DNA from: Bacteroidota bacterium
Lineage (GTDB): Bacteria; Bacteroidota; Bacteroidia; 2-12-FULL-35-15
Length of the DNA stretch: 64,000 nt
Direction: 5' to 3'
Assembly: GCA_025963725.1 (NCBI GenBank)
Contig: JAOQAE010000002.1
Coordinates: forward strand, 445,221 to 509,220
Shown: positions 1 through 64,000 of the stretch, piece after piece
Layout: every line of letters begins with the position of its first letter
How positions within the stretch are numbered: the stretch's first letter is position 1
Translations under genes and position numbers: made by a program
Notes under the pieces: generated by a model
The model's database searches: none
What the model saw: only the letters and a program-made list of their open reading frames with translations
Told to the model about the DNA's origin: nothing

Positions 1-74
1 ACAGAGGGGCTTTTTAATTGCTGATCATTTTATTTCACAGCACTCACAGGAATAAAATTTGTTGTTATAAAATT

Positions 75-695
75 ATGCTGCTACGAATCAATCCGACAAA
101 ACCGAATTACGATGAGATCGCACAGGTGGTGGCCTGCCTTCGCGACGGCGGCGTTGTGATCTACCCCACCGATACTGTTTACGGCATCGGCTGTGATATT
201 ACGCGGCAGCGGGCGGTTGAGCGCGTATGCAAGCTCAAGGGCATTCAGCCGGAGAAAGCGAACTTCTCCTTCATCTGCAGCGACCTGAGCCACCTTTCCG
301 ATTATACCAAGCCTATCGATACCACCACGTTCAAGCTGATGAAGAAGGCGCTGCCAGGGCCATTTACCTTCATCCTTGAAGCCAGCAACAGTGTTCCGAA
401 GCTGTTCAGAAGCAATAAAAAAACGGTGGGGATCCGTATCCCGGATAACCAGATCTGCCTCGAAATGGTAAAGCAGCTGGGCAACCCGGTGATGAGCACT
501 TCCGTACATGACGATGATGAGATCATTGAATATACCACCGATCCCGTCCTTATTTATGAGAAATACAAGAACCTTGTTGACATTGTAATTGCGGGCGGCT
601 TCGGAAATAATGAGCCTTCCACCGTGGTTGACTGCAGCGCCGGCGGCTTCACGATCATTCGCCAGGGACTCGGTGTTCTTGAAGAGTTTTTATAA
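75..695 (+). CDS. tsaC: L-threonylcarbamoyladenylate synthase, TsaC/YrdC/Sua5 family
   Basis: [12 protein letters not shown] motif and YrdC-like length; the first Met of the ORF (18) is unlikely and Met at 75 gives a canonical N-terminus. Confidence 0.75.
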
Positions 696-705
696 TTCGT
701 CCGGT

Positions 706-1140
706 TTATTCAGCTGCCGCTTCTACCGGATAATCTTTCTGCACCCAATCTTCTTTTATACCTGTAGGAATATCAAGGATCTTCGCCTTTTTAAAGCCCT
801 GCTCCACGAGGTATTTGTGCGCGGGACGAATGTTCGGACAATTGGAGGAAGTGCAGCAGCCGCAATACACCACCACTTCGCGGTCCTTTGAGATTTTGGA
901 AACTTCGTAACGGAATTTTTTAAAGCCTTCATCCGTGCTCACAGGGCCGGCCTTGATGGCGGTTTTGATCTGGTCCACAGTGCCAACATTATAAACCACG
1001 GGCTTTACAGCTTTCGGGTCGTTCAGCCTGGCAGCAAGCTCTTTCGGGTCCATCAGGTTTTCTTTTTTGATCGCTTCCTGCTGCATAAATGCGAAGAATA
1101 AGAAAGCAGACGGAATAAGGATGAAGAGGATCTTTTTCAT
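706..1140 (-). CDS. rhodanese-like domain protein with signal peptide
   Basis: N-terminal signal peptide MKKILFILIPSAFLFFAF; a conserved Cys loop (VVVYCGCC) after a beta-alpha pattern typical of the rhodanese fold. Confidence 0.5.
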   Translation of the reverse strand: MKKILFILIPSAFLFFAFMQQEAIKKENLMDPKELAARLNDPKAVKPVVYNVGTVDQIKTAIKAGPVSTDEGFKKFRYEVSKISKDREVVVYCGCCTSSNCPNIRPAHKYLVEQGFKKAKILDIPTGIKEDWVQKDYPVEAAAE

Positions 1141-1223
1141 GGGAATATTTTTCGGCGGCAACAGCAATTTTTATACCGAAAGTATGAGTAACTTTATTCA
1201 GTTGAAAAAAGCACCCTTACCCG

Positions 1224-2615
1224 ATGAAATTCATATACAGTTTTTTTCTTGTGATTTTCGCCCTGGGCGGACTGAAGGCACAGGACCAGGAAAAGGGAAA
1301 TTATCTCGACGACTTTAACATTCTTGTAGGAAGCCTGTTCGAGCTGCATCCCAAGCTGTACACCAACATTACGAAAGATGAATTTGATACGGATGTGGCC
1401 AATATCAGCCAGCGCCTCCTTATCAACTCGTCACGCTCCAAAGCCATTTACATGATGCAGGAGCTGTTCTACAAATTAGGGAACAGTCATGCGGGAAATG
1501 TTTCGGTATTTGAAGACCTCGGCGTTACCAAAGCGCTTCCTTTCAGCGTGTACATCATCGATCATGATCTTTACATTAAGAACTATCCGCGCGACACAAT
1601 GCTGAACGGGACCAAGATCAATGCGATTGAAAATACCAGCGCTGCAAAGCTGATCGACAGCCTTAAAATATTTTTTCCTACCGATGGAAATATTCCGGTG
1701 ATCAGCTGCAATCTGCAGCCACTGTTCAATAACCTGTACGGCTTTTTCTGCAGCGAGAAGGATACCTTCCTGCTTAATACGGAGAAAGGCCCGATGAAGA
1801 TGGCGGCAGCCGTAAGAGGCGATAAAATATTCGAAGAAGTGATCCTGAAAAGGGCTGAAATGTATTTCGGCGCCGACCGCTTCCTGAAAAAAGAGATCCA
1901 CCCGGATTACGGTTACTTTCGTTTTATCGGCTTTGCCCACAGCTACAAGGACTTCGAGATCGAGCAGGAATACGAAGCATTCATCAGGGAAGCAAATGAA
2001 AAGCAGCTGAAAGCGATCGTGATCGACCTGCGCAGCAATAACGGCGGCGATCCCTATGTGATGGGAAGAATGACGGCCTTATTATCGGATCATCCTTTCC
2101 GACTGTTTGAACGGATCCTTATTACTGAAACGGGTGTTCCATTTTACATGCGGTACATGAGCAACCATTCCACTTACCGCGTGCGGCATTTAAAATCAAA
2201 CGAAATGGGCGATCTGCGTGAAGTGGTGAGGCTTGAAAAAGGCCTGAATATTATTCAGCCTTCGCCCGAACGCTTTAAAGGGAAGATCTACATCATTACC
2301 GGATCCATCACGCAATCGTCGGCCACCATGATGTGCAAATACCTGCAGGGACAGCCGAATGTGAGCTTCGTGGGATCAGAGCCCATCGGCGCCATCAACT
2401 ACTTCTGGGCAAGCTCGCATTGCCAGATCACGCTTCCCGAATTAAAAACAAAATTCTCATTCGGCATGGAGCTGCTCGAGCTGAAGCAATACAGCAGCAA
2501 TAAGGAAAAGCCGGGCGGGCTTATTCCCGACCATGTGATCAGCTATACGATTGAAGAGCGGCTGCTGAAGAAGGACAAGGAGATGGAGTTTATCATCCGC
2601 GACCTGCAGCAGTAA
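1224..2615 (+). CDS. S41 family peptidase (tail-specific/C-terminal processing protease-like), secreted
   Basis: Signal peptide; IVIDLRSNNGGD motif characteristic of S41 peptidases. Confidence 0.7.
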   Translation: MKFIYSFFLVIFALGGLKAQDQEKGNYLDDFNILVGSLFELHPKLYTNITKDEFDTDVANISQRLLINSSRSKAIYMMQELFYKLGNSHAGNVSVFEDLGVTKALPFSVYIIDHDLYIKNYPRDTMLNGTKINAIENTSAAKLIDSLKIFFPTDGNIPVISCNLQPLFNNLYGFFCSEKDTFLLNTEKGPMKMAAAVRGDKIFEEVILKRAEMYFGADRFLKKEIHPDYGYFRFIGFAHSYKDFEIEQEYEAFIREANEKQLKAIVIDLRSNNGGDPYVMGRMTALLSDHPFRLFERILITETGVPFYMRYMSNHSTYRVRHLKSNEMGDLREVVRLEKGLNIIQPSPERFKGKIYIITGSITQSSATMMCKYLQGQPNVSFVGSEPIGAINYFWASSHCQITLPELKTKFSFGMELLELKQYSSNKEKPGGLIPDHVISYTIEERLLKKDKEMEFIIRDLQQ

Positions 2616-4565
2616 TTACTTCCCGATCACCTTGAATTCCGTACGCCTGTTTATGGCGCGGTTCGCATCCGAATCATTCTTCACCTTTGGCCTGGTATCG
2701 CCGTAACCCTTATAAGTAAGGCGCTTCGGATCGATGCCGTGAGCAACAAGATAATCATAAACGGTTTTTGCACGATTCTGGGAAAGCGTCATGTTCGATT
2801 TTTTATCGCCCACATTATCCGTATGTCCGCTTAATTCGCCACGGATGGTCTTGTTCACATTGAGGAACTTCACAAGGATGTCGAGCTCGGCATTTGATTC
2901 GGGCTTGAGGTTGAATTTCGCGGTTTCAAAAAACACATTCTTCAGCTCGATAATTCCCGTGTCGATCGGCTGCATCGGCACATCCATGATAAAAGGCTTC
3001 GTTTTATCCGCCAGCTCCTTCAATGCAAAATTTTCCGAATAGAATAAATAACCCGGCTGTGACACGTTCAATAAATAATCCTTATCCACCGGCAATGTCA
3101 CGAGAAACTCGCCATTCCCGCTGTTGGCGTCCGATTCGATCACCGGCTTCCCGGTCGCAAGGTCGATCAGCACAAAGTGAGCGCCAAGCGGCTCACGCGA
3201 TTTTACATCATACACTTTTCCTTTTACATAGGTCACAAGGTCGGGACGCGCTTCCTTGTACAGGTCAAACTTATACATGTCGAGGCCGCCCAGTCCGCCG
3301 TCACGGTTGGAGGCAAAATACGCGATCTCTCCCGAGGCACCCACCAGCAGGCTATTTTCATCCCCATACGTATTGATCGGGTAGCCAAGGTTCACAGGCT
3401 CTCCCCATACGCCTTTCGCATCTTTACGCACTACATAAATATCAAATCCGCCCATGCCGATCCTTCCATTCGAGCTGAAATACAAGGTCCGGCCATCCGG
3501 GTGAATGAACACCGATTGCTCATCCCCTTTCGAGTTCACCTTCTTGCCAAGGTTTACAGGGTGTTTCCAGCTTCCATCGGCATCCAGCTCCGACACATAA
3601 ATATCATGCTCGCCCATTCCGCCCGGACGGTTGCTTACAAAGTACAGGCTCTTTCCATCGGCCGAGAAGGAAGGCTGTGTTTCACGGTATTGCGTGTTTA
3701 CGGAGTTTCCGAGGTTGTATGGCTTCGACCATGCATCCCCAACTTTCTCCGCGTAAAAAATATCACATCCTCCCAATCCCTTTCTTCCAGGGCCGAAGCT
3801 CCCGGTCTGATCCTGGCATACAGTGAAAAACAACACCTGTCCGTCAACCGAAAGGCTTGGCGCACCTTCATTTCCCTGCGTGTTAATTCCTGTGCCGGGG
3901 ATCAGCATAGCTTTCTGCCATACGCCGCCTACTTTTTTACTCACCATGAAATCCTCCTGCGTAGCAGTCCGCTCGGTCCTGTTGTTGCGCGTGAACAGAA
4001 AGGTCTGATCATCGGCAGTGATGGCCGGAAAATATTCATCGAGATTGGAATTGATGCCTTCGCCGAGATTGACCGGCTTGAATGGCTTGGGGTTTTTGGT
4101 TGCCTCGATCGCAAACGTGCAATTCTCTACATTGCGCTCTGCGCTTTCCCTGGAATCGGGATTGATATTCGGATTTTTAAGAAAGCGCTCAAAATCACTT
4201 TTCGCATTTTTATAATCGCCCACTTTCATTTCCAGGCGGGCAATGTTATAAAAATTGCTGCTGCTGAATCCGGGGCTGATGGTGATCGCCTTTTCATATT
4301 CTTTGATCGCCGCAGTATTATTCCCTTTGATCTGGTACAGCTCAGCCATGAGCAAATGCGGCTCAATAAAGTTGCTGTCTTTTTCAATGGCTTTGGTAAG
4401 CGTTGCCATGCATTCATCATCCTTTTGCTGGTTGTACAGCTTCATCGCCTGTTCAAAAAGGGCAACAGCCTTTTTATTTTTGGAAGTGTATTCGCCCGGG
4501 GGCAGCTGTGCCTTACAGGAAAATAAAGCGAGAAGTAAGGCGATGAGAATGAGTGTGTTTTTCAT
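2616..4565 (-). CDS. OmpA-family outer-membrane protein with N-terminal TPR and WD40-like (PD40/TolB) beta-propeller repeats
   Basis: C-terminal OmpA motif (SGHTDNVGD...NRRTEF); repeated PD40-like segments (SxDGKxLYFxSNR); TPR-like N-terminus; signal peptide. Confidence 0.75.
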   Translation of the reverse strand: MKNTLILIALLLALFSCKAQLPPGEYTSKNKKAVALFEQAMKLYNQQKDDECMATLTKAIEKDSNFIEPHLLMAELYQIKGNNTAAIKEYEKAITISPGFSSSNFYNIARLEMKVGDYKNAKSDFERFLKNPNINPDSRESAERNVENCTFAIEATKNPKPFKPVNLGEGINSNLDEYFPAITADDQTFLFTRNNRTERTATQEDFMVSKKVGGVWQKAMLIPGTGINTQGNEGAPSLSVDGQVLFFTVCQDQTGSFGPGRKGLGGCDIFYAEKVGDAWSKPYNLGNSVNTQYRETQPSFSADGKSLYFVSNRPGGMGEHDIYVSELDADGSWKHPVNLGKKVNSKGDEQSVFIHPDGRTLYFSSNGRIGMGGFDIYVVRKDAKGVWGEPVNLGYPINTYGDENSLLVGASGEIAYFASNRDGGLGGLDMYKFDLYKEARPDLVTYVKGKVYDVKSREPLGAHFVLIDLATGKPVIESDANSGNGEFLVTLPVDKDYLLNVSQPGYLFYSENFALKELADKTKPFIMDVPMQPIDTGIIELKNVFFETAKFNLKPESNAELDILVKFLNVNKTIRGELSGHTDNVGDKKSNMTLSQNRAKTVYDYLVAHGIDPKRLTYKGYGDTRPKVKNDSDANRAINRRTEFKVIGK

Positions 4566-4595
4566 ATCAGGTCTTTGGTTCCAATTATCATTCCA

Positions 4596-5234
4596 TTACG
4601 GAATATTCATGTATTTATGCGTTTGCAGGGAAACATTCCACTTAGGGTTCGCCATTACATAATCAACTATGAGAGGCATCATTTCTTTTGCCTTGCTCCA
4701 TTCCGGCTGCAGGAACAGCTTGCATTCAGGACCAACCAGCGCGGCATGCTTCTCCGCCCATTCAAAGTCATGCTTATTATGGACAATGATCTTAAGTTCG
4801 CTTGCCAGCGGATAATTTTCCGGCATGGGCGGACTTGTTTTTTTCGGCGAGAGACATACCCAGTCCCATTCGCCGGTAAGCCTGTAAGCGCCCGAAGTTT
4901 CAATAAAGGTTTGAATACCTTTTCCTTTCAGCTGCTGCGTGATGTACTCCATGTTGTACATGCTCGGCTCCCCTCCCGTTACTACTACCGCTTTGCCCGG
5001 AAAGCGCGATGCGTTTTCAACAACCAGGTCGGTCTTTGTTAAAGGATGCAGCGAGGCATCCCAGCTTTCCTTCACATCACACCAATGGCAACCTACATCA
5101 CAGCCGCCCACGCGGATAAAGTAGGCAGGCTTGCCTGAATGGAAGCCTTCTCCCTGGATAGTATAAAACTCTTCCATCAGCGGCAGCTCCATTCCGAGCT
5201 CCAGTAACGTTTTATTTTTTTCTCCTGTTTCCAA
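4596..5234 (-). CDS. queE: 7-carboxy-7-deazaguanine synthase QueE (radical SAM)
   Basis: FIRVGGCDVGCHWCD radical-SAM cluster motif; TIQGEG N-terminal motif; the likely true start is Met at 5192 (MELPLMEEF). Confidence 0.8.
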   Translation of the reverse strand: METGEKNKTLLELGMELPLMEEFYTIQGEGFHSGKPAYFIRVGGCDVGCHWCDVKESWDASLHPLTKTDLVVENASRFPGKAVVVTGGEPSMYNMEYITQQLKGKGIQTFIETSGAYRLTGEWDWVCLSPKKTSPPMPENYPLASELKIIVHNKHDFEWAEKHAALVGPECKLFLQPEWSKAKEMMPLIVDYVMANPKWNVSLQTHKYMNIP

Positions 5235-5239
5235 ATCTC

Positions 5240-6796
5240 TTAATTCATTTCTATGATCAGCATTTCGTATTCAAAGGGCTTAAAGGCAGCCTTCAATGCC
5301 GGGATCATCTCTTTTCCGTATTTTAAATAATAAGGTATAAAATTATCGTAACGCTCCTGGAGATTGCCTTCCGGGAAAAATTTTTCCTTGAGCTTGCGCA
5401 GCTGATTGATGCTTGTTTCCTGCTTTTGCTTTTCGGAGCGCAGCAGCCTGCTTTCAATATTTTTAATTCCGTTCAGGGTTTTCTGCAGCTCTGCTTCCAC
5501 TGTTCCTTTCAACGTAGGGTCCACCAGTGCTGCTTTTTCAGAAATGCCCGCATACAATAACGCGATCTTATCCTCCTGCTCCTTTAACGAGATCCCGCTT
5601 CCGGCAGCCCTGCTTATGAATTCTTTGATCAGCGCTTCAAGATCCTTAAAAGGGTCGTTCACCGCAAAACCGAATTTCTGAAGCTGCTGGTTTGTTTTTT
5701 CATCCGTGAGCATCGCGAAATTACGCGGTATGAGCACAGGGAATGTGATGCCGTGATGATCGAACATTGCCTTGTATTCGAACCAGTATGCAAACTCTCC
5801 CGGCCCGCCCACGTAGGCGATGTTCGGAAGAATGCGCTGCTGGTATAATGGGCGCAATACAACGTTCGGACTATACTCTTCCGGCTTAAGGCTCAACACT
5901 TCGGCAGAGGCCTGCTCGATGCGCACACGGTCGCTGCCCAGCCGGAATACATTGATCTCCCTCGGATTAACCTGCGCCTTATAACCGGCCTTTTCCAGCC
6001 CGGTTATAGTTGTATTTACAATTTTAAAATTCGTGTTATTGGAAATATCGTCCTTTATAATTTCGATGAACTCCTGCTTAAGGCGCGCATCATCCGGGTC
6101 GATGATCACCAGCCCGTATGCGCCAAAAAGCGCATGAACAAGATAGCGCGTTGCATCGGCAAGGTTCGGATGCTTCAAATAAGCATTATCGAAAAGTGTG
6201 ATCAGCTCTTTTGCATTTGCCGAATCGCCAAGGATAGTGCTCAGCTCTTCCAGCATTGCATTTAAGGAGGAAGTGCTTAATCTTCCCACGGCGCCTTTCG
6301 CTTCCGGGTTATCCCATGAAAGTTTTTTTCCGAACAGGTGGATGGAGCGGATCTCTTCAAAATCGTGATCCTCGGAAGCCATCCAGTATACCGGCACAAA
6401 GTTATTCTCCGGGTATTTTGCTTTCAGCTCCTCTGCAAGGTTAATGGTGGTGATGATCTTGTAAATAAAATACAGCGGCCCTGTGAACAGGCAAAGCTGG
6501 TGACCGGTGCAAACCGTAAAGGTTTTATTATCGGAAAGTAATTCGATGTTTGTATTTGTTGCCTGGAAATCCGCAAGCGGTGATTTGATCTTCGAATTGT
6601 ATTGCTCAAGGATCACTTCCTGCAGCAAAAGGCGGTTGAGAGGCCGGGAAGCGCGATGGGCCATGGCCTCCTTAAACGAACCGGCATGTGGCGCATAGGC
6701 ATAAAACTGATCCACTTTGCCTTCTATGTAATCGAGGAGCAGCTGTGGAAATTGACCTGTATCGGAAAGAGGTATGTTGGTCTTTTTGTATGGCAT
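5240..6796 (-). CDS. bshC: bacillithiol biosynthesis cysteine-adding enzyme BshC
   Basis: About 518 aa with a BshC-like N-terminus (LLLDYIEG) and length typical of the family. Confidence 0.65.
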   Translation of the reverse strand: MPYKKTNIPLSDTGQFPQLLLDYIEGKVDQFYAYAPHAGSFKEAMAHRASRPLNRLLLQEVILEQYNSKIKSPLADFQATNTNIELLSDNKTFTVCTGHQLCLFTGPLYFIYKIITTINLAEELKAKYPENNFVPVYWMASEDHDFEEIRSIHLFGKKLSWDNPEAKGAVGRLSTSSLNAMLEELSTILGDSANAKELITLFDNAYLKHPNLADATRYLVHALFGAYGLVIIDPDDARLKQEFIEIIKDDISNNTNFKIVNTTITGLEKAGYKAQVNPREINVFRLGSDRVRIEQASAEVLSLKPEEYSPNVVLRPLYQQRILPNIAYVGGPGEFAYWFEYKAMFDHHGITFPVLIPRNFAMLTDEKTNQQLQKFGFAVNDPFKDLEALIKEFISRAAGSGISLKEQEDKIALLYAGISEKAALVDPTLKGTVEAELQKTLNGIKNIESRLLRSEKQKQETSINQLRKLKEKFFPEGNLQERYDNFIPYYLKYGKEMIPALKAAFKPFEYEMLIIEMN

Positions 6797-6890
6797 AAAT
6801 ATTATGTAAAGATAACAATTTTGAAGGCATTTTGTTTAGGATAAAAAGTATGAATGCAATTAATTAACTTTGAAAAAAACGAGCTGAGCT

Positions 6891-7454
6891 ATGAGCGATG
6901 AACTGCATAAAAACCCCTGGACCACCTTAACATCAGAGCATATTTATGATTCGCCCTGGGTGAGCCTTACGAAGCATGATGTGCTCAACCCAAACGGGAA
7001 TCCCGGCACTTATTCCGTGGTGCATTTTAAAAATATTGCCATTGGCATATTGCCGCTCGATAAGGACAATAACACGTATATCGTAGGGCAATACCGCTAC
7101 CCGATCAATCAATATTCATGGGAGATCCCGGAAGGCGGCGGAAAGCTGGATGTTCCGCCCCTCGATTCGGCAAAGCGTGAATTGCATGAGGAAACAGGGA
7201 TCTCAGCGGGCAAATGGACAAAGATCCAGGAGATGCACCTGAGCAACTCGGCCAGCGATGAGTTCTGCATCCTTTATCTGGCGCAGGACCTGAGCTTTGG
7301 GGAATCGGAGCCGGAAGACGATGAGAAGCTGGAAGTGCGGAAGCTGCACTTCGATGAATTGTATAAAATAGTGGAGAACGGCGAAGTGACCGACAGCTTA
7401 ACTGTGGCCGCCGTGCTGAAAGTGAAGCTTATGATGATAGAGGGAAAATTGTGA
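6891..7454 (+). CDS. NUDIX hydrolase
   Basis: NUDIX box GGGKLDx7AKRELHEETGI. Confidence 0.75.
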   Translation: MSDELHKNPWTTLTSEHIYDSPWVSLTKHDVLNPNGNPGTYSVVHFKNIAIGILPLDKDNNTYIVGQYRYPINQYSWEIPEGGGKLDVPPLDSAKRELHEETGISAGKWTKIQEMHLSNSASDEFCILYLAQDLSFGESEPEDDEKLEVRKLHFDELYKIVENGEVTDSLTVAAVLKVKLMMIEGKL

Positions 7455-7483
7455 AATCTGCGAGCCGTAACATTGCGTAGAGA

Positions 7484-7527
7484 TTCCGTGTTCCCGGATC
7501 AGGTCCGGGACAGGCATGGCACGGAAT
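7484..7527. terminator. GC-rich nested hairpin between convergent NUDIX gene and rimO (possible bidirectional terminator)
   Basis: attccgtg...cccggatcaggtccggg...cacggaat nested inverted repeat; no clear U-run. Confidence 0.3.
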
Positions 7528-7556
7528 GACGATGACTGCGGTCGGGATGACAAATG

Positions 7557-8882
7557 CTAACTCACAAAGCCGTTAACCACTTCACCATACAGGTCATAAT
7601 CTTCCGCGGAAGTGATCTTCACATTTGCGAAATCGCCAACGCGGACAAAATCCTTATCGGCTTTCACCAGCACTTCATTGTCCACTTCGGGTGAATCGAA
7701 CTCGGTGCGGCCGATAAAATACTCGCCTTCTTTTTTATCGAACAGCACTTTGAATGTTTTTCCCACCTTCTTCTGGTTGAGGTCGAATGAAATTCCCTGC
7801 TGAAGCTCCATTACTGCCTCCGTGCGGGCCTGCTTCACCTTTGCGGGAACATCGTCCTTCAGGCTGTATGCATGCGTATTTTCTTCATGCGAATAGGCAA
7901 AAATGCCAAGGCGCTCAAAGCGGGTTTGTTCCACCCATTCCAGCATTTCTTCGTGGTCACGCTGTGTTTCACCCGGGTAGCCCGCTATCAGCGTGGTGCG
8001 GATAGCGATGCCGGGAACCTTATCGCGGATCTGGTTCACAAGGTCGATCGTTTTTTGCTTTGTGGTGCCGCGGCGCATGCTTTTCAGCATGTTATCGGTG
8101 ATGTGCTGCAAAGGCATATCGAGGTAATTGCAGATATTCTTCCGCTCGTTCATCACATCCAGCACATCCATCGGGAAACCGGCAGGGAATGCATAATGCA
8201 GGCGGATCCACTCGATCCCTTCCACATCGGAAAGATTCCGGAGCAGCTCTGCAAGATTGCGTTTTTTATAAAGGTCGAGGCCGTAATAGGTAAGGTCCTG
8301 CGCGATCATCATCAGCTCCTTGGTACCGTTCTTCGCAAGATGCTTTGCCTCTTTCACCAGCTCTTCAATGGATTTGGAGATGTGGTTCCCGCGCATCAGC
8401 GGAATGGCGCAGAACGAGCAGGGACGGTCGCAGCCTTCGGCGATCTTGAAATAGGAATAATGATGCGGGGTGGTGAGCAAACGCTCGCCCACGAGCTCAT
8501 GCTTGTAATTGGCTTTTAATGTCTTTAGCAAACGGGGCAGCTCGCGTGTTCCGAAATAGCCGTCCACATTCGGGATCTCTTTTTCCAGCTCGGGCCTGTA
8601 GCGCTCGCTGAGGCAGCCGGTAACGTATACTTTATCAACCAGGCCGGCGGTTTTGGCATCGGCGTAACGTATAATGGTATCAATGCTTTCCTGTTTTGCA
8701 TTGTCGATAAACCCGCAGGTATTGATGATCACAATGCTTGCATCCTCATCCGTGCTTTCATGCTCCACCAGGAAATTATTCGCTTTGAGCTGTCCCATCA
8801 GCACTTCACTGTCCACAATATTTTTGGAACAACCAAGGGTCACTACATTTACTTTGTTCTTCTTTAAGGTTTTTGTCTTCAT
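7557..8882 (-). CDS. rimO: ribosomal protein S12 methylthiotransferase RimO
   Basis: MiaB-like methylthiotransferase N-terminal domain, radical SAM core (CxxxCxxC) and TRAM C-terminus; the ORF extends to 8918 but Met at 8882 (MKTKTLKK) is the likely start. Confidence 0.8.
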   Translation of the reverse strand: MKTKTLKKNKVNVVTLGCSKNIVDSEVLMGQLKANNFLVEHESTDEDASIVIINTCGFIDNAKQESIDTIIRYADAKTAGLVDKVYVTGCLSERYRPELEKEIPNVDGYFGTRELPRLLKTLKANYKHELVGERLLTTPHHYSYFKIAEGCDRPCSFCAIPLMRGNHISKSIEELVKEAKHLAKNGTKELMMIAQDLTYYGLDLYKKRNLAELLRNLSDVEGIEWIRLHYAFPAGFPMDVLDVMNERKNICNYLDMPLQHITDNMLKSMRRGTTKQKTIDLVNQIRDKVPGIAIRTTLIAGYPGETQRDHEEMLEWVEQTRFERLGIFAYSHEENTHAYSLKDDVPAKVKQARTEAVMELQQGISFDLNQKKVGKTFKVLFDKKEGEYFIGRTEFDSPEVDNEVLVKADKDFVRVGDFANVKITSAEDYDLYGEVVNGFVS

Positions 8883-8990
8883 TTCGCAAGTATCCTGTTC
8901 ATTTGAAAATGCCTGCAACAGGCTTTAAAACAAGATTTTATTCTATATTTGTTTCTTCCGCAAAGGTAACGAAAATAAGGCGAAACTATT

Positions 8991-10958
8991 ATGAGAACGG
9001 GCAAAACAATCATTTTATTTCTTTTATTGAACAGCTTGTTTTATTCTTTGAAAGGGCAGCAATCGCTTGCTGACAGCCTGATCAGCTATGTGAATACACA
9101 GCAGCCTGCCGATTCGCTGAAGATCAAGGCGTACGGCGATATCAGCTGGGAGCTGATGGGTGTTGACATTAACCGCTCGCTCGAGTATGCAAAAAAGGAA
9201 CTGGAGCTCTCTAAATCCACAAAGCGCAGTGCCGATGAGGCGCAGTCGGAAAGCGACCTCGGGAATGTTTACAACCGCATGGGACTGTATGATTCGGCGC
9301 TCAGCCATTATTTCGGCGGGCTCGGCCTGCGCAAAAAGCTGAAGCAGGAAGAGAAGATGGCCGGCATTTATACCAACATCGCCACGGTGTATATGCGTCA
9401 GAACCGTTTCAAGGAAGCGCTCGATATTAACTTTAAATCGCTGAAGATCTTTGAAAATGTGAAGGACACTGCCAAGCAGGCCAATGTGCTGAGCAACATC
9501 GGTAACATTTATTATGAGCTGGAGCAGTCGAAGCCCGCGGAGCAATTCCTGAGAAGAGGCCTGCAGCTTGCGAATGCCGTGCATAAGCCCGTGATCATGG
9601 GAAATATTCTCGTGAACCTTGGCAGCCTTAAATTCGATAAGCTCGACCTCGATTCGGCATTGTATTATTTCAGGGAAGCCGGCAAGATCATGGAAGAGAA
9701 CCACCTGCCCTACAACCTGGCTGCGGTGTATAACAATATCGGGAAGATCTACCACGAGAAAAAAGAATATGCAAAAGCTGCATCGTATTACGAAAAAGCG
9801 CTAAAGAACCGCGAAGAGCTGAACGACAAATTCGGCATAGGCCTTTCAAACATGAACCTTGGCGAGCTTTACATGGCAACGAACGAGCTGGATAAAAGCA
9901 TCGGGTATCTTGAAAAAGCAATAGAAACATTTTCAGCGACGAGCTCATTCATCAACCTTAAGCAATCGTATGGCTTGCTGGCACAGGCCTACCAGGCGAA
10001 GCAGGATTACAAAGCGGCGATCAAATATTTCCAGCTGTATGCGCAGTACAAGGATTCGGTATATACAAAAGACAATGCCGATAAACTGGCGGAAATGCAG
10101 ACGAGGTTCGAAACAGAGAAGAAAGACCTTGAAATAGCCAAGCAGAATGATGAGATCAGGATCACGAAAGCGGAAGTGGAGCGCAAGAACATCATCACCA
10201 TTATGCTGGTGATCTCCATCCTTCTTGTACTTGTGTTCTCCTACCTGCTTTACAACCGCTACAAGCTGAAGCAGGAAGCCCTGATGCACACAGAGCTTCT
10301 TCATCAGCAGGAGCTCCGCGCCAGGTCCATCATTGAAGCAGAAGAGAAAGAGCGCATGCGCATTGCCCGCGACCTGCACGACGGCGTGGGACAAACTTTA
10401 TCGGCAGCCAAGCTGAACTTAAGCAACCTCGAAAGCAAGCTGCACATTACGGAACCAGAAACACAAACAGCATTAAAAAATGCGATCGACCTGGTGGATG
10501 ATTCGGTGAAGGAAGTGCGTGCCGTTTCCCACAACATGATGCCGAATGCACTGCTGAAATCAGGGCTGGTGGCGGCAGTGAGGGAATTCATTCAAAAGCT
10601 TTCCTCCGCAGGGCAGCTGAAGATCGACCTGGAGATCACCGGCTTGCACGAACGTTTGGAGCAGGCTACGGAAACGGTATTATTTAGGGTGATGCAGGAG
10701 ATCGTGAGCAATATTATTAAACATGCAGGAGCTAACCAGGTAACGATCCAGATCATCAAGCATGAGGATGAGCTTACGGTGATGATCGAGGATAACGGGA
10801 TCGGGTTTGATACCGCGAAGCTGAATGATTTCAACGGGATCGGGCTGAAGAACATTGTTTCCCGGGTTGAATTCCTGAAAGGGAAAGTTGATTTTGATTC
10901 GGCTGCCGGCAGGGGAACTACCGTAACCATTGAAATTCCCTTAGCTGTTACTGCTTAA
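8991..10958 (+). CDS. sensor histidine kinase with N-terminal TPR repeats, one TM helix, HisKA_3 and HATPase_c (NarL/LuxR-partner type)
   Basis: TPR-like repeats in aa 60-330; TM segment IITIMLVISILLVLVFSYLLY; HisKA_3 motif ERMRIARDLHDGVGQ; C-terminal ATPase motifs (DNGIGF, GIGL). Confidence 0.8.
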   Translation: MRTGKTIILFLLLNSLFYSLKGQQSLADSLISYVNTQQPADSLKIKAYGDISWELMGVDINRSLEYAKKELELSKSTKRSADEAQSESDLGNVYNRMGLYDSALSHYFGGLGLRKKLKQEEKMAGIYTNIATVYMRQNRFKEALDINFKSLKIFENVKDTAKQANVLSNIGNIYYELEQSKPAEQFLRRGLQLANAVHKPVIMGNILVNLGSLKFDKLDLDSALYYFREAGKIMEENHLPYNLAAVYNNIGKIYHEKKEYAKAASYYEKALKNREELNDKFGIGLSNMNLGELYMATNELDKSIGYLEKAIETFSATSSFINLKQSYGLLAQAYQAKQDYKAAIKYFQLYAQYKDSVYTKDNADKLAEMQTRFETEKKDLEIAKQNDEIRITKAEVERKNIITIMLVISILLVLVFSYLLYNRYKLKQEALMHTELLHQQELRARSIIEAEEKERMRIARDLHDGVGQTLSAAKLNLSNLESKLHITEPETQTALKNAIDLVDDSVKEVRAVSHNMMPNALLKSGLVAAVREFIQKLSSAGQLKIDLEITGLHERLEQATETVLFRVMQEIVSNIIKHAGANQVTIQIIKHEDELTVMIEDNGIGFDTAKLNDFNGIGLKNIVSRVEFLKGKVDFDSAAGRGTTVTIEIPLAVTA

Positions 10959-11901
10959 ACAGGCTGTCCACAAACTCGTGCTTGTTGAACACCTGCAGGT
11001 CTTCCATCTGCTCGCCAACGCCAATGTATTTCACGGGGATCTTAAATGAATCGGAGATGCCGATCGCAACGCCGCCTTTGGCAGTGCCATCGAGCTTTGT
11101 GAGGGCAAGCGCATTTACATCAGTAGCCGCGGTGAACTGCTTGCACTGCTCGATCGCGTTCTGCCCGGTAGATGCATCCAGCACCAGCAGGATCTCATGC
11201 GGCGCATCAGGAACGATCTTGCGCATTACGTTTTTGATCTTGGTAAGCTCGGCCATCAGGTTCACCTTGTTGTGAAGGCGGCCTGCGGTATCGATGATCA
11301 CAATATCTGCGCCTTTTGCCACAGCGGAACTCAGCGTGTCAAATGCAACGGAAGCCGGATCGGCGTTCATGCCCTGTGAAACCACGGGCACGCCGGTACG
11401 CTCTCCCCATACTTTGATCTGGTCGACAGCGGCAGCGCGGAATGTATCTGCAGCGCCGATGATCACGTTCTTTCCTGTTTTTTTGAACTGGTATGCGAGC
11501 TTGCCGATGGTGGTTGTTTTGCCAACGCCGTTCACTCCCACTACCATGATCACATACGGCTTTTTACCTGTAGGAATCGAGAAATCGGCTTTGTCTTCCA
11601 TGCCATTGGAAACGAGCAGCTCGGCTATTTCGAGGCGGAGGATCTCATTCAATTTGGATGTTTCAACGGAGCGTTCTTTGGCAACGCGCTTTTTGATGCG
11701 CTCGATGATGCGGAGTGAAGTATCCACCCCAACATCGGAAGTAAGAAGGATCTCTTCCAGGTTTTCCAGCACTTCATCGTCGACCGTAGCCTTGCCCATA
11801 ATGGCGCTGGCCAGCTTGCTGAAGAAGCTTTGCTTGGTAACGAAAAGCCCTTTGTTTAAACTTTCTTTTTTTTCCTTGCTGAAGAAACTGAAAATGCCCA
11901 T
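10948..11901 (-). CDS. ftsY: signal recognition particle receptor FtsY
   Basis: SRP GTPase motifs GVNGVGKTTTIGKLA, DTAGR and TKLDG; Met at 11901 chosen over the upstream Met at 11967. Confidence 0.9.
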   Translation of the reverse strand: MGIFSFFSKEKKESLNKGLFVTKQSFFSKLASAIMGKATVDDEVLENLEEILLTSDVGVDTSLRIIERIKKRVAKERSVETSKLNEILRLEIAELLVSNGMEDKADFSIPTGKKPYVIMVVGVNGVGKTTTIGKLAYQFKKTGKNVIIGAADTFRAAAVDQIKVWGERTGVPVVSQGMNADPASVAFDTLSSAVAKGADIVIIDTAGRLHNKVNLMAELTKIKNVMRKIVPDAPHEILLVLDASTGQNAIEQCKQFTAATDVNALALTKLDGTAKGGVAIGISDSFKIPVKYIGVGEQMEDLQVFNKHEFVDSLFKQ

Positions 11902-12034
11902 AAGGGAATTGAAGATTGGTGGTAGGTGAATGACAAACCGGAAATTGAAGCTTCCGGTGCAGGACAAGCTTGCTTAAATAATAAAAGCCCCTTTTGTTGA
12001 GGAGCCTTTAGAATAGGGTATTAGCCTGAAATTA

Positions 12035-12187
12035 TTTAGAAGATAAAAAATCTTTGATGTGATCGTTGTGAACGATCTCTTCTTTAAATGTGTAAGCACC
12101 TGTTTTAGGCGATTTTACCATTTTAATAACTTTAGTAAAGTCTTTTCCTTTACCGGATTTCAGCGTTGCAACTACTTTCTTTGCCAT
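12035..12187 (-). CDS. DUF4295-family small basic protein (rpmG-linked)
   Basis: 50-aa ORF MAKKVVATLKSGKGKDFTKVIKMVKSP... directly downstream of rpmG, the conserved Bacteroidota arrangement; not in the ORF track (<60 aa). Confidence 0.6.
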
Positions 12188-12244
12188 TGTATATAAGTTT
12201 TAAGGTCAGGTTAAAGCCTGAAAACAGGCCGGAACATTGACTAA

Positions 12245-12427
12245 TTATTTAATTTCTTTGTGAACTGTTACTTTTTTCAGGATAGGGTTGTATTTCTTCA
12301 ACTCTAAACGCTCAGTAGTGTTCTTTTTGTTCTTGGTAGTGATGTAACGGGATGTTCCCGGCTTACCGCTGTCTTTATGTTCGGTGCACTCCATGATTAC
12401 CTGAATTCTGTTTCCTTTTGTTGCCAT
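12245..12427 (-). CDS. rpmG: 50S ribosomal protein L33
   Basis: 60 aa with [27 protein letters not shown] matching the L33 consensus. Confidence 0.9.
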
Positions 12428-12544
12428 CGTTGTTTTCTTTTTACTAAATTGGGATGCAAATGTAATAATTTTTAATTGAAACGCACAATATTTTAAGAAT
12501 ATAATTCATGAAATTTCGCCTGCCGCGGCTGCTCATGGCTTATT

Positions 12545-13933
12545 TTATTTATTGAAGAGGCTTTCCTCCTTCATCAGCGCTTCAATTTCCGCTGTCTTTT
12601 TGGGTAATTTCCCTGAAAGCACGTCGGGCTCGCCGGTGGTGATCAGCACATCGTCCTCTATGCGGATGCCGATGTTCCACCACTTCGGGTCGCAGGGAGA
12701 GCCGGCAGGAATATAGATGCCGGGCTCCACCGTAATGATCTGGCCGGCGGCAAGCTTCCCGTAATTTCCGGCATCATGCACATCGAGGCCTAAATAATGG
12801 GAGGTGCCGTGAAAAAAATATTTCATAAAATCGTTCGCTTCCTTAATGATCCCAAGCTCCATCAGGCGCTTCTGCACCACTGCCACCGCCGCTTTGTGCG
12901 TGGCCCTGAACTCCGCTCCCGCCCTACAGGCTTTAATCCCGGCCTCCTGCGCCTCCAGCACTATGTTGTAGATCGCTTTCTCTTCGGGGGAAAATACGCC
13001 ATCTACGGGCAGCGTACGGGTCACATCGGCGGTATAGCCATGGTATTCCGCCCCGGCATCGATCACCAGCAGGTCGCCGCCCACCAGCATTTTGCGGTTG
13101 GTTTCATAATGCAGGATGCAGGAGTTTTCGCCCCCGCCAACAATGGATGGGTAACCCACATATTCCGAGCCTTCTTTCCTGAACATGTACTCCACTACAG
13201 CCTGGGCCTGGTATTCCTTCATGCCCGGAACCAGCGAACGCATTACTTCCATGTGCGCCAGGCAGGTCATGTCGATGGCCTTGCGCATCAATACCAGCTC
13301 TTCCGGTTGTTTGATCTCGCGCAGGCTGGCCATGAGCCCGTACAGGTTAAAACCGTCGGTATTCTTGCGCTTGTAGGTTGTTTTATCTTTAAAATGACTG
13401 ATCAGGCTGGCCAGATCGCCTTTATCATCCTTATCGTCATGGGCATCATCAAACAGCCCGAGGTGATATACCTTGTAGAATTTAGAAAAATCGATCTTAA
13501 AATCGGCGAATTGCTCATTCAGCAGCACACTGCCGAAGCCAAGCTGCTGCTTCACCCCTTCCCTGCCCATGATCTTGCCGGTCCATGATTCCTGCATCGG
13601 GTTGCGATTTTGCACAAAGATCAGCTCGTTGGTGGTGATGCTGTCGTAAAACGTTTGGGGCTCCTTGAAAATGATGAGCATGGAATTGGGCTCATCCAGC
13701 CCTGTGAGGTAATAAAAATTGGGATCCTGGTGATAAATGAACTTTGTATCATTCGCCCTTGCGCGCTCCGGGTTGGAAAAGAACACGGCGCAGGCGCTGT
13801 CGGGAAGCCCCTGACGAAGCGCTTCACGCCTGCTTTTATGAAACTCCTTTGTAAGCAGGTCGGTATCGTAGCTTTGGGAAAGGGCAGCGCTTACAGGTAA
13901 AAGAAAGAGCAAACAGAGGATGTTACGTATCAT
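12545..13933 (-). CDS. Xaa-Pro aminopeptidase (M24B, aminopeptidase P family), secreted
   Basis: Signal peptide; aminopeptidase-P N-terminal domain; M24 metal ligands (HGTSHYLGLDVHD, EPG...IRIEDD). Confidence 0.8.
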   Translation of the reverse strand: MIRNILCLLFLLPVSAALSQSYDTDLLTKEFHKSRREALRQGLPDSACAVFFSNPERARANDTKFIYHQDPNFYYLTGLDEPNSMLIIFKEPQTFYDSITTNELIFVQNRNPMQESWTGKIMGREGVKQQLGFGSVLLNEQFADFKIDFSKFYKVYHLGLFDDAHDDKDDKGDLASLISHFKDKTTYKRKNTDGFNLYGLMASLREIKQPEELVLMRKAIDMTCLAHMEVMRSLVPGMKEYQAQAVVEYMFRKEGSEYVGYPSIVGGGENSCILHYETNRKMLVGGDLLVIDAGAEYHGYTADVTRTLPVDGVFSPEEKAIYNIVLEAQEAGIKACRAGAEFRATHKAAVAVVQKRLMELGIIKEANDFMKYFFHGTSHYLGLDVHDAGNYGKLAAGQIITVEPGIYIPAGSPCDPKWWNIGIRIEDDVLITTGEPDVLSGKLPKKTAEIEALMKEESLFNK

Positions 13934-14023
13934 TCTTGGTTCATTTTTAAAATCGGGGCACCGGGAGAAGATGCTTCGGCTCCGCTCAGCATGACAACAA
14001 TGATCTGCTGTCAGCGGGATAAT

Positions 14024-14059
14024 GAAAACTTAGCTTTTGAAAAACAAAAGCTAAGTTTC
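14024..14059 (-). terminator. putative stem-loop downstream of rpmB
   Basis: Inverted repeat aaacttagctttt/aaaagctaagttt with a 7-nt loop; weak U-tract. Confidence 0.3.
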
Positions 14060-14125
14060 ATTAAAAGCAGAAAACGTCACTACGAATGCAGCAACGTTTT
14101 CCAATAAAAGTATGTTAATGAAAAA

Positions 14126-14368
14126 TTATTTCTTTTTCAAAAAGCCCAGAGCCCTTGCTTCTTTTACCACAGCAGAAATACCATTCTTGTTGATGGTTTT
14201 CAGCGCTGAAGTGGAGATCTTGAGGGTGATCCACTTATCTTCTTCCGGAAGGAAGAATTTTTTAACCTGCAGGTTCACATTGAACTTACGTTTGGTCTTT
14301 GCATTCGAGTGAGATACTTTGTTACCCACAATTGCTTTCTTTCCTGTGATTTCGCAAACTCTTGACAT
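14126..14368 (-). CDS. rpmB: 50S ribosomal protein L28
   Basis: MSRVCEITGKKAIVGNKVSHSNAKTKRKFNVNLQ matches the L28 consensus; Met at 14368 is taken as the start (the ORF track extends upstream). Confidence 0.9.
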   Translation of the reverse strand: MSRVCEITGKKAIVGNKVSHSNAKTKRKFNVNLQVKKFFLPEEDKWITLKISTSALKTINKNGISAVVKEARALGFLKKK

Positions 14369-14535
14369 TGTATGTTGTATTAATTGGTCTTTTAAAAAAT
14401 TTCGGACTGCAAATAACGTAAATTTTATTGAATCCGCCAAATAGATTGAAAAAAAATTGGCTTTTCTGAAAGATTCCGCTTTTCAGCGGAATAAATGAAA
14501 CTATAATTTTATCTGCAATAAAAATATTGTTTTCA

Positions 14536-16026
14536 TTAAAACTGCAAATAGATCGGCATTACCTGGTCGGCCTGCTTCACCTGGATGATGATCCAGATAA
14601 ACACGAGGATCACCGCGATCCGGCCGGCCAGCGTGATCTTTGCCAGCACCATCTCCGAAAAGCGCTGGTAGGCTCCCGGGATGAAATGGATGATGTAGCC
14701 CAGCAGCATTACGGCAAACACCGTCCCGTAGGCTTCCAGCATCGGCCGCCATGCCGCCCCGTTAAAATTGGTGAAGATCTGGCTGATGATCACCCCGGCA
14801 TCGTGAAAAGAAGAGGCTTTGAAGAAAATCCAGCAGAAACAGACGAAATGAAAGGTGATGATCACTCCTGCTATTTTTGTCAGTTTTGGAATGCGGAATT
14901 TCGATTTCGGAAGTTTGGAAGCAATTGTCATTCTGACCTTATCAAGCGCGAGCGCTGCGCCGTGCATTCCGCCCCAGACAATGAAATTGAAGGATGCACC
15001 GTGCCAGAGTCCGCCGATGAGCATGGTAAGCATTAAATTGAAGTATTGCCGGAACTTCCCTACCCTGTTGCCTCCCAGTGAAATGTATAAATAATCCTTG
15101 AGCCAGGAGGAGAGCGACATGTGCCACCTGCGCCAGAATTCGGTAATGCTGCTCGACTGATAGGGCGAATCGAAATTCTCATTGATGGTGAAGCCCATCC
15201 ATTTCGCCATCCCGATGGCCATGTCGGAATAGCCCGAAAAATCGCAGTAGATCACCATCGCATAGCCGTAAACTCCCAGCAGGCACTCGATGCCCGAATG
15301 CCGGGATGGGTCGTCAAAAATGTACTGCACATAGTTCACATAAATAAAATCGGAGATCACCACTTTCTTGAAAAGCCCGCCCAGGATCAGGTACATGCCT
15401 CTTGCAATGTCGTGCTCGGTCACAAAAATATCTTTCCTGATCTGCGGGATAAAGTCGGAAGCCCTCACGATCGGCCCCATTACAAGCTTCGGAAAAAAGG
15501 TGAGGAAAAAGCAGTAATCGAGGAAACTGGTCACCGGCTTGAATTTGCCGCGGTACACATCAATGGTATAGCTAAGGTTCTCAAAGGTGTAAAAGGAGAT
15601 CCCGATCGGCAGGATGAGCTTCAAGGGCTGGATGTGCCCCAGCTGCAGGTCGTTGATGATCTCGATAAAGAAGTTGGTGTATTTAAAATAGAACAGCAGG
15701 CTCAGATTAATAAGAATGCTGATCACAAGAATGATCTTCTTGTTCCCTTTTCCCTTCACGCGGTACATGAGGTTGGAGAGGTTAAAGTCGACCACCGCGG
15801 AAAGCAGGATGAACAAAAAATAAAACCCGCAGGCCTTGTAAAAAAAGTACAATGAAAAGAGCGTAAAATAAGCTACCCTCGAGACCTTGCGCTTGTACAG
15901 GAATTGATAGCCGAGCAAAAACACGAGAAAGAAAAACAGGAAAAACCCGCTGTTGAACAAAAGCGGATCTTTTGAATTATAGGCCAGCTGGCCGAGGAGT
16001 TTTTGTATGTCGATGTTGTTGAACAT
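14536..16026 (-). CDS. MBOAT family membrane O-acyltransferase (AlgI/PatA/DltB-like)
   Basis: Polytopic protein; conserved MBOAT His region (GGLWHGASFNFIVWGGMHG); size about 496 aa. Confidence 0.85.
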   Translation of the reverse strand: MFNNIDIQKLLGQLAYNSKDPLLFNSGFFLFFFLVFLLGYQFLYKRKVSRVAYFTLFSLYFFYKACGFYFLFILLSAVVDFNLSNLMYRVKGKGNKKIILVISILINLSLLFYFKYTNFFIEIINDLQLGHIQPLKLILPIGISFYTFENLSYTIDVYRGKFKPVTSFLDYCFFLTFFPKLVMGPIVRASDFIPQIRKDIFVTEHDIARGMYLILGGLFKKVVISDFIYVNYVQYIFDDPSRHSGIECLLGVYGYAMVIYCDFSGYSDMAIGMAKWMGFTINENFDSPYQSSSITEFWRRWHMSLSSWLKDYLYISLGGNRVGKFRQYFNLMLTMLIGGLWHGASFNFIVWGGMHGAALALDKVRMTIASKLPKSKFRIPKLTKIAGVIITFHFVCFCWIFFKASSFHDAGVIISQIFTNFNGAAWRPMLEAYGTVFAVMLLGYIIHFIPGAYQRFSEMVLAKITLAGRIAVILVFIWIIIQVKQADQVMPIYLQF

Positions 16027-16069
16027 TATTTTTTACTGCCTGCGACTATTCTTTATAATTGTTGTTGTT

Positions 16070-16322
16070 ACACACCCCTTGCCCCTCTCGAGAGGGGAAT
16101 CGACCCTGCAAGCATGTTAAATCAATTTCTATTTTAAAATTCCTGTTCGATTAAAAACTCGCATAAATTCATTTAGAAAAGATACTTCTCCTTTCTATAG
16201 GGGAATTCCGATCCTGCAAACATTTTAAATCAATTTCTATTTTAAAATTTCTGTTCGATTAAGAACTCCTCAAATTCATTTAGCGCGATCCACTCCCTTC
16301 TTGAGAGGGGCCGGGGGTGTGT
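16070..16322. repeat. composite repeat: two tandem units of about 115 bp flanked by inverted GC-rich hairpin motifs (ACACACCCC..GCCCCTCTCGAGAGGGG / CCCTCTTGAGAGGGGCCGGGGGTGTGT)
   Basis: Direct comparison of 16103-16190 with 16218-16283 (about 85% identical); the 16070-16097 terminus is the reverse complement of 16293-16322. Confidence 0.7.
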
Positions 16323-16336
16323 TATAAATACATTCC

Positions 16337-17656
16337 TTACTTTTCCTTCTTCCCCTTATACCCTTCATATCCTTTCAAAAAAGCCTGGTACAGCAGGTCT
16401 CCCTGGATCTGGTAGCCTTTGCCGCTGAAATGCACCTTGTCCTTGGCCGATAATTTTGCGGCGTACCACTTCGCCATGGAGCCGTAGCCGCCCATCACCT
16501 CATACAGGTCCCAGTATGCGAGATTATGATCGAGGGAATATTTGATGATCGCCTCGCGGGCCAGCTTCATGTCGGGATTTTTCACCCTGCCCTTCTTGCT
16601 CTTCCTGAACGAATCGCCGGGAGTGGTGAGTAAGATCGCAGTGTTGGGATTGGCATTCTTAAGGCTGGTGATAAGGGTATCGATATTGCGGTAAAAAAGC
16701 TCCTTGTCGAATCCCCCGTAAAATGCTTCATTCGTGCCCATCGAGATGATCACGAGGTCGGCATTCAAATACGAGAACTGCTGCAAAAAGTATTTCGACA
16801 TGTTGTAATGCCTGTATTCAGCGCCATTCACGCCGATCATATCGTAGAGCACGCCGGCGGAATCGTTCTCGAGCATCATCCCGTAAATGCGGGTGGAGTG
16901 CTGCATGGCAGTGTCGGCAGCCTTGTTCCGCAGGTAGATCTGGCGCATAGGCTTGCTGAACTTCAATTCGGAAACAAATGGATTTGCCGATTTATCGATC
17001 GGGCGGATGGTGCCGATCTCGCAGTTAAGGTCGTCGCATACGGTGAGCTCGTAATTGGAAGGGCCTTTTTCATGGAAGAGCGTAAACTTCGTAAAGCTGT
17101 ATCCGAGCTTTGGCTGGTCCTTCACCATGATGCTGATCTCCGCCACCGAATCCTTTGTTTCTACGGTAAAGCCTGAAATACCGATGGGCAGCGGCTTGTC
17201 ATAGAATACATTCCGCTTGGCATCCCAGGCAACATTGGTTACGGTTTTATAGCTGCTGGGCTCATTGCTTTTTGCAACACGGTACGGAAAGATCAATCCG
17301 CGGCCTGCATTCCCGAATTTCAGCTGCATCTTCTGCCGCACGCTGCCTGAAAGAATATCCGCCTGAATATGCGAATCGCCAATGTGCACAATGTTCACGC
17401 GTCCCTGCTTCGTTGTTTCGAGCTGGTACAACTTCTCATACACAAAAGCGAGCGAGCTGCTGTCGTTCTCAATTTTATTGAGGTCGGTGCGGATGAACTT
17501 GTACAGCTTGTAGGAAGCGCTGTCGACTGTTTGCGCCTTTGAATGAAAAGCAAAAGCAATGAGGGCGGCAATAGCTACCACACACTGCTTCCAGTACGAA
17601 GCAGGCTGAGCCATACGCGGGGCTGACCTTCTAATTATGCTTTTTGTTATAATCAC
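16337..17656 (-). CDS. SGNH/GDSL hydrolase family protein (AlgX/AlgJ/PatB-like O-acetyltransferase/esterase), secreted
   Basis: GDSH block (IVHIGDSHIQADI) and a second SGNH block; signal peptide; possible alternative start at 17614. Confidence 0.6.
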   Translation of the reverse strand: MIITKSIIRRSAPRMAQPASYWKQCVVAIAALIAFAFHSKAQTVDSASYKLYKFIRTDLNKIENDSSSLAFVYEKLYQLETTKQGRVNIVHIGDSHIQADILSGSVRQKMQLKFGNAGRGLIFPYRVAKSNEPSSYKTVTNVAWDAKRNVFYDKPLPIGISGFTVETKDSVAEISIMVKDQPKLGYSFTKFTLFHEKGPSNYELTVCDDLNCEIGTIRPIDKSANPFVSELKFSKPMRQIYLRNKAADTAMQHSTRIYGMMLENDSAGVLYDMIGVNGAEYRHYNMSKYFLQQFSYLNADLVIISMGTNEAFYGGFDKELFYRNIDTLITSLKNANPNTAILLTTPGDSFRKSKKGRVKNPDMKLAREAIIKYSLDHNLAYWDLYEVMGGYGSMAKWYAAKLSAKDKVHFSGKGYQIQGDLLYQAFLKGYEGYKGKKEK

Positions 17657-19022
17657 CGTATTCGCTCATTAATTTAGTGTACAATAATTTTCCAACCTTG
17701 TGGGCGCCCCTGAAATTGAAATGCGTGTAGTCCTTATTTGCAAGCACTGTATCGCCTTCCACCCATTTAACCATGGAACCTTCACCGCCCATGGCATCGT
17801 AGAGGCTCCAGTACGCGCAGCCGGTTTGCTCCGCCATTTTCCTCTGCACGTTCACCATCAGCGGAACGCTTGGATCGGTCTGGTAAACGCCATCCTTGCG
17901 GTAACCTTTATCGCCTACGCTGATGAGCAGGATGCTGGCATTGGGAAAGCTTGCCCTGATGTGCCTGATCACATTGAGCATGCCGCGCTCATACCAGGAA
18001 AAATCGGTAACATCCGGGCTTACGGCATTGAGGCCATATTCGAGTACTATTAAGTCGTAACCGAGGTATTGGTTTGTACCCGAATAAATGCTCTGCGGCA
18101 CTTTCACCAGCGGAAATCCGGAATTTCCACGGAATGAAAAATTATCGACAAAGGCGCCGCTGTCGCTTTCCATGCTTAAGCCGAAAATATCCATAGAGCT
18201 TGTGCATTGAAATTTCGCGCTCAGCGACTGCACGCCTTTTCCGTTATCGATCAGCACTTCGTTCACAGGCTCTTTTCCATCGAGCTTGTAATTATTATTG
18301 TTTACGGTCACCGAATTTGCGCCTTCGCTTTTGCCGTAAAGGATGCGTGTTTTATAGAAGCGGTCGAGATGCTTTTGCTTCACGGCAATATATTTCACCC
18401 AACTTTCATTCGCGGTATTGCTGGTATCGGCTTTGCCTGAAACCTGCGGCACAAAGCTGTAGCCGGAGATCCCGAGCACATGGTTCGCTGGCATATTCTC
18501 GAGGAGCGTGTGGGTGGTCCAGCCGCCAAACTGGTGCATTATACTGGTGCGGAAGCCTGCCACAATGGAAGTAATGGGCACAAACCCTACGCCCGCTCCG
18601 CCGAACACATCCTGCATTTCATTGCGCAGGTCCTGGGTGATGAGGTCGCCCTCGATCATGGAATCGCCGAAATAGGCAATGCGTACTTTTTTCTTTTTCT
18701 TAATTTCATTGAGCGCGCCGAAGAAGTGTGCGAGCGCGGAAGTGCTGTCATTCGGGAAATCAATGATGTTTGCAGGATCGGTTGTGCGGACCGCAACGGC
18801 GGTGCTGTCTTTCGCGATCACAGAATCATTCACCACTATAACCGACAACGGAAAGTTCTTCGCTTTTCCCTTGAGGATGATATCGCCGAGCGGATCCACT
18901 TTTTTTGTCTTATGGCCAAAGAGATTGAACTCGGTGCTGAATTGTGAAAGAACGAGCAATACAATGGTAACTGCAAGTACCATTATAAAAGGTTGGGAAT
19001 GCCTGTTTGTATTGTCGTTCAT
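17631..19022 (-). CDS. SGNH/GDSL hydrolase family protein (paralog), secreted
   Basis: GDS block (RIAYFGDSMIEGDL) and DxxH-like C-terminal block; TM/signal segment; adjacent to its paralog and to the MBOAT gene. Confidence 0.6.
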   Translation of the reverse strand: MNDNTNRHSQPFIMVLAVTIVLLVLSQFSTEFNLFGHKTKKVDPLGDIILKGKAKNFPLSVIVVNDSVIAKDSTAVAVRTTDPANIIDFPNDSTSALAHFFGALNEIKKKKKVRIAYFGDSMIEGDLITQDLRNEMQDVFGGAGVGFVPITSIVAGFRTSIMHQFGGWTTHTLLENMPANHVLGISGYSFVPQVSGKADTSNTANESWVKYIAVKQKHLDRFYKTRILYGKSEGANSVTVNNNNYKLDGKEPVNEVLIDNGKGVQSLSAKFQCTSSMDIFGLSMESDSGAFVDNFSFRGNSGFPLVKVPQSIYSGTNQYLGYDLIVLEYGLNAVSPDVTDFSWYERGMLNVIRHIRASFPNASILLISVGDKGYRKDGVYQTDPSVPLMVNVQRKMAEQTGCAYWSLYDAMGGEGSMVKWVEGDTVLANKDYTHFNFRGAHKVGKLLYTKLMSEYGDYNKKHN

Positions 19023-19197
19023 AGAGGCTGGAAAAGCGCTGCAAAGATAGTGTTTTGACAGCGCGGATGCAGCTGGTGATACAATAAATAAAAATCAATT
19101 ACCTCAGCCTCGCAATGATGTCAGAACTATTCATAAATTAAACTGTCATCCCGTGCTCCGACACGGGATCTGTTCAAAACAACCCTTTACCAAACCT

Positions 19198-19229
19198 GAG
19201 ATTGCTTCGCCGTACCTCCTCGCAATGAC
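19198..19229. repeat. 32-bp intergenic element GAGATTGCTTCGCCGTACCTCCTCGCAATGAC (copy 1 of 4)
   Basis: Near-identical copies at 38311-38342, 51025-51056 and 52381-52412. Confidence 0.8.
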
Positions 19230-19231
19230 CC

Positions 19232-19266
19232 ATAAAAAAACGTCCCCCGGTTCCGGAGGACGTTCT
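19232..19266 (-). terminator. rho-independent terminator downstream of the FKBP gene array
   Basis: Minus-strand RNA would form the hairpin acgtcc-uccggaaccggg-ggacgu followed by UUUUUUU. Confidence 0.6.
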
Positions 19267-19288
19267 CTATTATTTGTGTTATTTATTA

Positions 19289-20488
19289 TTAGTGCTTTGG
19301 CGCTCCGTCCTTCACATCCACCAGCTCCACATCAAATGTAAGGTCGGCTTTTGCGGGGATCATCGGCGGGCGGCCTGCTTCACCATACGCAAGCAGATAA
19401 GGGATCACGAGCCTAAGCTTGTCACCAACGTTCATCAGCGCAATGCCTTCTTCCCAGCCCTGGATCACGTATGCCTGGCCCAAAGGGAATTCGATCGGCT
19501 CACCGCGCTCAACCGATGAATCGAACATAGTTCCATCGGCAAGGTAACCGGAATAATGCACCTTTACCGTTTTACCGGCTTCGGCTTTCACGGTGCTTCC
19601 GCTTCTTTTTACTTCGTAATAGGTAATTCCGGATGCTGTTTTCTTCGCTTCCAGGCCTTTGATGTCATACGCCACCGGCGGGATCACCTTTTGCACATCC
19701 ACCATCTCCACATCGAAAATAATGTCGGCATTCGGCGGGATCGGGCCGCTGCCTTTTTCACCGAAAGCAAGCTTCGAAGGAATAATGATGCGGGCTTTTT
19801 CACCTTTATGCATGAGCGCGAGGCCTTCTTCAAGGCCTGCAAACAACTGCCCTTTGCCGATGTTCGCTTTCAGGGGCTGTCCGCGTTCGATGGATGAATC
19901 AAACATTTTTCCATCGAGCAGGAAAGCGCTGTAGTTCGCAACTACCTTAGTACCGCTTACTGCCTGCTCTCCCGACTTGTTTGCTTTCACAAGAATGTAC
20001 TGAAGGCCGCTTGCCGTTTTCACGGTATCTTTTCCTTTAGTATCGAAAGGCCTTACGCCTTCTATCACTTCTATCAGCTCCACATCGAAGATCAGCGGGG
20101 AGTTGGCGGGGATCTTGCCCATTGCGCGCTCTCCGTAACCCAGCTCGGGGCCAAACTTGATGGTGGCTTTATCGCCTTCCTGCAGCAGCTGGAATGCTTC
20201 ATCCCAGCCTTTGATCACCTGGCCTGCCCCAACTTTGAACTCGAAGGGCTGGCCTCTCTGTACAGAGCTGTCGAATATGGTATCGTTCAACAATTTGCCG
20301 GTATAATGCACTTTTACTTTATCGCCGGCCTGCGCTTTTTTACCATTTCCTTTGGAGGTAATGGTGTATTCTAATCCTGAAGCTGTTTTCACTGTTTTAG
20401 GCTTTTTTACTGGTACGCTTTTTATTTTTTCCTGGGCGTTCGCTCCGAAGGCCAGTATCACTAAAAGCGCGGTTACTATTCTTTTCAT
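19289..20488 (-). CDS. FKBP-type peptidyl-prolyl cis-trans isomerase, three tandem FKBP domains, secreted
   Basis: Three repeats of the FKBP signature (HYxGxLxDGxxFDSSxxRGxPxxF...GW...G....IP..LAYG); signal peptide. Confidence 0.85.
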   Translation of the reverse strand: MKRIVTALLVILAFGANAQEKIKSVPVKKPKTVKTASGLEYTITSKGNGKKAQAGDKVKVHYTGKLLNDTIFDSSVQRGQPFEFKVGAGQVIKGWDEAFQLLQEGDKATIKFGPELGYGERAMGKIPANSPLIFDVELIEVIEGVRPFDTKGKDTVKTASGLQYILVKANKSGEQAVSGTKVVANYSAFLLDGKMFDSSIERGQPLKANIGKGQLFAGLEEGLALMHKGEKARIIIPSKLAFGEKGSGPIPPNADIIFDVEMVDVQKVIPPVAYDIKGLEAKKTASGITYYEVKRSGSTVKAEAGKTVKVHYSGYLADGTMFDSSVERGEPIEFPLGQAYVIQGWEEGIALMNVGDKLRLVIPYLLAYGEAGRPPMIPAKADLTFDVELVDVKDGAPKH

Positions 20489-20496
20489 TTTTAATT

Positions 20497-21444
20497 TTAT
20501 TTAGATGGTACAATGCTCAGGACCTCCACCTCAAAAACCATCGGGGAATACGGTGGGATCGGCCCGCCGCCTCTTTCTCCGTATGCAAGCGACGAAGGCA
20601 GCACAATAGTTGCTTTGCTGCCGGGGCTCATCATTTTCAATGCTTCATTCATTCCCGGTACCAATCCGCCGACAGTGAATTCAACCGGCTCGTATGGCCT
20701 TCTTTCGTCGAAGATGTTGGCTTTTTGCGCTTCTTCTTTGCTGTTGGTATCAAAAACAGTTCCGTCGAGCAGGCGGCCGGTATAATTTACCATTACTTTT
20801 TCGCCGTCTTTCGGGTGCTGGCCTTTTCCTTTTGTTTTTTCAATGAAGTAAAGCCCGCTTTCTGTAGGCTTTACAGTGATCTTGTTATCTTCGAGGTATT
20901 TTGCAAGCACTTTTCCTTCTTCATTCTTGCGTGTTTCCATCATGATCTGCTGCTCTTCCATCTGCTTCTGGCGCTCTTTCTCCACTACTTCTTTCGTAGT
21001 GATCTTCTGCAGCTTCACATCGTAAACCAGCATAGAGCCCTTTTTCAGGAACGGAGGGATCTCTTTGCCTTTGTACATCGAGTCGATGCTTACCATAAAG
21101 CTGGCGCTGTCGCCAACGGCCATTGTGGAAAGAGCTTCTTCAAAGCTTCCGCCGAATTCCGATTTCATCAACGGGAATTCCACGTAAGGCGCTCCCTGGC
21201 GGTTCACCTTCGGATCTTTTGAATCAAACAGGACGGAATCCTTATCCGTTTTCACGGCAAGCATTACCTGCATCACATCTCCTTCTTTCGGGATCACGCC
21301 TTTTTCGTCGTGCGTGTAAAATTTGGAGTATAAGCCGGTTTCAGATTTATCATAACCGGGGTGATCGGATTTTTCACAGGCAGTGAAGGCAACTACAGTT
21401 CCTACGGCAGCAAGTGCAAGTTTTTTAGAAAATGAATTTGTCAT
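20497..21444 (-). CDS. FKBP-type peptidyl-prolyl cis-trans isomerase (lipoprotein, two FKBP-like domains)
   Basis: FKBP signature VNYTGRLLDGTVFDTN...LAYGERGGGPIPPYSPMVFEVEVL; lipoprotein-like signal with Cys. Confidence 0.8.
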   Translation of the reverse strand: MTNSFSKKLALAAVGTVVAFTACEKSDHPGYDKSETGLYSKFYTHDEKGVIPKEGDVMQVMLAVKTDKDSVLFDSKDPKVNRQGAPYVEFPLMKSEFGGSFEEALSTMAVGDSASFMVSIDSMYKGKEIPPFLKKGSMLVYDVKLQKITTKEVVEKERQKQMEEQQIMMETRKNEEGKVLAKYLEDNKITVKPTESGLYFIEKTKGKGQHPKDGEKVMVNYTGRLLDGTVFDTNSKEEAQKANIFDERRPYEPVEFTVGGLVPGMNEALKMMSPGSKATIVLPSSLAYGERGGGPIPPYSPMVFEVEVLSIVPSK

Positions 21445-21453
21445 GTTTGATTT

Positions 21454-22341
21454 TTATTTTTTATTGATACTTAAGAGTTCTATTTCATAGATAACAGTGC
21501 TGTAAGGAGGGACAATTCCCGTTGAAGAACCTGCCTCCCCAAAAGCGAGCTGCGAAGGTATAATAAATTTTGCTTTAGCGCCTTCGTTCAATAAACTTAT
21601 TCCCAATTCAACGCCTTTGAGCACCTGCCCCTGCTCCCCGAGCCTGAACTCGAGAGGCTGTCCGCGCTCATAAGTGGATTCGAAAGGCCTGCCATCGAGG
21701 AAGCTCCCCTTGTAATTCACCTTCACCAGATCACCTGCTTCCGCATTGTTGCCGGCACCCTGCACCAGCGGCATGTAATACATCCCGGCAGAGAAAAAAG
21801 AGAAATGCGCCTGGCTGGTATCGAGAAAGGTCTGCAGCTTCCGCTGCTCTTCAATATCACGGTCAGCAATCATGTCCTGGAATTCTTTCACCGCATTTGC
21901 ATATTCCGCCTGGTCCATGATGCGGTTGAGCTTTACTTCCATCTTTACCACATCGCCGTTCTTCAGGAAGATGGGCAGCTCGGAACGGAAAAAATTTTTG
22001 AACAGCTCTGCCGCATCCACTATAAAGGAAACGCTGTCGCCCTCGTTCATAGATGTCAGCCCTTCCTCAAAGCTGCCTTTAAAGGAAGAATGATTGAAGG
22101 GAAGAATGACCATGCCGGTTTCGTTGCTGGAATAGGAATCGAGAAAGATGGAATCCTTGCCGGTTTTGTAGGTAATCCGGAGCTGGAGATAATCGCCGAT
22201 CGAGGGCTTTTTTTTGCCGTCGCCGATCACGCGCAATTTATAATAAAGCCCGGTGTCGGTTTCCGTATACCCTTTGTAAACGGGATCGGTGCAGGAATAA
22301 ACAAACACTGCAAATAATATATATAGTATCCTTACTTTCAA
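21454..22341 (-). CDS. FKBP-type peptidyl-prolyl cis-trans isomerase (two domains)
   Basis: FKBP signature VNYKGSFLDGRPFEST...LAFGEAGSSTGIVPPYSTVIYEIELL. Confidence 0.8.
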   Translation of the reverse strand: MKVRILYILFAVFVYSCTDPVYKGYTETDTGLYYKLRVIGDGKKKPSIGDYLQLRITYKTGKDSIFLDSYSSNETGMVILPFNHSSFKGSFEEGLTSMNEGDSVSFIVDAAELFKNFFRSELPIFLKNGDVVKMEVKLNRIMDQAEYANAVKEFQDMIADRDIEEQRKLQTFLDTSQAHFSFFSAGMYYMPLVQGAGNNAEAGDLVKVNYKGSFLDGRPFESTYERGQPLEFRLGEQGQVLKGVELGISLLNEGAKAKFIIPSQLAFGEAGSSTGIVPPYSTVIYEIELLSINKK

Positions 22342-22345
22342 CTTA

Positions 22346-22891
22346 CTACTGAATTGAAATAAGTTTTATCTCATAGATAACGGAAGCCTTTGCAGGGATC
22401 TTGTTCCCATCCCCGAGGAGGCCATGCGCCAGGTGTGAAGGAAGTATAAAAGTAGCTTCATCGCCGGCATGCAGGTATTGAATCCCTTCATGCAGCCCCG
22501 ATTCAATATTATCCTTTCCTACAATAAATTCCTTCGGCCCTTCCTTTTCGGAGGAATAGCAAAGGGTGCCATCCAGCAGGCTGATCCTGTAATCCACTTT
22601 TACCCGCTGCTCGGGCTGCGCTGTGGCCGTTCCCGTGCCTTTTTTCGTGATCATGTACCGAAGCCCGGTGCCGGTTGTGTTCATTTTCCAGCCGTGGTGC
22701 GCCACGTACTGGTCGATTTCGTCGCTTTCCCGTTTCACGTACATTTTATTCGCCTCCACGAGGCTGCTGTCGAGGTTCTTCGTTTGCGGATGCGAGTTCT
22801 GCTTGTTGCCGTTGCCGCATGATTCCACTACTCCCAATGCCACCAGCACTATTAAACAGGTCTTGATCATATATAGCTTATTTTTTAGCAT
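22346..22891 (-). CDS. FKBP-type peptidyl-prolyl cis-trans isomerase (single domain, lipoprotein-like)
   Basis: FKBP signature VDYRISLLDGTLCYSS...HLAHGLLGDGNKIPAKASVIYEIKLI; the ORF extends to 22936 but overlaps nrnA, so an internal Met is preferred. Confidence 0.75.
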   Translation of the reverse strand: MLKNKLYMIKTCLIVLVALGVVESCGNGNKQNSHPQTKNLDSSLVEANKMYVKRESDEIDQYVAHHGWKMNTTGTGLRYMITKKGTGTATAQPEQRVKVDYRISLLDGTLCYSSEKEGPKEFIVGKDNIESGLHEGIQYLHAGDEATFILPSHLAHGLLGDGNKIPAKASVIYEIKLISIQ

Positions 22892-23897
22892 TGAGTTGCT
22901 TTTTGTATTGGGGAAGCAGGGATAACAGCTTATCAATGGTCTTGGGCAGTGACAGCTCGCTCATTCCGCCGGCTGCATTTGCATGTCCGCCGCCGCCAAA
23001 ATGCGCCCTGGCAAACTTGTTCACATCAAAGCTGCCTTTTGAGCGGAAGGATATTTTGATGATGCCGTCGCGCTCCGCGAGAAACGCGGCAAAGCGGATC
23101 CCGGCAATAGAAAGCGCATAATTCACAACGCCTTCGGTATCGCCTTTTCTATAATTGAAACGCGTTAATTCTTCCGCGCTCAATGAAAAGAACGCCATTT
23201 TATATTCCGGCAGCACCCTCAGCTTTTCGTTCAGGCAAAAGCCGAGCAGCTTTAACCTGCTTTCGGTATTGTCATCGTAAATGCGGTTGTGGATCGCTGC
23301 GTTTTCCGCTCCGGCCTTAATAAGATCGGAAAGGATCAGGTGCGTTTTTGCCGTGGTGGACGGAAAACGGAATGAGCCGGTATCGGTCATGATCCCCGTG
23401 TAGAGGCAATTTGCGATGTCTTTATCGAGGAGCTTTTTATCGCCCATAAGGCCCATGAAATCGTAGATCAGCTCGCAGGTGGAACATGCTTCCACGCTGT
23501 GAAGCATGTAATCTGCAAAGTCTTCAGGCTGCAGGTGATGATCGATAATGAGCTTGATGGCCGGAGCAGCCGATACTTCCTCGCCGAGCTTATCGATCCG
23601 CTTCAGGGAATTAAAATCGAGGCAGAAAATAAGATCCGCCTTTGCTACCAGCTTTTTAGCAGCGCTGTGCTTTTTCTGAAAATTGAGGATCTTCTTCTCG
23701 CCTTTCATCCAGCTGAGGAAAGTGGGATAATCGTTGGGCGTGATCACGGTGATGCTGTGCCCCTTCTTCAGCAGGTAATTGTACAGGCCGAGTGAAGAGC
23801 CGATGGCATCGCCGTCCGGCGACCAATGCGTTACGATCACAATATTCTTTGGCTTGCTGAGCAGCGCCTTTACTTTTTTTACCTCGGTCGGATTCAA
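22878..23897 (-). CDS. nrnA: DHH-family phosphoesterase, bifunctional oligoribonuclease/pAp phosphatase NrnA-like
   Basis: DHH motif ([13 protein letters not shown]), DHHxxP-like motif, DHHA1 C-terminal GGGH motif. Confidence 0.75.
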
Positions 23898-24087
23898 AAT
23901 TTATTTTTTTAGAAAGGCGAATTTACAATTATTTCCGCTGTTCCGGAATTCATATTTGCAGATGGTGGAAAACAGGATTTGCGCGGCATCGAAATTATTT
24001 AGCATTATTCTCACAGTTCAAAGCCTATTTTTTCTAATTTCGCACCCGATTTCAACGAATCTTAAATCAATTAATTACACACAAAGA

Positions 24088-24507
24088 ATGGCAACAAACA
24101 GAACATTTACAATGATCAAACCTGATGCAGTGGCAAACGGTTCTATCGGAGGAATTTTAAAAATGATCAACGAAGCGGGATTCCGTATCGTGGCAATGAA
24201 ATACACAAAGCTTTCGGCTGAGGCTGCAGGCAGCTTTTATGAAGTTCACAAAGAGCGCCCGTTCTACGGAGAGCTGGTTGATTATATGTCATCGGGCCCT
24301 ATCGTTGCAGCGATCCTTGAAAAAGAGAACGCCGTGGCTGATTTCAGGAAGCTGATCGGCGCAACCGACCCTACAAAAGCAGAAGAAGGAACGATCCGCA
24401 AGATCTACGCTAAATCCATCGCAGCAAATGCTGTTCACGGATCCGACAGCGATGAGAATGCAGAGATCGAAGGAAACTTTTACTTCTCCGGACTCGAGCG
24501 TTTCTAA
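24088..24507 (+). CDS. ndk: nucleoside diphosphate kinase
   Basis: [18 protein letters not shown] and other NDK motifs; about 139 aa from Met at 24088 (the ORF track starts too far upstream). Confidence 0.95.
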
Positions 24508-24522
24508 AAAAGAAAAACAATG

Positions 24523-24560
24523 GCAGCCCTTCTTTATAGCAAAGAAGGGCTGCTTTTTTT
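24523..24560 (+). terminator. rho-independent terminator of ndk
   Basis: gcagcccttcttt-atagc-aaagaagggctgc followed by TTTTTTT. Confidence 0.8.
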
Positions 24561-24696
24561 ATCTTCGCGGGGAATCAATTCCTCATTCCCTTCACCCTAC
24601 CTCTTCCTGAAACGCGCGCCAACAGGCATTTTTAGTCTCCGCACAACAGGGAACAAAGTTTTATTTACGTTTTGAAACCATAAAAAACCAAAACGT

Positions 24697-24867
24697 ATGA
24701 AAAAGCAATATTTATTATTATCGACACTCGGACTGCTTGCAATGAGCCTTACAGGCTGTGAAGTGGTTGGCGGAATTTTTAAAGCCGGCATGGTCTGGGG
24801 AATCATCCTTGTGCTGCTGGTGGTATTCGGACTGATCTATCTCTTTACACGCGGCGGAAGAAAATAG
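24697..24867 (+). CDS. small membrane/lipoprotein-like peptide (56 aa)
   Basis: MKKQYLLLSTLGLLAMSLTGC... followed by a TM helix (GMVWGIILVLLVVFGLIYLF); below the ORF-track size cutoff; start/stop positions may be off by one. Confidence 0.35.
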   Translation: MKKQYLLLSTLGLLAMSLTGCEVVGGIFKAGMVWGIILVLLVVFGLIYLFTRGGRK

Positions 24868-24881
24868 TTTAAACTCAACTT

Positions 24882-26072
24882 ATGTTACTTACTGAACAAC
24901 GGGCAACCAAATTACCTGCCTACATTGCATTTTCGCAGATTACGATAGGCATCCTGGCATTTTTCTACATCATTTACATCGGCCAGGATATTCTTATCCC
25001 GCTTGTTTTTGCGCTGATCATCTCCATCCTGCTGAACCCGGTTGTTAATTTCCTGCTCCGGATCGGCATTAACAGAGTGATCGCTATTCTTTTCAGCATT
25101 ACGCTGCTGATCGTTGTGGTAGGCGGGATCCTCTTTTTTATAGGATCCCAGCTTACCCTTTTCAGCGACGCCCTGCCGCAGCTGAAGGAAAAATTCAACT
25201 CGCTTACCGCAGAGGCGCTGAACTGGTGCTCGCAAACATTCAAGATCAGCAAGCCGAAGCTTAATTCCTGGATCACCGATAAAAAAGGCGAGACCATGAA
25301 CAATGCCGGAAGCATGATCGGCGGTGCGCTTACCACGATCAGCGGGTTCTTTATCCTTGTATTCCTGATTCCCGTTTACATTTTCATGTTCCTTTTTTAC
25401 AAGCCGCTGCTGCTCGATTTTGTATCGCAGATCTTTAAAAAGGACAGCCACAGCGCTGTTGCGGAAGTGCTGGCAAACACAAAATCACTCATCCAGAGCT
25501 ATCTCGTGGGGCTTCTGATCGAAATGCTGATCATCGCCACCATGAACTCCGTAGCATTGCTGATCATCGGCGTTGATTATGCCATCCTGTTCGGGATCAT
25601 CGGCGCTATCCTTAACCTCATTCCATACATCGGGGGCGTGGTGGCTATCGCGCTGCCAATGACCATGGCCTTTATCACGGGAACACCTATGAAGGCGCTG
25701 CTGGTGCTTGTGGCGTATTGCGTGGTGCAGCTGATCGACAACAATTTCCTGATCCCGAAAATAGTAGCTTCCAAGGTAAAGGTGAATGCGCTGATCTCGA
25801 TCGTGGTGGTGCTGATCGGAGGAGCGCTCTGGGGCATTGCGGGCATGTTCCTTTCCATTCCGCTTACGGCGATCTGCAAGGTGGTGTTCGACAAGATCCA
25901 GCCGCTGAAGCCGCTTGGCTTCCTCATTGGCGATACCATGCCGCCGATCGGGCACGACCTGTTGAAAGTATACAAGGTGAAGCCGCCGGAAGATGTAAAG
26001 AAGACGGAGGAGGAAAAGAAAAAAGCGCCGGAGCCGGATCCGAAGAAACGAAAAAGGCCATTCAAAAAATGA
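24882..26072 (+). CDS. AI-2E family transporter (PerM/YhhT, UPF0118)
   Basis: Eight predicted TM segments; conserved AI-2E C-terminal region; Lys-rich tail. Confidence 0.8.
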   Translation: MLLTEQRATKLPAYIAFSQITIGILAFFYIIYIGQDILIPLVFALIISILLNPVVNFLLRIGINRVIAILFSITLLIVVVGGILFFIGSQLTLFSDALPQLKEKFNSLTAEALNWCSQTFKISKPKLNSWITDKKGETMNNAGSMIGGALTTISGFFILVFLIPVYIFMFLFYKPLLLDFVSQIFKKDSHSAVAEVLANTKSLIQSYLVGLLIEMLIIATMNSVALLIIGVDYAILFGIIGAILNLIPYIGGVVAIALPMTMAFITGTPMKALLVLVAYCVVQLIDNNFLIPKIVASKVKVNALISIVVVLIGGALWGIAGMFLSIPLTAICKVVFDKIQPLKPLGFLIGDTMPPIGHDLLKVYKVKPPEDVKKTEEEKKKAPEPDPKKRKRPFKK

Positions 26073-26293
26073 TCCTGCAGCTAAACCCGGGCATCCTGGT
26101 TGAAACCCCGCTGGGTACAGGCTATGCCCTTTTCATCATCGATTACGGGATGCACCAGAATACCTGCTGGATAGTGGCGCTGCAAAAAAACGGTGTGATC
26201 AAGCATTTCGACTGCAACGATGTGATCCTCTCCACCAATTACACGTACGGGCTGAACCTCATGAAGAACAGCAACCACCCGCCGGAAGAATGA
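26069..26293 (+). CDS. hypothetical small protein (74 aa), start overlaps the stop of the upstream transporter (ATGA)
   Basis: In-frame Met at 26069 inside ORF 25718..26293; the upstream part of that ORF overlaps the transporter in another frame. Confidence 0.35.
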   Translation: MILQLNPGILVETPLGTGYALFIIDYGMHQNTCWIVALQKNGVIKHFDCNDVILSTNYTYGLNLMKNSNHPPEE

Positions 26294-27778
26294 TCAGTCC
26301 CTGGAACCTGCTTCCAGCACTTCAAACACCTTCACCATCGCAAGCGTATCCATTTTGCAGTATTCAAGCAGCTGCTCGCGTACCTCAAGTATTTTGAACA
26401 TATCGGTTTCACGCTGCAGCTTTTCAAAGGTGATCATGGCAATGCTTCCGCTGGAGATCTTCAGATCTGCGTAGCTCAGCTCAGGAGCAATAGCCGGCAG
26501 CAGGTTCTTGATGGAGAAGGAATTCTTCATGGCGGGGTGATAGAAGCTCTTTTCCTGGAAAGGCTGCATCAGGTCGACGATCCGGCCCAGCCGCTCATCA
26601 ATGGCAGCGCCGTGTTGAGGAAAATCTTTCTTTAAGCCGTTGAGCACATTCCTTTCCATCAGCGCATCGAACACGAGGATGGTGCCTTCGCCTTCCGTAT
26701 GCTTCAGCAGGCTTTCAATGAATGCCTTTCTCGGATCGAAACCCTGCTCCGCAAGGAATTCGATATGCTGTGCCTCTGCTTCCGCGCTTGTTTTAAAATG
26801 CAGTGAGAACTGGAAAGGCAGGTGCTGGTATGGACGGGTACCGTTGTAAATGGGGATAGCCGGCATGAAGGTCTCAAAATCCATAAAATAAACAGGATAC
26901 GAGATCTTTTGCATGAACCGCTTCAGCGCCGGCTTATCGATCAGCGGCTGGCCCGTTTTAACGGCATTGATGTGGAGGTTCGCATTTTTATTCAGCACGT
27001 TCTCCTCCGGGATCTCGGGGATGGTGCGGTAACCGGCATCATAGAGCGCAAACTGGTCGGCTTTGGAAATGCCCGTGATCTCGAACACCGAATTGGCGGG
27101 AACATGCTTCCAGCAGGTATTCATAAAATCGCAGTTGTAAGGGCTGAAGCAATGCTCACCGATCTTCATCTCCGGCATTCTCGCATCGGCAGCCACCAGC
27201 TTCGACTGTGCTATCTTTTCCGAGATCATGGCCTGGTTGGAAAGCGCTTCTTTTTTTACCGAACGGAAAGCGAACAGCCCATGGGGGTCTACATCGCCAT
27301 GCCTCACGTACTGGTTGTTGATGGTGATGAGCGAAATATCCTCGAGCCGGAGGCCGGAATTGGTGATCACCCAATACTGGAGGGAAGCATCGAGCAGGTA
27401 GGTTTGCGAGATCTTGGTCGAGCTTTTTACTTCATAGGCATACCAGAGGCCTTCCTTTTTCACAAGAATGTCGAGAATGGCGAGCACCTGCTCGAACTGG
27501 AAAGCAGCTTCATAAATGATCTCTGCGCCGGATGCGATCAGCTCCTGCGTGCGTTCCACTGCAGCGGGATTATCGGAGCGCTTTGCGGGAGTAGCATCGG
27601 TACCGCCGGGAAACAGCTGCTGCGCAACCACGCCTACATTGCTTCCGCGGTTAAAGATGGATTGCTGCTCGGCCGAAGGCGCATCCCGCAATTGGATGAA
27701 ATTCTTGTACAGGTACAGGGATTTGGCGCACTGGAGCCCGCGCAGGAAGGTTGATTTACTAAGAATATGCTTTTCCAA
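26294..27778 (-). CDS. Cas4/RecB-like PD-(D/E)xK nuclease domain fused to a DUF2779-type (DnaQ/RNase H-like) domain
   Basis: N-terminal YEVKSS E-x-K motif with a Cys cluster (CFSPYNCDFMNTCW); central YFMDFETF DEDD-like motif; family assignment is from memory. Confidence 0.5.
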   Translation of the reverse strand: MEKHILSKSTFLRGLQCAKSLYLYKNFIQLRDAPSAEQQSIFNRGSNVGVVAQQLFPGGTDATPAKRSDNPAAVERTQELIASGAEIIYEAAFQFEQVLAILDILVKKEGLWYAYEVKSSTKISQTYLLDASLQYWVITNSGLRLEDISLITINNQYVRHGDVDPHGLFAFRSVKKEALSNQAMISEKIAQSKLVAADARMPEMKIGEHCFSPYNCDFMNTCWKHVPANSVFEITGISKADQFALYDAGYRTIPEIPEENVLNKNANLHINAVKTGQPLIDKPALKRFMQKISYPVYFMDFETFMPAIPIYNGTRPYQHLPFQFSLHFKTSAEAEAQHIEFLAEQGFDPRKAFIESLLKHTEGEGTILVFDALMERNVLNGLKKDFPQHGAAIDERLGRIVDLMQPFQEKSFYHPAMKNSFSIKNLLPAIAPELSYADLKISSGSIAMITFEKLQRETDMFKILEVREQLLEYCKMDTLAMVKVFEVLEAGSRD

Positions 27779-28007
27779 AACCGTGTAAGATAAGGCTGCA
27801 AAATTACGAATTTTACGGGCTGCCGGCTGTTAATAATTTTAATCTTTAAAATGCGCTGGTTTGTCTGGAAAAAACAACCACAAAACGATAAAAGTCGTGT
27901 TTCACAGTGTTTCCGGCAAAGAGTTCATCCACAATTGCAACTTAATTTAAACATCCTACGTCTTAATTTTATATATTGTTATCCGAAATTATTAGCTTTA
28001 GCTAACT

Positions 28008-28370
28008 ATGAAAAAACAGTTCCTCCTATTTATCCTCTGCTGTTCATTTTATTTTTGCAGCATTGGCCGGATCCACTCACAAACCGCAGCGCCTGCACTC
28101 TCCGAACTTATTTTAAGCGTGCCTTCCATCACCGATAAAACGTATGACGATGTAAGGCTGATCCTGGCAGGGATTGAAGGCGTTACGCTCAGCGGCTACT
28201 GCGAGCAGTACAAATGTTTCCTGATCTATTATGACCCTTCCAAGATAAAGAACGGGGAAGCCATTGCCTACGCTGTGCAGGCAGCCAATCCTTCGTATGC
28301 TACCGAAGTAAAAACAGGCGCAAGCATCGCCCAGCTCACTTCCGGCTGCACCGCATTCGGCGTAAGGTAA
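28008..28370 (+). CDS. hypothetical secreted protein (120 aa)
   Basis: Signal peptide MKKQFLLFILCCSFYFCS; no recognised motif; immediately upstream of the giant T9SS protein. Confidence 0.4.
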   Translation: MKKQFLLFILCCSFYFCSIGRIHSQTAAPALSELILSVPSITDKTYDDVRLILAGIEGVTLSGYCEQYKCFLIYYDPSKIKNGEAIAYAVQAANPSYATEVKTGASIAQLTSGCTAFGVR

Positions 28371-28389
28371 AACTCACATTCAGCTATTT

Positions 28390-31300
28390 ATGAAAAAGTC
28401 ACTACTCTTTCTTTCCCTCATTACGTCGGCGTTTGCCTCGGATGCACAAACTACGCTCATAGGAGCTGCCAACAATGGCAATTTTGAGAATGCAACACCG
28501 GGCACCAACTGGACCATCGTTAACCCAGGAACCAACTCGCTATGGTTCTGCGGCACCACTTCCAAATGTGCCGGAACCAACGGAGCTTATATTGGCACTG
28601 CCGTGGGCAATAACAATTACAATACGGGAACAAACAGGATCGCGCATATATACCGCGATGTTACCTTTCCCGCAGGTGAAACGCAGATCACGCTTACGTT
28701 CGACTGGAAAGGCCAGGGAGAAAGCACATACGACGGGTTAAAAGTCTTCATCGGCTCGGCAAGCGCCACGCCCGTAGCCAACACGGCATTTACAACAACC
28801 GATGCAACCGCATCGCAGATCGGCAGCACATGGTATAACCTGCAGGCAGCATGCGGCTCGGCAAGCATTACCATTACGGCTGCACAGGCCGGCAACTCAG
28901 CTGCTGCAAGCACAAGGCGCATCGTCTTTTCATGGCAGAATGATAACCTCAGCGGAACAACGCCTGCGGCAACATTCGACAATGTAGTGCTCACGAGCGC
29001 CATACCACCTGCGCCTAACTGCGCCACGTACACATCGCCTGCAAACGGCGCAACCGGGATCTGCAATACAAGCGCTTCGCTTAACTGGACCGCGCCTGCC
29101 ACCGGAGGCACGCCAACAGGCTATTTGCTGTATTTCGGTACGGATGCGGCCGCCACTAATATTGTGAACGGTACCAACATTGGAAACGTGCTCACGTACA
29201 ATCCGGGAGCACTCACTGCAAGCACCACCTATTACTGGAAAATAGTGCCTACCAACGGCGGCGGTTCCGCCAGCGGCTGTACGATCTATTCGTTTACAAC
29301 AAACGCCGGATGCTATCCCCAGGCAACGGCTTCCTACACGGCCTGCGGCGGCACATACTACGATTCAAATATTTCAGGGAATTATGCAAGCAGTGAAAAC
29401 AGCACCATCACCTTCTGCCCCAGCGTTGCCGGGCAAAAAGTATCTGTGCTGTTCAGCGCTTTCAATACCGAAGCTACTTATGATATCCTCACGGTGTACA
29501 ACGGGCCAAGCACCGCATCTCCTGTGCTGGCGAGCTTATCCGGAACCACGGTGCCTTCCTGCGCATACACGTCCACAGATGCAGGCGGCTGCTTAACTTT
29601 CCGCTTTGTTTCCGACGGATCATTTAACTATTCGGGCTGGACTGCAGCCATCAGCTGTGTGGCATCGGCGCCGGTGCCTAACTGCTCTGCTATTACATCC
29701 CCCTCGGCAGGCGCAACCGGGATCTGCAGTACCAGCGCATCGCTCAACTGGTCGGCACCAACGGGTTGCGGCATTCCCACGGGATACCTGCTTTACTTCG
29801 GAACGGATGCGGCGGCTACCAACATTGTGAACGGCACCAACATCGGGAATGTGCTTACCTACAACCCCGGAGCACTTTCGTCGAGCACCACTTATTACTG
29901 GAAAATAGTGCCTACCAGCTCGGCAGGCAGCGCCAGCGGCTGTGCGATCAATTCCTTTACCACATCGGCCGGCTGCTTTACACAGCAAACCGGATCGTTC
30001 AGCTCCTGCAGCGGAAGTTATTACGATTCCAGCCCTACCGGCAACTACGGGAACAGCGAGAACAGCACCATTACTTTTTGTCCCTCTACGGCAGGACAAA
30101 AAGTGCAGGTGCTCTTTAATACCTTCAATACAGAAAGCGGCTTCGATATTTTAACTGTATACGATGGGCCAACCACGGCCTCGCCTGTGCTTGCAACCCT
30201 TTCAGGAAGCAGTGTTCCAAGCTGTCCGTATATTTCCACCAATGCCGGCGGATGCCTTACCTTCCGCTTTGTTTCCGATGGTTCTGCTACCTACTCCGGC
30301 TGGGATGCCAGCATCAGCTGTGTGGCCTCCGCACCACTGCCGGGCTGTGCAACACTTACAGCCCCGGTGGACGGCCTTACAGGAGTTTGCAATACCAGCA
30401 TGAGCCTCAACTGGACCGCACCTTCGGGATGCGGCGTTGTTACGGGGTATCTATTGTACTTCGGAACTGATCCGGCTGCAACAAACATTATCAACGGCAC
30501 CAACATCGGGAATGTGCTTACCTATAATCCGGGCATACTTTCAGCGAGCACCACCTATTACTGGAGGGCTGTGCCGGTAAATTCGGTGGGAAGCGCAACA
30601 GGCTGCCCTATCTATTCATTTACCACCAGCGCCGGATGCTATACACAGCAAACCGGAACATTCAGCGCCTGCGGAGGAAATTATTACGATTCAAACCCTA
30701 CGGGCAACTATGCAAATAACGAGAACAGCACCATTACATTCTGCCCGAGCGTTGCCGGCCAGTTCGTTCAGGTGAACTTCAGCTCCTTTGTAACCGAAAG
30801 CGGCCTCGACATCCTTACCGTGTATAACGGGCCTACCACTGCTTCTCCCGTGCTTGGAACGCTTTCTGGAAACATTATCCCCTGCACCTACACATCCACC
30901 GACGCAGGCGGATGCCTTACCTTCCGCTTTGTATCCGACGGATCCACACGCTATGCAGGATGGAATGCGCTCATCAGCTGCGTTTCCACACCTCCGGGGC
31001 CCCTGGCCGGAAGCACCTGCGCCAATGCGCTTTCGATCACGCTTCCCTACAGCGCCACTTCGCAAACCACCGCCTGCTACGGAAATGATTATACAAATGC
31101 CAGCACCGGCTCCTGCGCCACCCTGTATGAATCAGGAGAAGACCATGTGTATGCGTACACAGCCAGCGGCGCCGAATGTATCGGCATCACCCTTTCAAAC
31201 ACCAGCACCAACTCCATCGGCTACCAGGTGTACAGCGGCTGCCCGGGATCTGCGGGAGCAAGCTGCATCGGCTCGGCAGGAGGCGCAACTTCGTCGACCC

Positions 31301-34158
31301 TCACCGGGAATGTTACGTTACCGGCTGCAGGTACCTATTACCTCGTAGTGGATACCTGGTCGACCCCGCTGAATGCAAATTATGATCTTTCCGTTTCTTC
31401 CTTCGGCTCGGGCCCTGCAAACGACCTGCCCTGCAGCGCCACTCCAATGACGCTTGGCGTTACTGAAACCGGCGACAATACCTGCAGCGGAAGCTCGGGC
31501 GAGCCGGCGGCACCGGCCTGCTGGACAGTTGGAAACAACAATTCCGTATGGTACAGCATAGTGCCTGCAGGTACCACCCTTAAAATAAGGACCAGCCTCG
31601 GAACACTAAGCAATACACAGATCGCCGTGTACAGCGGCACCTGCGGGCCAACGCTGACAATGGTTGCTTCCGCCTGTAACGACAATGGCCCTAACTGCGG
31701 ATCTACCACCGATTATGCCTCCACCTTATCGCTCACCGGCTTAACTGCCGGAAGCACCTATTACATCCGCGTAGACGGCTATACCAACCTTACGGGGACA
31801 TTCGGCATTGTTGCGATCGACGGTGCTTCCAGCTTCCCTCCTGTTGCGGGGCAGGATTGCAGCCTCGGAAATCCTGTATGTAATTCCACCATGTCGGTGA
31901 GCAATCCCGGCTACCAGGGCATCGGCTCCACCTGCGATATTCCTTCCAGCTACTGCCTCTTATCGGCTGAACGAGGATCGGCATGGTATACCTGGACCAC
32001 CAATGCGGCGGGTAACATTAACTTTGATATTGTGCCGAACGACTGGCCGGGATCACCAAGCACTACCAGCACCGATTATGACTTTGCATTATGGAAAGTA
32101 TCCGGCGGGGTTTCCTGCGCCACCATCCTTGCAGGAACATCTACGCCTGTAGCATGTAACTACAGCGGGCTTGGCGTAACCGGCCTCAGCCCTACCGGCA
32201 ATTCACCCGCTGCATACCCGGGCTTCAACGCCTCCTACGAGCCGCAGGTAGCCTGCGCGAGCGGCGACACCTGGATATTGCTGATCAACAACCACAGCAC
32301 CAGCACACAGGGCTTTACGATCAACTTTGCCACAGGCGCGGGCGGAGCACCTATCAACTATACACCTTCGCCTACTTCCATTACGTGGTCGGGCGGAACA
32401 AACACTGCCTGGAACCTTGCCAGCAACTGGGGCGGATGCGCCGTTCCTGTATGCGGCATCGATGCGGTTGTAAATCCTTTCACCACGCAGCCAAACATTA
32501 CTGCCGCAATGGGCGCGCAATACGTGAAGAACCTTACGATCAACCTGGGCGCCACCCTAACGCTGGGCGCGGGAAGCATCCTGCACATCTGCGGAAACCT
32601 GCTGAACAACGGGACCATTATCGCTTCTCCTACCTCCACGATCATTTTCGACAATGCAGCTTCGGCGCAGACCATGACGGGTAACTTTACAGGCACAAGC
32701 ACACTCGGAAACCTTACCGTTACTAAAACAGGCAGCTCGCTGTTCACGTCCGACGATGTGAGCATGAGCGGCAGCTTTACAACGTCGAACAGCACCAGCA
32801 CATTCGACAGCAATGGCAAATACATCAAGGTGGCAGGGAACTTCGTGAATGCAGCAGGAAACACCACCTTCAGCAATACCGGCACAACCGGAACGCTGGA
32901 ATTTAACGGTACTTCCGCCCAAACCTTTACGCAGGGAAGCAGCCAGCTCGACCTGAACAACGTGCTCATGAACCATACCAGCACGGGGGTTACCCTGCTT
33001 ACCGATATGAACATCAAGGCAAGCACCGGAACGCTCACGCTGACACTTGGCAAGATCACAACGGGCGCATTCAAAGTAGTGGTGAGCAACGCTTCCACCA
33101 CCTGTGTAACTGCCGGGAATACGAGCAGCTATGTGAACGGATTTCTGAGAAGGTATATCAATAACTCCACCGGCTCATTCGATTTCCCTGTGGGAACATC
33201 GAGCGCTTACCAGCGTGCGAATGTGAATTTCACGACCGCACCTACCATCACATACCTTACTGCCGATTTCCAGGTGTACGGAACCGTTCCGGGCCCTCTC
33301 GGCTCCAGCGAATGCGGATCGACGTACAACATGAATGCGCTGGACAACGGCTTCTGGAACATTGATGCAAACACTCCTAACAACAATACCGGCGTGTACA
33401 ACATGACCCTGTACAACCGCTCCTACACCAATGCGGCAAGCGGCTGGACGGTGATGGCACGCCATAACGGAAGCGCCACATGGGACATTGTGAACGGCGA
33501 CGGAAGCATGGGAACCTGCGTTGCAGGCGCTGTGACCGCAGTTGTACGAAACAACATGAAAGGCTTCTCGAGGTTTGGAACAGCGCAGTCGGACAATCCG
33601 CTGCCGATCGAGCTGATCTCGTTCACGGGCAAAAATGAAGGCGCAAAGAATAAGCTGGAATGGACTACTGCTTCAGAAGTGAACAATGATTATTTCTCGC
33701 TCGAGCATTCGGCCGACGGCAGCTCGTTTGAAACATTTGTTACGAAGGAAGGCGCAGGCAACAGCTCCGTAAGGATCAACTACGATGCCTATGACTATTC
33801 GCCATACAACGGCACCACGTATTACAGGCTGAAGCAAACGGATTACAACGGAAAATACAGCTACTCCTCCATCATTTCGATCGAGAACAAGCTTGACATG
33901 GTGGCTGTGAGCAATGTGCATCCGAACCCTACCACGGACGACCTGAACTTTGATTTCTATTCGCCGGTGAAGGGCACCGTAAGGATCATGATCATGGATT
34001 ATACGGGCAGGATAGTGGCTGATAAGGTGCAGACGGTTGAAGAAGGAAAATCGAGCCTCAACACACAGATGGGCGAGCTTGCAAAAGGCGTGTATGCCCT
34101 GAAGGTTGAATTCAGCGAAGGCGGATTTAAATCGATCACGAAAGTGGTAAAATATTAA
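28390..34158 (+). CDS. giant T9SS-secreted surface protein (1922 aa): signal peptide, three FN3-like+CUB-like modules, PPC-like beta-sandwich domains, beta-helix-like region, T9SS type A C-terminal sorting domain
   Basis: C-terminal Por/T9SS CTD (NVHPNPTTDDLNFDFY...GVYALKV); three copies of about 220 aa repeated (LNWTAP...YYWK...CPSVAGQ...LTFRFVSDGS). Confidence 0.8.
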   Translation: MKKSLLFLSLITSAFASDAQTTLIGAANNGNFENATPGTNWTIVNPGTNSLWFCGTTSKCAGTNGAYIGTAVGNNNYNTGTNRIAHIYRDVTFPAGETQITLTFDWKGQGESTYDGLKVFIGSASATPVANTAFTTTDATASQIGSTWYNLQAACGSASITITAAQAGNSAAASTRRIVFSWQNDNLSGTTPAATFDNVVLTSAIPPAPNCATYTSPANGATGICNTSASLNWTAPATGGTPTGYLLYFGTDAAATNIVNGTNIGNVLTYNPGALTASTTYYWKIVPTNGGGSASGCTIYSFTTNAGCYPQATASYTACGGTYYDSNISGNYASSENSTITFCPSVAGQKVSVLFSAFNTEATYDILTVYNGPSTASPVLASLSGTTVPSCAYTSTDAGGCLTFRFVSDGSFNYSGWTAAISCVASAPVPNCSAITSPSAGATGICSTSASLNWSAPTGCGIPTGYLLYFGTDAAATNIVNGTNIGNVLTYNPGALSSSTTYYWKIVPTSSAGSASGCAINSFTTSAGCFTQQTGSFSSCSGSYYDSSPTGNYGNSENSTITFCPSTAGQKVQVLFNTFNTESGFDILTVYDGPTTASPVLATLSGSSVPSCPYISTNAGGCLTFRFVSDGSATYSGWDASISCVASAPLPGCATLTAPVDGLTGVCNTSMSLNWTAPSGCGVVTGYLLYFGTDPAATNIINGTNIGNVLTYNPGILSASTTYYWRAVPVNSVGSATGCPIYSFTTSAGCYTQQTGTFSACGGNYYDSNPTGNYANNENSTITFCPSVAGQFVQVNFSSFVTESGLDILTVYNGPTTASPVLGTLSGNIIPCTYTSTDAGGCLTFRFVSDGSTRYAGWNALISCVSTPPGPLAGSTCANALSITLPYSATSQTTACYGNDYTNASTGSCATLYESGEDHVYAYTASGAECIGITLSNTSTNSIGYQVYSGCPGSAGASCIGSAGGATSSTLTGNVTLPAAGTYYLVVDTWSTPLNANYDLSVSSFGSGPANDLPCSATPMTLGVTETGDNTCSGSSGEPAAPACWTVGNNNSVWYSIVPAGTTLKIRTSLGTLSNTQIAVYSGTCGPTLTMVASACNDNGPNCGSTTDYASTLSLTGLTAGSTYYIRVDGYTNLTGTFGIVAIDGASSFPPVAGQDCSLGNPVCNSTMSVSNPGYQGIGSTCDIPSSYCLLSAERGSAWYTWTTNAAGNINFDIVPNDWPGSPSTTSTDYDFALWKVSGGVSCATILAGTSTPVACNYSGLGVTGLSPTGNSPAAYPGFNASYEPQVACASGDTWILLINNHSTSTQGFTINFATGAGGAPINYTPSPTSITWSGGTNTAWNLASNWGGCAVPVCGIDAVVNPFTTQPNITAAMGAQYVKNLTINLGATLTLGAGSILHICGNLLNNGTIIASPTSTIIFDNAASAQTMTGNFTGTSTLGNLTVTKTGSSLFTSDDVSMSGSFTTSNSTSTFDSNGKYIKVAGNFVNAAGNTTFSNTGTTGTLEFNGTSAQTFTQGSSQLDLNNVLMNHTSTGVTLLTDMNIKASTGTLTLTLGKITTGAFKVVVSNASTTCVTAGNTSSYVNGFLRRYINNSTGSFDFPVGTSSAYQRANVNFTTAPTITYLTADFQVYGTVPGPLGSSECGSTYNMNALDNGFWNIDANTPNNNTGVYNMTLYNRSYTNAASGWTVMARHNGSATWDIVNGDGSMGTCVAGAVTAVVRNNMKGFSRFGTAQSDNPLPIELISFTGKNEGAKNKLEWTTASEVNNDYFSLEHSADGSSFETFVTKEGAGNSSVRINYDAYDYSPYNGTTYYRLKQTDYNGKYSYSSIISIENKLDMVAVSNVHPNPTTDDLNFDFYSPVKGTVRIMIMDYTGRIVADKVQTVEEGKSSLNTQMGELAKGVYALKVEFSEGGFKSITKVVKY
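28999..30985 (+). repeat. three tandem direct repeats of about 660 bp inside the adhesin gene (FN3+CUB-like modules)
   Basis: Long identical nucleotide runs (e.g. ggaacggatgcggcggctaccaacattgtgaacggcaccaacatcgggaatgtgcttacctacaaccccggagcactt) recur at about 29100, 29790 and 30460. Confidence 0.8.
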
Positions 34159-34173
34159 GAGCAGATCAATGGC

Positions 34174-34208
34174 AGGGGCTTCACTGAATGTGAAGCCTCT
34201 TTGCTTTT
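34174..34208 (+). terminator. rho-independent terminator of the adhesin gene
   Basis: aggggcttcac-tgaat-gtgaagcctct followed by ttgctttt. Confidence 0.65.
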
Positions 34209-34306
34209 AAACGGTTCCGAAAACTAAGTTTCCGCCTTCTTTTGAATGGAGCATTTTGAAAATAAATCTTTACATTCGTAACGTTTTTACAAAACACCCT
34301 AAAAAA

Positions 34307-35362
34307 ATGCTGATCAAAAGGTGCCTTGTGTTTCTGATTTGTATTTCCGCCGGCAGCTCCTGCTTTGCGCAATTGAATGCAAGCGCAGGGAATGATAAAG
34401 TGATCTGCCCCGGATTCGGCATTGTGATCGGCGGCTCGCCTACCGCATCGGGAGGCCTCGCGCCATACACCTATTCCTGGCAGCCGACCACCGGATTAAG
34501 CGCAACCAATACATCAAATCCTACAGCCACTCCAGGTTCCAACATCAGCTATACTGTTACCGTTACCGATGATACCGGGGCGGTAAGGACGGATGTAGCC
34601 ACTGTTTTCATCAATGACATTACCTACATCACCGCCGGAAGGGATACAAGCATCTGCGTGAACAGCTTTGCAGGCATCGGTTCGGGCGGAAATAATTATC
34701 CGGGCATCACTTATTCATGGTCACCGGGAAGCACGCTCGACGATTCCACCAGCGGGGCGCCGGTATCATCACCGGGCTTATCGAGCGTTACGTATACATT
34801 AACGGCAACAACGGCTGGGTGTCCGCCGAAAACCGACCAGGTGACAGTTACCGTGATCCCGACACCTCCTATTAATGCAGGCCCGGACACAGTCATACAG
34901 GAAGGCGCCGTAGCCATCCTCCACGGTTCGGGAGGTGCAGCATACGCCTGGGGAAACACCCCGGAGATCATGTACATTTATTCTTCCAGCTGCGATGTGG
35001 AGCCGGTGGTAACCACCACGTATTACCTTTACGGAACCGATCCCACGGGGAAATGCCCGGGCTACGACAATGTTACCGTATTTGTTGAAGCGAATGATGA
35101 AGTAGTGATCTATAATACATTTACGCCGAACAACGACGGCAACAACGATACCTGGTACATCGGTAATATTCAGAAGTACCCCGACAATCAACTGGAAGTA
35201 TACAACCGCTACGGCAAGCTGGTTTATAAAACGAGCGGCTATGCGAATACCTGGGACGGACGGGTTTCGGGGGATGAGCTTCCGGCAGGGACTTATTTTT
35301 ATGACCTTAATCTCGCGCCGGGGCTTCCAAAGCATCACGGCACACTCACCATACTCAGGTAA
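34307..35362 (+). CDS. T9SS type B C-terminal domain (gliding-motility-associated CTD) protein, SprB-like small cargo
   Basis: C-terminal FTPNNDGNNDTWYI...YNRYGKLVY...WDGR motif; Ig-like repeats; signal peptide from Met at 34307 (the ORF starts at 34256). Confidence 0.75.
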   Translation: MLIKRCLVFLICISAGSSCFAQLNASAGNDKVICPGFGIVIGGSPTASGGLAPYTYSWQPTTGLSATNTSNPTATPGSNISYTVTVTDDTGAVRTDVATVFINDITYITAGRDTSICVNSFAGIGSGGNNYPGITYSWSPGSTLDDSTSGAPVSSPGLSSVTYTLTATTAGCPPKTDQVTVTVIPTPPINAGPDTVIQEGAVAILHGSGGAAYAWGNTPEIMYIYSSSCDVEPVVTTTYYLYGTDPTGKCPGYDNVTVFVEANDEVVIYNTFTPNNDGNNDTWYIGNIQKYPDNQLEVYNRYGKLVYKTSGYANTWDGRVSGDELPAGTYFYDLNLAPGLPKHHGTLTILR

Positions 35363-35365
35363 GAA

Positions 35366-36325
35366 ATGAAAAAGATACTGGCATGCTGCTATTTGCTTAT
35401 TGTGTTCGCGGGCGCTTCGCCTGCGCAGCAAATGCCATACTATTCACAGTTCCGGAGCAATCTTTACATGATCAACCCGGCGGTTACAGGAACTAAAAAG
35501 CTGGTGGATGCGCGCCTTAATTACCGCGCCCAGTGGATGGGTTATGAAGATGCGCCGCGCACGGCGAACATGAGCCTTCACAGCCGCTTCCTGAAAGGGA
35601 AGATGGGCGCCGGGCTTTACCTGATGCAGGATAAGGTAGGGCCGTTCAAGCAAATGAACCTCGGGCTGAGCTATGCCTATCACATTCGCTTTCCCGATGT
35701 GGAGCTTTCCGCAGGTGTAGCCGGGAATTTTTCAAAACAGACCCTCATCGGCGATAAAATTTACCTTCACAATTCGCAGGACCCTTCCATCAACCAGTAT
35801 GTGACCAACAGCACCTGGGCTTCGGATGCACACGCGGGGATCTACCTGTACAACGACCGCTTTCATGTTGGGCTCAGCGCCCTGCACATGATGGAAACCA
35901 CTGCTGAATTTTACAAGAAGGACACTACAAAAAAGGGATTCCTGAAATATGCCGACCACGTAAATTTTACGCTGGGCTACAATTATTCCCAGAACCCTGA
36001 TTATGTTCTGGAAAGCACCCTGTACGGGATCTACGTTGCGGGCACCCCGTTCAATCTTGATTACACGCTGCGCGTACATTACAAGCAGATGATCTTCGCG
36101 GGATTTTCAGTACGCCTGCGGGATGCGGTAGCATTGCATGTAGGCGCCACGTTCATGGAAGAATACCAGGTGAGCTATTCGTACGACCTGCTGATCGGCA
36201 AGATGAAGAACTACAGCAGCGGCTCGCATGAGATCATGATCGCGTTCAGCAGCAGCATCTTCAAGCAGAAGCGCGGAAGGGCGAACGACAAGTTCCTGCA
36301 CCAGCGCTACGGCTATATGTTCTAA
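35366..36325 (+). CDS. PorP/SprF family T9SS outer-membrane protein
   Basis: N-terminal QQMPYYSQFRSNLYMINPAVTG resembles PorP/SprF; beta-barrel-like alternation; 4-bp gap after the type-B cargo gene. Confidence 0.7.
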   Translation: MKKILACCYLLIVFAGASPAQQMPYYSQFRSNLYMINPAVTGTKKLVDARLNYRAQWMGYEDAPRTANMSLHSRFLKGKMGAGLYLMQDKVGPFKQMNLGLSYAYHIRFPDVELSAGVAGNFSKQTLIGDKIYLHNSQDPSINQYVTNSTWASDAHAGIYLYNDRFHVGLSALHMMETTAEFYKKDTTKKGFLKYADHVNFTLGYNYSQNPDYVLESTLYGIYVAGTPFNLDYTLRVHYKQMIFAGFSVRLRDAVALHVGATFMEEYQVSYSYDLLIGKMKNYSSGSHEIMIAFSSSIFKQKRGRANDKFLHQRYGYMF

Positions 36326-36327
36326 AG

Positions 36328-37095
36328 CTATTCCACAATTTTATATTTCAGCACCGCTTCATTCCTTGAGCAGGAATTGAAATGCCACCATTCCGTGGTG
36401 ATGCCTGTAAATCCGGCGGCCTGCATGGCCTCCCGTAAGATCTCCCTGTTAAAAAGCTGCTTGTGTGTAAGCCTTCCCTCGCGGATCATGCGCTGCTCCT
36501 CACGCGGATATGCAAGCTCCCCGAAAAAATCATAGGGTGTTCCCATATCGAGCAGGATCCCGTTCTCGTCAATGATGCTGAGGTCGACAGCAGCGCCGAA
36601 ATTATGCAGGGAGCCATTCTGCGGATTGGAAACATACTTGGAGCGTTCGTAGGCAGGAACCGCAATGGTGTCCCACATCCTCGCCTGGATGCTGCGCGGC
36701 CTCACACCGTCGAAAACGATCAGCGAATAATACGGGTATTTCTCCTTCAGCAGCTCCTGCGCCTTTTTCAGCTTTAATGCCACATCCGGCTGCAGGTAAC
36801 ATTTTTCAAGGTCGCCATACATATCAGCGAACAGGAAATTATCGCAGCTGGAATATTTCAGGTCAACGGAGATGCTGCTGTCTGCAGAGGCAATCTCCAC
36901 CAGCCCTGCGGCAATGAGCTGCTGCTCGATGGCTGCGGTGTCAGGAACGATCTTGTTCCCGGTACTGACTTCGGCTGGCTTTGCAGCGGCAGAATCGGCA
37001 ACAGCCAGGGGAACATCTGTACGCTCCTTTGCCTTCTCCTTGCAGGCAGCAAGCAGCGCTGCTAAAAACAATATGGATAAAAAGTTCTTCCCCAT
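36328..37095 (-). CDS. M15 family D-Ala-D-Ala dipeptidase (VanX/DdpX-like), lipoprotein
   Basis: VanX-like motifs (SxHxxGxAVDL, ...EWWHF); lipoprotein signal LLAACKE. Confidence 0.7.
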   Translation of the reverse strand: MGKNFLSILFLAALLAACKEKAKERTDVPLAVADSAAAKPAEVSTGNKIVPDTAAIEQQLIAAGLVEIASADSSISVDLKYSSCDNFLFADMYGDLEKCYLQPDVALKLKKAQELLKEKYPYYSLIVFDGVRPRSIQARMWDTIAVPAYERSKYVSNPQNGSLHNFGAAVDLSIIDENGILLDMGTPYDFFGELAYPREEQRMIREGRLTHKQLFNREILREAMQAAGFTGITTEWWHFNSCSRNEAVLKYKIVE

Positions 37096-37135
37096 GTGAA
37101 GCGGCAAAGTTACGGATAATTAATACTTTTGTGAG

Positions 37136-38092
37136 ATGAACGCACATGCTTCCAAAATACTCATGATCCGCCCGGTACAGTTCGGCTTCAACGAGGAAAC
37201 CGCCGGAAGCAATTCGTTTCAGAACAAGGCGGCGGAAGCAGCTGAGCAGATCCAGCAGAATGCCTTAGAAGAGTTTGATGCCTTTGCGCAGAAGCTCCGG
37301 GATGCCGGAATAGATGTTGAGCTCTTTAGCGATACGCCTCTGCCCTATACTCCCGATTCCATATTTCCCAACAACTGGATCTCCTTTCACAGCAATACGA
37401 TCGTGCTTTACCCGATGCTGGCGGAGAACAGGCGCTTTGAAAGGCGTCAGGACATCATTTCCCGCTTCAGCGACAGCGTAACAACAATGATCGACCTTTC
37501 GGAAAACGAAAGAAAGAACATTTATTTAGAAGGTACCGGCAGCATTGTTTTCGATTATGAGAACCGCATTGCCTTTGCTAATCTCTCAGCGCGTACAAAT
37601 AAAACATTATTATCGGAGCTCTGCTTCCGTCTTAATTACAGGCCTGTGGCCTTTAAGGCGGTAGACCTTGCAGGCGCCGATATTTATCATACCAATGTGC
37701 TGATGTGCATCGGGAAAAAATTTGCAGTGCTTTGCAGCGAATGCATCCCGGATGCGGAAGAGCGTAAACTGCTGATCAGCGAGATTGAAAGAACCGGCAG
37801 GGAGATCATTTTCATCAGCTATGCGCAGATGAATTCCTTTGCAGGAAATATGTATGAGCTGTTCAATGATAAAAAGGAAAGCATCATTGTGATGAGTGAA
37901 CAGGCTTATAAAGCATTAACAAAAGAGCAGGTTACCCGGCTTGAAAAATACGGCAGCATCCTGCATTCACCGCTTTATACCATTGAAAAGCATGGCGGCG
38001 GCAGCGCAAGGTGCATGATAGCGGATGTGAGGTGGCAGCCGGCGGGATTTATTGATGATGTATTTGAGTTTGTGAGTGATGTTTTTTTGTAA
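37136..38092 (+). CDS. amidinotransferase/arginine deiminase-superfamily hydrolase (CtlX-like)
   Basis: N-terminal KILMIRPVQFGFNEET and C-terminal GGGSARCM catalytic-Cys motif typical of the superfamily. Confidence 0.55.
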   Translation: MNAHASKILMIRPVQFGFNEETAGSNSFQNKAAEAAEQIQQNALEEFDAFAQKLRDAGIDVELFSDTPLPYTPDSIFPNNWISFHSNTIVLYPMLAENRRFERRQDIISRFSDSVTTMIDLSENERKNIYLEGTGSIVFDYENRIAFANLSARTNKTLLSELCFRLNYRPVAFKAVDLAGADIYHTNVLMCIGKKFAVLCSECIPDAEERKLLISEIERTGREIIFISYAQMNSFAGNMYELFNDKKESIIVMSEQAYKALTKEQVTRLEKYGSILHSPLYTIEKHGGGSARCMIADVRWQPAGFIDDVFEFVSDVFL

Positions 38093-38400
38093 TGGGGAGT
38101 TAGTAGCTGGTAGTTCGGAGATCGGAGATGGTTAACCTGATGATAGAAGTTTAAAATCAAGATTGGAATTATAAAACAGTGCAGTAACAATTCCCCTCTT
38201 GAGAGGGGTTAGGGGTGTGTCTATCGGAATCGCTCGACAAGCGCAGCCACACAGATTCGTAAATTCGTACAGATTCGCGATCCGTACACAAATTCGTAAA
38301 TTCGAAGAATGAGATTGCTTCGTCGTACCTCCTCGCAATGACGTTCCCGGAATGGCAATTAGAACAATTCGTATATTCGTAAAAATTAGTATTCGTAGTT
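38093..38400. repeat. composite intergenic repeat block: G-rich tract, GACGGTTAAC-like motif, GC hairpin CCCCTCTTGAGAGGGGTTAGGGGTGTGT (38193-38220), ATTCGTAA arrays and the 32-bp element (38311-38342)
   Basis: The same module order recurs at 52259-52488 and partly at 50829-51133 and 53053-53286. Confidence 0.8.
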
Positions 38401-38892
38401 ATGGCTTCATTCGATATTGTAAACAAAGTAGATGCGCAATTGCTGGACAATGCCATCAATGTGGCGCGCAAGGAGATCCTGAACAGGTTTGACTTTCACG
38501 GCTCCAAAAGCGAGATCAATTATGACAAGAAAAACCTGAGCCTGCAGATCCTCACGGAAAATGAGATGCGGCTGGAGGCGATCACCGATGCGATCCGCTC
38601 GAGGATGATCAAGCAGCACCTGAACCCGCTTTGCCTCGATATGGGCAAGGAAACCGCAGCATCGGGAAATATGATCCGGAAAGAGATAAAAGTGCGTGAA
38701 GGGATCGACAAGGAGGTTGCGAAGAAGATCGTGAAGGATATAAAAGATTCAAAGCTGAAGGTACAGGCTTCCATCATGGAGGACCAGGTACGGGTTACAG
38801 CCAAAAAGATCGACGACCTGCAGGCGGTGATCTCACTCATGAGACAAGGCAGCTATGACCTGCCGCTGCAGTTCGTGAATATGAAGAGCTGA
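38401..38892 (+). CDS. yajQ: YajQ family cyclic-di-GMP-binding protein (UPF0234)
   Basis: MASFDIVNKVD...RFDFHGSKSEI N-terminal signature; 163 aa. Confidence 0.8.
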   Translation: MASFDIVNKVDAQLLDNAINVARKEILNRFDFHGSKSEINYDKKNLSLQILTENEMRLEAITDAIRSRMIKQHLNPLCLDMGKETAASGNMIRKEIKVREGIDKEVAKKIVKDIKDSKLKVQASIMEDQVRVTAKKIDDLQAVISLMRQGSYDLPLQFVNMKS

Positions 38893-38898
38893 GCGGTA

Positions 38899-39300
38899 TT
38901 ACTGGCACTGGGCGCCTGCAGAAAGCCAGTAAGGCGGAAGATCCGACTTGCCTGTGACATTCGCTTTCAATACATTGTTGATCCAGATCTTACAGGTATA
39001 CACATGCGAAGTATCATGATCAAACAGAAAAATATTTACATCCGAATTCACATCCCCGCAAAAGTTTGTGCTGTCGGTAAGTGTAAGTGAGGGAGAAATG
39101 AAATTGTGAATATAATCTATCATGTTAATATTAAGATGCACCGAATCGGGGACGGTGGTGCCCGACACCTCGTATTTTACATTCCAGCATCCCTGCGGCC
39201 ATCCAGGGGTTCCCGTACTTGTCCCTGTTTTTAACACAGGATCTTTTTTGCAGGCTGAAAACAGAACAAAAGTAAAAAGCACTATCCCGATTTGTTTCAT
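38899..39300 (-). CDS. hypothetical lipoprotein (133 aa)
   Basis: Lipoprotein signal MKQIGIVLFTFVLFSAC; last gene of the membrane operon. Confidence 0.5.
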   Translation of the reverse strand: MKQIGIVLFTFVLFSACKKDPVLKTGTSTGTPGWPQGCWNVKYEVSGTTVPDSVHLNINMIDYIHNFISPSLTLTDSTNFCGDVNSDVNIFLFDHDTSHVYTCKIWINNVLKANVTGKSDLPPYWLSAGAQCQ

Positions 39301-39321
39301 GACTGAATTTTTTTTTAATTG

Positions 39322-40428
39322 TTATTGTCCAGGCTCTCTCTTCGCGCTCAATAATTTTCTATCCTCAGCTGAGAGATACTGTCTCGCGATCCTGTTCTCC
39401 GGCCTGCGATCGAAGGTGTAAAGCACCAGCAGAAAAAACCACTCCAGGGGCTTCATTAATACGTAAACAGCATCCGCAACCAGCTTGTTATTAAATAAGA
39501 CGTAGTGACGGTGTACAAGGTTGCCTACCTTGTTATAATTATGCCGGACCACTTTATGAATCTTCGGGATCTTCTGCTCCATCAGCTCCTCGAATGCATT
39601 GGAAACAAGCAGCTGCCTGTTGCAGATGATCTTCCCTCCACCCCTTTCACCGTAACGTTCGGGCTTTACAAATCCTTTATGGCCGTTGGCAGCAACCGAG
39701 CATAAGAAATGTCCGCCGCATTCCACGTTATCGCACATATAATCCAGCTGTGAAAATCCATGCTTGTAGGTATCTGTAAATGCCCGAACAATGGAATCGG
39801 GCTTTTGTCCGAACAGCAGCAGCACAGCTGTAACAATCACCATTAACGGCAGGCAGAGCACCAGCAGTACCGGCACCTTCAGGAAAGGATGGAGCTTTAA
39901 CAATTTCCAGGCGAGCCTTACGATCATGCCGCCGGAAGCAGGATCCATATCCCTGCTGTAGAGCATAAACTGCCTGTGATTCTCAACAAGCCGGATGGTA
40001 AAAAGGAAAATAATGGGCATGTTCCATACCGTGGCAACAGGAAATCCCACTTGGTAACAGATCAGAGCGTTGAGCGGAAGAGCGATCAGCAGGAAGCAAT
40101 TGCAGAGCACTTCGAGCACAGGGCTGCCTACACTTTTCTTAAAGCCGGAATAAAAGTAAAAGACCACACACAGGAAGATGAGCACATAAATAGTGAGGCG
40201 GTGCTCTGGCGAAAACACTGCGCTTTCGCTGCAGCAGTCGTTGCTGGCTTCATCGAGAAAGAGCAGGCAGAGAGAAGGATAAACAATAACGGCAGCAAAA
40301 TCCAGGAAGGCCTGCATTTTTTTGTTGTAAAACCTTTTTCCTTTAAAGAGAAAGTATATAAAGTCAATTGTGATCATAAGGCCGGGGATCCAAAAGCAGC
40401 TGGTGATCAGCCAAATGGTTATTTCCAT
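39322..40428 (-). CDS. hypothetical membrane protein with C-terminal soluble Cys/His-rich domain
   Basis: Five or six TM helices, then CDNVECGGHFLCSVAANGH and a C-terminal domain; family unknown. Confidence 0.5.
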   Translation of the reverse strand: MEITIWLITSCFWIPGLMITIDFIYFLFKGKRFYNKKMQAFLDFAAVIVYPSLCLLFLDEASNDCCSESAVFSPEHRLTIYVLIFLCVVFYFYSGFKKSVGSPVLEVLCNCFLLIALPLNALICYQVGFPVATVWNMPIIFLFTIRLVENHRQFMLYSRDMDPASGGMIVRLAWKLLKLHPFLKVPVLLVLCLPLMVIVTAVLLLFGQKPDSIVRAFTDTYKHGFSQLDYMCDNVECGGHFLCSVAANGHKGFVKPERYGERGGGKIICNRQLLVSNAFEELMEQKIPKIHKVVRHNYNKVGNLVHRHYVLFNNKLVADAVYVLMKPLEWFFLLVLYTFDRRPENRIARQYLSAEDRKLLSAKREPGQ

Positions 40429-40430
40429 TA

Positions 40431-40799
40431 TCAGAAAAATTTGGGATAAAAAATAAAAATGCCGATCAGCGCGGCGCCTGCAGCGGCAATAAGCACAGCG
40501 GCAGCGGAAACATCCTTCACCTTTTTAACCTGCGGATGAATATTGGGTGAAACAATATCCGAGAGAAATTCGATAGCCGTATTGAACATCTCCGCCATGA
40601 ACACCAGCACGATCGCGGAAACGATCCAGCACCATTCGCCCGAAGAAAGCCCGGTGTACCAGCCCAGGCAAAGCGCAGTCAGCGCGGCGGTCAAATGCAG
40701 CCAGGCATTGTGCTGTGTTGAAAAGAAGGTACGGAGCCCTTCGAGCGCGAAGCCAAAGCTCTTTATGCGTTCTGCGATGCTAAATCTTTTTTTGTCCAT
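40431..40799 (-). CDS. dgkA: diacylglycerol kinase family protein (DgkA/undecaprenol kinase)
   Basis: 122 aa, three TM; DgkA signature around EMFNTAIE and a GxS-rich C-terminal helix. Confidence 0.75.
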   Translation of the reverse strand: MDKKRFSIAERIKSFGFALEGLRTFFSTQHNAWLHLTAALTALCLGWYTGLSSGEWCWIVSAIVLVFMAEMFNTAIEFLSDIVSPNIHPQVKKVKDVSAAAVLIAAAGAALIGIFIFYPKFF

Positions 40800-41448
40800 G
40801 GCTTTCTGTATTAAAATTCCTGATAAGCGCAGCTAATGTACAATATGCCGCTATTAAAAATAAGGAAAAGAAAAACGTTACGCCAACCATCCTTGTATTT
40901 TGAGTGGGATGCAGCAGCATATTGAAAATATCGGCGAACAGCGCGACCGGATTGCTGATGATGTCCCAGCTGTTCCAGCGGGGATAGCGGCCCAGGTAGA
41001 TCCCGAAGCTGCAGAGGATCATGAGGAAAACGGTAAATGCGTTTACGATCACGGAATTTAAATAAGAGCTAAGAAAACGCCTGACCTCGAAGAGCGACGC
41101 AAAGCCCAGCAGCAGTCCATTCCAGGCGAATGACAGGATCAGCACGAGGTCGAACCACAGCGGGATGCCTTCCTTTGCACGCAGATGGAACAGGTCGGTG
41201 ACGATGTACGGCGAGTTGGGAAAGAACAGCAGCCAGCCTCCGAACAGCAGCAGCATTAAGTATTTCGGCCTCTTGTTCTCCTTCGCTTCTGCGAGAAGCA
41301 CGGAGCAGAGAAATGGGATCCATGCAAGAAAGAGGTTCCATACAAGGAACACGTAGAAGAGATGTCCGCTCCATTGCATGCGCAGGATCAGTAAAAGAAT
41401 ACATAAGGCAGAGGAGATTGCCATTGTTTTAACGAGGCGGTTTATCAT
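40780..41448 (-). CDS. DUF1361-like polytopic membrane protein
   Basis: Six TM; PNSPYIVTDLFHL motif recalled from DUF1361; overlaps dgkA by 20 nt. Confidence 0.45.
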   Translation of the reverse strand: MINRLVKTMAISSALCILLLILRMQWSGHLFYVFLVWNLFLAWIPFLCSVLLAEAKENKRPKYLMLLLFGGWLLFFPNSPYIVTDLFHLRAKEGIPLWFDLVLILSFAWNGLLLGFASLFEVRRFLSSYLNSVIVNAFTVFLMILCSFGIYLGRYPRWNSWDIISNPVALFADIFNMLLHPTQNTRMVGVTFFFSLFLIAAYCTLAALIRNFNTESHGQKKI

Positions 41449-41458
41449 ATTTGCTTTT

Positions 41459-42172
41459 TTATTTTTGTTTTTTATACCTTCTGTAAATTGAAAAGACGGA
41501 GATGAGGATCAGGCCCTGCCCGGCCCAGAACAAGCCCCAGTTGAAGTGGACCGGCACATACTGCCGCACTTCATCGAACATGTTCTTGTTGCTCGATAAG
41601 GTCCATACGCCAATATCGTCGCCATAATTGGAAACATAAATGATGTAATCCCACATGAAGGAAACAATGGCGGTGATGCTTCCGAAGATCAGTAAAAGCC
41701 ATTCGTGAAAGCTGATGAACACCTTCTTTCCCTGCTCCTGGAAGTACACCACCACGAACGTAAGGAGGATCATGGAAAGGGAAACGAGGCATGGCGCTAT
41801 CACCGGGCCAACCCAGGGCACGGGGATCAAAAAGAGAATATCCCATGTGAAAAGTGATTCCGGCCAGCAGAGCAGCACTTTCAGGAACACATAATAAAAG
41901 AGATCCCAGATGGCGAAGGAATACAAAAAGAAAACGAAGCGCTGCAACGGATTTTTTCCGCACATCACTCCTGCTCCTATCAGCATGATGATGGTGGCCG
42001 CTTCGCGCCAGAACTCGGTAACGGCAATATCGCGGGTAACGGGAATGAGCGGGAATTTAAATCCGCCGGGATAGTACAGCTTGCGCAGGTAAACAACCAC
42101 GGAGGTTTCGAGGTAGCCCATAGCGATGCTGAAGATAGTGAGCCAGAGAATTGTTTTGAGGATCGGTTTCAT
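41459..42172 (-). CDS. hypothetical polytopic membrane protein (237 aa)
   Basis: Seven or eight hydrophobic segments; no recognised motif. Confidence 0.5.
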   Translation of the reverse strand: MKPILKTILWLTIFSIAMGYLETSVVVYLRKLYYPGGFKFPLIPVTRDIAVTEFWREAATIIMLIGAGVMCGKNPLQRFVFFLYSFAIWDLFYYVFLKVLLCWPESLFTWDILFLIPVPWVGPVIAPCLVSLSMILLTFVVVYFQEQGKKVFISFHEWLLLIFGSITAIVSFMWDYIIYVSNYGDDIGVWTLSSNKNMFDEVRQYVPVHFNWGLFWAGQGLILISVFSIYRRYKKQK

Positions 42173-42179
42173 AAGCAGT

Positions 42180-44120
42180 TTAGTTAAGTACGTTGCCTTC
42201 TATTTTGACCTGCGGATAAGTATCGCGAAGCAGGTTAAGCCCTTTTTGAGTGATCAGTCCGATTTTCAAATGCCTGAGCTTTTTAAGATCCGAAATAACG
42301 GCAAAGCTCCTGATCCTGTTGTTGCCTTCCATGTTAAGCTCTTCAAGGTTAGGAAGCTTGCGCAGGGAGAAAATATTTACGAGGTCGTTATTGGAAATAT
42401 CGAGGCTTCGCAATTCTTCCATTGCCGGTAAGCGGGTGATGTCCCTGGCCGAGCCATTGATCAACACAAGGCTTCTTAGTTTTGGAAAATAGTGCAGCTC
42501 ATAACAATCGGCGAAAGCAGCACCATTCAGCTCCAGCGAATCGAGGTTGGAAAGATCACGGAGGCTGAGCCCTGAAAAATCCGTTCCTAAGAATTTAAGG
42601 CTCTTTACCTTGTGCTGCTCATTCATTTCAAGGAGCTTCCGGTATGTTTCAGAATCCGAAATATTCATGGAACGCCAGTCTTTGTTATGCATTCTATCCA
42701 TAAAGCCTGACAGCTTCGACGATAATTCTGCCTGGAAATCACGTTCGTCATACAGCGTTCCACCGCTTATATTGCGGTAATTATAATCAGTATCATTCAT
42801 TGTTTCATGCTTTATGGAATCGTCCAAAGACAGCAATTGCGGGAGATTAACATCGGAGAGCGACAGCAGGTAAAATTTATCAAGCGCCTTATCCCTGCTC
42901 AGCGACCTGTTGATATTGAAATTGGTAACCAGCAGATCCCAGTTCACGAAACAGCTGATCACCAGCAGGCCGTAGAACAGCCAGCTGTTTGAACGGAAAA
43001 GGAACCAGTTCGTTTTTGAGCGCATGATCTTCACAAAGGTTGTAACAAGCCCGATGAGCGCCAGCAGCAGCCACACGTACACGCCGATGCGCTTATAGGT
43101 AAGGCTGTATTCATTCACATACAGGCTGTTGCGGAACGCTGTGGAGATGATCATAAAAGCGTTCTGGATGATCCAGGCATACGCAAGCATCTTGATGGTT
43201 TTATTTTTCTCATAAAAATTCACCCTTCCGCGGAAGTAAAACATGATGATGAGAATGGCAATGATGATGGACAGGATCAGCAGGCCTGTGCCCTGGTGCA
43301 CAAAAACAGAATAGCTCATGCCTTTGGGAAGCGTACCATCGCCCCAGAGATAATTCAGGTCGAGCATATTCACCAGCAACAGCAGTCCGTTCAGCAATAT
43401 CAGCAGAATAACGCCGGAGCGCACTTCGTTCTCGATCCCGAGATTGCGCGCAAACCAGGAATCGGTGCGGAGCATGCCCGGGGAAAGGTCATTCGGGATC
43501 GACCTGTCTTTTGCGGCCATTGCCGGAATGGTTTTGTGGTACATGAATCCGTACATGAGGAAGGTTCCTCCAAGCGTAAAGAAGACCCAGCCTGCGGAAA
43601 TAAAATCGAGGTTGATGTTCTTGGTGAATTCGTCGAACAGCGGATTGGAGCCTTTGTATAAAAAGAAAAACACCAGCACAACAGTGAACGGCACAATATA
43701 GATCATGAAGCGTAGAAAAGAAGAATTGCCGGAAGCCGCAGCCACTCTTTTTCCCGCGCGCTCCACGGCATCGAGGATCATGAACACAAAAGATGCGCAG
43801 GTGGAATAAGCGGAGAAGAAAAGTGAAGTGATCACCGAAGTTCCCGGCCCCACGCTGAATGCCGACAGAAGCATTAAGGAGATAATGTTTGCCGTGAGCG
43901 ACAAGCCATTGCCGATGTAGAATACGCAGAATGACGATGCAAGGGCACCTGCCGCTGCAATGAGCCAGGGCTTGTTCCTTTGGAGTGTCCTGTCTTTCAG
44001 CAGCAGCAGGAAAACCAGCAACGCGGAGAAAATAAGGAAATTGATCCCTGTTCCCTGCCTGTAAAATAAAAAGCTGTATGCGAATACCGATGACAGCAAG
44101 ATCCAATCATTCTTTTTCAT
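42180..44120 (-). CDS. polytopic membrane protein with C-terminal leucine-rich-repeat domain
   Basis: About 480-aa multi-TM N-terminal region, then LRR units (LxxLxxLxLxxN, e.g. LRSLDISNNDLVNIFSLRKLPNLEELNMEGN); Met at 44120 overlaps the upstream stop (ATGA). Confidence 0.6.
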   Translation of the reverse strand: MKKNDWILLSSVFAYSFLFYRQGTGINFLIFSALLVFLLLLKDRTLQRNKPWLIAAAGALASSFCVFYIGNGLSLTANIISLMLLSAFSVGPGTSVITSLFFSAYSTCASFVFMILDAVERAGKRVAAASGNSSFLRFMIYIVPFTVVLVFFFLYKGSNPLFDEFTKNINLDFISAGWVFFTLGGTFLMYGFMYHKTIPAMAAKDRSIPNDLSPGMLRTDSWFARNLGIENEVRSGVILLILLNGLLLLVNMLDLNYLWGDGTLPKGMSYSVFVHQGTGLLILSIIIAILIIMFYFRGRVNFYEKNKTIKMLAYAWIIQNAFMIISTAFRNSLYVNEYSLTYKRIGVYVWLLLALIGLVTTFVKIMRSKTNWFLFRSNSWLFYGLLVISCFVNWDLLVTNFNINRSLSRDKALDKFYLLSLSDVNLPQLLSLDDSIKHETMNDTDYNYRNISGGTLYDERDFQAELSSKLSGFMDRMHNKDWRSMNISDSETYRKLLEMNEQHKVKSLKFLGTDFSGLSLRDLSNLDSLELNGAAFADCYELHYFPKLRSLVLINGSARDITRLPAMEELRSLDISNNDLVNIFSLRKLPNLEELNMEGNNRIRSFAVISDLKKLRHLKIGLITQKGLNLLRDTYPQVKIEGNVLN

Positions 44121-44620
44121 AGTGATGATGTATTTAAGTTTAAGAGTTCCAATTGTTTGATATGCCTGTAGCAGAAATACAGCGGGAAGAAGCCAATGAC
44201 GCCGAAAGAGCAATCGATCAGCTGCCAGTAAACGGGAATGTGGCGGATAGGGCCGGCGATCATAGCCAATGGAAAGATCATTACACAGGCGATCATCCCG
44301 AACTGGATGCACCAGATGTTCCTTACGGGATCACGGAGCGGGCCGATGAACACGACCGCGATCACAAGATGCGCAAAGGCCAGCCAGTCGGTGCCATACG
44401 ATAAATACGGATAAGTGTAATTGGTGCTCCGCACGGAAAGATAAATGGTCTGCAGCCAGTTCTGGATCACATGCGGCAATGCCGAAGAGTGAGCGGTAAG
44501 GAATGCCAGCTCCGCTTCGATGGGGAAAGCAGTGATGCCGCTGAGAATGAGAAATACAATGAAGAGGATGATCCAGTTGCGGATCCGCCTTTTAAGCTGT
44601 TGTTCGCTGAGGGTTTTCAT
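44117..44620 (-). CDS. hypothetical membrane protein (167 aa)
   Basis: Four TM segments; translationally coupled to the downstream gene. Confidence 0.5.
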   Translation of the reverse strand: MKTLSEQQLKRRIRNWIILFIVFLILSGITAFPIEAELAFLTAHSSALPHVIQNWLQTIYLSVRSTNYTYPYLSYGTDWLAFAHLVIAVVFIGPLRDPVRNIWCIQFGMIACVMIFPLAMIAGPIRHIPVYWQLIDCSFGVIGFFPLYFCYRHIKQLELLNLNTSSL

Positions 44621-44632
44621 ATACTTTATTTT

Positions 44633-45121
44633 TTATAATGTTTGTTTTGCAATGCAATAGGCTTCCCGGAGCCATGCTGTGTTATGCAGCACCGCGCTGC
44701 TGTAATCCATCTCTGCAAATTCCCCCGATCTTTTTCCTTTCCTGAACGCGTTGTAAAAATCTTTCCAGTGATCGGGCATGAGGAAAATGCAAAGCACTAC
44801 CGTCATGAACACGGGAAATGTATAATGGCGGTTGCCGAGGAACCAGAACTGCATGCAGGCTTCGCCCTGTTCATCCATTTCGTAGCCGAGCAGGATGTGC
44901 TTGCAGTCGTGCCGCACATAGCCAGGAGCCAGCCGGAAGCCCTTCTTCTGAAGATAGTTTGCGAGCTCGTTGCCAAGCGTATGCTCCGGCAGTGCAAGCA
45001 GCTGTTCCATGGTGTATGGAAAGGGCCGGCTGTGCCTTACGCGAAGCATTAAAGGCAATGCTATTTTGTGCGTGAGCAGCTCCAGCAATTGTGATCTTTT
45101 ATTTTTCAGTATGCTGATCAT
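44633..45121 (-). CDS. Coq4-like protein (HDxxH-x11-E zinc-binding motif)
   Basis: HDCKHILLGYEMDEQGE fits the COQ4 family HDxxHx11E signature exactly; about 160 aa. Confidence 0.5.
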   Translation of the reverse strand: MISILKNKRSQLLELLTHKIALPLMLRVRHSRPFPYTMEQLLALPEHTLGNELANYLQKKGFRLAPGYVRHDCKHILLGYEMDEQGEACMQFWFLGNRHYTFPVFMTVVLCIFLMPDHWKDFYNAFRKGKRSGEFAEMDYSSAVLHNTAWLREAYCIAKQTL

Positions 45122-45852
45122 AGGTCGAATGATGAATAAGGCTTTGAAAAAATAAATCCGGAAGATTCCCTGAAAGCTTTGATGATGCTGTCGGCATCCT
45201 GTCCAAGGCTGTATAACAAAGCAACCTGCAGCGCAACTGCGATCGCAAGCAGCGCGGAATAAACCGCGAGCCTTGGCAGCAGGGGCAGCTGGACCACCTG
45301 TAATGGCAAAGGAATAAAGCCGAGCTCTTCGCGGTATGGAAGCAGCTCAGCCGGAACAGCGGCCGTTTGATTGTAGAAATAAAATTCGCGGAGCAGCAGG
45401 AAAAAAGCGACCAGCGGGCAAAGCAGCTCGAAGCCTTGAAAAGGAAAAACGATCCCAAGCACGAAGTAGTTCAGGAAATGAATGCTGCAGGCAAAGCAGA
45501 GGATGATGCCCTGCAGCATGCCTACGGAGAAAAGAATGCGCAAAAAAGGATTGCGTGTTCCGGAAGTTAAGCGGGCGCACCAGAAGGAAGCAGATGAAAC
45601 CATCACGAGCAGGATAATGCTGATCACATGGCGCTTTGAGAATGGCATGTCAAACCCGTACGCATCGAAGCGGCAAAACCCGATCGCAGGCGCTATGAGC
45701 GTAAAAACAAAATCGGCGGTGAGCATGGAAGCCTGGCCGTACCCGCTTAACTGATTATCGTTCCTCTTCATTGTACGGATGGCTGTGACGATCACATACA
45801 GGATGTACAAAATGTAAGGGATGCCGAGAAGGAGCAAAAAAAAGAAGATCAT
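45118..45852 (-). CDS. hypothetical polytopic membrane protein (244 aa), first gene of the operon
   Basis: Six or seven TM; 4-nt overlap with the Coq4-like gene. Confidence 0.5.
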   Translation of the reverse strand: MIFFFLLLLGIPYILYILYVIVTAIRTMKRNDNQLSGYGQASMLTADFVFTLIAPAIGFCRFDAYGFDMPFSKRHVISIILLVMVSSASFWCARLTSGTRNPFLRILFSVGMLQGIILCFACSIHFLNYFVLGIVFPFQGFELLCPLVAFFLLLREFYFYNQTAAVPAELLPYREELGFIPLPLQVVQLPLLPRLAVYSALLAIAVALQVALLYSLGQDADSIIKAFRESSGFIFSKPYSSFDL

Positions 45853-45921
45853 ATTTTTATTTTTTTAATTAAAAGTACTTTGTGTTTCAAAGTTAAAGCA
45901 CAAAAAAAAGGTGCATCATCA

Positions 45922-46221
45922 TTAATCCCTTTGCTTCAGCAGCTTCTCTAATGCATCCAGGTGCTCGTTGAATGCCTTCTTCCCTGCCTTTGTTACCGAG
46001 TATGTTGTGTTCGGCTTTTTGCCGATGAACTGTTTCTGCACTTCAATGTATTCCAGCTTCTCCAGAGCGGAAATATGCGAAGCGAGATTACCATCGGTAA
46101 TGTCGAGCATTTCCTTCATGGAGCTGAATTCCACCTTGTCGTTCACCATGAGGATGCTCATGATGCCCAACCGGATGCGGTTTTCAAATGCCTTGTTTAA
46201 ATGTTGAATATAATTTTTCAA
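45922..46221 (-). CDS. winged-helix transcriptional regulator (HTH_34/ArsR-like)
   Basis: 99 aa; pattern ...LGIMSILMVNDKVEFSSMKEMLDITDGNLASHISALEKLEYIE... typical of small wHTH regulators. Confidence 0.55.
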   Translation of the reverse strand: MKNYIQHLNKAFENRIRLGIMSILMVNDKVEFSSMKEMLDITDGNLASHISALEKLEYIEVQKQFIGKKPNTTYSVTKAGKKAFNEHLDALEKLLKQRD

Positions 46222-46356
46222 GCTGCTAATTACGAATCTATACGAATTTACGAATTGTACTAATTATCATTCTCACTGGATGTCATCCTGAGCGAAGCGA
46301 ATGGATCTTTCCAAACAACCTCCCCGAACTCCTAACGTCTCCCTCCTATCTAACAG

Positions 46357-47001
46357 CTACCCTCTCTCATATTTAAAATACATCACTGCGCCATATATAA
46401 TGTGCAGAATACCGAATCCGACTGCCCAGAAATACAGTCCGTAGCCAATGTACAGCGAAGCCGTTAAGCCAAGAATGATCTCGCAGATCCCAAGATAGCG
46501 AATATCATTGAATGTATATTTACTTGCGTTGATCAGCGACAAACCATAAAAGATGAGCGTCGCCGGAGCGACGAGCCCGATATCGCCGTGATACAGCATA
46601 ATAAGGCAGAACAATCCGCCGGTGCCAAGCGGGATCGCGAGGTTGATCAGCAGCCGCTGCCCGGTGCTGTCCCAGATCCTGAGCCCTTTTTTTCTCGAAT
46701 TGCGCATTGTTAAAAGAGTGCCTACCAGCAGGGAAGCGATCAGCACGCCAGCCGCAACAGAGAACAGGTAAATGATCAGCTCGTTCGCTACTTCCACCCT
46801 GCCGTGGATATCCATCTGAAGCATCGAGCGGTAGTTTTCGGTATAAGAGCCGATCTTCACATACGCGAGGTACGCTCCTATCAGTGCAAACACACCGGCA
46901 AAAACACCGGAAAGGCCGCTCAGGGAAATAAAACGGGAAGAGCGCTCCATCATGGAGCGGATGTCGGACAGTGCCTGTAAATGTTCTTTTTGATCTGCCA
47001 T
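46357..47001 (-). CDS. hypothetical membrane protein
   Basis: Five TM; start taken at MADQKEH (the ORF extends to 47064). Confidence 0.45.
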   Translation of the reverse strand: MADQKEHLQALSDIRSMMERSSRFISLSGLSGVFAGVFALIGAYLAYVKIGSYTENYRSMLQMDIHGRVEVANELIIYLFSVAAGVLIASLLVGTLLTMRNSRKKGLRIWDSTGQRLLINLAIPLGTGGLFCLIMLYHGDIGLVAPATLIFYGLSLINASKYTFNDIRYLGICEIILGLTASLYIGYGLYFWAVGFGILHIIYGAVMYFKYERG

Positions 47002-47207
47002 AGTTAAGGAGCTATTAAAAGTACTTTGTAACGCAAAGTAATGGTAAATTATTGTAAGCGCCAAAAGAAAATGAAATTATTTTTATGACTGTCGGAAAAA
47101 CTGCTCTTATTTAAGGATCGCAATGATGTTCAAATTTATCCTTCTGAAACTCAGGGAGGCGCTGTGGGCGATTATTAAATCCGGCAGAAAAACCTTATAC
47201 TTGTGGT

Positions 47208-47993
47208 ATGGTAAACCTGGCCATTTATACCTTTATAACAGTCCACCTGATCGATGTGGTGGACGTGCTATTGGTGGCGCTGCTCATTTACCAGCTTTAC
47301 TACCTGATCAAAGGAACTGCAGCCATCAATATCTTTATCGGCATCCTCCTCTTCTACCTTTTATGGATCCTTGTAAAAGCCCTGAACATGCAGCTTTTCG
47401 GCAGCATCCTCGGGAAGTTCATCGATGTGGGCTTCATTGCCCTGCTCATCGTTTTCCAGCAGGAGCTGCGGCGCTTCCTGCTTTTCATCGGCACTTCCGA
47501 TATTTTCACCAAAGGGAAGATCTTCGATTTCAAATGGAACATGAACCCCACGCATAAAATGGACATCAACGCCATTGTGAAGGCCTGCAAGAACATGAGC
47601 GAAAGCAAAACCGGCGCGATCATTATCATTACCAGGAACAACGAGCTGAAATTCTACGCAAATACGGGAGATGCCATTGAAGCAAAAGTATCGGTGCGGA
47701 TGATCGAAAGCATTTTTTATAAGAACTCCCCGCTGCACGACGGTGCATTGATCATCTCCGGTAACGAGATCGTGGCTGCCCGCTGTGTGCTGCCTGTTAC
47801 CGAGAACAATGAGTTTCCGGCACACCTGGGCATGCGGCACCGGGCTGCGGTAGGGATCACTGAAAATTCGGATGCGATCGCCGTGGTGGTTTCCGAACAA
47901 ACGGGGGAAATTTCCTTTTCCAAAGAAGGAGAGCTGAAGCATGGCGCTACGCCGGAACGCCTGCGCGAAATGCTTGAAAAAGAGTTTGCGTAG
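47208..47993 (+). CDS. cdaA: diadenylate cyclase CdaA (c-di-AMP synthase)
   Basis: N-terminal TM helices; DAC domain motifs (DGALIISGNEIVAARCVLP, RHRAAVGITE, SEQTGEIS). Confidence 0.85.
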   Translation: MVNLAIYTFITVHLIDVVDVLLVALLIYQLYYLIKGTAAINIFIGILLFYLLWILVKALNMQLFGSILGKFIDVGFIALLIVFQQELRRFLLFIGTSDIFTKGKIFDFKWNMNPTHKMDINAIVKACKNMSESKTGAIIIITRNNELKFYANTGDAIEAKVSVRMIESIFYKNSPLHDGALIISGNEIVAARCVLPVTENNEFPAHLGMRHRAAVGITENSDAIAVVVSEQTGEISFSKEGELKHGATPERLREMLEKEFA

Positions 47994-48023
47994 TACGGAT
48001 AACAATATTGTAATCTGCGCGTT

Positions 48024-48064
48024 GTCATTTCGAGTTCGACCGAAGGGAGAGTATCGAGAAAGTG
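48024..48064. repeat. truncated copy of the 12-bp-TIR miniature element (GTCATTTCGAGT...), between convergent genes
   Basis: gtcatttcgagttcgaccgaagggagagtatcgagaaagtg is the reverse complement of 50910-50950. Confidence 0.7.
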
Positions 48065-48076
48065 GGTGAGCAAGTC

Positions 48077-48637
48077 CTACTTCTTCCTTTTGTTCTTCTT
48101 CTCAAACTCCCTGATCAGCTCCTCATCCGACTTGCCAAGGTTCCGGATCGCAGCCTTTGCATCGGCAGCATACGGAAGCTTCGGATATTTTTCGATCACC
48201 TGCTCATAAACGAGCTTTGCTTTCGCATCATCATTCAGGAAATTGTCGAGGAGATAACCCTGCAGGTACAGGCTTTCCGGAACGAGCTTAAAGGCCGGAT
48301 ATTTTGAGGTGATCATTTCGTAATACATCAGCGCCTGGGTATACTGTTGATTGGCCGTTGAAATTTCTGCGGCTTTGAAAATGAAATCAGGGCTCAGGGA
48401 ATCATCGGGGAATGCCTTTACAAAATCATCATAAGCTTTCACGGCTATGGTCGCTGTATTGGGATCGAGCGTTTGCGACTGGTGCATTTCCTTTTCGTAA
48501 CGGCTGATCTGCTTCAGGTACAGCTCGCGGGGCGTTTCTTTGGGCCTGACAACCGCAGCCGGCTTTTCTTCATTATTTCCGCACGACATGGCGCCACACA
48601 GCAGCGCAGCAAAAAAAACACCTTTTACAGTTTTCAT
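48077..48637 (-). CDS. TPR-like lipoprotein
   Basis: Lipoprotein signal ...LLCGAMSCGN; TPR-like helical repeats. Confidence 0.5.
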   Translation of the reverse strand: MKTVKGVFFAALLCGAMSCGNNEEKPAAVVRPKETPRELYLKQISRYEKEMHQSQTLDPNTATIAVKAYDDFVKAFPDDSLSPDFIFKAAEISTANQQYTQALMYYEMITSKYPAFKLVPESLYLQGYLLDNFLNDDAKAKLVYEQVIEKYPKLPYAADAKAAIRNLGKSDEELIREFEKKNKRKK

Positions 48638-48679
48638 AATGTGATCTTGATTTGAACCGGGGATGATTTTAACCGAAAA

Positions 48680-49276
48680 TTATTTCTTGTTCGGGAAGCG
48701 CATTTTGTAATCCACCTTGATGTTGCCTTTGGAAATATCCGTAAGCTTGCCCTTCAGCAGCCTTCTCCGCAACGGGTTGATATGGTCCACAAAAAGCTTT
48801 CCTTCAATATGGTCGTACTCATGCTGGATCACGCGGGCAACAATGCCTTCGTAGGTCTCATCATGAAATTTAAAATCCTCATCGTAATACTGGATGTGCA
48901 CTTTCGGCTTGCGGTACACATCCTCACGGATCTTCGGGATGCTGAGGCAACCTTCGTTGAATGCCCATTCCTCGCCTTCCTCTTCTATGATCTGCGCGTT
49001 GATGAAAGTCTTTTTAAAGTTCTCCATCATGGCCAGCTCATCTTTCGTGTATTCGCTTTCCTCATCATCCGGCACATCGGAAAAAGGCTTGGCATCCACG
49101 ATGAACAGGCGGATCGCTTTTCCGACCTGCGGTGCTGCGAGGCCTACGCCGGAAGAATTGTACATGGTTTCGTACATATCGTCGATCAGCTTGCTGAGGC
49201 CGGGATACTCCTTATCGATCTCCGCTCCTGTTTTTCTCAACACAGGATCGCCGTATGCTACAATTGGTAATATCAT
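48680..49276 (-). CDS. def: peptide deformylase
   Basis: GVGLAAPQVG, EGCLSIP and HEYDHIEG motifs; start at MILPIVAYGDPVLRK. Confidence 0.9.
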   Translation of the reverse strand: MILPIVAYGDPVLRKTGAEIDKEYPGLSKLIDDMYETMYNSSGVGLAAPQVGKAIRLFIVDAKPFSDVPDDEESEYTKDELAMMENFKKTFINAQIIEEEGEEWAFNEGCLSIPKIREDVYRKPKVHIQYYDEDFKFHDETYEGIVARVIQHEYDHIEGKLFVDHINPLRRRLLKGKLTDISKGNIKVDYKMRFPNKK

Positions 49277-49292
49277 AAAATAATAATGTGAA

Positions 49293-49712
49293 TTAAAAAT
49301 TATTCTTTTTCTTTTCCATAAAGCTTTGCAGGATGATCGTCGCGCTGATCTCATCCACAAGCTCCTTGTTCTGCCGGTCCTTTTTCTTCAGCCCGCTGTC
49401 GATCATGGTTTGAAAAGCCATCTTCGATGTAAAGCGCTCGTCCATCCGCTCCACTTTGATCCCCGGGAAGCTGCGCTTGAGGTGCAGCACAAAGGGCTCG
49501 ATGAACCGCGCCGAATCGGAAGGCTCGTTGTTCATGCGTTTCGGCTCACCCACCACAATGCATTCTACCTCTTCCTTCGCGATGTAATCCTTCAGAAAAA
49601 CGATCAGGTCCTTTGAATGAACGGTGGCCAGCCCCCTGGCGATGATCTGCAAAGCATCCGTAACGGCAATGCCAACACGTTTGCTTCCATAATCAATTGC
49701 CATGATCCTTGC
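49293..49712 (-). CDS. ruvX: Holliday junction resolvase-like RuvX/YqgF
   Basis: MARIMAIDYGSKRVGIAVTD N-terminus; about 139 aa. Confidence 0.85.
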   Translation of the reverse strand, partial: ARIMAIDYGSKRVGIAVTDALQIIARGLATVHSKDLIVFLKDYIAKEEVECIVVGEPKRMNNEPSDSARFIEPFVLHLKRSFPGIKVERMDERFTSKMAFQTMIDSGLKKKDRQNKELVDEISATIILQSFMEKKKNNF

Positions 49713-49860
49713 CATGCTGCAAAAGTAGTAAAAAAGCCCGCAAATTCCTTGTCTGTCAACAGAAAAAACCTGCTTCTGCAACCTAAAATTTGAATATCTT
49801 TGCTCACTCAGTTTAAGGCGGGCAATTGTCGAAAATGTTGAATTCTATTTTCAGCAATAA

Positions 49861-49973
49861 GTCACTTCGAGTGCGTAACGCTTGAAGCCCTTCGACTCCG
49901 CTCAGGATAAACTTCTCGAGAAGTAGAGCAGTTCTCGATACTTTCGCCAGAAAAGGCGAAAACTCGAACTGAC
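49861..49973. repeat. full-length miniature element with 12-bp terminal inverted repeats GTCACTTCGAGT / ACTCGAACTGAC (113 bp)
   Basis: The termini are reverse complements; contains the 12-bp perfect palindrome cttctcgagaag and the shared core ttctcgatact. Confidence 0.7.
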
Positions 49974-50021
49974 TTAGAGGTTCAACATTTATAATGAACG
50001 TATATTAAAATTTAAATCTAT

Positions 50022-50828
50022 ATGCAGGAAATCATTGAAGCAGCGTGGGAGAACCGCGAGCTGCTGAAGGACGAAAAAACACTTTCCACCATCCGTGAGG
50101 TGATCGAACAGCTCGACAAAGGCGCACTGCGCGTGGCTGAGCCGAAGGGTAACGACTGGCAGGTAAACGAATGGGTAAAAAAGGCAGTGATCCTATATTT
50201 CCCGATCCAGAAAATGGAAACCATTGAAGCGGGCATTTTCGAGTACCACGATAAAATGAAACTGAAAACGGGCTATGCTGCGCTTGGCGTTCGCGTAGTG
50301 CCGAATGCCGTTGCACGCTATGGCGCATTCCTCGCAAAAGGCGTGATTATGATGCCGAGCTATGTGAACATCGGCGCGTATGTAGACAGCGGTACCATGG
50401 TGGATACCTGGGCAACGGTTGGCTCCTGCGCACAGATCGGGAAAGACGTGCATTTAAGTGGCGGCGTTGGCATTGGCGGCGTGCTCGAGCCTGTGCAGGC
50501 TGCACCGGTGATCATCGAAGACGGATGCTTTATCGGCTCCCGCTGCATTGTGGTGGAAGGCGTAAGGGTTCAGAAGGAAGCGGTGCTCGGCGCAAACGTG
50601 GTGCTCACCAAATCTACAAAGATCATTGATGTTACCGGCAATGAGCCGAAGGAATACAAAGGCATTGTGCCGCCGAGATCCGTAGTGATCCCCGGTTCTT
50701 ACACGAAGAAGTTCCCTGCCGGCGAGTTCCAGGTGCCCTGCGCGCTGATCATCGGGCAGCGGAAGGAAAGCACCGACCTTAAAACTTCGTTGAACAATGC
50801 ATTGAGGGAGTATGATGTGGCGGTATAA
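50022..50828 (+). CDS. dapD: 2,3,4,5-tetrahydropyridine-2,6-dicarboxylate N-succinyltransferase DapD
   Basis: Left-handed beta-helix hexapeptide repeats; N-terminus MQEIIEAAWENRELLKD typical of Bacteroidota DapD. Confidence 0.8.
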   Translation: MQEIIEAAWENRELLKDEKTLSTIREVIEQLDKGALRVAEPKGNDWQVNEWVKKAVILYFPIQKMETIEAGIFEYHDKMKLKTGYAALGVRVVPNAVARYGAFLAKGVIMMPSYVNIGAYVDSGTMVDTWATVGSCAQIGKDVHLSGGVGIGGVLEPVQAAPVIIEDGCFIGSRCIVVEGVRVQKEAVLGANVVLTKSTKIIDVTGNEPKEYKGIVPPRSVVIPGSYTKKFPAGEFQVPCALIIGQRKESTDLKTSLNNALREYDVAV

Positions 50829-50850
50829 TTCGTAGTTGGGCTGCATAGCG

Positions 50851-50950
50851 TCAGTTCGTCCCGATACTATCGGGAAGCAAGGCACGAGCATATCGAGAAC
50901 AAGCGCACGCACTTTCTCGATACTCTCCCTTCGGTCGAACTCGAAATGAC
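50851..50950. repeat. miniature TIR element copy (GTCAGTTCG...ACTCGAAATGAC)
   Basis: Shares core cactttctcgatactctcccttcggtcgaactcgaaatgac with 53130-53170. Confidence 0.7.
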
Positions 50951-51024
50951 GGCACACTGATCCAATTCGCAGATTCGTAAAAATTCGTAATTCGTAATTA
51001 GTATAAATTCGTAATTAGTAGAGT

Positions 51025-51056
51025 GAGATTGCTTTGTCGTACCTCCTCGCAATGAC
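51025..51056. repeat. 32-bp element GAGATTGCTTTGTCGTACCTCCTCGCAATGAC (copy 3) embedded in ATTCGTAA arrays
   Basis: One mismatch relative to the other copies. Confidence 0.8.
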
Positions 51057-51133
51057 GTTCAATTCGTAGATTGGTAAAGATTCGTAATTCGCAAATTAGT
51101 ATAGATTCGTAATTAGTAGATCGTAAATTAGTA

Positions 51134-52258
51134 ATGAATATAGGATTTGACGCAAAAAGAGCTTATTTGAATACCAGCGGGCTTGGCAATTATGCGAGGA
51201 CGCTGATCAAATCATTGAATGAATATTACCCTGAGAATACCTACTCGCTTTTCACCACAAGGCTTACCGACAATGATTTTCAGAAGCAGGCCGCAGCCTT
51301 CAGCAATATACATGTGTATGAGCCGCAAAGCTTTATCGATAAAAAGCTGCGCTCCCGCTGGCGCTCATACGGGATCACCAACGTTTTAAAGGAACAGTCC
51401 GTTAATGTGTATCACGGACTGAGCAATGAGCTGCCTTTTAATATCGATGAATTCAAAGGGAAAAAGATCGTTACTATTCATGATCTCATCTTCGTCCGTT
51501 ACCCGAAATTATATCCTTACCTCGACCGGAAGATCTACAATAAGAAATTCCGTCATGCCTGCGATGTGGCTGATACCATCATCGCCATCAGCGAGGAGAC
51601 CAAGCGCGACATTGAAAAATATTATTTCGTCCCTGAGAATAAAATAAAAGTGATCTACCAGAGCTGTGATGAAGCTTTTTACAAAGACTATTCCGCCGGG
51701 GAATCAAAAAGCATTGCGGAATCATACCAGCTGCCGGCCAATTTTTTATTGTACGTGGGCACCATCGAGGAGCGCAAAAATTTATTGTCGATTGTAAAGG
51801 CCCTGAAGCAGGTGAAGGACATTCCGCTCGTAGTGATCGGGAAAAAGAAAAGCTATTTTGAAAAGGTAAAGGACTTCATTGAAAAAAACCAGCTGACGGA
51901 GCGGGTCATTTTTCTGGAGAATGTAGACAACAACCATTTGCCGGTGATCTACCGCATGGCATCGGTCTTTATTTTCCCTTCTCTTTTTGAAGGCTTCGGC
52001 ATTCCGATCATCGAAGCGCTGGTAAGCAGAACGCCGGTGATCACATCGAAGGGCGGCTGCTTCCCCGAAGCCGGCGGCCCCGGTTCACTGTACATCGATC
52101 CGCTGAATGAAAATGAGCTGGCTGAAAAGATCAACCTGCTGCTGGGCTCGGAACAGCTCCGGAAGGAGATCGCGGAAAAAGGGATTGAATATGCAAAACG
52201 CTTTCACCCGAAAGTGGTGACTTCGCAAATGATGGAGGTTTATAAAGGGAGCTTGTAG
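51134..52258 (+). CDS. glycosyltransferase family 4 (GT1-group)
   Basis: GT4 C-terminal E-x7-E region (FIFPSLFEGFGIPIIEALVSRTPVI). Confidence 0.8.
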   Translation: MNIGFDAKRAYLNTSGLGNYARTLIKSLNEYYPENTYSLFTTRLTDNDFQKQAAAFSNIHVYEPQSFIDKKLRSRWRSYGITNVLKEQSVNVYHGLSNELPFNIDEFKGKKIVTIHDLIFVRYPKLYPYLDRKIYNKKFRHACDVADTIIAISEETKRDIEKYYFVPENKIKVIYQSCDEAFYKDYSAGESKSIAESYQLPANFLLYVGTIEERKNLLSIVKALKQVKDIPLVVIGKKKSYFEKVKDFIEKNQLTERVIFLENVDNNHLPVIYRMASVFIFPSLFEGFGIPIIEALVSRTPVITSKGGCFPEAGGPGSLYIDPLNENELAEKINLLLGSEQLRKEIAEKGIEYAKRFHPKVVTSQMMEVYKGSL

Positions 52259-52488
52259 TTGGGAGGTAGGAGTTGGGAGTTGGGAGGTAGGAGTTGGGAG
52301 TTGGGAGTTGGCAGACGGTTAACGTGATGATTATTACAACTATTCGTAATTCGTACATTCGTAAAGATTCGTAATTAGCAGGGATTGCTTCGTCGTACCT
52401 CCTCGCAATGACGTTCAATTCGTAATTCGTAGATTCGTAAAAAATTCGTATTTCGTAAATTAGTATAGATTCGTAATTCGTAGCTACT
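52259..52488. repeat. composite intergenic repeat block: (GGAGTTGGGAG)n G-tract, GACGGTTAACGTGATGATTATT, ATTCGTAA arrays and the 32-bp element (52381-52412)
   Basis: Starts at the first base after the GT4 stop codon; same organisation as 38093-38400. Confidence 0.8.
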
Positions 52489-53052
52489 ATGGAGGAAGAA
52501 ATAAAAAATGCGCTTGAAGTGCTTCGCAAAGGAGGCACCATCCTCTACCCTACCGATACGGTTTGGGGCATTGGCTGTGATGCGCGGAACAAGGATGCAG
52601 TAGCGAAAGTATTTAAGATCAAGCAGCGGGCCGAATACAAAAGCATGGTCACGCTCGTTTGCGATAACACCATGCTGAACCGCCATGTGAAGGAAGTCCC
52701 GGAAGTGGCCTGGGACCTGATAGAAGCTGCCGACAGGCCCCTCACAATTATTTATCCCGGTGCGCGCATGCTTGCCGAGAACGTGATCGCAGCTGACGGA
52801 AGTGTTGGTATACGGATGGTACAGGATGAGTTTTGCAAAAACCTGATCCATAAGTTCGGGAAGCCCATCGTTTCAACTTCCGCAAATATCAGCGGCGAGG
52901 AAGCGCCTTCCTCCTTCAACGAGATCAAGATCGACATTTTGAATAACGTGGATTACATTGTAAATTTACGCAGGAATGATAACAGCAGCATTCAGCCATC
53001 TACGATCATCAAAGTAGCGATGAACGGGGAATTCAAGATCATCAGGAAGTAG
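52489..53052 (+). CDS. TsaC/YrdC-family L-threonylcarbamoyladenylate synthase paralog (187 aa)
   Basis: ILYPTDTVWGIGCD motif; the second YrdC-fold gene in the window. Confidence 0.7.
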   Translation: MEEEIKNALEVLRKGGTILYPTDTVWGIGCDARNKDAVAKVFKIKQRAEYKSMVTLVCDNTMLNRHVKEVPEVAWDLIEAADRPLTIIYPGARMLAENVIAADGSVGIRMVQDEFCKNLIHKFGKPIVSTSANISGEEAPSSFNEIKIDILNNVDYIVNLRRNDNSSIQPSTIIKVAMNGEFKIIRK

Positions 53053-53078
53053 TTGGGGAGTTAGGAGTTGGGAGTTTT

Positions 53079-53170
53079 CATAGCGTCAGTTCGAGTAGCG
53101 AGGCACGAGCGTATCGAGAACAAGCTCACACACTTTCTCGATACTCTCCCTTCGGTCGAACTCGAAATGA
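53079..53170. repeat. miniature TIR element copy (GTCAGTTCGAGT...ACTCGAAATGAC), preceded by a G-rich tract at 53053-53076
   Basis: Perfect 12-bp TIR; core identical to 50910-50950. Confidence 0.75.
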
Positions 53171-53286
53171 CCAGCACACCGATTAGCATTTCGCCCAGGA
53201 TGAGAGTGCAGTTCGTAATTCGTATATTCGTAACAATTCGTATTTCGAAGATAGATTAGTAATTCATATAAATTCGTATCCGTACC

Positions 53287-53739
53287 ATGGAGAGCCTATT
53301 CAACCTGAACGACAGCCAGAAATTAATTGACCGGATCAATTCCCTCAGCGCCTCCTCACAGGCACAATGGGGAAAAATGAACGTATCCCAAATGCTTGCG
53401 CATTGCCAGGCTCCTTTGGCAGTGGCCTTCGGAGAGCATAAGCTGAAGCGCGGACTGATCTCCATCCTGTTTGGCAAAATGATCAAGAACAAGCTGATGA
53501 AGGATGAAAAGCCCTTCGACCGCAACCTGCCTACCGACAAATCATTTATCGTGGTGGACCAGCGCGAGCTTGATAAAGAAAGAGATATCCTCATCGGACT
53601 TATTAAGCGCTTCCGCGAAACAGGCGAGAGCGGGCTGACGAAAGATCCACACCCTTTTTTCGGTAAGCTTACCGGCCATGAATGGGATGTGCTGCAGTGG
53701 AAACACCTCGATCATCATTTAAGGCAGTTTGGGGCATAA
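53287..53739 (+). CDS. DUF1569/DinB-superfamily protein
   Basis: 150 aa four-helix-bundle-like protein; C-terminal WDVLQWKHLDHHLRQFG pattern. Confidence 0.5.
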   Translation: MESLFNLNDSQKLIDRINSLSASSQAQWGKMNVSQMLAHCQAPLAVAFGEHKLKRGLISILFGKMIKNKLMKDEKPFDRNLPTDKSFIVVDQRELDKERDILIGLIKRFRETGESGLTKDPHPFFGKLTGHEWDVLQWKHLDHHLRQFGA

Positions 53740-53742
53740 AGC

Positions 53743-55152
53743 GTGAAAACAAAACTTACTCACCCCGTATTTTCAATTGTATCCGCATGCGCAGAGGAAA
53801 TGAATGTGAAAGCATTTGTGATCGGCGGATGGGTGCGCGACCTTCTTCTTGAGCGTCCCTGCAAGGACATCGACATAGTTGCAATCGGCAGCGGCATCGA
53901 GCTCGCGGAGCGGGTTGCAAAAAAGCTGGGCGGACAGTACAATGTAAATACCTTCAAAAATTTTGGCACCGCACAGATCGTATACGAAGATTATGACATT
54001 GAATTTGTAGGCGCAAGAAAAGAATCGTACCGCGCAGAAAGCCGGAATCCGTCCGTGGAGAACGGCACGCTGGAAGATGATCAGAACCGCCGCGACTTTA
54101 CGATCAATGCGCTTGCTATATCACTCAATGCCGGCAGCTACGGCGAGCTCCTCGATCCGTTCAACGGGCTGAAGGATATGGAAGCGAAGATCATCCGCAC
54201 GCCGCTGAACCCCGACATTACCTATTCCGACGACCCGCTCCGGATGATGCGCGCCATCCGATTTGCAACTCAGCTGAACTATACGATAGACCCCGCTTCT
54301 ATCGAAAGCATTTCAAAGAACAAAGAACGGATCAAAATAATTTCCAAAGAGCGGATCACCACCGAGCTGAACAAGATCATCCTCGCAAAGCAGCCGTCCA
54401 TCGGCTTTAAGCTCCTGTTCGATACAGGCCTGCTGCATTTTATTTTTCCTGAGATGGTAGCGCTGCATGGCGTGGAAGTGCGGAACGGGAAATCGCACAA
54501 GGATAATTTTTATCATACGCTCGAGGTGCTTGATAACATTTGCCGTACAACCGACGACCTCTGGCTGCGCTGGGCGGCCATCCTGCACGATATTGCCAAG
54601 CCGCCTACAAAGCGCTTCGAGCCGGAGCATGGCTGGACCTTCCACGGACATGAGGACAAAGGCTCACGCATGGTGCCGAAGATCTTTGCAGACCTGAAGC
54701 TGCCGCTGAATGAGAAAATGAAATATGTGCAGAAGCTCGTGCTCCTGCACCTGCGACCTATCGTTCTTGCAAAAAGCGAAGTGAGCGACAGCGCTGTGAG
54801 GCGCCTGCTGTTTGAGGCCGGCGACGACATCGATGACCTCATGAAATTATGCGAGGCCGATATTACTTCCAAAAATGAATACAAGGTGCAGAAGTACCTG
54901 AAAAATTTTGAGCTGGTGCGGCAAAAGCTGAAGGACATCGAAGAGAAAGACAAGGTACGGAACTGGCAGCCTCCCATTAGCGGCGAAGACATTATGAAAG
55001 CCTTCTCCATTCCTGCCGGCCGCGAAGTGGGCATCCTCAAAAATGCCATCCGGGAAGCCATACTCGATGGCGTCATTCAAAACGATTTTAATGAAGCATT
55101 CGGCTTTATGATAAAGGAAGCGGAAAAGCTCGGATTGAAAATAAAAGAATAA
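53743..55152 (+). CDS. cca: CCA tRNA nucleotidyltransferase / poly(A) polymerase family with HD domain
   Basis: GGxVRD nucleotidyltransferase motif ([10 protein letters not shown]) and DIDIV; HD domain; GTG start assumed at 53743 (alternative ATG at 53800). Confidence 0.75.
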
Positions 55153-55262
55153 TGGGCTGGAAATGAATATTTAGCCTGGTCATCTCCCTTTTCACAGTAT
55201 TTTAATTCAATAATTCGTATTTTCGTACAACAATTTAAATTCTTACTCTTAATACATTACCG

Positions 55263-55871
55263 ATGGTTTACCGTTTTAAAGTAACTTTTGAGGACAACGA
55301 GGACGTATATCGTGAGATCGAAATAAAATCCACCCAGAATTTTGAAGATTTTCACAATGTGATCATGCAATCCATCGGGTTTGATAACATGCACGACGCT
55401 TCATTTTTCATCAGCGATGATTACTGGAGAAAAGGCGAAGAGATCAGGCTGAAGCCGGCAGAAGGCAAAAGGCAGATGAACAAGTGCAAGATGGCGCTGC
55501 TGATCGATGATCCGCACCAGAAATTTGTTTATACCTACGATCCCAAAGCCGTCTGGACATTCCTGATCGAGCTGCTGAAGATCGTTCCGGATGATGCAAA
55601 AGCGACGTACCCGAAATGCGCAAAATCAGTAGGTGAAGCGCCGAAGCAGCACAAGGCAAGCGCTGTTGTGCCGCCTGTTGGCGAGGAGGAAGAATTTGAC
55701 GAAGAGCCGCACAGCGATGATGAGGCCTATACGCATGCCCACAGCGAAGATGAAACGGCCTTACTTGAAGGTGAAGAAGGTGAAGTGGAAGAAACAGAGG
55801 AAGAAGAAGTGCATGATGATGAGGCTGCGGATTTTGAAGCGGGCGCTGAACACGAAGGCGATGATTTTTAG
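55263..55871 (+). CDS. PRiA4b ORF3-like (PF07929-like) protein with poly-acidic C-terminal tail
   Basis: N-terminal YRFKVTFED...YREIEI...FEDFHNVIMQSIGFDNMHDASFF pattern; C-terminal 70 aa is about 50% D/E. Confidence 0.45.
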   Translation: MVYRFKVTFEDNEDVYREIEIKSTQNFEDFHNVIMQSIGFDNMHDASFFISDDYWRKGEEIRLKPAEGKRQMNKCKMALLIDDPHQKFVYTYDPKAVWTFLIELLKIVPDDAKATYPKCAKSVGEAPKQHKASAVVPPVGEEEEFDEEPHSDDEAYTHAHSEDETALLEGEEGEVEETEEEEVHDDEAADFEAGAEHEGDDF

Positions 55872-55970
55872 TTGGTAGTCTGGAGTTCGTAGTTTGTAGA
55901 CGGTTAACATGATAATTATTTGCGTGTAACGAACGTCATCTGCATTTTTTAATTTGACAGTTACTCCCTG

Positions 55971-56885
55971 GTGAAAACAAACAAGTATCTTATTGTAGTT
56001 GCAGGCCCTACCGCCATAGGTAAAACAGCCCTTGGCGTGCGGCTTGCAAAAACATTCGGCACAGTGGTGCTCTCCGCCGATTCCCGGCAATTCTTCAGGG
56101 AAATGAGCATCGGCACGGCCAAGCCTTCTGCAGAAGAAATGCAGGGCATCCCCCATTATTTTATCGATTCGCATTCGGTGGCTGAGCCCTACAACGTAGG
56201 AAAGTATGAAGCCGAAGCGATCGCGCTGCTCGAAAAATTATTTTCAGGGCACGATGTGGTGGTCATGGCCGGCGGCTCCGGGCTGTACATCGATGCCGTT
56301 TGCAAAGGCTTTGATGAGCTTCCGGAAGCTGATGACTTGATCCGGAAGCAGATCGATGATCTCCTCGAACATGAAGGCATTGGGGCGCTGCAGGAAAAGC
56401 TGAAGCAGCTCGATCCCGTTTACTACGCGCAGGTCGACCTGAAGAACCCGCAGCGGCTGGGCAGGGCGCTGGAAGTATGCATCAGCAGCGGAATGCCGTA
56501 CTCCAGCCTGCGTGAAGGAAAAATAAAGACAAGGGATTTCAATTGCATAAAGATCGGCCTCGACACCAGCCGTGAGCTGCTATACGAACGCATCAACAAC
56601 CGCGTTGATAAAATGATGCACGAAGGCTTGCTGGAAGAAGTAAGATCGCTGGTCCCGTTCAAAGCTGCCAACGCCCTGCAAACCGTTGGATACAAAGAGC
56701 TGTTCGATCACCTTGAAGGAAAGAGCAGCCTGCAGGCAGCCATCGAGCTGATAAAGCAGAACACGCGAAGGTTTGCGAAGCGGCAGCTTACCTGGTTCCG
56801 CCGCGACGCAGGAATAAAATGGTTTGAGCCGGATGAAACGGAAAAAATAATTGAATATATAAAAGCAACGATCGACCACCCCTAA
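55971..56885 (+). CDS. miaA: tRNA dimethylallyltransferase MiaA
   Basis: P-loop VVAGPTAIGKT; conserved SADSRQFFREMSIGTAKP. Confidence 0.9.
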   Translation: MKTNKYLIVVAGPTAIGKTALGVRLAKTFGTVVLSADSRQFFREMSIGTAKPSAEEMQGIPHYFIDSHSVAEPYNVGKYEAEAIALLEKLFSGHDVVVMAGGSGLYIDAVCKGFDELPEADDLIRKQIDDLLEHEGIGALQEKLKQLDPVYYAQVDLKNPQRLGRALEVCISSGMPYSSLREGKIKTRDFNCIKIGLDTSRELLYERINNRVDKMMHEGLLEEVRSLVPFKAANALQTVGYKELFDHLEGKSSLQAAIELIKQNTRRFAKRQLTWFRRDAGIKWFEPDETEKIIEYIKATIDHP

Positions 56886-56945
56886 CCCCTCCTGGAAGGA
56901 GGGGAACCGGATCGTTCCTCCCCTTCCAGGGGAGGCAAGGAGGGG
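56886..56945. repeat. two GC-rich hairpins (CCCCTCCTGGAAGGAGGGG; CCTCCCCTTCCAGGGGAGG) of the CCCCTC...GAGGGGTTAGGGG family, right after the miaA stop
   Basis: cccctaacccctcc is the reverse complement of ggaggggttagggg seen at 38205-38218. Confidence 0.65.
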
Positions 56946-56953
56946 TACATACT

Positions 56954-58192
56954 ATGACCTCCATCATTAAAGAATATACAAAGCTCGACCGCTCTATCCT
57001 CAATATCATTGTGGTGGAATTCTTTGTGCAGATGATCAACGTTTCCTTTATGTCGATCCTTCCCTTGTACATGAAGGTGGAAGGCTACAGCGATTCGGAA
57101 TACGCGCATTTCACTTCTTACCGTTATCTCGGCATGCTGGCGCTGGCGCTCGCTTTAGGAATGTATATCAAAGGCCGGAAGATCCTTCCGATGTTCTACA
57201 TTGCCGCCGTTGGCGTTCCCCTGTTCGGCTTGCTGATCCTCATCGGTGTGCATATCCACTCCACTTCATTGCTCATGGTTTCGCACCTGCTCTGGGGCAC
57301 CGCCTATACATTTATCCAGATCCCGATACTTCCCTACATCCTTCGCAATGTGCCGGTGCACCAGCATACTTCCGCCATTACGCTGAACTTCGCCACATGG
57401 AGCATCGCCAGCATCCTCAGCTTTTTATTCATCGGCGTTTTTAACACCATCAACCCTGAGCTCTTCAATGAGAAGCACCTGCTTTTCGGCATTGTGACCC
57501 TGAGCTTCAGCGGCATTTATTTTATTATGAAGGTAAGCAGGCAGGAGCATGTGCCGGCGCTGGAGGAAAAAAGAAGCAGCATGAAAGGCTACGACTGGAA
57601 AATAATTTTCAAAGCGCTCATTCCAACTTCCATCATTGCACTCGGAGCCGGATTCACCATTCCATTCATCAGCCTGTTCTTTTCAAATGTGCATGGCATG
57701 ACGACCGCGGAATTTTCATACATGTCGTTCGCCGCGTCGTTCATCGTTGCCTACGCGGCCTTGTGGGTGCCGAAGATCAAGCAGGGCATCGGCTACAGGC
57801 GTGCGGTGCCGCTTACGCAATCGCTCGCGATCATGGCCCTCGTGGTAATGGCCACCACGCAGTATTACAGCGATGTGAGCACAGCCGTGGTGATCGCCAT
57901 CGTATTTTACCTGGTCCGCCAGCCGCTCATGAACATTGCTGCGCCAATGACCTCCGACATTACCATGAAATATGTGGGTGCCCGTAACCGGGAAATGACC
58001 AGCGGCCTTACCTCTGCGATCTGGTCGGGCTCCACCTTTTTCTCCGCCATTATTTTCGGGATCCTCCGCCACCTTGATGTGGACTATGTGAATATTTTTT
58101 TGATCACTGCAGCGCTGTACAGCATCGGCGTGGTGTGGTACATCATTCTTATCCATGATTATGATAAGCGGGAAAAAGCGGGACTGATATAA
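56954..58192 (+). CDS. MFS transporter
   Basis: Twelve TM helices with two-fold symmetry. Confidence 0.7.
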   Translation: MTSIIKEYTKLDRSILNIIVVEFFVQMINVSFMSILPLYMKVEGYSDSEYAHFTSYRYLGMLALALALGMYIKGRKILPMFYIAAVGVPLFGLLILIGVHIHSTSLLMVSHLLWGTAYTFIQIPILPYILRNVPVHQHTSAITLNFATWSIASILSFLFIGVFNTINPELFNEKHLLFGIVTLSFSGIYFIMKVSRQEHVPALEEKRSSMKGYDWKIIFKALIPTSIIALGAGFTIPFISLFFSNVHGMTTAEFSYMSFAASFIVAYAALWVPKIKQGIGYRRAVPLTQSLAIMALVVMATTQYYSDVSTAVVIAIVFYLVRQPLMNIAAPMTSDITMKYVGARNREMTSGLTSAIWSGSTFFSAIIFGILRHLDVDYVNIFLITAALYSIGVVWYIILIHDYDKREKAGLI

Positions 58193-58197
58193 CAAAC

Positions 58198-59112
58198 TTA
58201 AAACCCCAGCCAGCTTCCCTTCACTCCGTTCTTATTAAACTCCAGCGCAGGCGCAGGAAATTTAATGAAGCCCACCGAATAGACAACGGCTTTCAGAAAT
58301 TTTGATCTTGTTTTTATGCGGGTAAGATCAACATCCAGCGAAAGGTAGAATTGCCGGTAGCGGTCGAAATACAGCTGGTTGCCATTTGCATCAATATACG
58401 GCGGGTTGAAATCACCGCCCGTCATACCATCCGCTCCATAGCCAACTGCAACATTCAGCCATTTCGGAAACCGTGTTTGCTTACTCATAAAGGAAGCGGG
58501 GTTCACCGACAGCCAGTAGGTCTGCCCGTTGTAATCCTTCAGAAGGTTCTCCTGTAAATTACTGCCCAGCAGGTTGGGGCGGTATTTCGAATATTCGCTT
58601 TGCCGGAAAGAATACTTGAGCACGATCCGCTGCTCATTCCATGCAAGCTGCTGCCCGACACAGAATAAAGAGCCTGCCGTGTTCGCTGCAAGATCGCCGA
58701 TCGAAAATCCCCAGCCGGAAGAATAGCCATCCAGTATTTCAATCGTTGTTTGATAAACAGAACCGAGCATTCCGCCATACCATGCTGCTTTTTTAGATGA
58801 TACGCCTGTCCAGCTCATAAAGCCGGTCCCGATCCTTCCGATATAATAGGAAGTGGTGAAATGACCTGCCTTGTCCATCTGCAGCCATTCGTTGCTGTCA
58901 TCAAAAAAATGAAAGGAAGAGCGCGGATAATCTTTGTACCACAGTTCATTCAGGCCTATGAGGGAACCGGTATATAACACGGCTTCGGAAGAAACGACAA
59001 GTGCAAGGCGGTCTTTTCTGAACACTTTCTTTTCCAGCGAATCCTGCTGGGAAAAGCATGTGCTCATAACAAAGCACAAGCAGAACAACAGGTATTTTTT
59101 TGAGGAAAGCAC
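58198..59112 (-). CDS. DUF2279-like secreted/outer-membrane-associated protein
   Basis: Signal peptide; Gly/Tyr-rich beta-rich composition; LNELWYKDY motif recalled from DUF2279. Confidence 0.4.
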   Translation of the reverse strand: MLSSKKYLLFCLCFVMSTCFSQQDSLEKKVFRKDRLALVVSSEAVLYTGSLIGLNELWYKDYPRSSFHFFDDSNEWLQMDKAGHFTTSYYIGRIGTGFMSWTGVSSKKAAWYGGMLGSVYQTTIEILDGYSSGWGFSIGDLAANTAGSLFCVGQQLAWNEQRIVLKYSFRQSEYSKYRPNLLGSNLQENLLKDYNGQTYWLSVNPASFMSKQTRFPKWLNVAVGYGADGMTGGDFNPPYIDANGNQLYFDRYRQFYLSLDVDLTRIKTRSKFLKAVVYSVGFIKFPAPALEFNKNGVKGSWLGF

Positions 59113-59148
59113 TGTTAAAGGTACTAAATTAAAGGAAAAGCATATCCT

Positions 59149-61806
59149 TTAATGGCTTTGCTTTACTAATTTCCCCTTGCTTACAGATCCGTCAGTACCC
59201 TCGATCGAATAGATGTATACACCGTTTGTAAAGCCTTCCATATTCAGTTTCAGGGAGCCGGTAAACCACTGCTCCATCAATTTTCTTGAAGTGAGATCAT
59301 AAATAACTATGATAAATGAGCTCGCGTCATTCCCTTCAATATTCACAACATTGTCGAAAGGATTCGGATAGATCCCAACTCCTGGAGGTCCTTCTATTTC
59401 ATTAACTGAAGGTACGTAAGCACCCGGATATTCATAAGCGCCAATATCGATGCGGCCATTCCAATACCTGTCAGCACCGGCAAAATCAACCATAGGAACA
59501 AGGCTGTTGATAAGTGTATCACCAGCATCAATGCAAAGTGAGCTTTGCTTTATTGCCCAGTTATAAGAGCCTATATTGTACATGAACCCTATGGAATCGG
59601 TTGGATCAACAAACTGAGGTGGAACGTCAATGACCGCAATTCCGGTATAACCGCCCTGGACATTACAAAATGAAATATCTTCCGAACCCCATGCCGGGGA
59701 AGCATAACTGACCTCTCCTCCTGTATTATTGTATACAATATCATTTAATATGAAAGCATGGGTGCTGCTGCTGGATGCGCTATATATGCCTCCACCTTCA
59801 AGAAAAGCATAATTGTTACAGATAGTATTGTTAATTATAGAAGGATGTCCGAAAAAGCAATAGATCCCTCCTCCATACGATTCGGACATATTATTAAAGA
59901 TCACATTCTGAATGATCCGTGGATAAGGCATATCATCATTCATCGAACAAAAAATACCCGAATTCCGGTTATTATAAATCTCATTATTTAAGATCAAGGG
60001 GCCGCCGGAATATATATCTATCCCTCTCCCCGAGTTATTATATATCTTGTTGTTGCGTATAACAGGTGAGCTGCCGGCAATAAAAATGCCTTGTCCCCAG
60101 TAATAGGCTCCTCCGGTGCTATAACAAACTGAACTGCTGTCGACAACTGCATTGGAATAATTCGTAAACATTAATCCCCCTGAAACATAGGGAGCACTGG
60201 GCAAATTATACGTTTTGCAGTATTCAACGCTACAAAACCGAAGGACGGAAGTATCAGGCGAAGTATTATTATAAAACTGGATCCCATTCCACCGTGCATT
60301 GACCTTGTCATAAGGAGTAAAAACGATGGAGTCGTTCCTCAACCCGATTGCTTCTAAAATGCCATAGACCTGCATTCCATAATGTCCCATGAAAAGCACA
60401 GTAGTACCCGGGCAAATAATTATTTTTGCACCCGGAAGAATTACAACCTCACCCGTTACTTTTATTATACCTCCGCAATAAGTATGGGTTCCGGATAGCA
60501 CACCGGCGATATTGTCCGTGCCTTTACCTTTCAGGCTTACTATCACATCCGATGTATTTGTTGAACTGATCACCAGAGAATCGGAATGCCACAGGGTATC
60601 CGACGGTAGAAAGCGAACAGCGAGGAAGGTATCTTTTTGGGGCAAAAGTAAAAATGAAGCAGACGGTGAGTACACCGAATCGGCCATGCTTACCTGAAAA
60701 GTGGAAGAAGAGCTTACACTAACATTTAAATTCATATTGCCTTTGTTACTGATTTTTACTCTCCTCACTTTATATGCCCCGGCTGTAACTTCATTGAAAT
60801 TGACAGAGTCAGGTAGTACAACAATCCTATATACACTATCGGGATAAAGGTTCTCAATAATATGTTTTTTGAGAATGACCCCATTTACCCCAATGGCAAA
60901 CATTTCTTTTTTATGATCGTTCAGGATCCTGTTTAATAATGAAGGATGAGTGAGGTCCGGATCCCATAAAACACCCTCTGTTGAAGTTGTATAAATATTG
61001 TTTCCGCTCAACAGGTACCCATCAATTCGATTGATAAATGAAATATCGCTTGGAACAATTCCGACATTTGCAGCCAAGACTGTTGATGCCCCATTCATTT
61101 TATAGAATCGGCCTGCGTCTGTCATCAGGTAACTTAATGTATCATTTACAAATGAGAACCTGGCATTATAACCCGGAACAGCCACATTGTACCATACCTG
61201 ACCACGGTTAGTGGTTTTGAATCCTCTTGTATAAGGTGCCGGAGCGCAGCCTCCCATTGGGAGATGTACAGTGCCGAATACGTAAGCACTACTATCGTTG
61301 ATTATTTGAAACTGGCTAAGCGCGTCCATGTAATCACCTTTATACTGCCAGGTTAAGCCATAGTCAGAAGTGGCATAAATGCGACAATTTGTAATCGGTA
61401 TAGTACCGCAGGAATAAGTATAGTGCTCAATATAGAGCCCTTCCTTTGCATTAAAGAACTGCAGATCAGTAGCTGCCAGGGCCAGTGTGCTTACAATGCT
61501 CCAGGTGCTTCCGCCATCATCGCTGCGGTAAATTTTATTTCCCCCTGCAAAAACCGTATCAGTGCCAACGCTGCAAACAGAGGTGATCACTCCGCCAAGA
61601 TTTGCAACAGTATTCCAGGTAGTTCCCTGATCTGTCGTTTTTAAAACCGTTCCGCTGTCGCTCACAGCATATCCGATCGAGTCCGTGGGAAAACAAATGT
61701 CAACGAGATTTTCGGAGGTACCGGAAGGTACAAGGTTCCACTGAGAAAATGCAAAACCGATGTTCAGGAAAAAAAACACAATCAGAGATAAGCGCTGAGC
61801 TTTCAT
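59149..61806 (-). CDS. T9SS type A sorting-domain protein with BNR/Ycf48-like N-terminal region and right-handed parallel beta-helix repeats
   Basis: C-terminal Por CTD (GIYPNPFDNVVNIE...GVYIYSI); repeated NNxIxxN beta-helix units; signal peptide. Confidence 0.75.
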   Translation of the reverse strand: MKAQRLSLIVFFFLNIGFAFSQWNLVPSGTSENLVDICFPTDSIGYAVSDSGTVLKTTDQGTTWNTVANLGGVITSVCSVGTDTVFAGGNKIYRSDDGGSTWSIVSTLALAATDLQFFNAKEGLYIEHYTYSCGTIPITNCRIYATSDYGLTWQYKGDYMDALSQFQIINDSSAYVFGTVHLPMGGCAPAPYTRGFKTTNRGQVWYNVAVPGYNARFSFVNDTLSYLMTDAGRFYKMNGASTVLAANVGIVPSDISFINRIDGYLLSGNNIYTTSTEGVLWDPDLTHPSLLNRILNDHKKEMFAIGVNGVILKKHIIENLYPDSVYRIVVLPDSVNFNEVTAGAYKVRRVKISNKGNMNLNVSVSSSSTFQVSMADSVYSPSASFLLLPQKDTFLAVRFLPSDTLWHSDSLVISSTNTSDVIVSLKGKGTDNIAGVLSGTHTYCGGIIKVTGEVVILPGAKIIICPGTTVLFMGHYGMQVYGILEAIGLRNDSIVFTPYDKVNARWNGIQFYNNTSPDTSVLRFCSVEYCKTYNLPSAPYVSGGLMFTNYSNAVVDSSSVCYSTGGAYYWGQGIFIAGSSPVIRNNKIYNNSGRGIDIYSGGPLILNNEIYNNRNSGIFCSMNDDMPYPRIIQNVIFNNMSESYGGGIYCFFGHPSIINNTICNNYAFLEGGGIYSASSSSTHAFILNDIVYNNTGGEVSYASPAWGSEDISFCNVQGGYTGIAVIDVPPQFVDPTDSIGFMYNIGSYNWAIKQSSLCIDAGDTLINSLVPMVDFAGADRYWNGRIDIGAYEYPGAYVPSVNEIEGPPGVGIYPNPFDNVVNIEGNDASSFIIVIYDLTSRKLMEQWFTGSLKLNMEGFTNGVYIYSIEGTDGSVSKGKLVKQSH

Positions 61807-61890
61807 AAAGTTTGAATAAAATAAGCGGGGATGTAATGGCTTTACTCAAAACTAAATATTCCTGCCCGCATTTCAAAGCTTTATTCAGAA

Positions 61891-63069
61891 TTACTCCTGC
61901 CTGAAATAGCTCAATGCCGAAAGATCCACGAGATGTACATCTTTGTAGTAGAAACTGAGGATGCTTTTATAGGAATACTTCAGCTTCGCCATGCGCATGG
62001 CGCCTTCCTGGCAAAGGCCAACACCATGGCCGTAACCGCGGCCGTTGAAAATAATATTATCGCCCTGCTGCTCCACCGAGAAATAAGTGGATTTCAATTG
62101 AAAATCGGCGCGGATCACCTTCAGCGGGATCTTCAGGTCCTTGTCCACAAAATAGATCGCACGGCCGTTATTCTGTGAAAAACTGCTTGCGGTGTTCATC
62201 TTCACCGTATCATCAACCGGGTATTTGTGCTTCAGCTGGAGGTAAGCTTTCCAGTCTTCCTGCGGAATGCTCCGCTGCCATTTCGCATGCGGCTGCTTCA
62301 GGCAGAATGTATCCTTCACCGATTTTAAATAGCTGGTGGAAATGCTCCATACATCCTGCGAGTTCACAGTCTGTCCGCCGCAGTTGGAATGAAATGCGGC
62401 TGTGATCAGGTTAAGGTCATTGTCGACCACAACCAAACCCTTCGTATCCATTACTGCGATCCTGATGTCCTCTTCCCTGCTCTTGCTCAGGTAAGCCTGG
62501 CAGTGCACATCGTCGCACACCTGGTAGCCGTCAGCAATGTGGCGGTTGAGGTTTGCAAGCAGGTAAGTGCGGCATAAGATCGCCTGCAGCTTGTAATATT
62601 CAAGGCTTGTTTTTGTGCCCGATTCCGATTCAACAACGCCGGCAATGTATTTTTCAAGGTCCACCTTGTTCACCAGCAAAAACTGCTTCCTATCCGTTGA
62701 AAGGCTTACTTCAAGATCATCGTCGTAGGTCCTCACTTTGCTTTCCGGGATCACCGCTTTGATCTTAAATGCGGAGCCGGGATCTTTCCCGTAAATTTTT
62801 ATCGAGGCAAATTTACCGATCGTCCGCTCGAATGTTTTGAGCAGGATGGAATCGCCTGCAATGCTCATCTGGAATATGCCCGAGCCATCTGCCGAATCGG
62901 AAACAATGCGGCCATCGCCTACGAGCTTGTAGGAGCCCGACAAAGGAGAAAATATAAACGTGTTGATCACCCGGCTGGTGAGGATGCGGACAGTGACAAC
63001 ACCTGCTTCCGAAAAGCTGATCCCGGAAAATAAAAACAACAGGACAAAACAAATTTTCTTACGCGTCAT
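61891..63069 (-). CDS. SpoIID/LytB domain protein
   Basis: AQAILCRTYLLANLNRH...YQVCDDVHCQAY SpoIID signature. Confidence 0.75.
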   Translation of the reverse strand: MTRKKICFVLLFLFSGISFSEAGVVTVRILTSRVINTFIFSPLSGSYKLVGDGRIVSDSADGSGIFQMSIAGDSILLKTFERTIGKFASIKIYGKDPGSAFKIKAVIPESKVRTYDDDLEVSLSTDRKQFLLVNKVDLEKYIAGVVESESGTKTSLEYYKLQAILCRTYLLANLNRHIADGYQVCDDVHCQAYLSKSREEDIRIAVMDTKGLVVVDNDLNLITAAFHSNCGGQTVNSQDVWSISTSYLKSVKDTFCLKQPHAKWQRSIPQEDWKAYLQLKHKYPVDDTVKMNTASSFSQNNGRAIYFVDKDLKIPLKVIRADFQLKSTYFSVEQQGDNIIFNGRGYGHGVGLCQEGAMRMAKLKYSYKSILSFYYKDVHLVDLSALSYFRQE

Positions 63070-64000
63070 ACTTCTTTAAATAAGCGGTCATTAATTCTGC
63101 AGCTTTGGCCGATGCTCCTGCCCCACCCAGCTTTTCCTTTAGCGCTGCATAATCATTCAGCAGGCGCTCACGCGAAGCGCCATCGAGCAGCTTATCCAGC
63201 TCGGCCTTCAGGTTCTCCTCGTTGAGCTCGTTCTGGATCAGCTCCTTCACAATTTCGCGGTCCATGATCAGGTTCACAAGTGAAATGTATTTTACTTTTA
63301 TCAGCTGCCGGGCGATCAGGTAGGATACCGCTCCGCCTTTGTAGCAAACCACTTCGGGCACACCGAACAAAGCTGTTTCCAGTGTTGCCGTTCCGGATGT
63401 TACAAGCGCTGCTGTGGATTCCTGCAGCAGCTGATAGGTTTGATTGTAAACGATCTCCACATCGGCATCCTTAATAAAAGCTTTGTAATATTCTTTTGTT
63501 TGCGAAGGCGCACCTGCGATTACAAAGCGATATCCCGGATAATACTTTTTAACGCTCAGCATCATCGGGAGCATGGTAGCGATCTCCTGCTTCCTGCTTC
63601 CCGGAAGCAATGCGATCACTGGCTTTCCGGGGGGAAGGTTCAATACCGAAGACTGCACCGCATGCCCTGCAACGGCATCCAGCAAAGGATGTCCGACAAA
63701 GTCGACCTTGTAATCGAACTTTTTATAGAAGTCTGCTTCAAAAGGAAGGATCACGAACATTTTATCCACGAGCCGCTTGATCTTGTGAACGCGTGATTGC
63801 TTCCATGCCCAGATCTGTGGTGAGATATAATAGAACACTTTTATCTGCCGCTCTTTTGCGAATTCGGCGATGCGGAGGTTAAAGCCGGGATAATCAACGA
63901 GGATAAGCACATCCGGCTTGTGAGCGGCAATATCCTTTTTACAGAATTCAATATTCCCGAGGATGGTCCGCAGGTTCATCAGCACTTCCGTAAAGCCCAT
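63059..64000 (-). CDS. lpxB: lipid-A-disaccharide synthase LpxB (N-terminus lies beyond the window end)
   Basis: GT19 motifs (YISPQIWAW, LPGSR); the ORF runs off the window at 64000. Confidence 0.85.
   Translation of the reverse strand: MGFTEVLMNLRTILGNIEFCKKDIAAHKPDVLILVDYPGFNLRIAEFAKERQIKVFYYISPQIWAWKQSRVHKIKRLVDKMFVILPFEADFYKKFDYKVDFVGHPLLDAVAGHAVQSSVLNLPPGKPVIALLPGSRKQEIATMLPMMLSVKKYYPGYRFVIAGAPSQTKEYYKAFIKDADVEIVYNQTYQLLQESTAALVTSGTATLETALFGVPEVVCYKGGAVSYLIARQLIKVKYISLVNLIMDREIVKELIQNELNEENLKAELDKLLDGASRERLLNDYAALKEKLGGAGASAKAAELMTAYLKKYDA

What the first reader, a model, noticed from the sequence alone, without database searches (positions are those of the whole stretch)
49861..49973. 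Family of miniature elements with 12-bp terminal inverted repeats GTCAGTTCGAGT / ACTCGAAMTGAC
A full 113-bp copy sits at 49861-49973, with copies at 50851-50950 and 53085-53170 and a truncated copy at 48024-48064. All share the core TTCTCGATACT...AACTCGAAMTGAC, with a variable internal stem-loop such as ttcgcc-agaaaa-ggcgaa. All lie in intergenic space next to housekeeping genes. The pattern fits a non-autonomous MITE or a structured regulatory RNA family.
Basis: seen in the sequence. Interest (0 to 1): 0.5.

Follow-up and report, generated by a model that had tools for sequence, protein, structure and literature searches.

The report
Hairpin repeats tied to GIY-YIG nuclease
The four small palindromic repeats are gene-less copies of an element found across the phylum Bacteroidota whose full form carries a 96-residue GIY-YIG nuclease gene, so they look like an undescribed branch of the recently discovered Ssn nuclease/hairpin-repeat systems, not an RNA gene or a classical MITE.

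Summary
The 12-mer ACTCGAANTGAC occurs 6 times in the window (0.87 expected), only in four intergenic elements between 48,024 and 53,171.

The basic unit is a head YGTCAnTTCGAGT, a variable hairpin, then GTATCGAGAA. Full elements are two such units in inverted orientation around a short spacer.

The two boxes are nearly invariant across Flavobacteriales, Sphingobacteriales, Cytophagales and unclassified Bacteroidota. The hairpin sequence varies freely but stays Watson-Crick paired (88%; G:T 1.3%), which points to a DNA-level palindrome, not an RNA.

There is no Rfam hit, no viral copy, no target-site duplication and no neighbouring transposase.

In seven loci from different genera a ~96-aa GIY-YIG nuclease gene sits in the spacer, between the two units, often beside arrays of gene-less copies. 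This protein is homologous to GIY-YIG genes flanked by the Neisseria NTS repeat (hhalign 99.1%), the signature of the Ssn single-strand nucleases (Chenal 2025). It forms its own clade, and its repeat does not fit the published Ssn-related motif.

Best reading: the window copies are non-autonomous cognate repeats of an Ssn-like nuclease. Single-strand cleavage and mobility are inferred, not shown.

The parts
49861..49973 (+). Copy A, a full composite element. Layout: GTCACTTCGAGT (49861-49872); hairpin-1 region (49873-49912); inner box TTCTCGAGAA (49913-49922, a degenerate GTATCGAGAA); 9-nt spacer; TTCTCGATAC (49932-49941); hairpin tttcgccagaaaaggcgaaa (49942-49961); ACTCGAACTGAC (49962-49973).
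   Evidence: ssDNA fold -19.8 kcal/mol, z = -2.3. Its right half-unit alone folds at -8.8 kcal/mol, z = -3.0. Same subfamily as L027 5145-5234, L047 and L101.
49884..49912 (-). A second, different hairpin repeat nested inside hairpin 1 of copy A. On the minus strand it reads GTTTATCCTGAGCGGAGTCGAAGGGCTTC.
   Evidence: The same motif sits at the same relative place in Muricauda L017. Relatives of this motif (GTCACACTGAGCGCAGTCGAAGTG ... CCTTCGACTCCGCTCAGGCTGAC) flank a GIY-YIG paralogue (63% identical to the L009 protein) in L246. A similar pair flanks a Sphingomonas GIY-YIG gene.
50850..50950 (+). Copy B, a full element of the B/C/D subfamily. The left outer box is interrupted: GTCAGTTCG, then a 17-nt palindrome (50859-50875), then AGCAAGG... 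Inner boxes at 50890-50899 and 50914-50923. Right box ACTCGAAATGAC at 50939-50950.
   Evidence: 93% identical to C over 81 nt (family D16). ssDNA fold of 50851-50950 is -19.8 kcal/mol, z = -4.0.
53085..53171 (+). Copy C, an intact 87-nt full element: GTCAGTTCGAGT-agcgaggcacgagc-GTATCGAGAA-caagctcacacact-TTCTCGATAC-tctcccttcggtcga-ACTCGAAATGAC.
   Evidence: ssDNA fold -21.1 (+ strand) and -19.3 (- strand) kcal/mol, z = -4.8 and -3.6. Position 5 of the outer stem is a G.A mismatch.
48024..48076 (-). Copy D, a remnant: one half-unit (48024-48060) plus part of the spacer. It abuts the stop codon of the TPR-lipoprotein gene.
   Evidence: The orthologous spacer in MAG RYN_273 (L027 6178-6264) holds a full 87-nt copy. 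The window lacks the far half and about 27 nt of flank. The retained 52 nt differ at 1 position, while the flanking genes are 82-85% identical.

Best explanation
The four elements are gene-less copies of the repeat that goes with a small single-domain GIY-YIG nuclease related to the Ssn single-strand DNases.

Anatomy. The unit is Y-GTCA-n-TTCGAGT, then a hairpin of any sequence, then GTATCGAGAA. Most copies are inverted pairs of one G-headed unit (GTCAG) and one unit headed GTCA(A/C/T). As a single strand such a pair folds into a four-way junction: two invariant stems (12 bp with a mismatch at position 5, and 10 bp) and two variable hairpins. In the full form the nuclease gene lies in the loop between the two units.

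Proposed mechanism, by analogy with Neisseria SsnA and its NTS repeat (inferred, not shown). When DNA is single-stranded (replication, uptake, repair), the unit folds. The nuclease reads the YGTCA head and the conserved boxes, which the hairpin brings together. It then nicks that strand near the head. Nicking at the outward-facing heads on opposite strands would drive copying or loss of the element, and possibly local recombination.

The window itself encodes no such nuclease, so its copies would depend on a gene elsewhere in the genome. Copy D is decaying.
For: Shown:
1. The boxes are nearly invariant in 60 full elements, plus solo half-units at 90 strand-specific matches, taken from at least 109 genome stretches of many Bacteroidota genera.
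2. The hairpin between the boxes has 173 distinct sequences. Stem positions 2-6 are 88% Watson-Crick with all four pair types, against 43-57% in partner shuffles. G:T is 1.3% and A:C 2.9%.
3. Position 5 of the outer stem is non-Watson-Crick in 54 of 60 full elements. In 52 of 60 the pair has one G-head and one A/C/T-head; about 30 would be expected from the head frequencies.
4. The base before GTCA is C or T in 90% of 261 heads. This is the CGTC/TGTC tag of CGTC-type REPs and of the NTS (PMC3733652, PMC11893778).
5. A 95-97-aa GIY-YIG ORF (PF01541, E 1e-18 to 1e-20) lies between GTATCGAGAA and TTCTCGATAC in:
   - L009 (MAG RYN_273, a relative of the window organism)
   - L024 and L241
   - L031 (Moheibacter)
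   - L111-L113 (Flagellimonas olearia)
   - L114 and L115 (Tenacibaculum finnmarkense)
   - L245
. In L009 and L245 a degenerate outer box, or a whole further element, lies between the stop codon and the closing half-unit.
6. Among 142 ORFs within 400 nt of an element, GIY-YIG is the only nuclease or mobile-element family that recurs.
7. These proteins are 57-69% identical across genera. Across 62 homologues Y7, G19, R27, H31 and E65 are invariant; from general knowledge of the fold these are its catalytic set.
8. They are homologous to GIY-YIG genes flanked by exact NTS repeats in inverted orientation: 37-48% identity, hhalign probability 99.1%, E 5e-19.
9. The gene sits in different neighbourhoods in different genera: osmC/recJ, moeA/moaC, DUF1653/serS, and a short-chain dehydrogenase gene/AraC-family regulator gene.
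10. Identical variable hairpins occur at unlinked loci within a genome (window B, C, D; RYN_273 L005, L009, L027, L046, L058).
11. Copy number changes between related genomes. Two T. finnmarkense assemblies differ by two tandem units. RYN_273 has an element where the window has none.
12. No target-site duplication, as expected for single-strand mechanisms.
Against: - No biochemical data exist for the Bacteroidota protein.
- Its clade is about as far from UPF0213/YhbQ-type proteins (PDB 1ZG2, E 2e-12) as from the NTS-flanked proteins. Membership of the Ssn family proper (cd10448) is therefore not established.
- The repeat does not match the published Ssn-related motif.
- In the window's B/C/D subfamily a single half-unit does not fold stably with standard DNA parameters (z about +0.7). 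Its hairpins would need tandem G.A pairs.
- No clean filled-versus-empty site was found, so transposition is not demonstrated. The Tenacibaculum difference could be unequal recombination.
- The window has no GIY-YIG gene, and the rest of its genome was not available.
- Co-occurrence of gene and repeat across genomes could not be tested.
Confidence: 0.7

Rival explanations
1. Homing-site reading. The repeat family exists for some other reason. The GIY-YIG gene is a free-standing homing endonuclease gene that inserts into the loop of the element, and is not the agent that spreads or maintains the repeat.
For: The ORF is always between the two half-units. GIY-YIG enzymes include classical homing endonucleases (general knowledge). 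The proteins give weak hits to the group I intron endonuclease model, far below its cut-off.
Against: - Gene-less copies far outnumber gene-bearing ones in the loci held, which is not expected for an efficient homing gene.
- Box sequences and protein are conserved together across the phylum.
- A close paralogue is flanked by a different repeat family, as if each nuclease has its own repeat.
- The same gene-between-repeats layout in Neisseria belongs to a nuclease that cuts the repeat itself (PMC11893778).
Confidence: 0.1
2. RNA-level element. The repeats act in transcripts as a terminator, an mRNA-stabilising 3' structure or a small regulatory RNA.
For: - They are intergenic and often just after stop codons.
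- They fold strongly.
- There is an orientation bias relative to flanking co-directional genes: 35:14 for solo units and 20:7 for pairs.
- REP elements are known to affect mRNA stability (general knowledge).
Against: - No Rfam family matches at E = 10.
- Stems show no G:U enrichment on either strand.
- The conserved parts are the helices, with no covariation, while the loops vary.
- Copies occur in divergent promoter regions (copy A) and in both orientations.
- No T-run follows them, and the terminator scan finds nothing at them.
- A secondary effect on transcripts remains possible.
Confidence: 0.08
3. REP/REPIN moved by a RAYT (Y1 HUH transposase), as in Pseudomonas and E. coli.
For: Inverted pairs of hairpin units with a spacer resemble REPINs. 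There is no target-site duplication. Bacteroidetes do encode RAYT subclasses 2.4 and 2.6 (PMC6006769).
Against: - The head is YGTCA, not GTAG.
- The REPs listed next to Bacteroidetes subclass 2.6 genes are different simple hairpins, and none of the box strings occurs in that paper's tables.
- No Y1 transposase appears among the recurring families next to elements.
- The gene inside the element is GIY-YIG.
Confidence: 0.04
4. Classical MITE derived from an insertion sequence with a DDE transposase that binds the 12-bp terminal inverted repeats.
For: It has terminal inverted repeats, small size, intergenic location and several copies.
Against: - No target-site duplication: the observed distribution equals the shuffled one.
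- No transposase is seen nearby.
- Half-units occur alone and nested in other palindromes.
- The ends are conserved across classes of the phylum, whereas a survey found prokaryotic MITEs to be mostly genus-specific (PMC11602168).
- No copy in 2.9 million viral contigs.
Confidence: 0.04

Closest known systems
Ssn nucleases and their Ssn-related motifs (SRM). Type example: Neisseria meningitidis SsnA and the NTS repeat CGTCATTCCCGCGMAVGCGGGAATCYRG (Chenal et al., Nat Commun 2025, PMC11893778).
   Same: - A single-domain GIY-YIG protein of about 95 aa.
- The gene is bracketed by inverted copies of a hairpin repeat whose unpaired head is (C/T)GTCA.
- The same repeat is scattered through intergenic DNA and surrounds gene blocks.
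- The proteins are detectably homologous (hhalign 99.1%).
- There is no transposase and no target duplication.
   Different: - The protein forms a separate clade: about 40% identity to NTS-flanked proteins, and an N-terminal half more like UPF0213.
- The repeat is not a simple 7-9-bp hairpin. It is two invariant boxes split by a hairpin of free sequence and length (13-45 nt). It fails the published SRM pattern.
- Pairs form a four-way junction.
- The host phylum is not named in the main text of that paper.
- Activity is untested.
CGTC-tagged REPs (Di Nocera et al. 2013, PMC3733652), which include the Neisseria dRS3 repeat and Rickettsia RPE-4 and RPE-6.
   Same: - A CGTC/TGTC head that is not part of the stem.
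- Units mostly occur as inverted dimers, often heterodimers.
- They are found nested inside other palindromes.
- That paper found no dedicated transposase.
- Bacteroidetes (Gramella forsetii) are listed among the hosts.
   Different: The described families have 8-9-bp stems, 4-5-nt loops and a 3-nt tail. Here the stem is composite with a variable inner hairpin, and a second conserved box follows it.
REP/REPIN-RAYT systems (Bertels and Rainey 2011, PMC3116915; Nunvar 2010, PMC2817692).
   Same: A single-copy nuclease gene flanked by its own hairpin repeats. Inverted doublets are the common unit. The repeats are intergenic, lack target duplications, and persist over long evolutionary times.
   Different: The enzyme is a Y1 HUH transposase and the head is GTAG. 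Neither is found here.
IS200/IS605 insertion sequences.
   Same: The ends are subterminal hairpins read as single-stranded DNA, without terminal duplications. The strand bias seen here would fit targeting of the lagging-strand template (inference).
   Different: IS200/IS605 ends are not inverted repeats, and the enzyme is TnpA (Y1). The hairpin sequence itself is conserved there, whereas here only the flanking boxes are.
Integron attC sites.
   Same: Only short boxes are conserved. The central part varies in sequence and length but stays paired. A conserved non-paired position marks the strand when the site folds as single-stranded DNA (general knowledge).
   Different: attC sites are recombined by a tyrosine integrase, lie in one orientation at cassette ends, and are not dispersed among housekeeping genes. 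No integrase is seen here.

Membership tests
Ssn / SRM system | Small (~94 aa) single-domain GIY-YIG protein | tested here: met
   ORFs of 95-97 aa carry only PF01541 (E 1e-18 to 1e-20). The catalytic-type residues Y7, G19, R27, H31 and E65 are invariant in 62 homologues.
Ssn / SRM system | Protein belongs to the Ssn clade (CDD cd10448; homologue of N. meningitidis SsnA) | tested here: inconclusive
   Homologous to four NTS-flanked GIY-YIG proteins from metagenomes: 37-48% identity, hhalign 99.1%, E 5e-19. It forms its own clade, about equally distant from UPF0213 proteins. CDD assignment and the SsnA sequence itself were not available.
Ssn / SRM system | Gene flanked on both sides by inverted copies of its hairpin repeat | tested here: met
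   Seven loci from different genera show unit-ORF-unit with the heads facing outward. In L009 and L245 a degenerate outer box or a further element intervenes on the 3' side. This is the layout seen in the NTS-flanked controls.
Ssn / SRM system | Repeat fits the published degenerate motif HGTCWYN(0-2)YYVSBRHN(0-5)WNVSBRGN(0-2)RNCYNB | tested here: not met
   The pattern matches none of the elements. It gives 1 unrelated hit in the window (19144-19173) and 1 hit in 867 kb of the other loci held at that point.
Ssn / SRM system | Nuclease binds and cuts only single-stranded DNA, on one strand, near the repeat | not testable with these tools
   Needs purified protein. Indirect pointers only: DNA-level hairpin conservation, a conserved mismatch and unlike heads, and an orientation bias.
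CGTC-tagged REP | Unpaired CGTC (or TGTC) tag at one end | tested here: met
   The base before GTCA is C in 43% and T in 47% of 261 heads.
CGTC-tagged REP | 8-9-bp stem, 4-5-nt loop, short tail | tested here: not met
   The segment between the boxes is 13-45 nt with its own stem-loop, and a second 10-nt conserved box follows it.
REP/REPIN-RAYT | GT[AG]G head and association with a Y1 (IS200-like) transposase | tested here: not met
   The head is YGTCA. No Y1 family is among the recurring neighbours (which shows only the 25 commonest families). The published Bacteroidetes RAYT-associated REPs differ.
Classical MITE | Terminal inverted repeats plus target-site duplication; parent IS with a transposase | tested here: not met
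   Terminal inverted repeats are present. Direct repeats at the flanks are no commoner than in shuffles. The enclosed gene is a nuclease, not a transposase.
Structured non-coding RNA family | Match to a curated RNA family, or covariation with G:U tolerance on one strand | tested here: not met
   Zero Rfam matches at gathering score, and only two chance-level eukaryotic hits at E up to 10. G:T is 1.3% and A:C 2.9% of stem cells.
Intrinsic terminator | GC-rich hairpin followed by a T-run, oriented with the upstream gene | tested here: not met
   No terminator-like site overlaps any copy. Copies occur in both orientations and in divergent spacers.

The most novel reading that the evidence does not exclude
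The gene-bearing form (unit, 96-aa GIY-YIG gene, inverted unit) is a self-mobilising element of a kind not yet recognised. It would be an insertion-sequence-like parasite whose only protein is a GIY-YIG single-strand nuclease. That protein would read two short boxes brought together by a hairpin of arbitrary sequence. The element would seed phylum-wide families of gene-less copies that insert into each other's hairpin loops. In effect a third enzyme class for hairpin-end transposition or homing would join the Y1 HUH enzymes.
Probability: 0.3. Interest if true: 0.8.

Novelty: new variant of a known kind. Interest (0 to 1): 0.6.

Why it matters
Ssn nucleases are the first described site-specific enzymes that cut only single-stranded DNA, and they were described in 2025 mainly from Neisseria. 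This finding matters in four ways.

- It indicates a large sister group across Bacteroidota with a different recognition logic: split boxes around a free hairpin. That predicts new cleavage specificities for single-stranded-DNA tools.
- It would give the CGTC-type repeats of this phylum a partner enzyme. A 2013 survey found none.
- It explains a class of intergenic repeats that clutter Bacteroidota genomes and can produce spurious small ORFs.
- It offers a tractable case for asking whether GIY-YIG nucleases can drive repeat spread.

For annotation, these elements should be masked as repeats and not called as RNA genes or terminators.

Tried and rejected
- Rfam at gathering score and at E = 10: nothing relevant.
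- Literature search for the box strings: only chance primer matches.
- RAYT link: the REPs listed for Bacteroidetes RAYT subclass 2.6 are unrelated hairpins, and no box string occurs in the supplementary tables.
- Viral contigs: no copy.
- Target-site duplication: none beyond chance.
- Empty-site search: the window-versus-RYN_273 difference at 47091-47133 is real, but the spacer is too diverged to place the boundaries. The Tenacibaculum strain difference is a change in tandem copy number.
- Enclosing stems around solo half-units: present in about a third of them, in particular subfamilies, so not a defining feature.
- Plasmid tblastn to obtain bona fide Ssn proteins. The Cupriavidus and Legionella hits, which by their sequence look like UPF0213/YhbQ-type proteins (my own reading), have no SRM match in their flanks. 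The Sphingomonas and Methylobacterium homologues are flanked by yet other hairpin repeats.
- The published SRM pattern does not detect this family.
- NCBIfam has no specific model for the protein.
- The Cardinium MITE and RepRanger papers describe unrelated elements.
- A covariance model was not built. Anchored pair counts on the conserved boxes served instead.

Full report
**1. Checking the observation**

The region 47,900-53,400 was read directly. The 12-mer ACTCGAANTGAC, with up to one mismatch, occurs six times in the 64-kb window. Shuffles give 0.87, and none of 100 reaches six. All six matches lie in the four reported elements. A looser scan finds no further copy.

Corrected spans:
- A = 49861-49973
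- B = 50850-50950
- C = 53085-53171
- D = 48024-48060, plus a spacer remnant to 48076 on the minus strand

All four lie between housekeeping genes. Reading along the window the order is: cdaA, D, TPR-lipoprotein gene, def, ruvX, A, dapD, B, GT4 glycosyltransferase gene, tsaC, C, DUF1569 gene. Four consecutive stretches of intergenic DNA within 5.2 kb therefore each hold one copy.

**2. Anatomy**

They come from:
- Flavobacteriaceae: Flagellimonas/Muricauda, Flavobacterium, Winogradskyella, Polaribacter, Lutibacter, Maribacter, Croceitalea, Arenibacter and others
- Fluviicola, Moheibacter and Vicingus
- MAGs labelled Sphingobacteriaceae, Cytophagales, Bacteroidia and Bacteroidota
- two outliers: a Glaciecola chromosome and a Victivallales MAG

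From these loci I extracted 60 full elements and 90 strand-specific matches to solo half-units. The unit, read from its head, is GTCAnTTCGAGT, then a variable hairpin, then GTATCGAGAA. A full element is two units in inverted orientation around a spacer of 8-50 nt. A single strand can therefore fold into a four-way junction with four arms:
- an outer 12-bp stem
- a variable hairpin
- an inner 10-bp stem closed by the spacer
- a second variable hairpin

**3. DNA palindrome or RNA structure?**

The two conserved stems show essentially no variation and so no covariation. The hairpins behave in the opposite way. There are 173 distinct sequences. Stem positions 2-6 are 84-90% Watson-Crick, against 43-57% when partners are shuffled. 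All four pair types are used.

Of 859 stem cells, 88.2% are Watson-Crick, 1.3% G:T and 2.9% A:C. An RNA-only constraint should tolerate G:U on the transcribed strand. Its absence on either strand points to a palindrome kept at the DNA level.

Rfam gives nothing at gathering score and only two chance-level eukaryotic hits at E up to 10. No terminator-like site overlaps a copy.

**4. Asymmetry**

Position 5 of the outer stem is the only variable position. It is non-Watson-Crick in 54 of 60 full elements. In 52 of 60 one head is GTCAG and the other is GTCA(A/C/T). About 30 would be expected from the head frequencies. The base before GTCA is C or T in 90% of 261 heads.

Between co-directional genes, the strand carrying TTCTCGATAC...ACTCGAACTGAC is antisense to the genes in 35 of 49 solo units and 20 of 27 pairs. 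The gene calls are rough and some loci are clustered, so I treat this as a moderate signal.

There is no target-site duplication and no copy in 2.9 million viral contigs.

**5. Evolutionary behaviour**

Window positions 42,969-49,786 are syntenic with contig L027 of MAG RYN_273 at 77-85% identity.
- At the D locus RYN_273 has a full 87-nt element. The window keeps one half, 51 of 52 nt identical, and has lost the other half.
- RYN_273 also has an element (L027 5145-5234) where the window has only about 40 nt of spacer. The spacer is too diverged to place the boundaries.
- Within a genome, unlinked copies share the same variable hairpins (window B, C and D; five RYN_273 loci). This argues for spread by copying and against independent origin.

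Copy A is composite. A second kind of hairpin repeat (minus strand GTTTATCCTGAGCGGAGTCGAAGGGCTTC, 49884-49912) is nested in its first hairpin, as in Muricauda L017. Copy B has a 17-nt palindrome inside its left box.

**6. The associated gene**

The loci densest in boxes each contained an ORF of about 97 aa. Three of these ORFs are GIY-YIG domains (PF01541, E 1e-18 to 1e-20).
- In L031 (Moheibacter) and L024 the ORF lies exactly between GTATCGAGAA and TTCTCGATAC of one element.
- In L009 (RYN_273) it lies between a half-unit and a full element whose first box overlaps the stop codon.
- Gene-less copies stand in tandem around all three.

The protein has more than 2,000 homologues, the closest named ones from Bacteroidota. 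Looking up where some of them are encoded gave the same layout in Flagellimonas olearia, Tenacibaculum finnmarkense and two metagenome contigs. A 63%-identical paralogue (L246) is instead flanked by the second repeat family, the one nested in copy A.

An unbiased Pfam survey covered 142 ORFs within 400 nt of an element. It found only housekeeping families plus GIY-YIG (3 members). No transposase appears among the 25 commonest families shown.

The gene's neighbours differ between genera: osmC/recJ, moeA/moaC, DUF1653/serS, and a short-chain dehydrogenase gene/AraC-family regulator gene. This fits a mobile unit. Two T. finnmarkense assemblies differ by two tandem gene-less units next to the gene.

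**7. Comparison with what is known**

A literature search led to Chenal et al. 2025 (PMC11893778).
- N. meningitidis SsnA is a 94-aa single-domain GIY-YIG protein (CDD cd10448).
- It binds and cuts only single-stranded DNA, on one strand, next to the hairpin repeat NTS (CGTCATTCCCGCGMAVGCGGGAATCYRG).
- The gene is flanked by NTS copies, and homologues in many phyla are flanked by related motifs.
- Its main text does not name Bacteroidota.

Di Nocera et al. 2013 (PMC3733652) had classed these repeats as CGTC-tagged REPs. Those REPs are mostly inverted dimers, often heterodimers, and have no known transposase.

To test the relationship I scanned metagenomes for the exact NTS. Four contigs show NTS(+), a GIY-YIG gene, then NTS(-). 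The element-borne proteins are 37-48% identical to these. Profile-profile comparison gives 99.1% probability, E 5e-19.

They nevertheless form their own clade, about as far from UPF0213 proteins (PDB 1ZG2, E 2e-12) as from the NTS-flanked proteins. The published degenerate SRM pattern matches none of the elements. RAYT-associated REPs of Bacteroidetes are different sequences.

**8. Mechanism**

Shown:
- A phylum-wide repeat with invariant boxes, a free but paired hairpin, a YGTCA head and a conserved mismatch.
- A conserved small GIY-YIG gene, probably active, nested in the repeat in many genera.
- Homology of that gene to NTS-flanked GIY-YIG genes.

Inferred by analogy:
- The unit folds when DNA is single-stranded.
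- The nuclease recognises the head and the boxes that the hairpin brings together, and nicks near the head.
- Nicks at the two outward-facing heads on opposite strands lead to copying, loss or local recombination.
- The window copies depend on a gene elsewhere in the genome.

The orientation bias would fit exposure on the lagging-strand template. This is my inference and is untested.

Rivals, in order of weight:
- The gene homes into a pre-existing repeat.
- The repeat acts at the RNA level.
- Mobilisation by a RAYT.
- A classical MITE with a DDE transposase.

**9. Verdict**

The system is best filed as a new variant of the Ssn/hairpin-repeat kind. The protein clade is distinct and the repeat architecture differs. 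I found no description of this architecture in the literature I could search.

Interest is moderate to high. The family is large, conserved and testable, but the principle was published in 2025.

Noticed in passing
window 19186-19233, 38299-38346, 51013-51060, 52369-52416: Four copies of another headed hairpin repeat. On the reverse strand it reads CGTCATTGCGAGGAGGTACGACGAAGCAATC. It shares the CGTCAT head with the NTS and the CGTC-type REPs, and sits in the same intergenic spacers as copies B and C.
   Followed up: partly
window 19144-19173: TGTCATCCCGTGCTCCGACACGGGATCTGT is the only sequence in the window that fits the published Ssn-related motif pattern. It is a perfect 8-bp hairpin with a TGTCAT head.
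   Followed up: no
window about 13970-13996 (minus strand): TGTCATGCTGAGCGGAGCCGAAGCATC is a member of the GTCAnnCTGAGCGnAGTCGAAGnn family. That family is nested in copy A. It also flanks a GIY-YIG paralogue in L246 and, in a related form, a Sphingomonas GIY-YIG gene in L116.
   Followed up: partly
window 50954-51141, 52338-52485, 53207-53270, 38254-38393, 46201-46272: AT-rich runs of (A/T)ATTCGTA-like units lie upstream of several genes, next to the elements. Their origin and role are unknown.
   Followed up: no
window 52247-52314, 53054-53078, 38081-38127, 55870-55920: Short GGGAGTT / GGTAGTT-type tandem repeats directly follow stop codons (GT4 glycosyltransferase gene, tsaC and others). Some are followed by a shared GACGGTTAAC(G/A)TGAT sequence.
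   Followed up: no
window 16060-16110, 16289-16332, 38180-38220, 56875-56946: A further palindromic repeat family built on CCCCTCTCGAGAGGGG / CCCCTCCTGGAAGGAGGGG cores.
   Followed up: no
window 29008-31001: Three tandem 663-nt repeats (65-75% identical) inside the very large ORF 28389-34158, probably repeated protein domains.
   Followed up: no
L057 1-800 (Flavobacteriales genome assembly): A GIY-YIG gene closer to the NTS-flanked type (46-50% identical) is bracketed by direct copies of a two-hairpin module: GATGCTGAAACAAGTTCAGCATGAC ... GTCATTCCGAACTGGTTTCGGAATC. This suggests that several nuclease/repeat pairs coexist in Bacteroidota.
   Followed up: partly
L025 (Glaciecola amylolytica chromosome CP034120.1) and L063 (Victivallales MAG): Exact half-units occur outside Bacteroidota. 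In L025 the half-unit is enclosed by a 10-bp stem. This could be horizontal transfer, mislabelling or contamination.
   Followed up: no
Flavobacterium and Polaribacter loci L011, L049, L070, L074, L078, L087, L094, L095, L098, L107, L110: Solo half-units sit at the apex of another long, imperfect palindrome (...CAATCTTTTTCTC[unit]GAGAAAAAGGATT...). The stem next to the unit covaries between copies, as if the unit had inserted into the loop of a different repeat.
   Followed up: partly
window 53107-53119 versus the Spirosoma linguale REP in PMC6006769 Table S1: Hairpin 1 of copies B and C shares the 13-mer GGCACGAGCGTAT with the reverse complement of a RAYT-associated REP (GCTGGCGCGAGCATACGCTCGTGCC). 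This may be coincidence.
   Followed up: no
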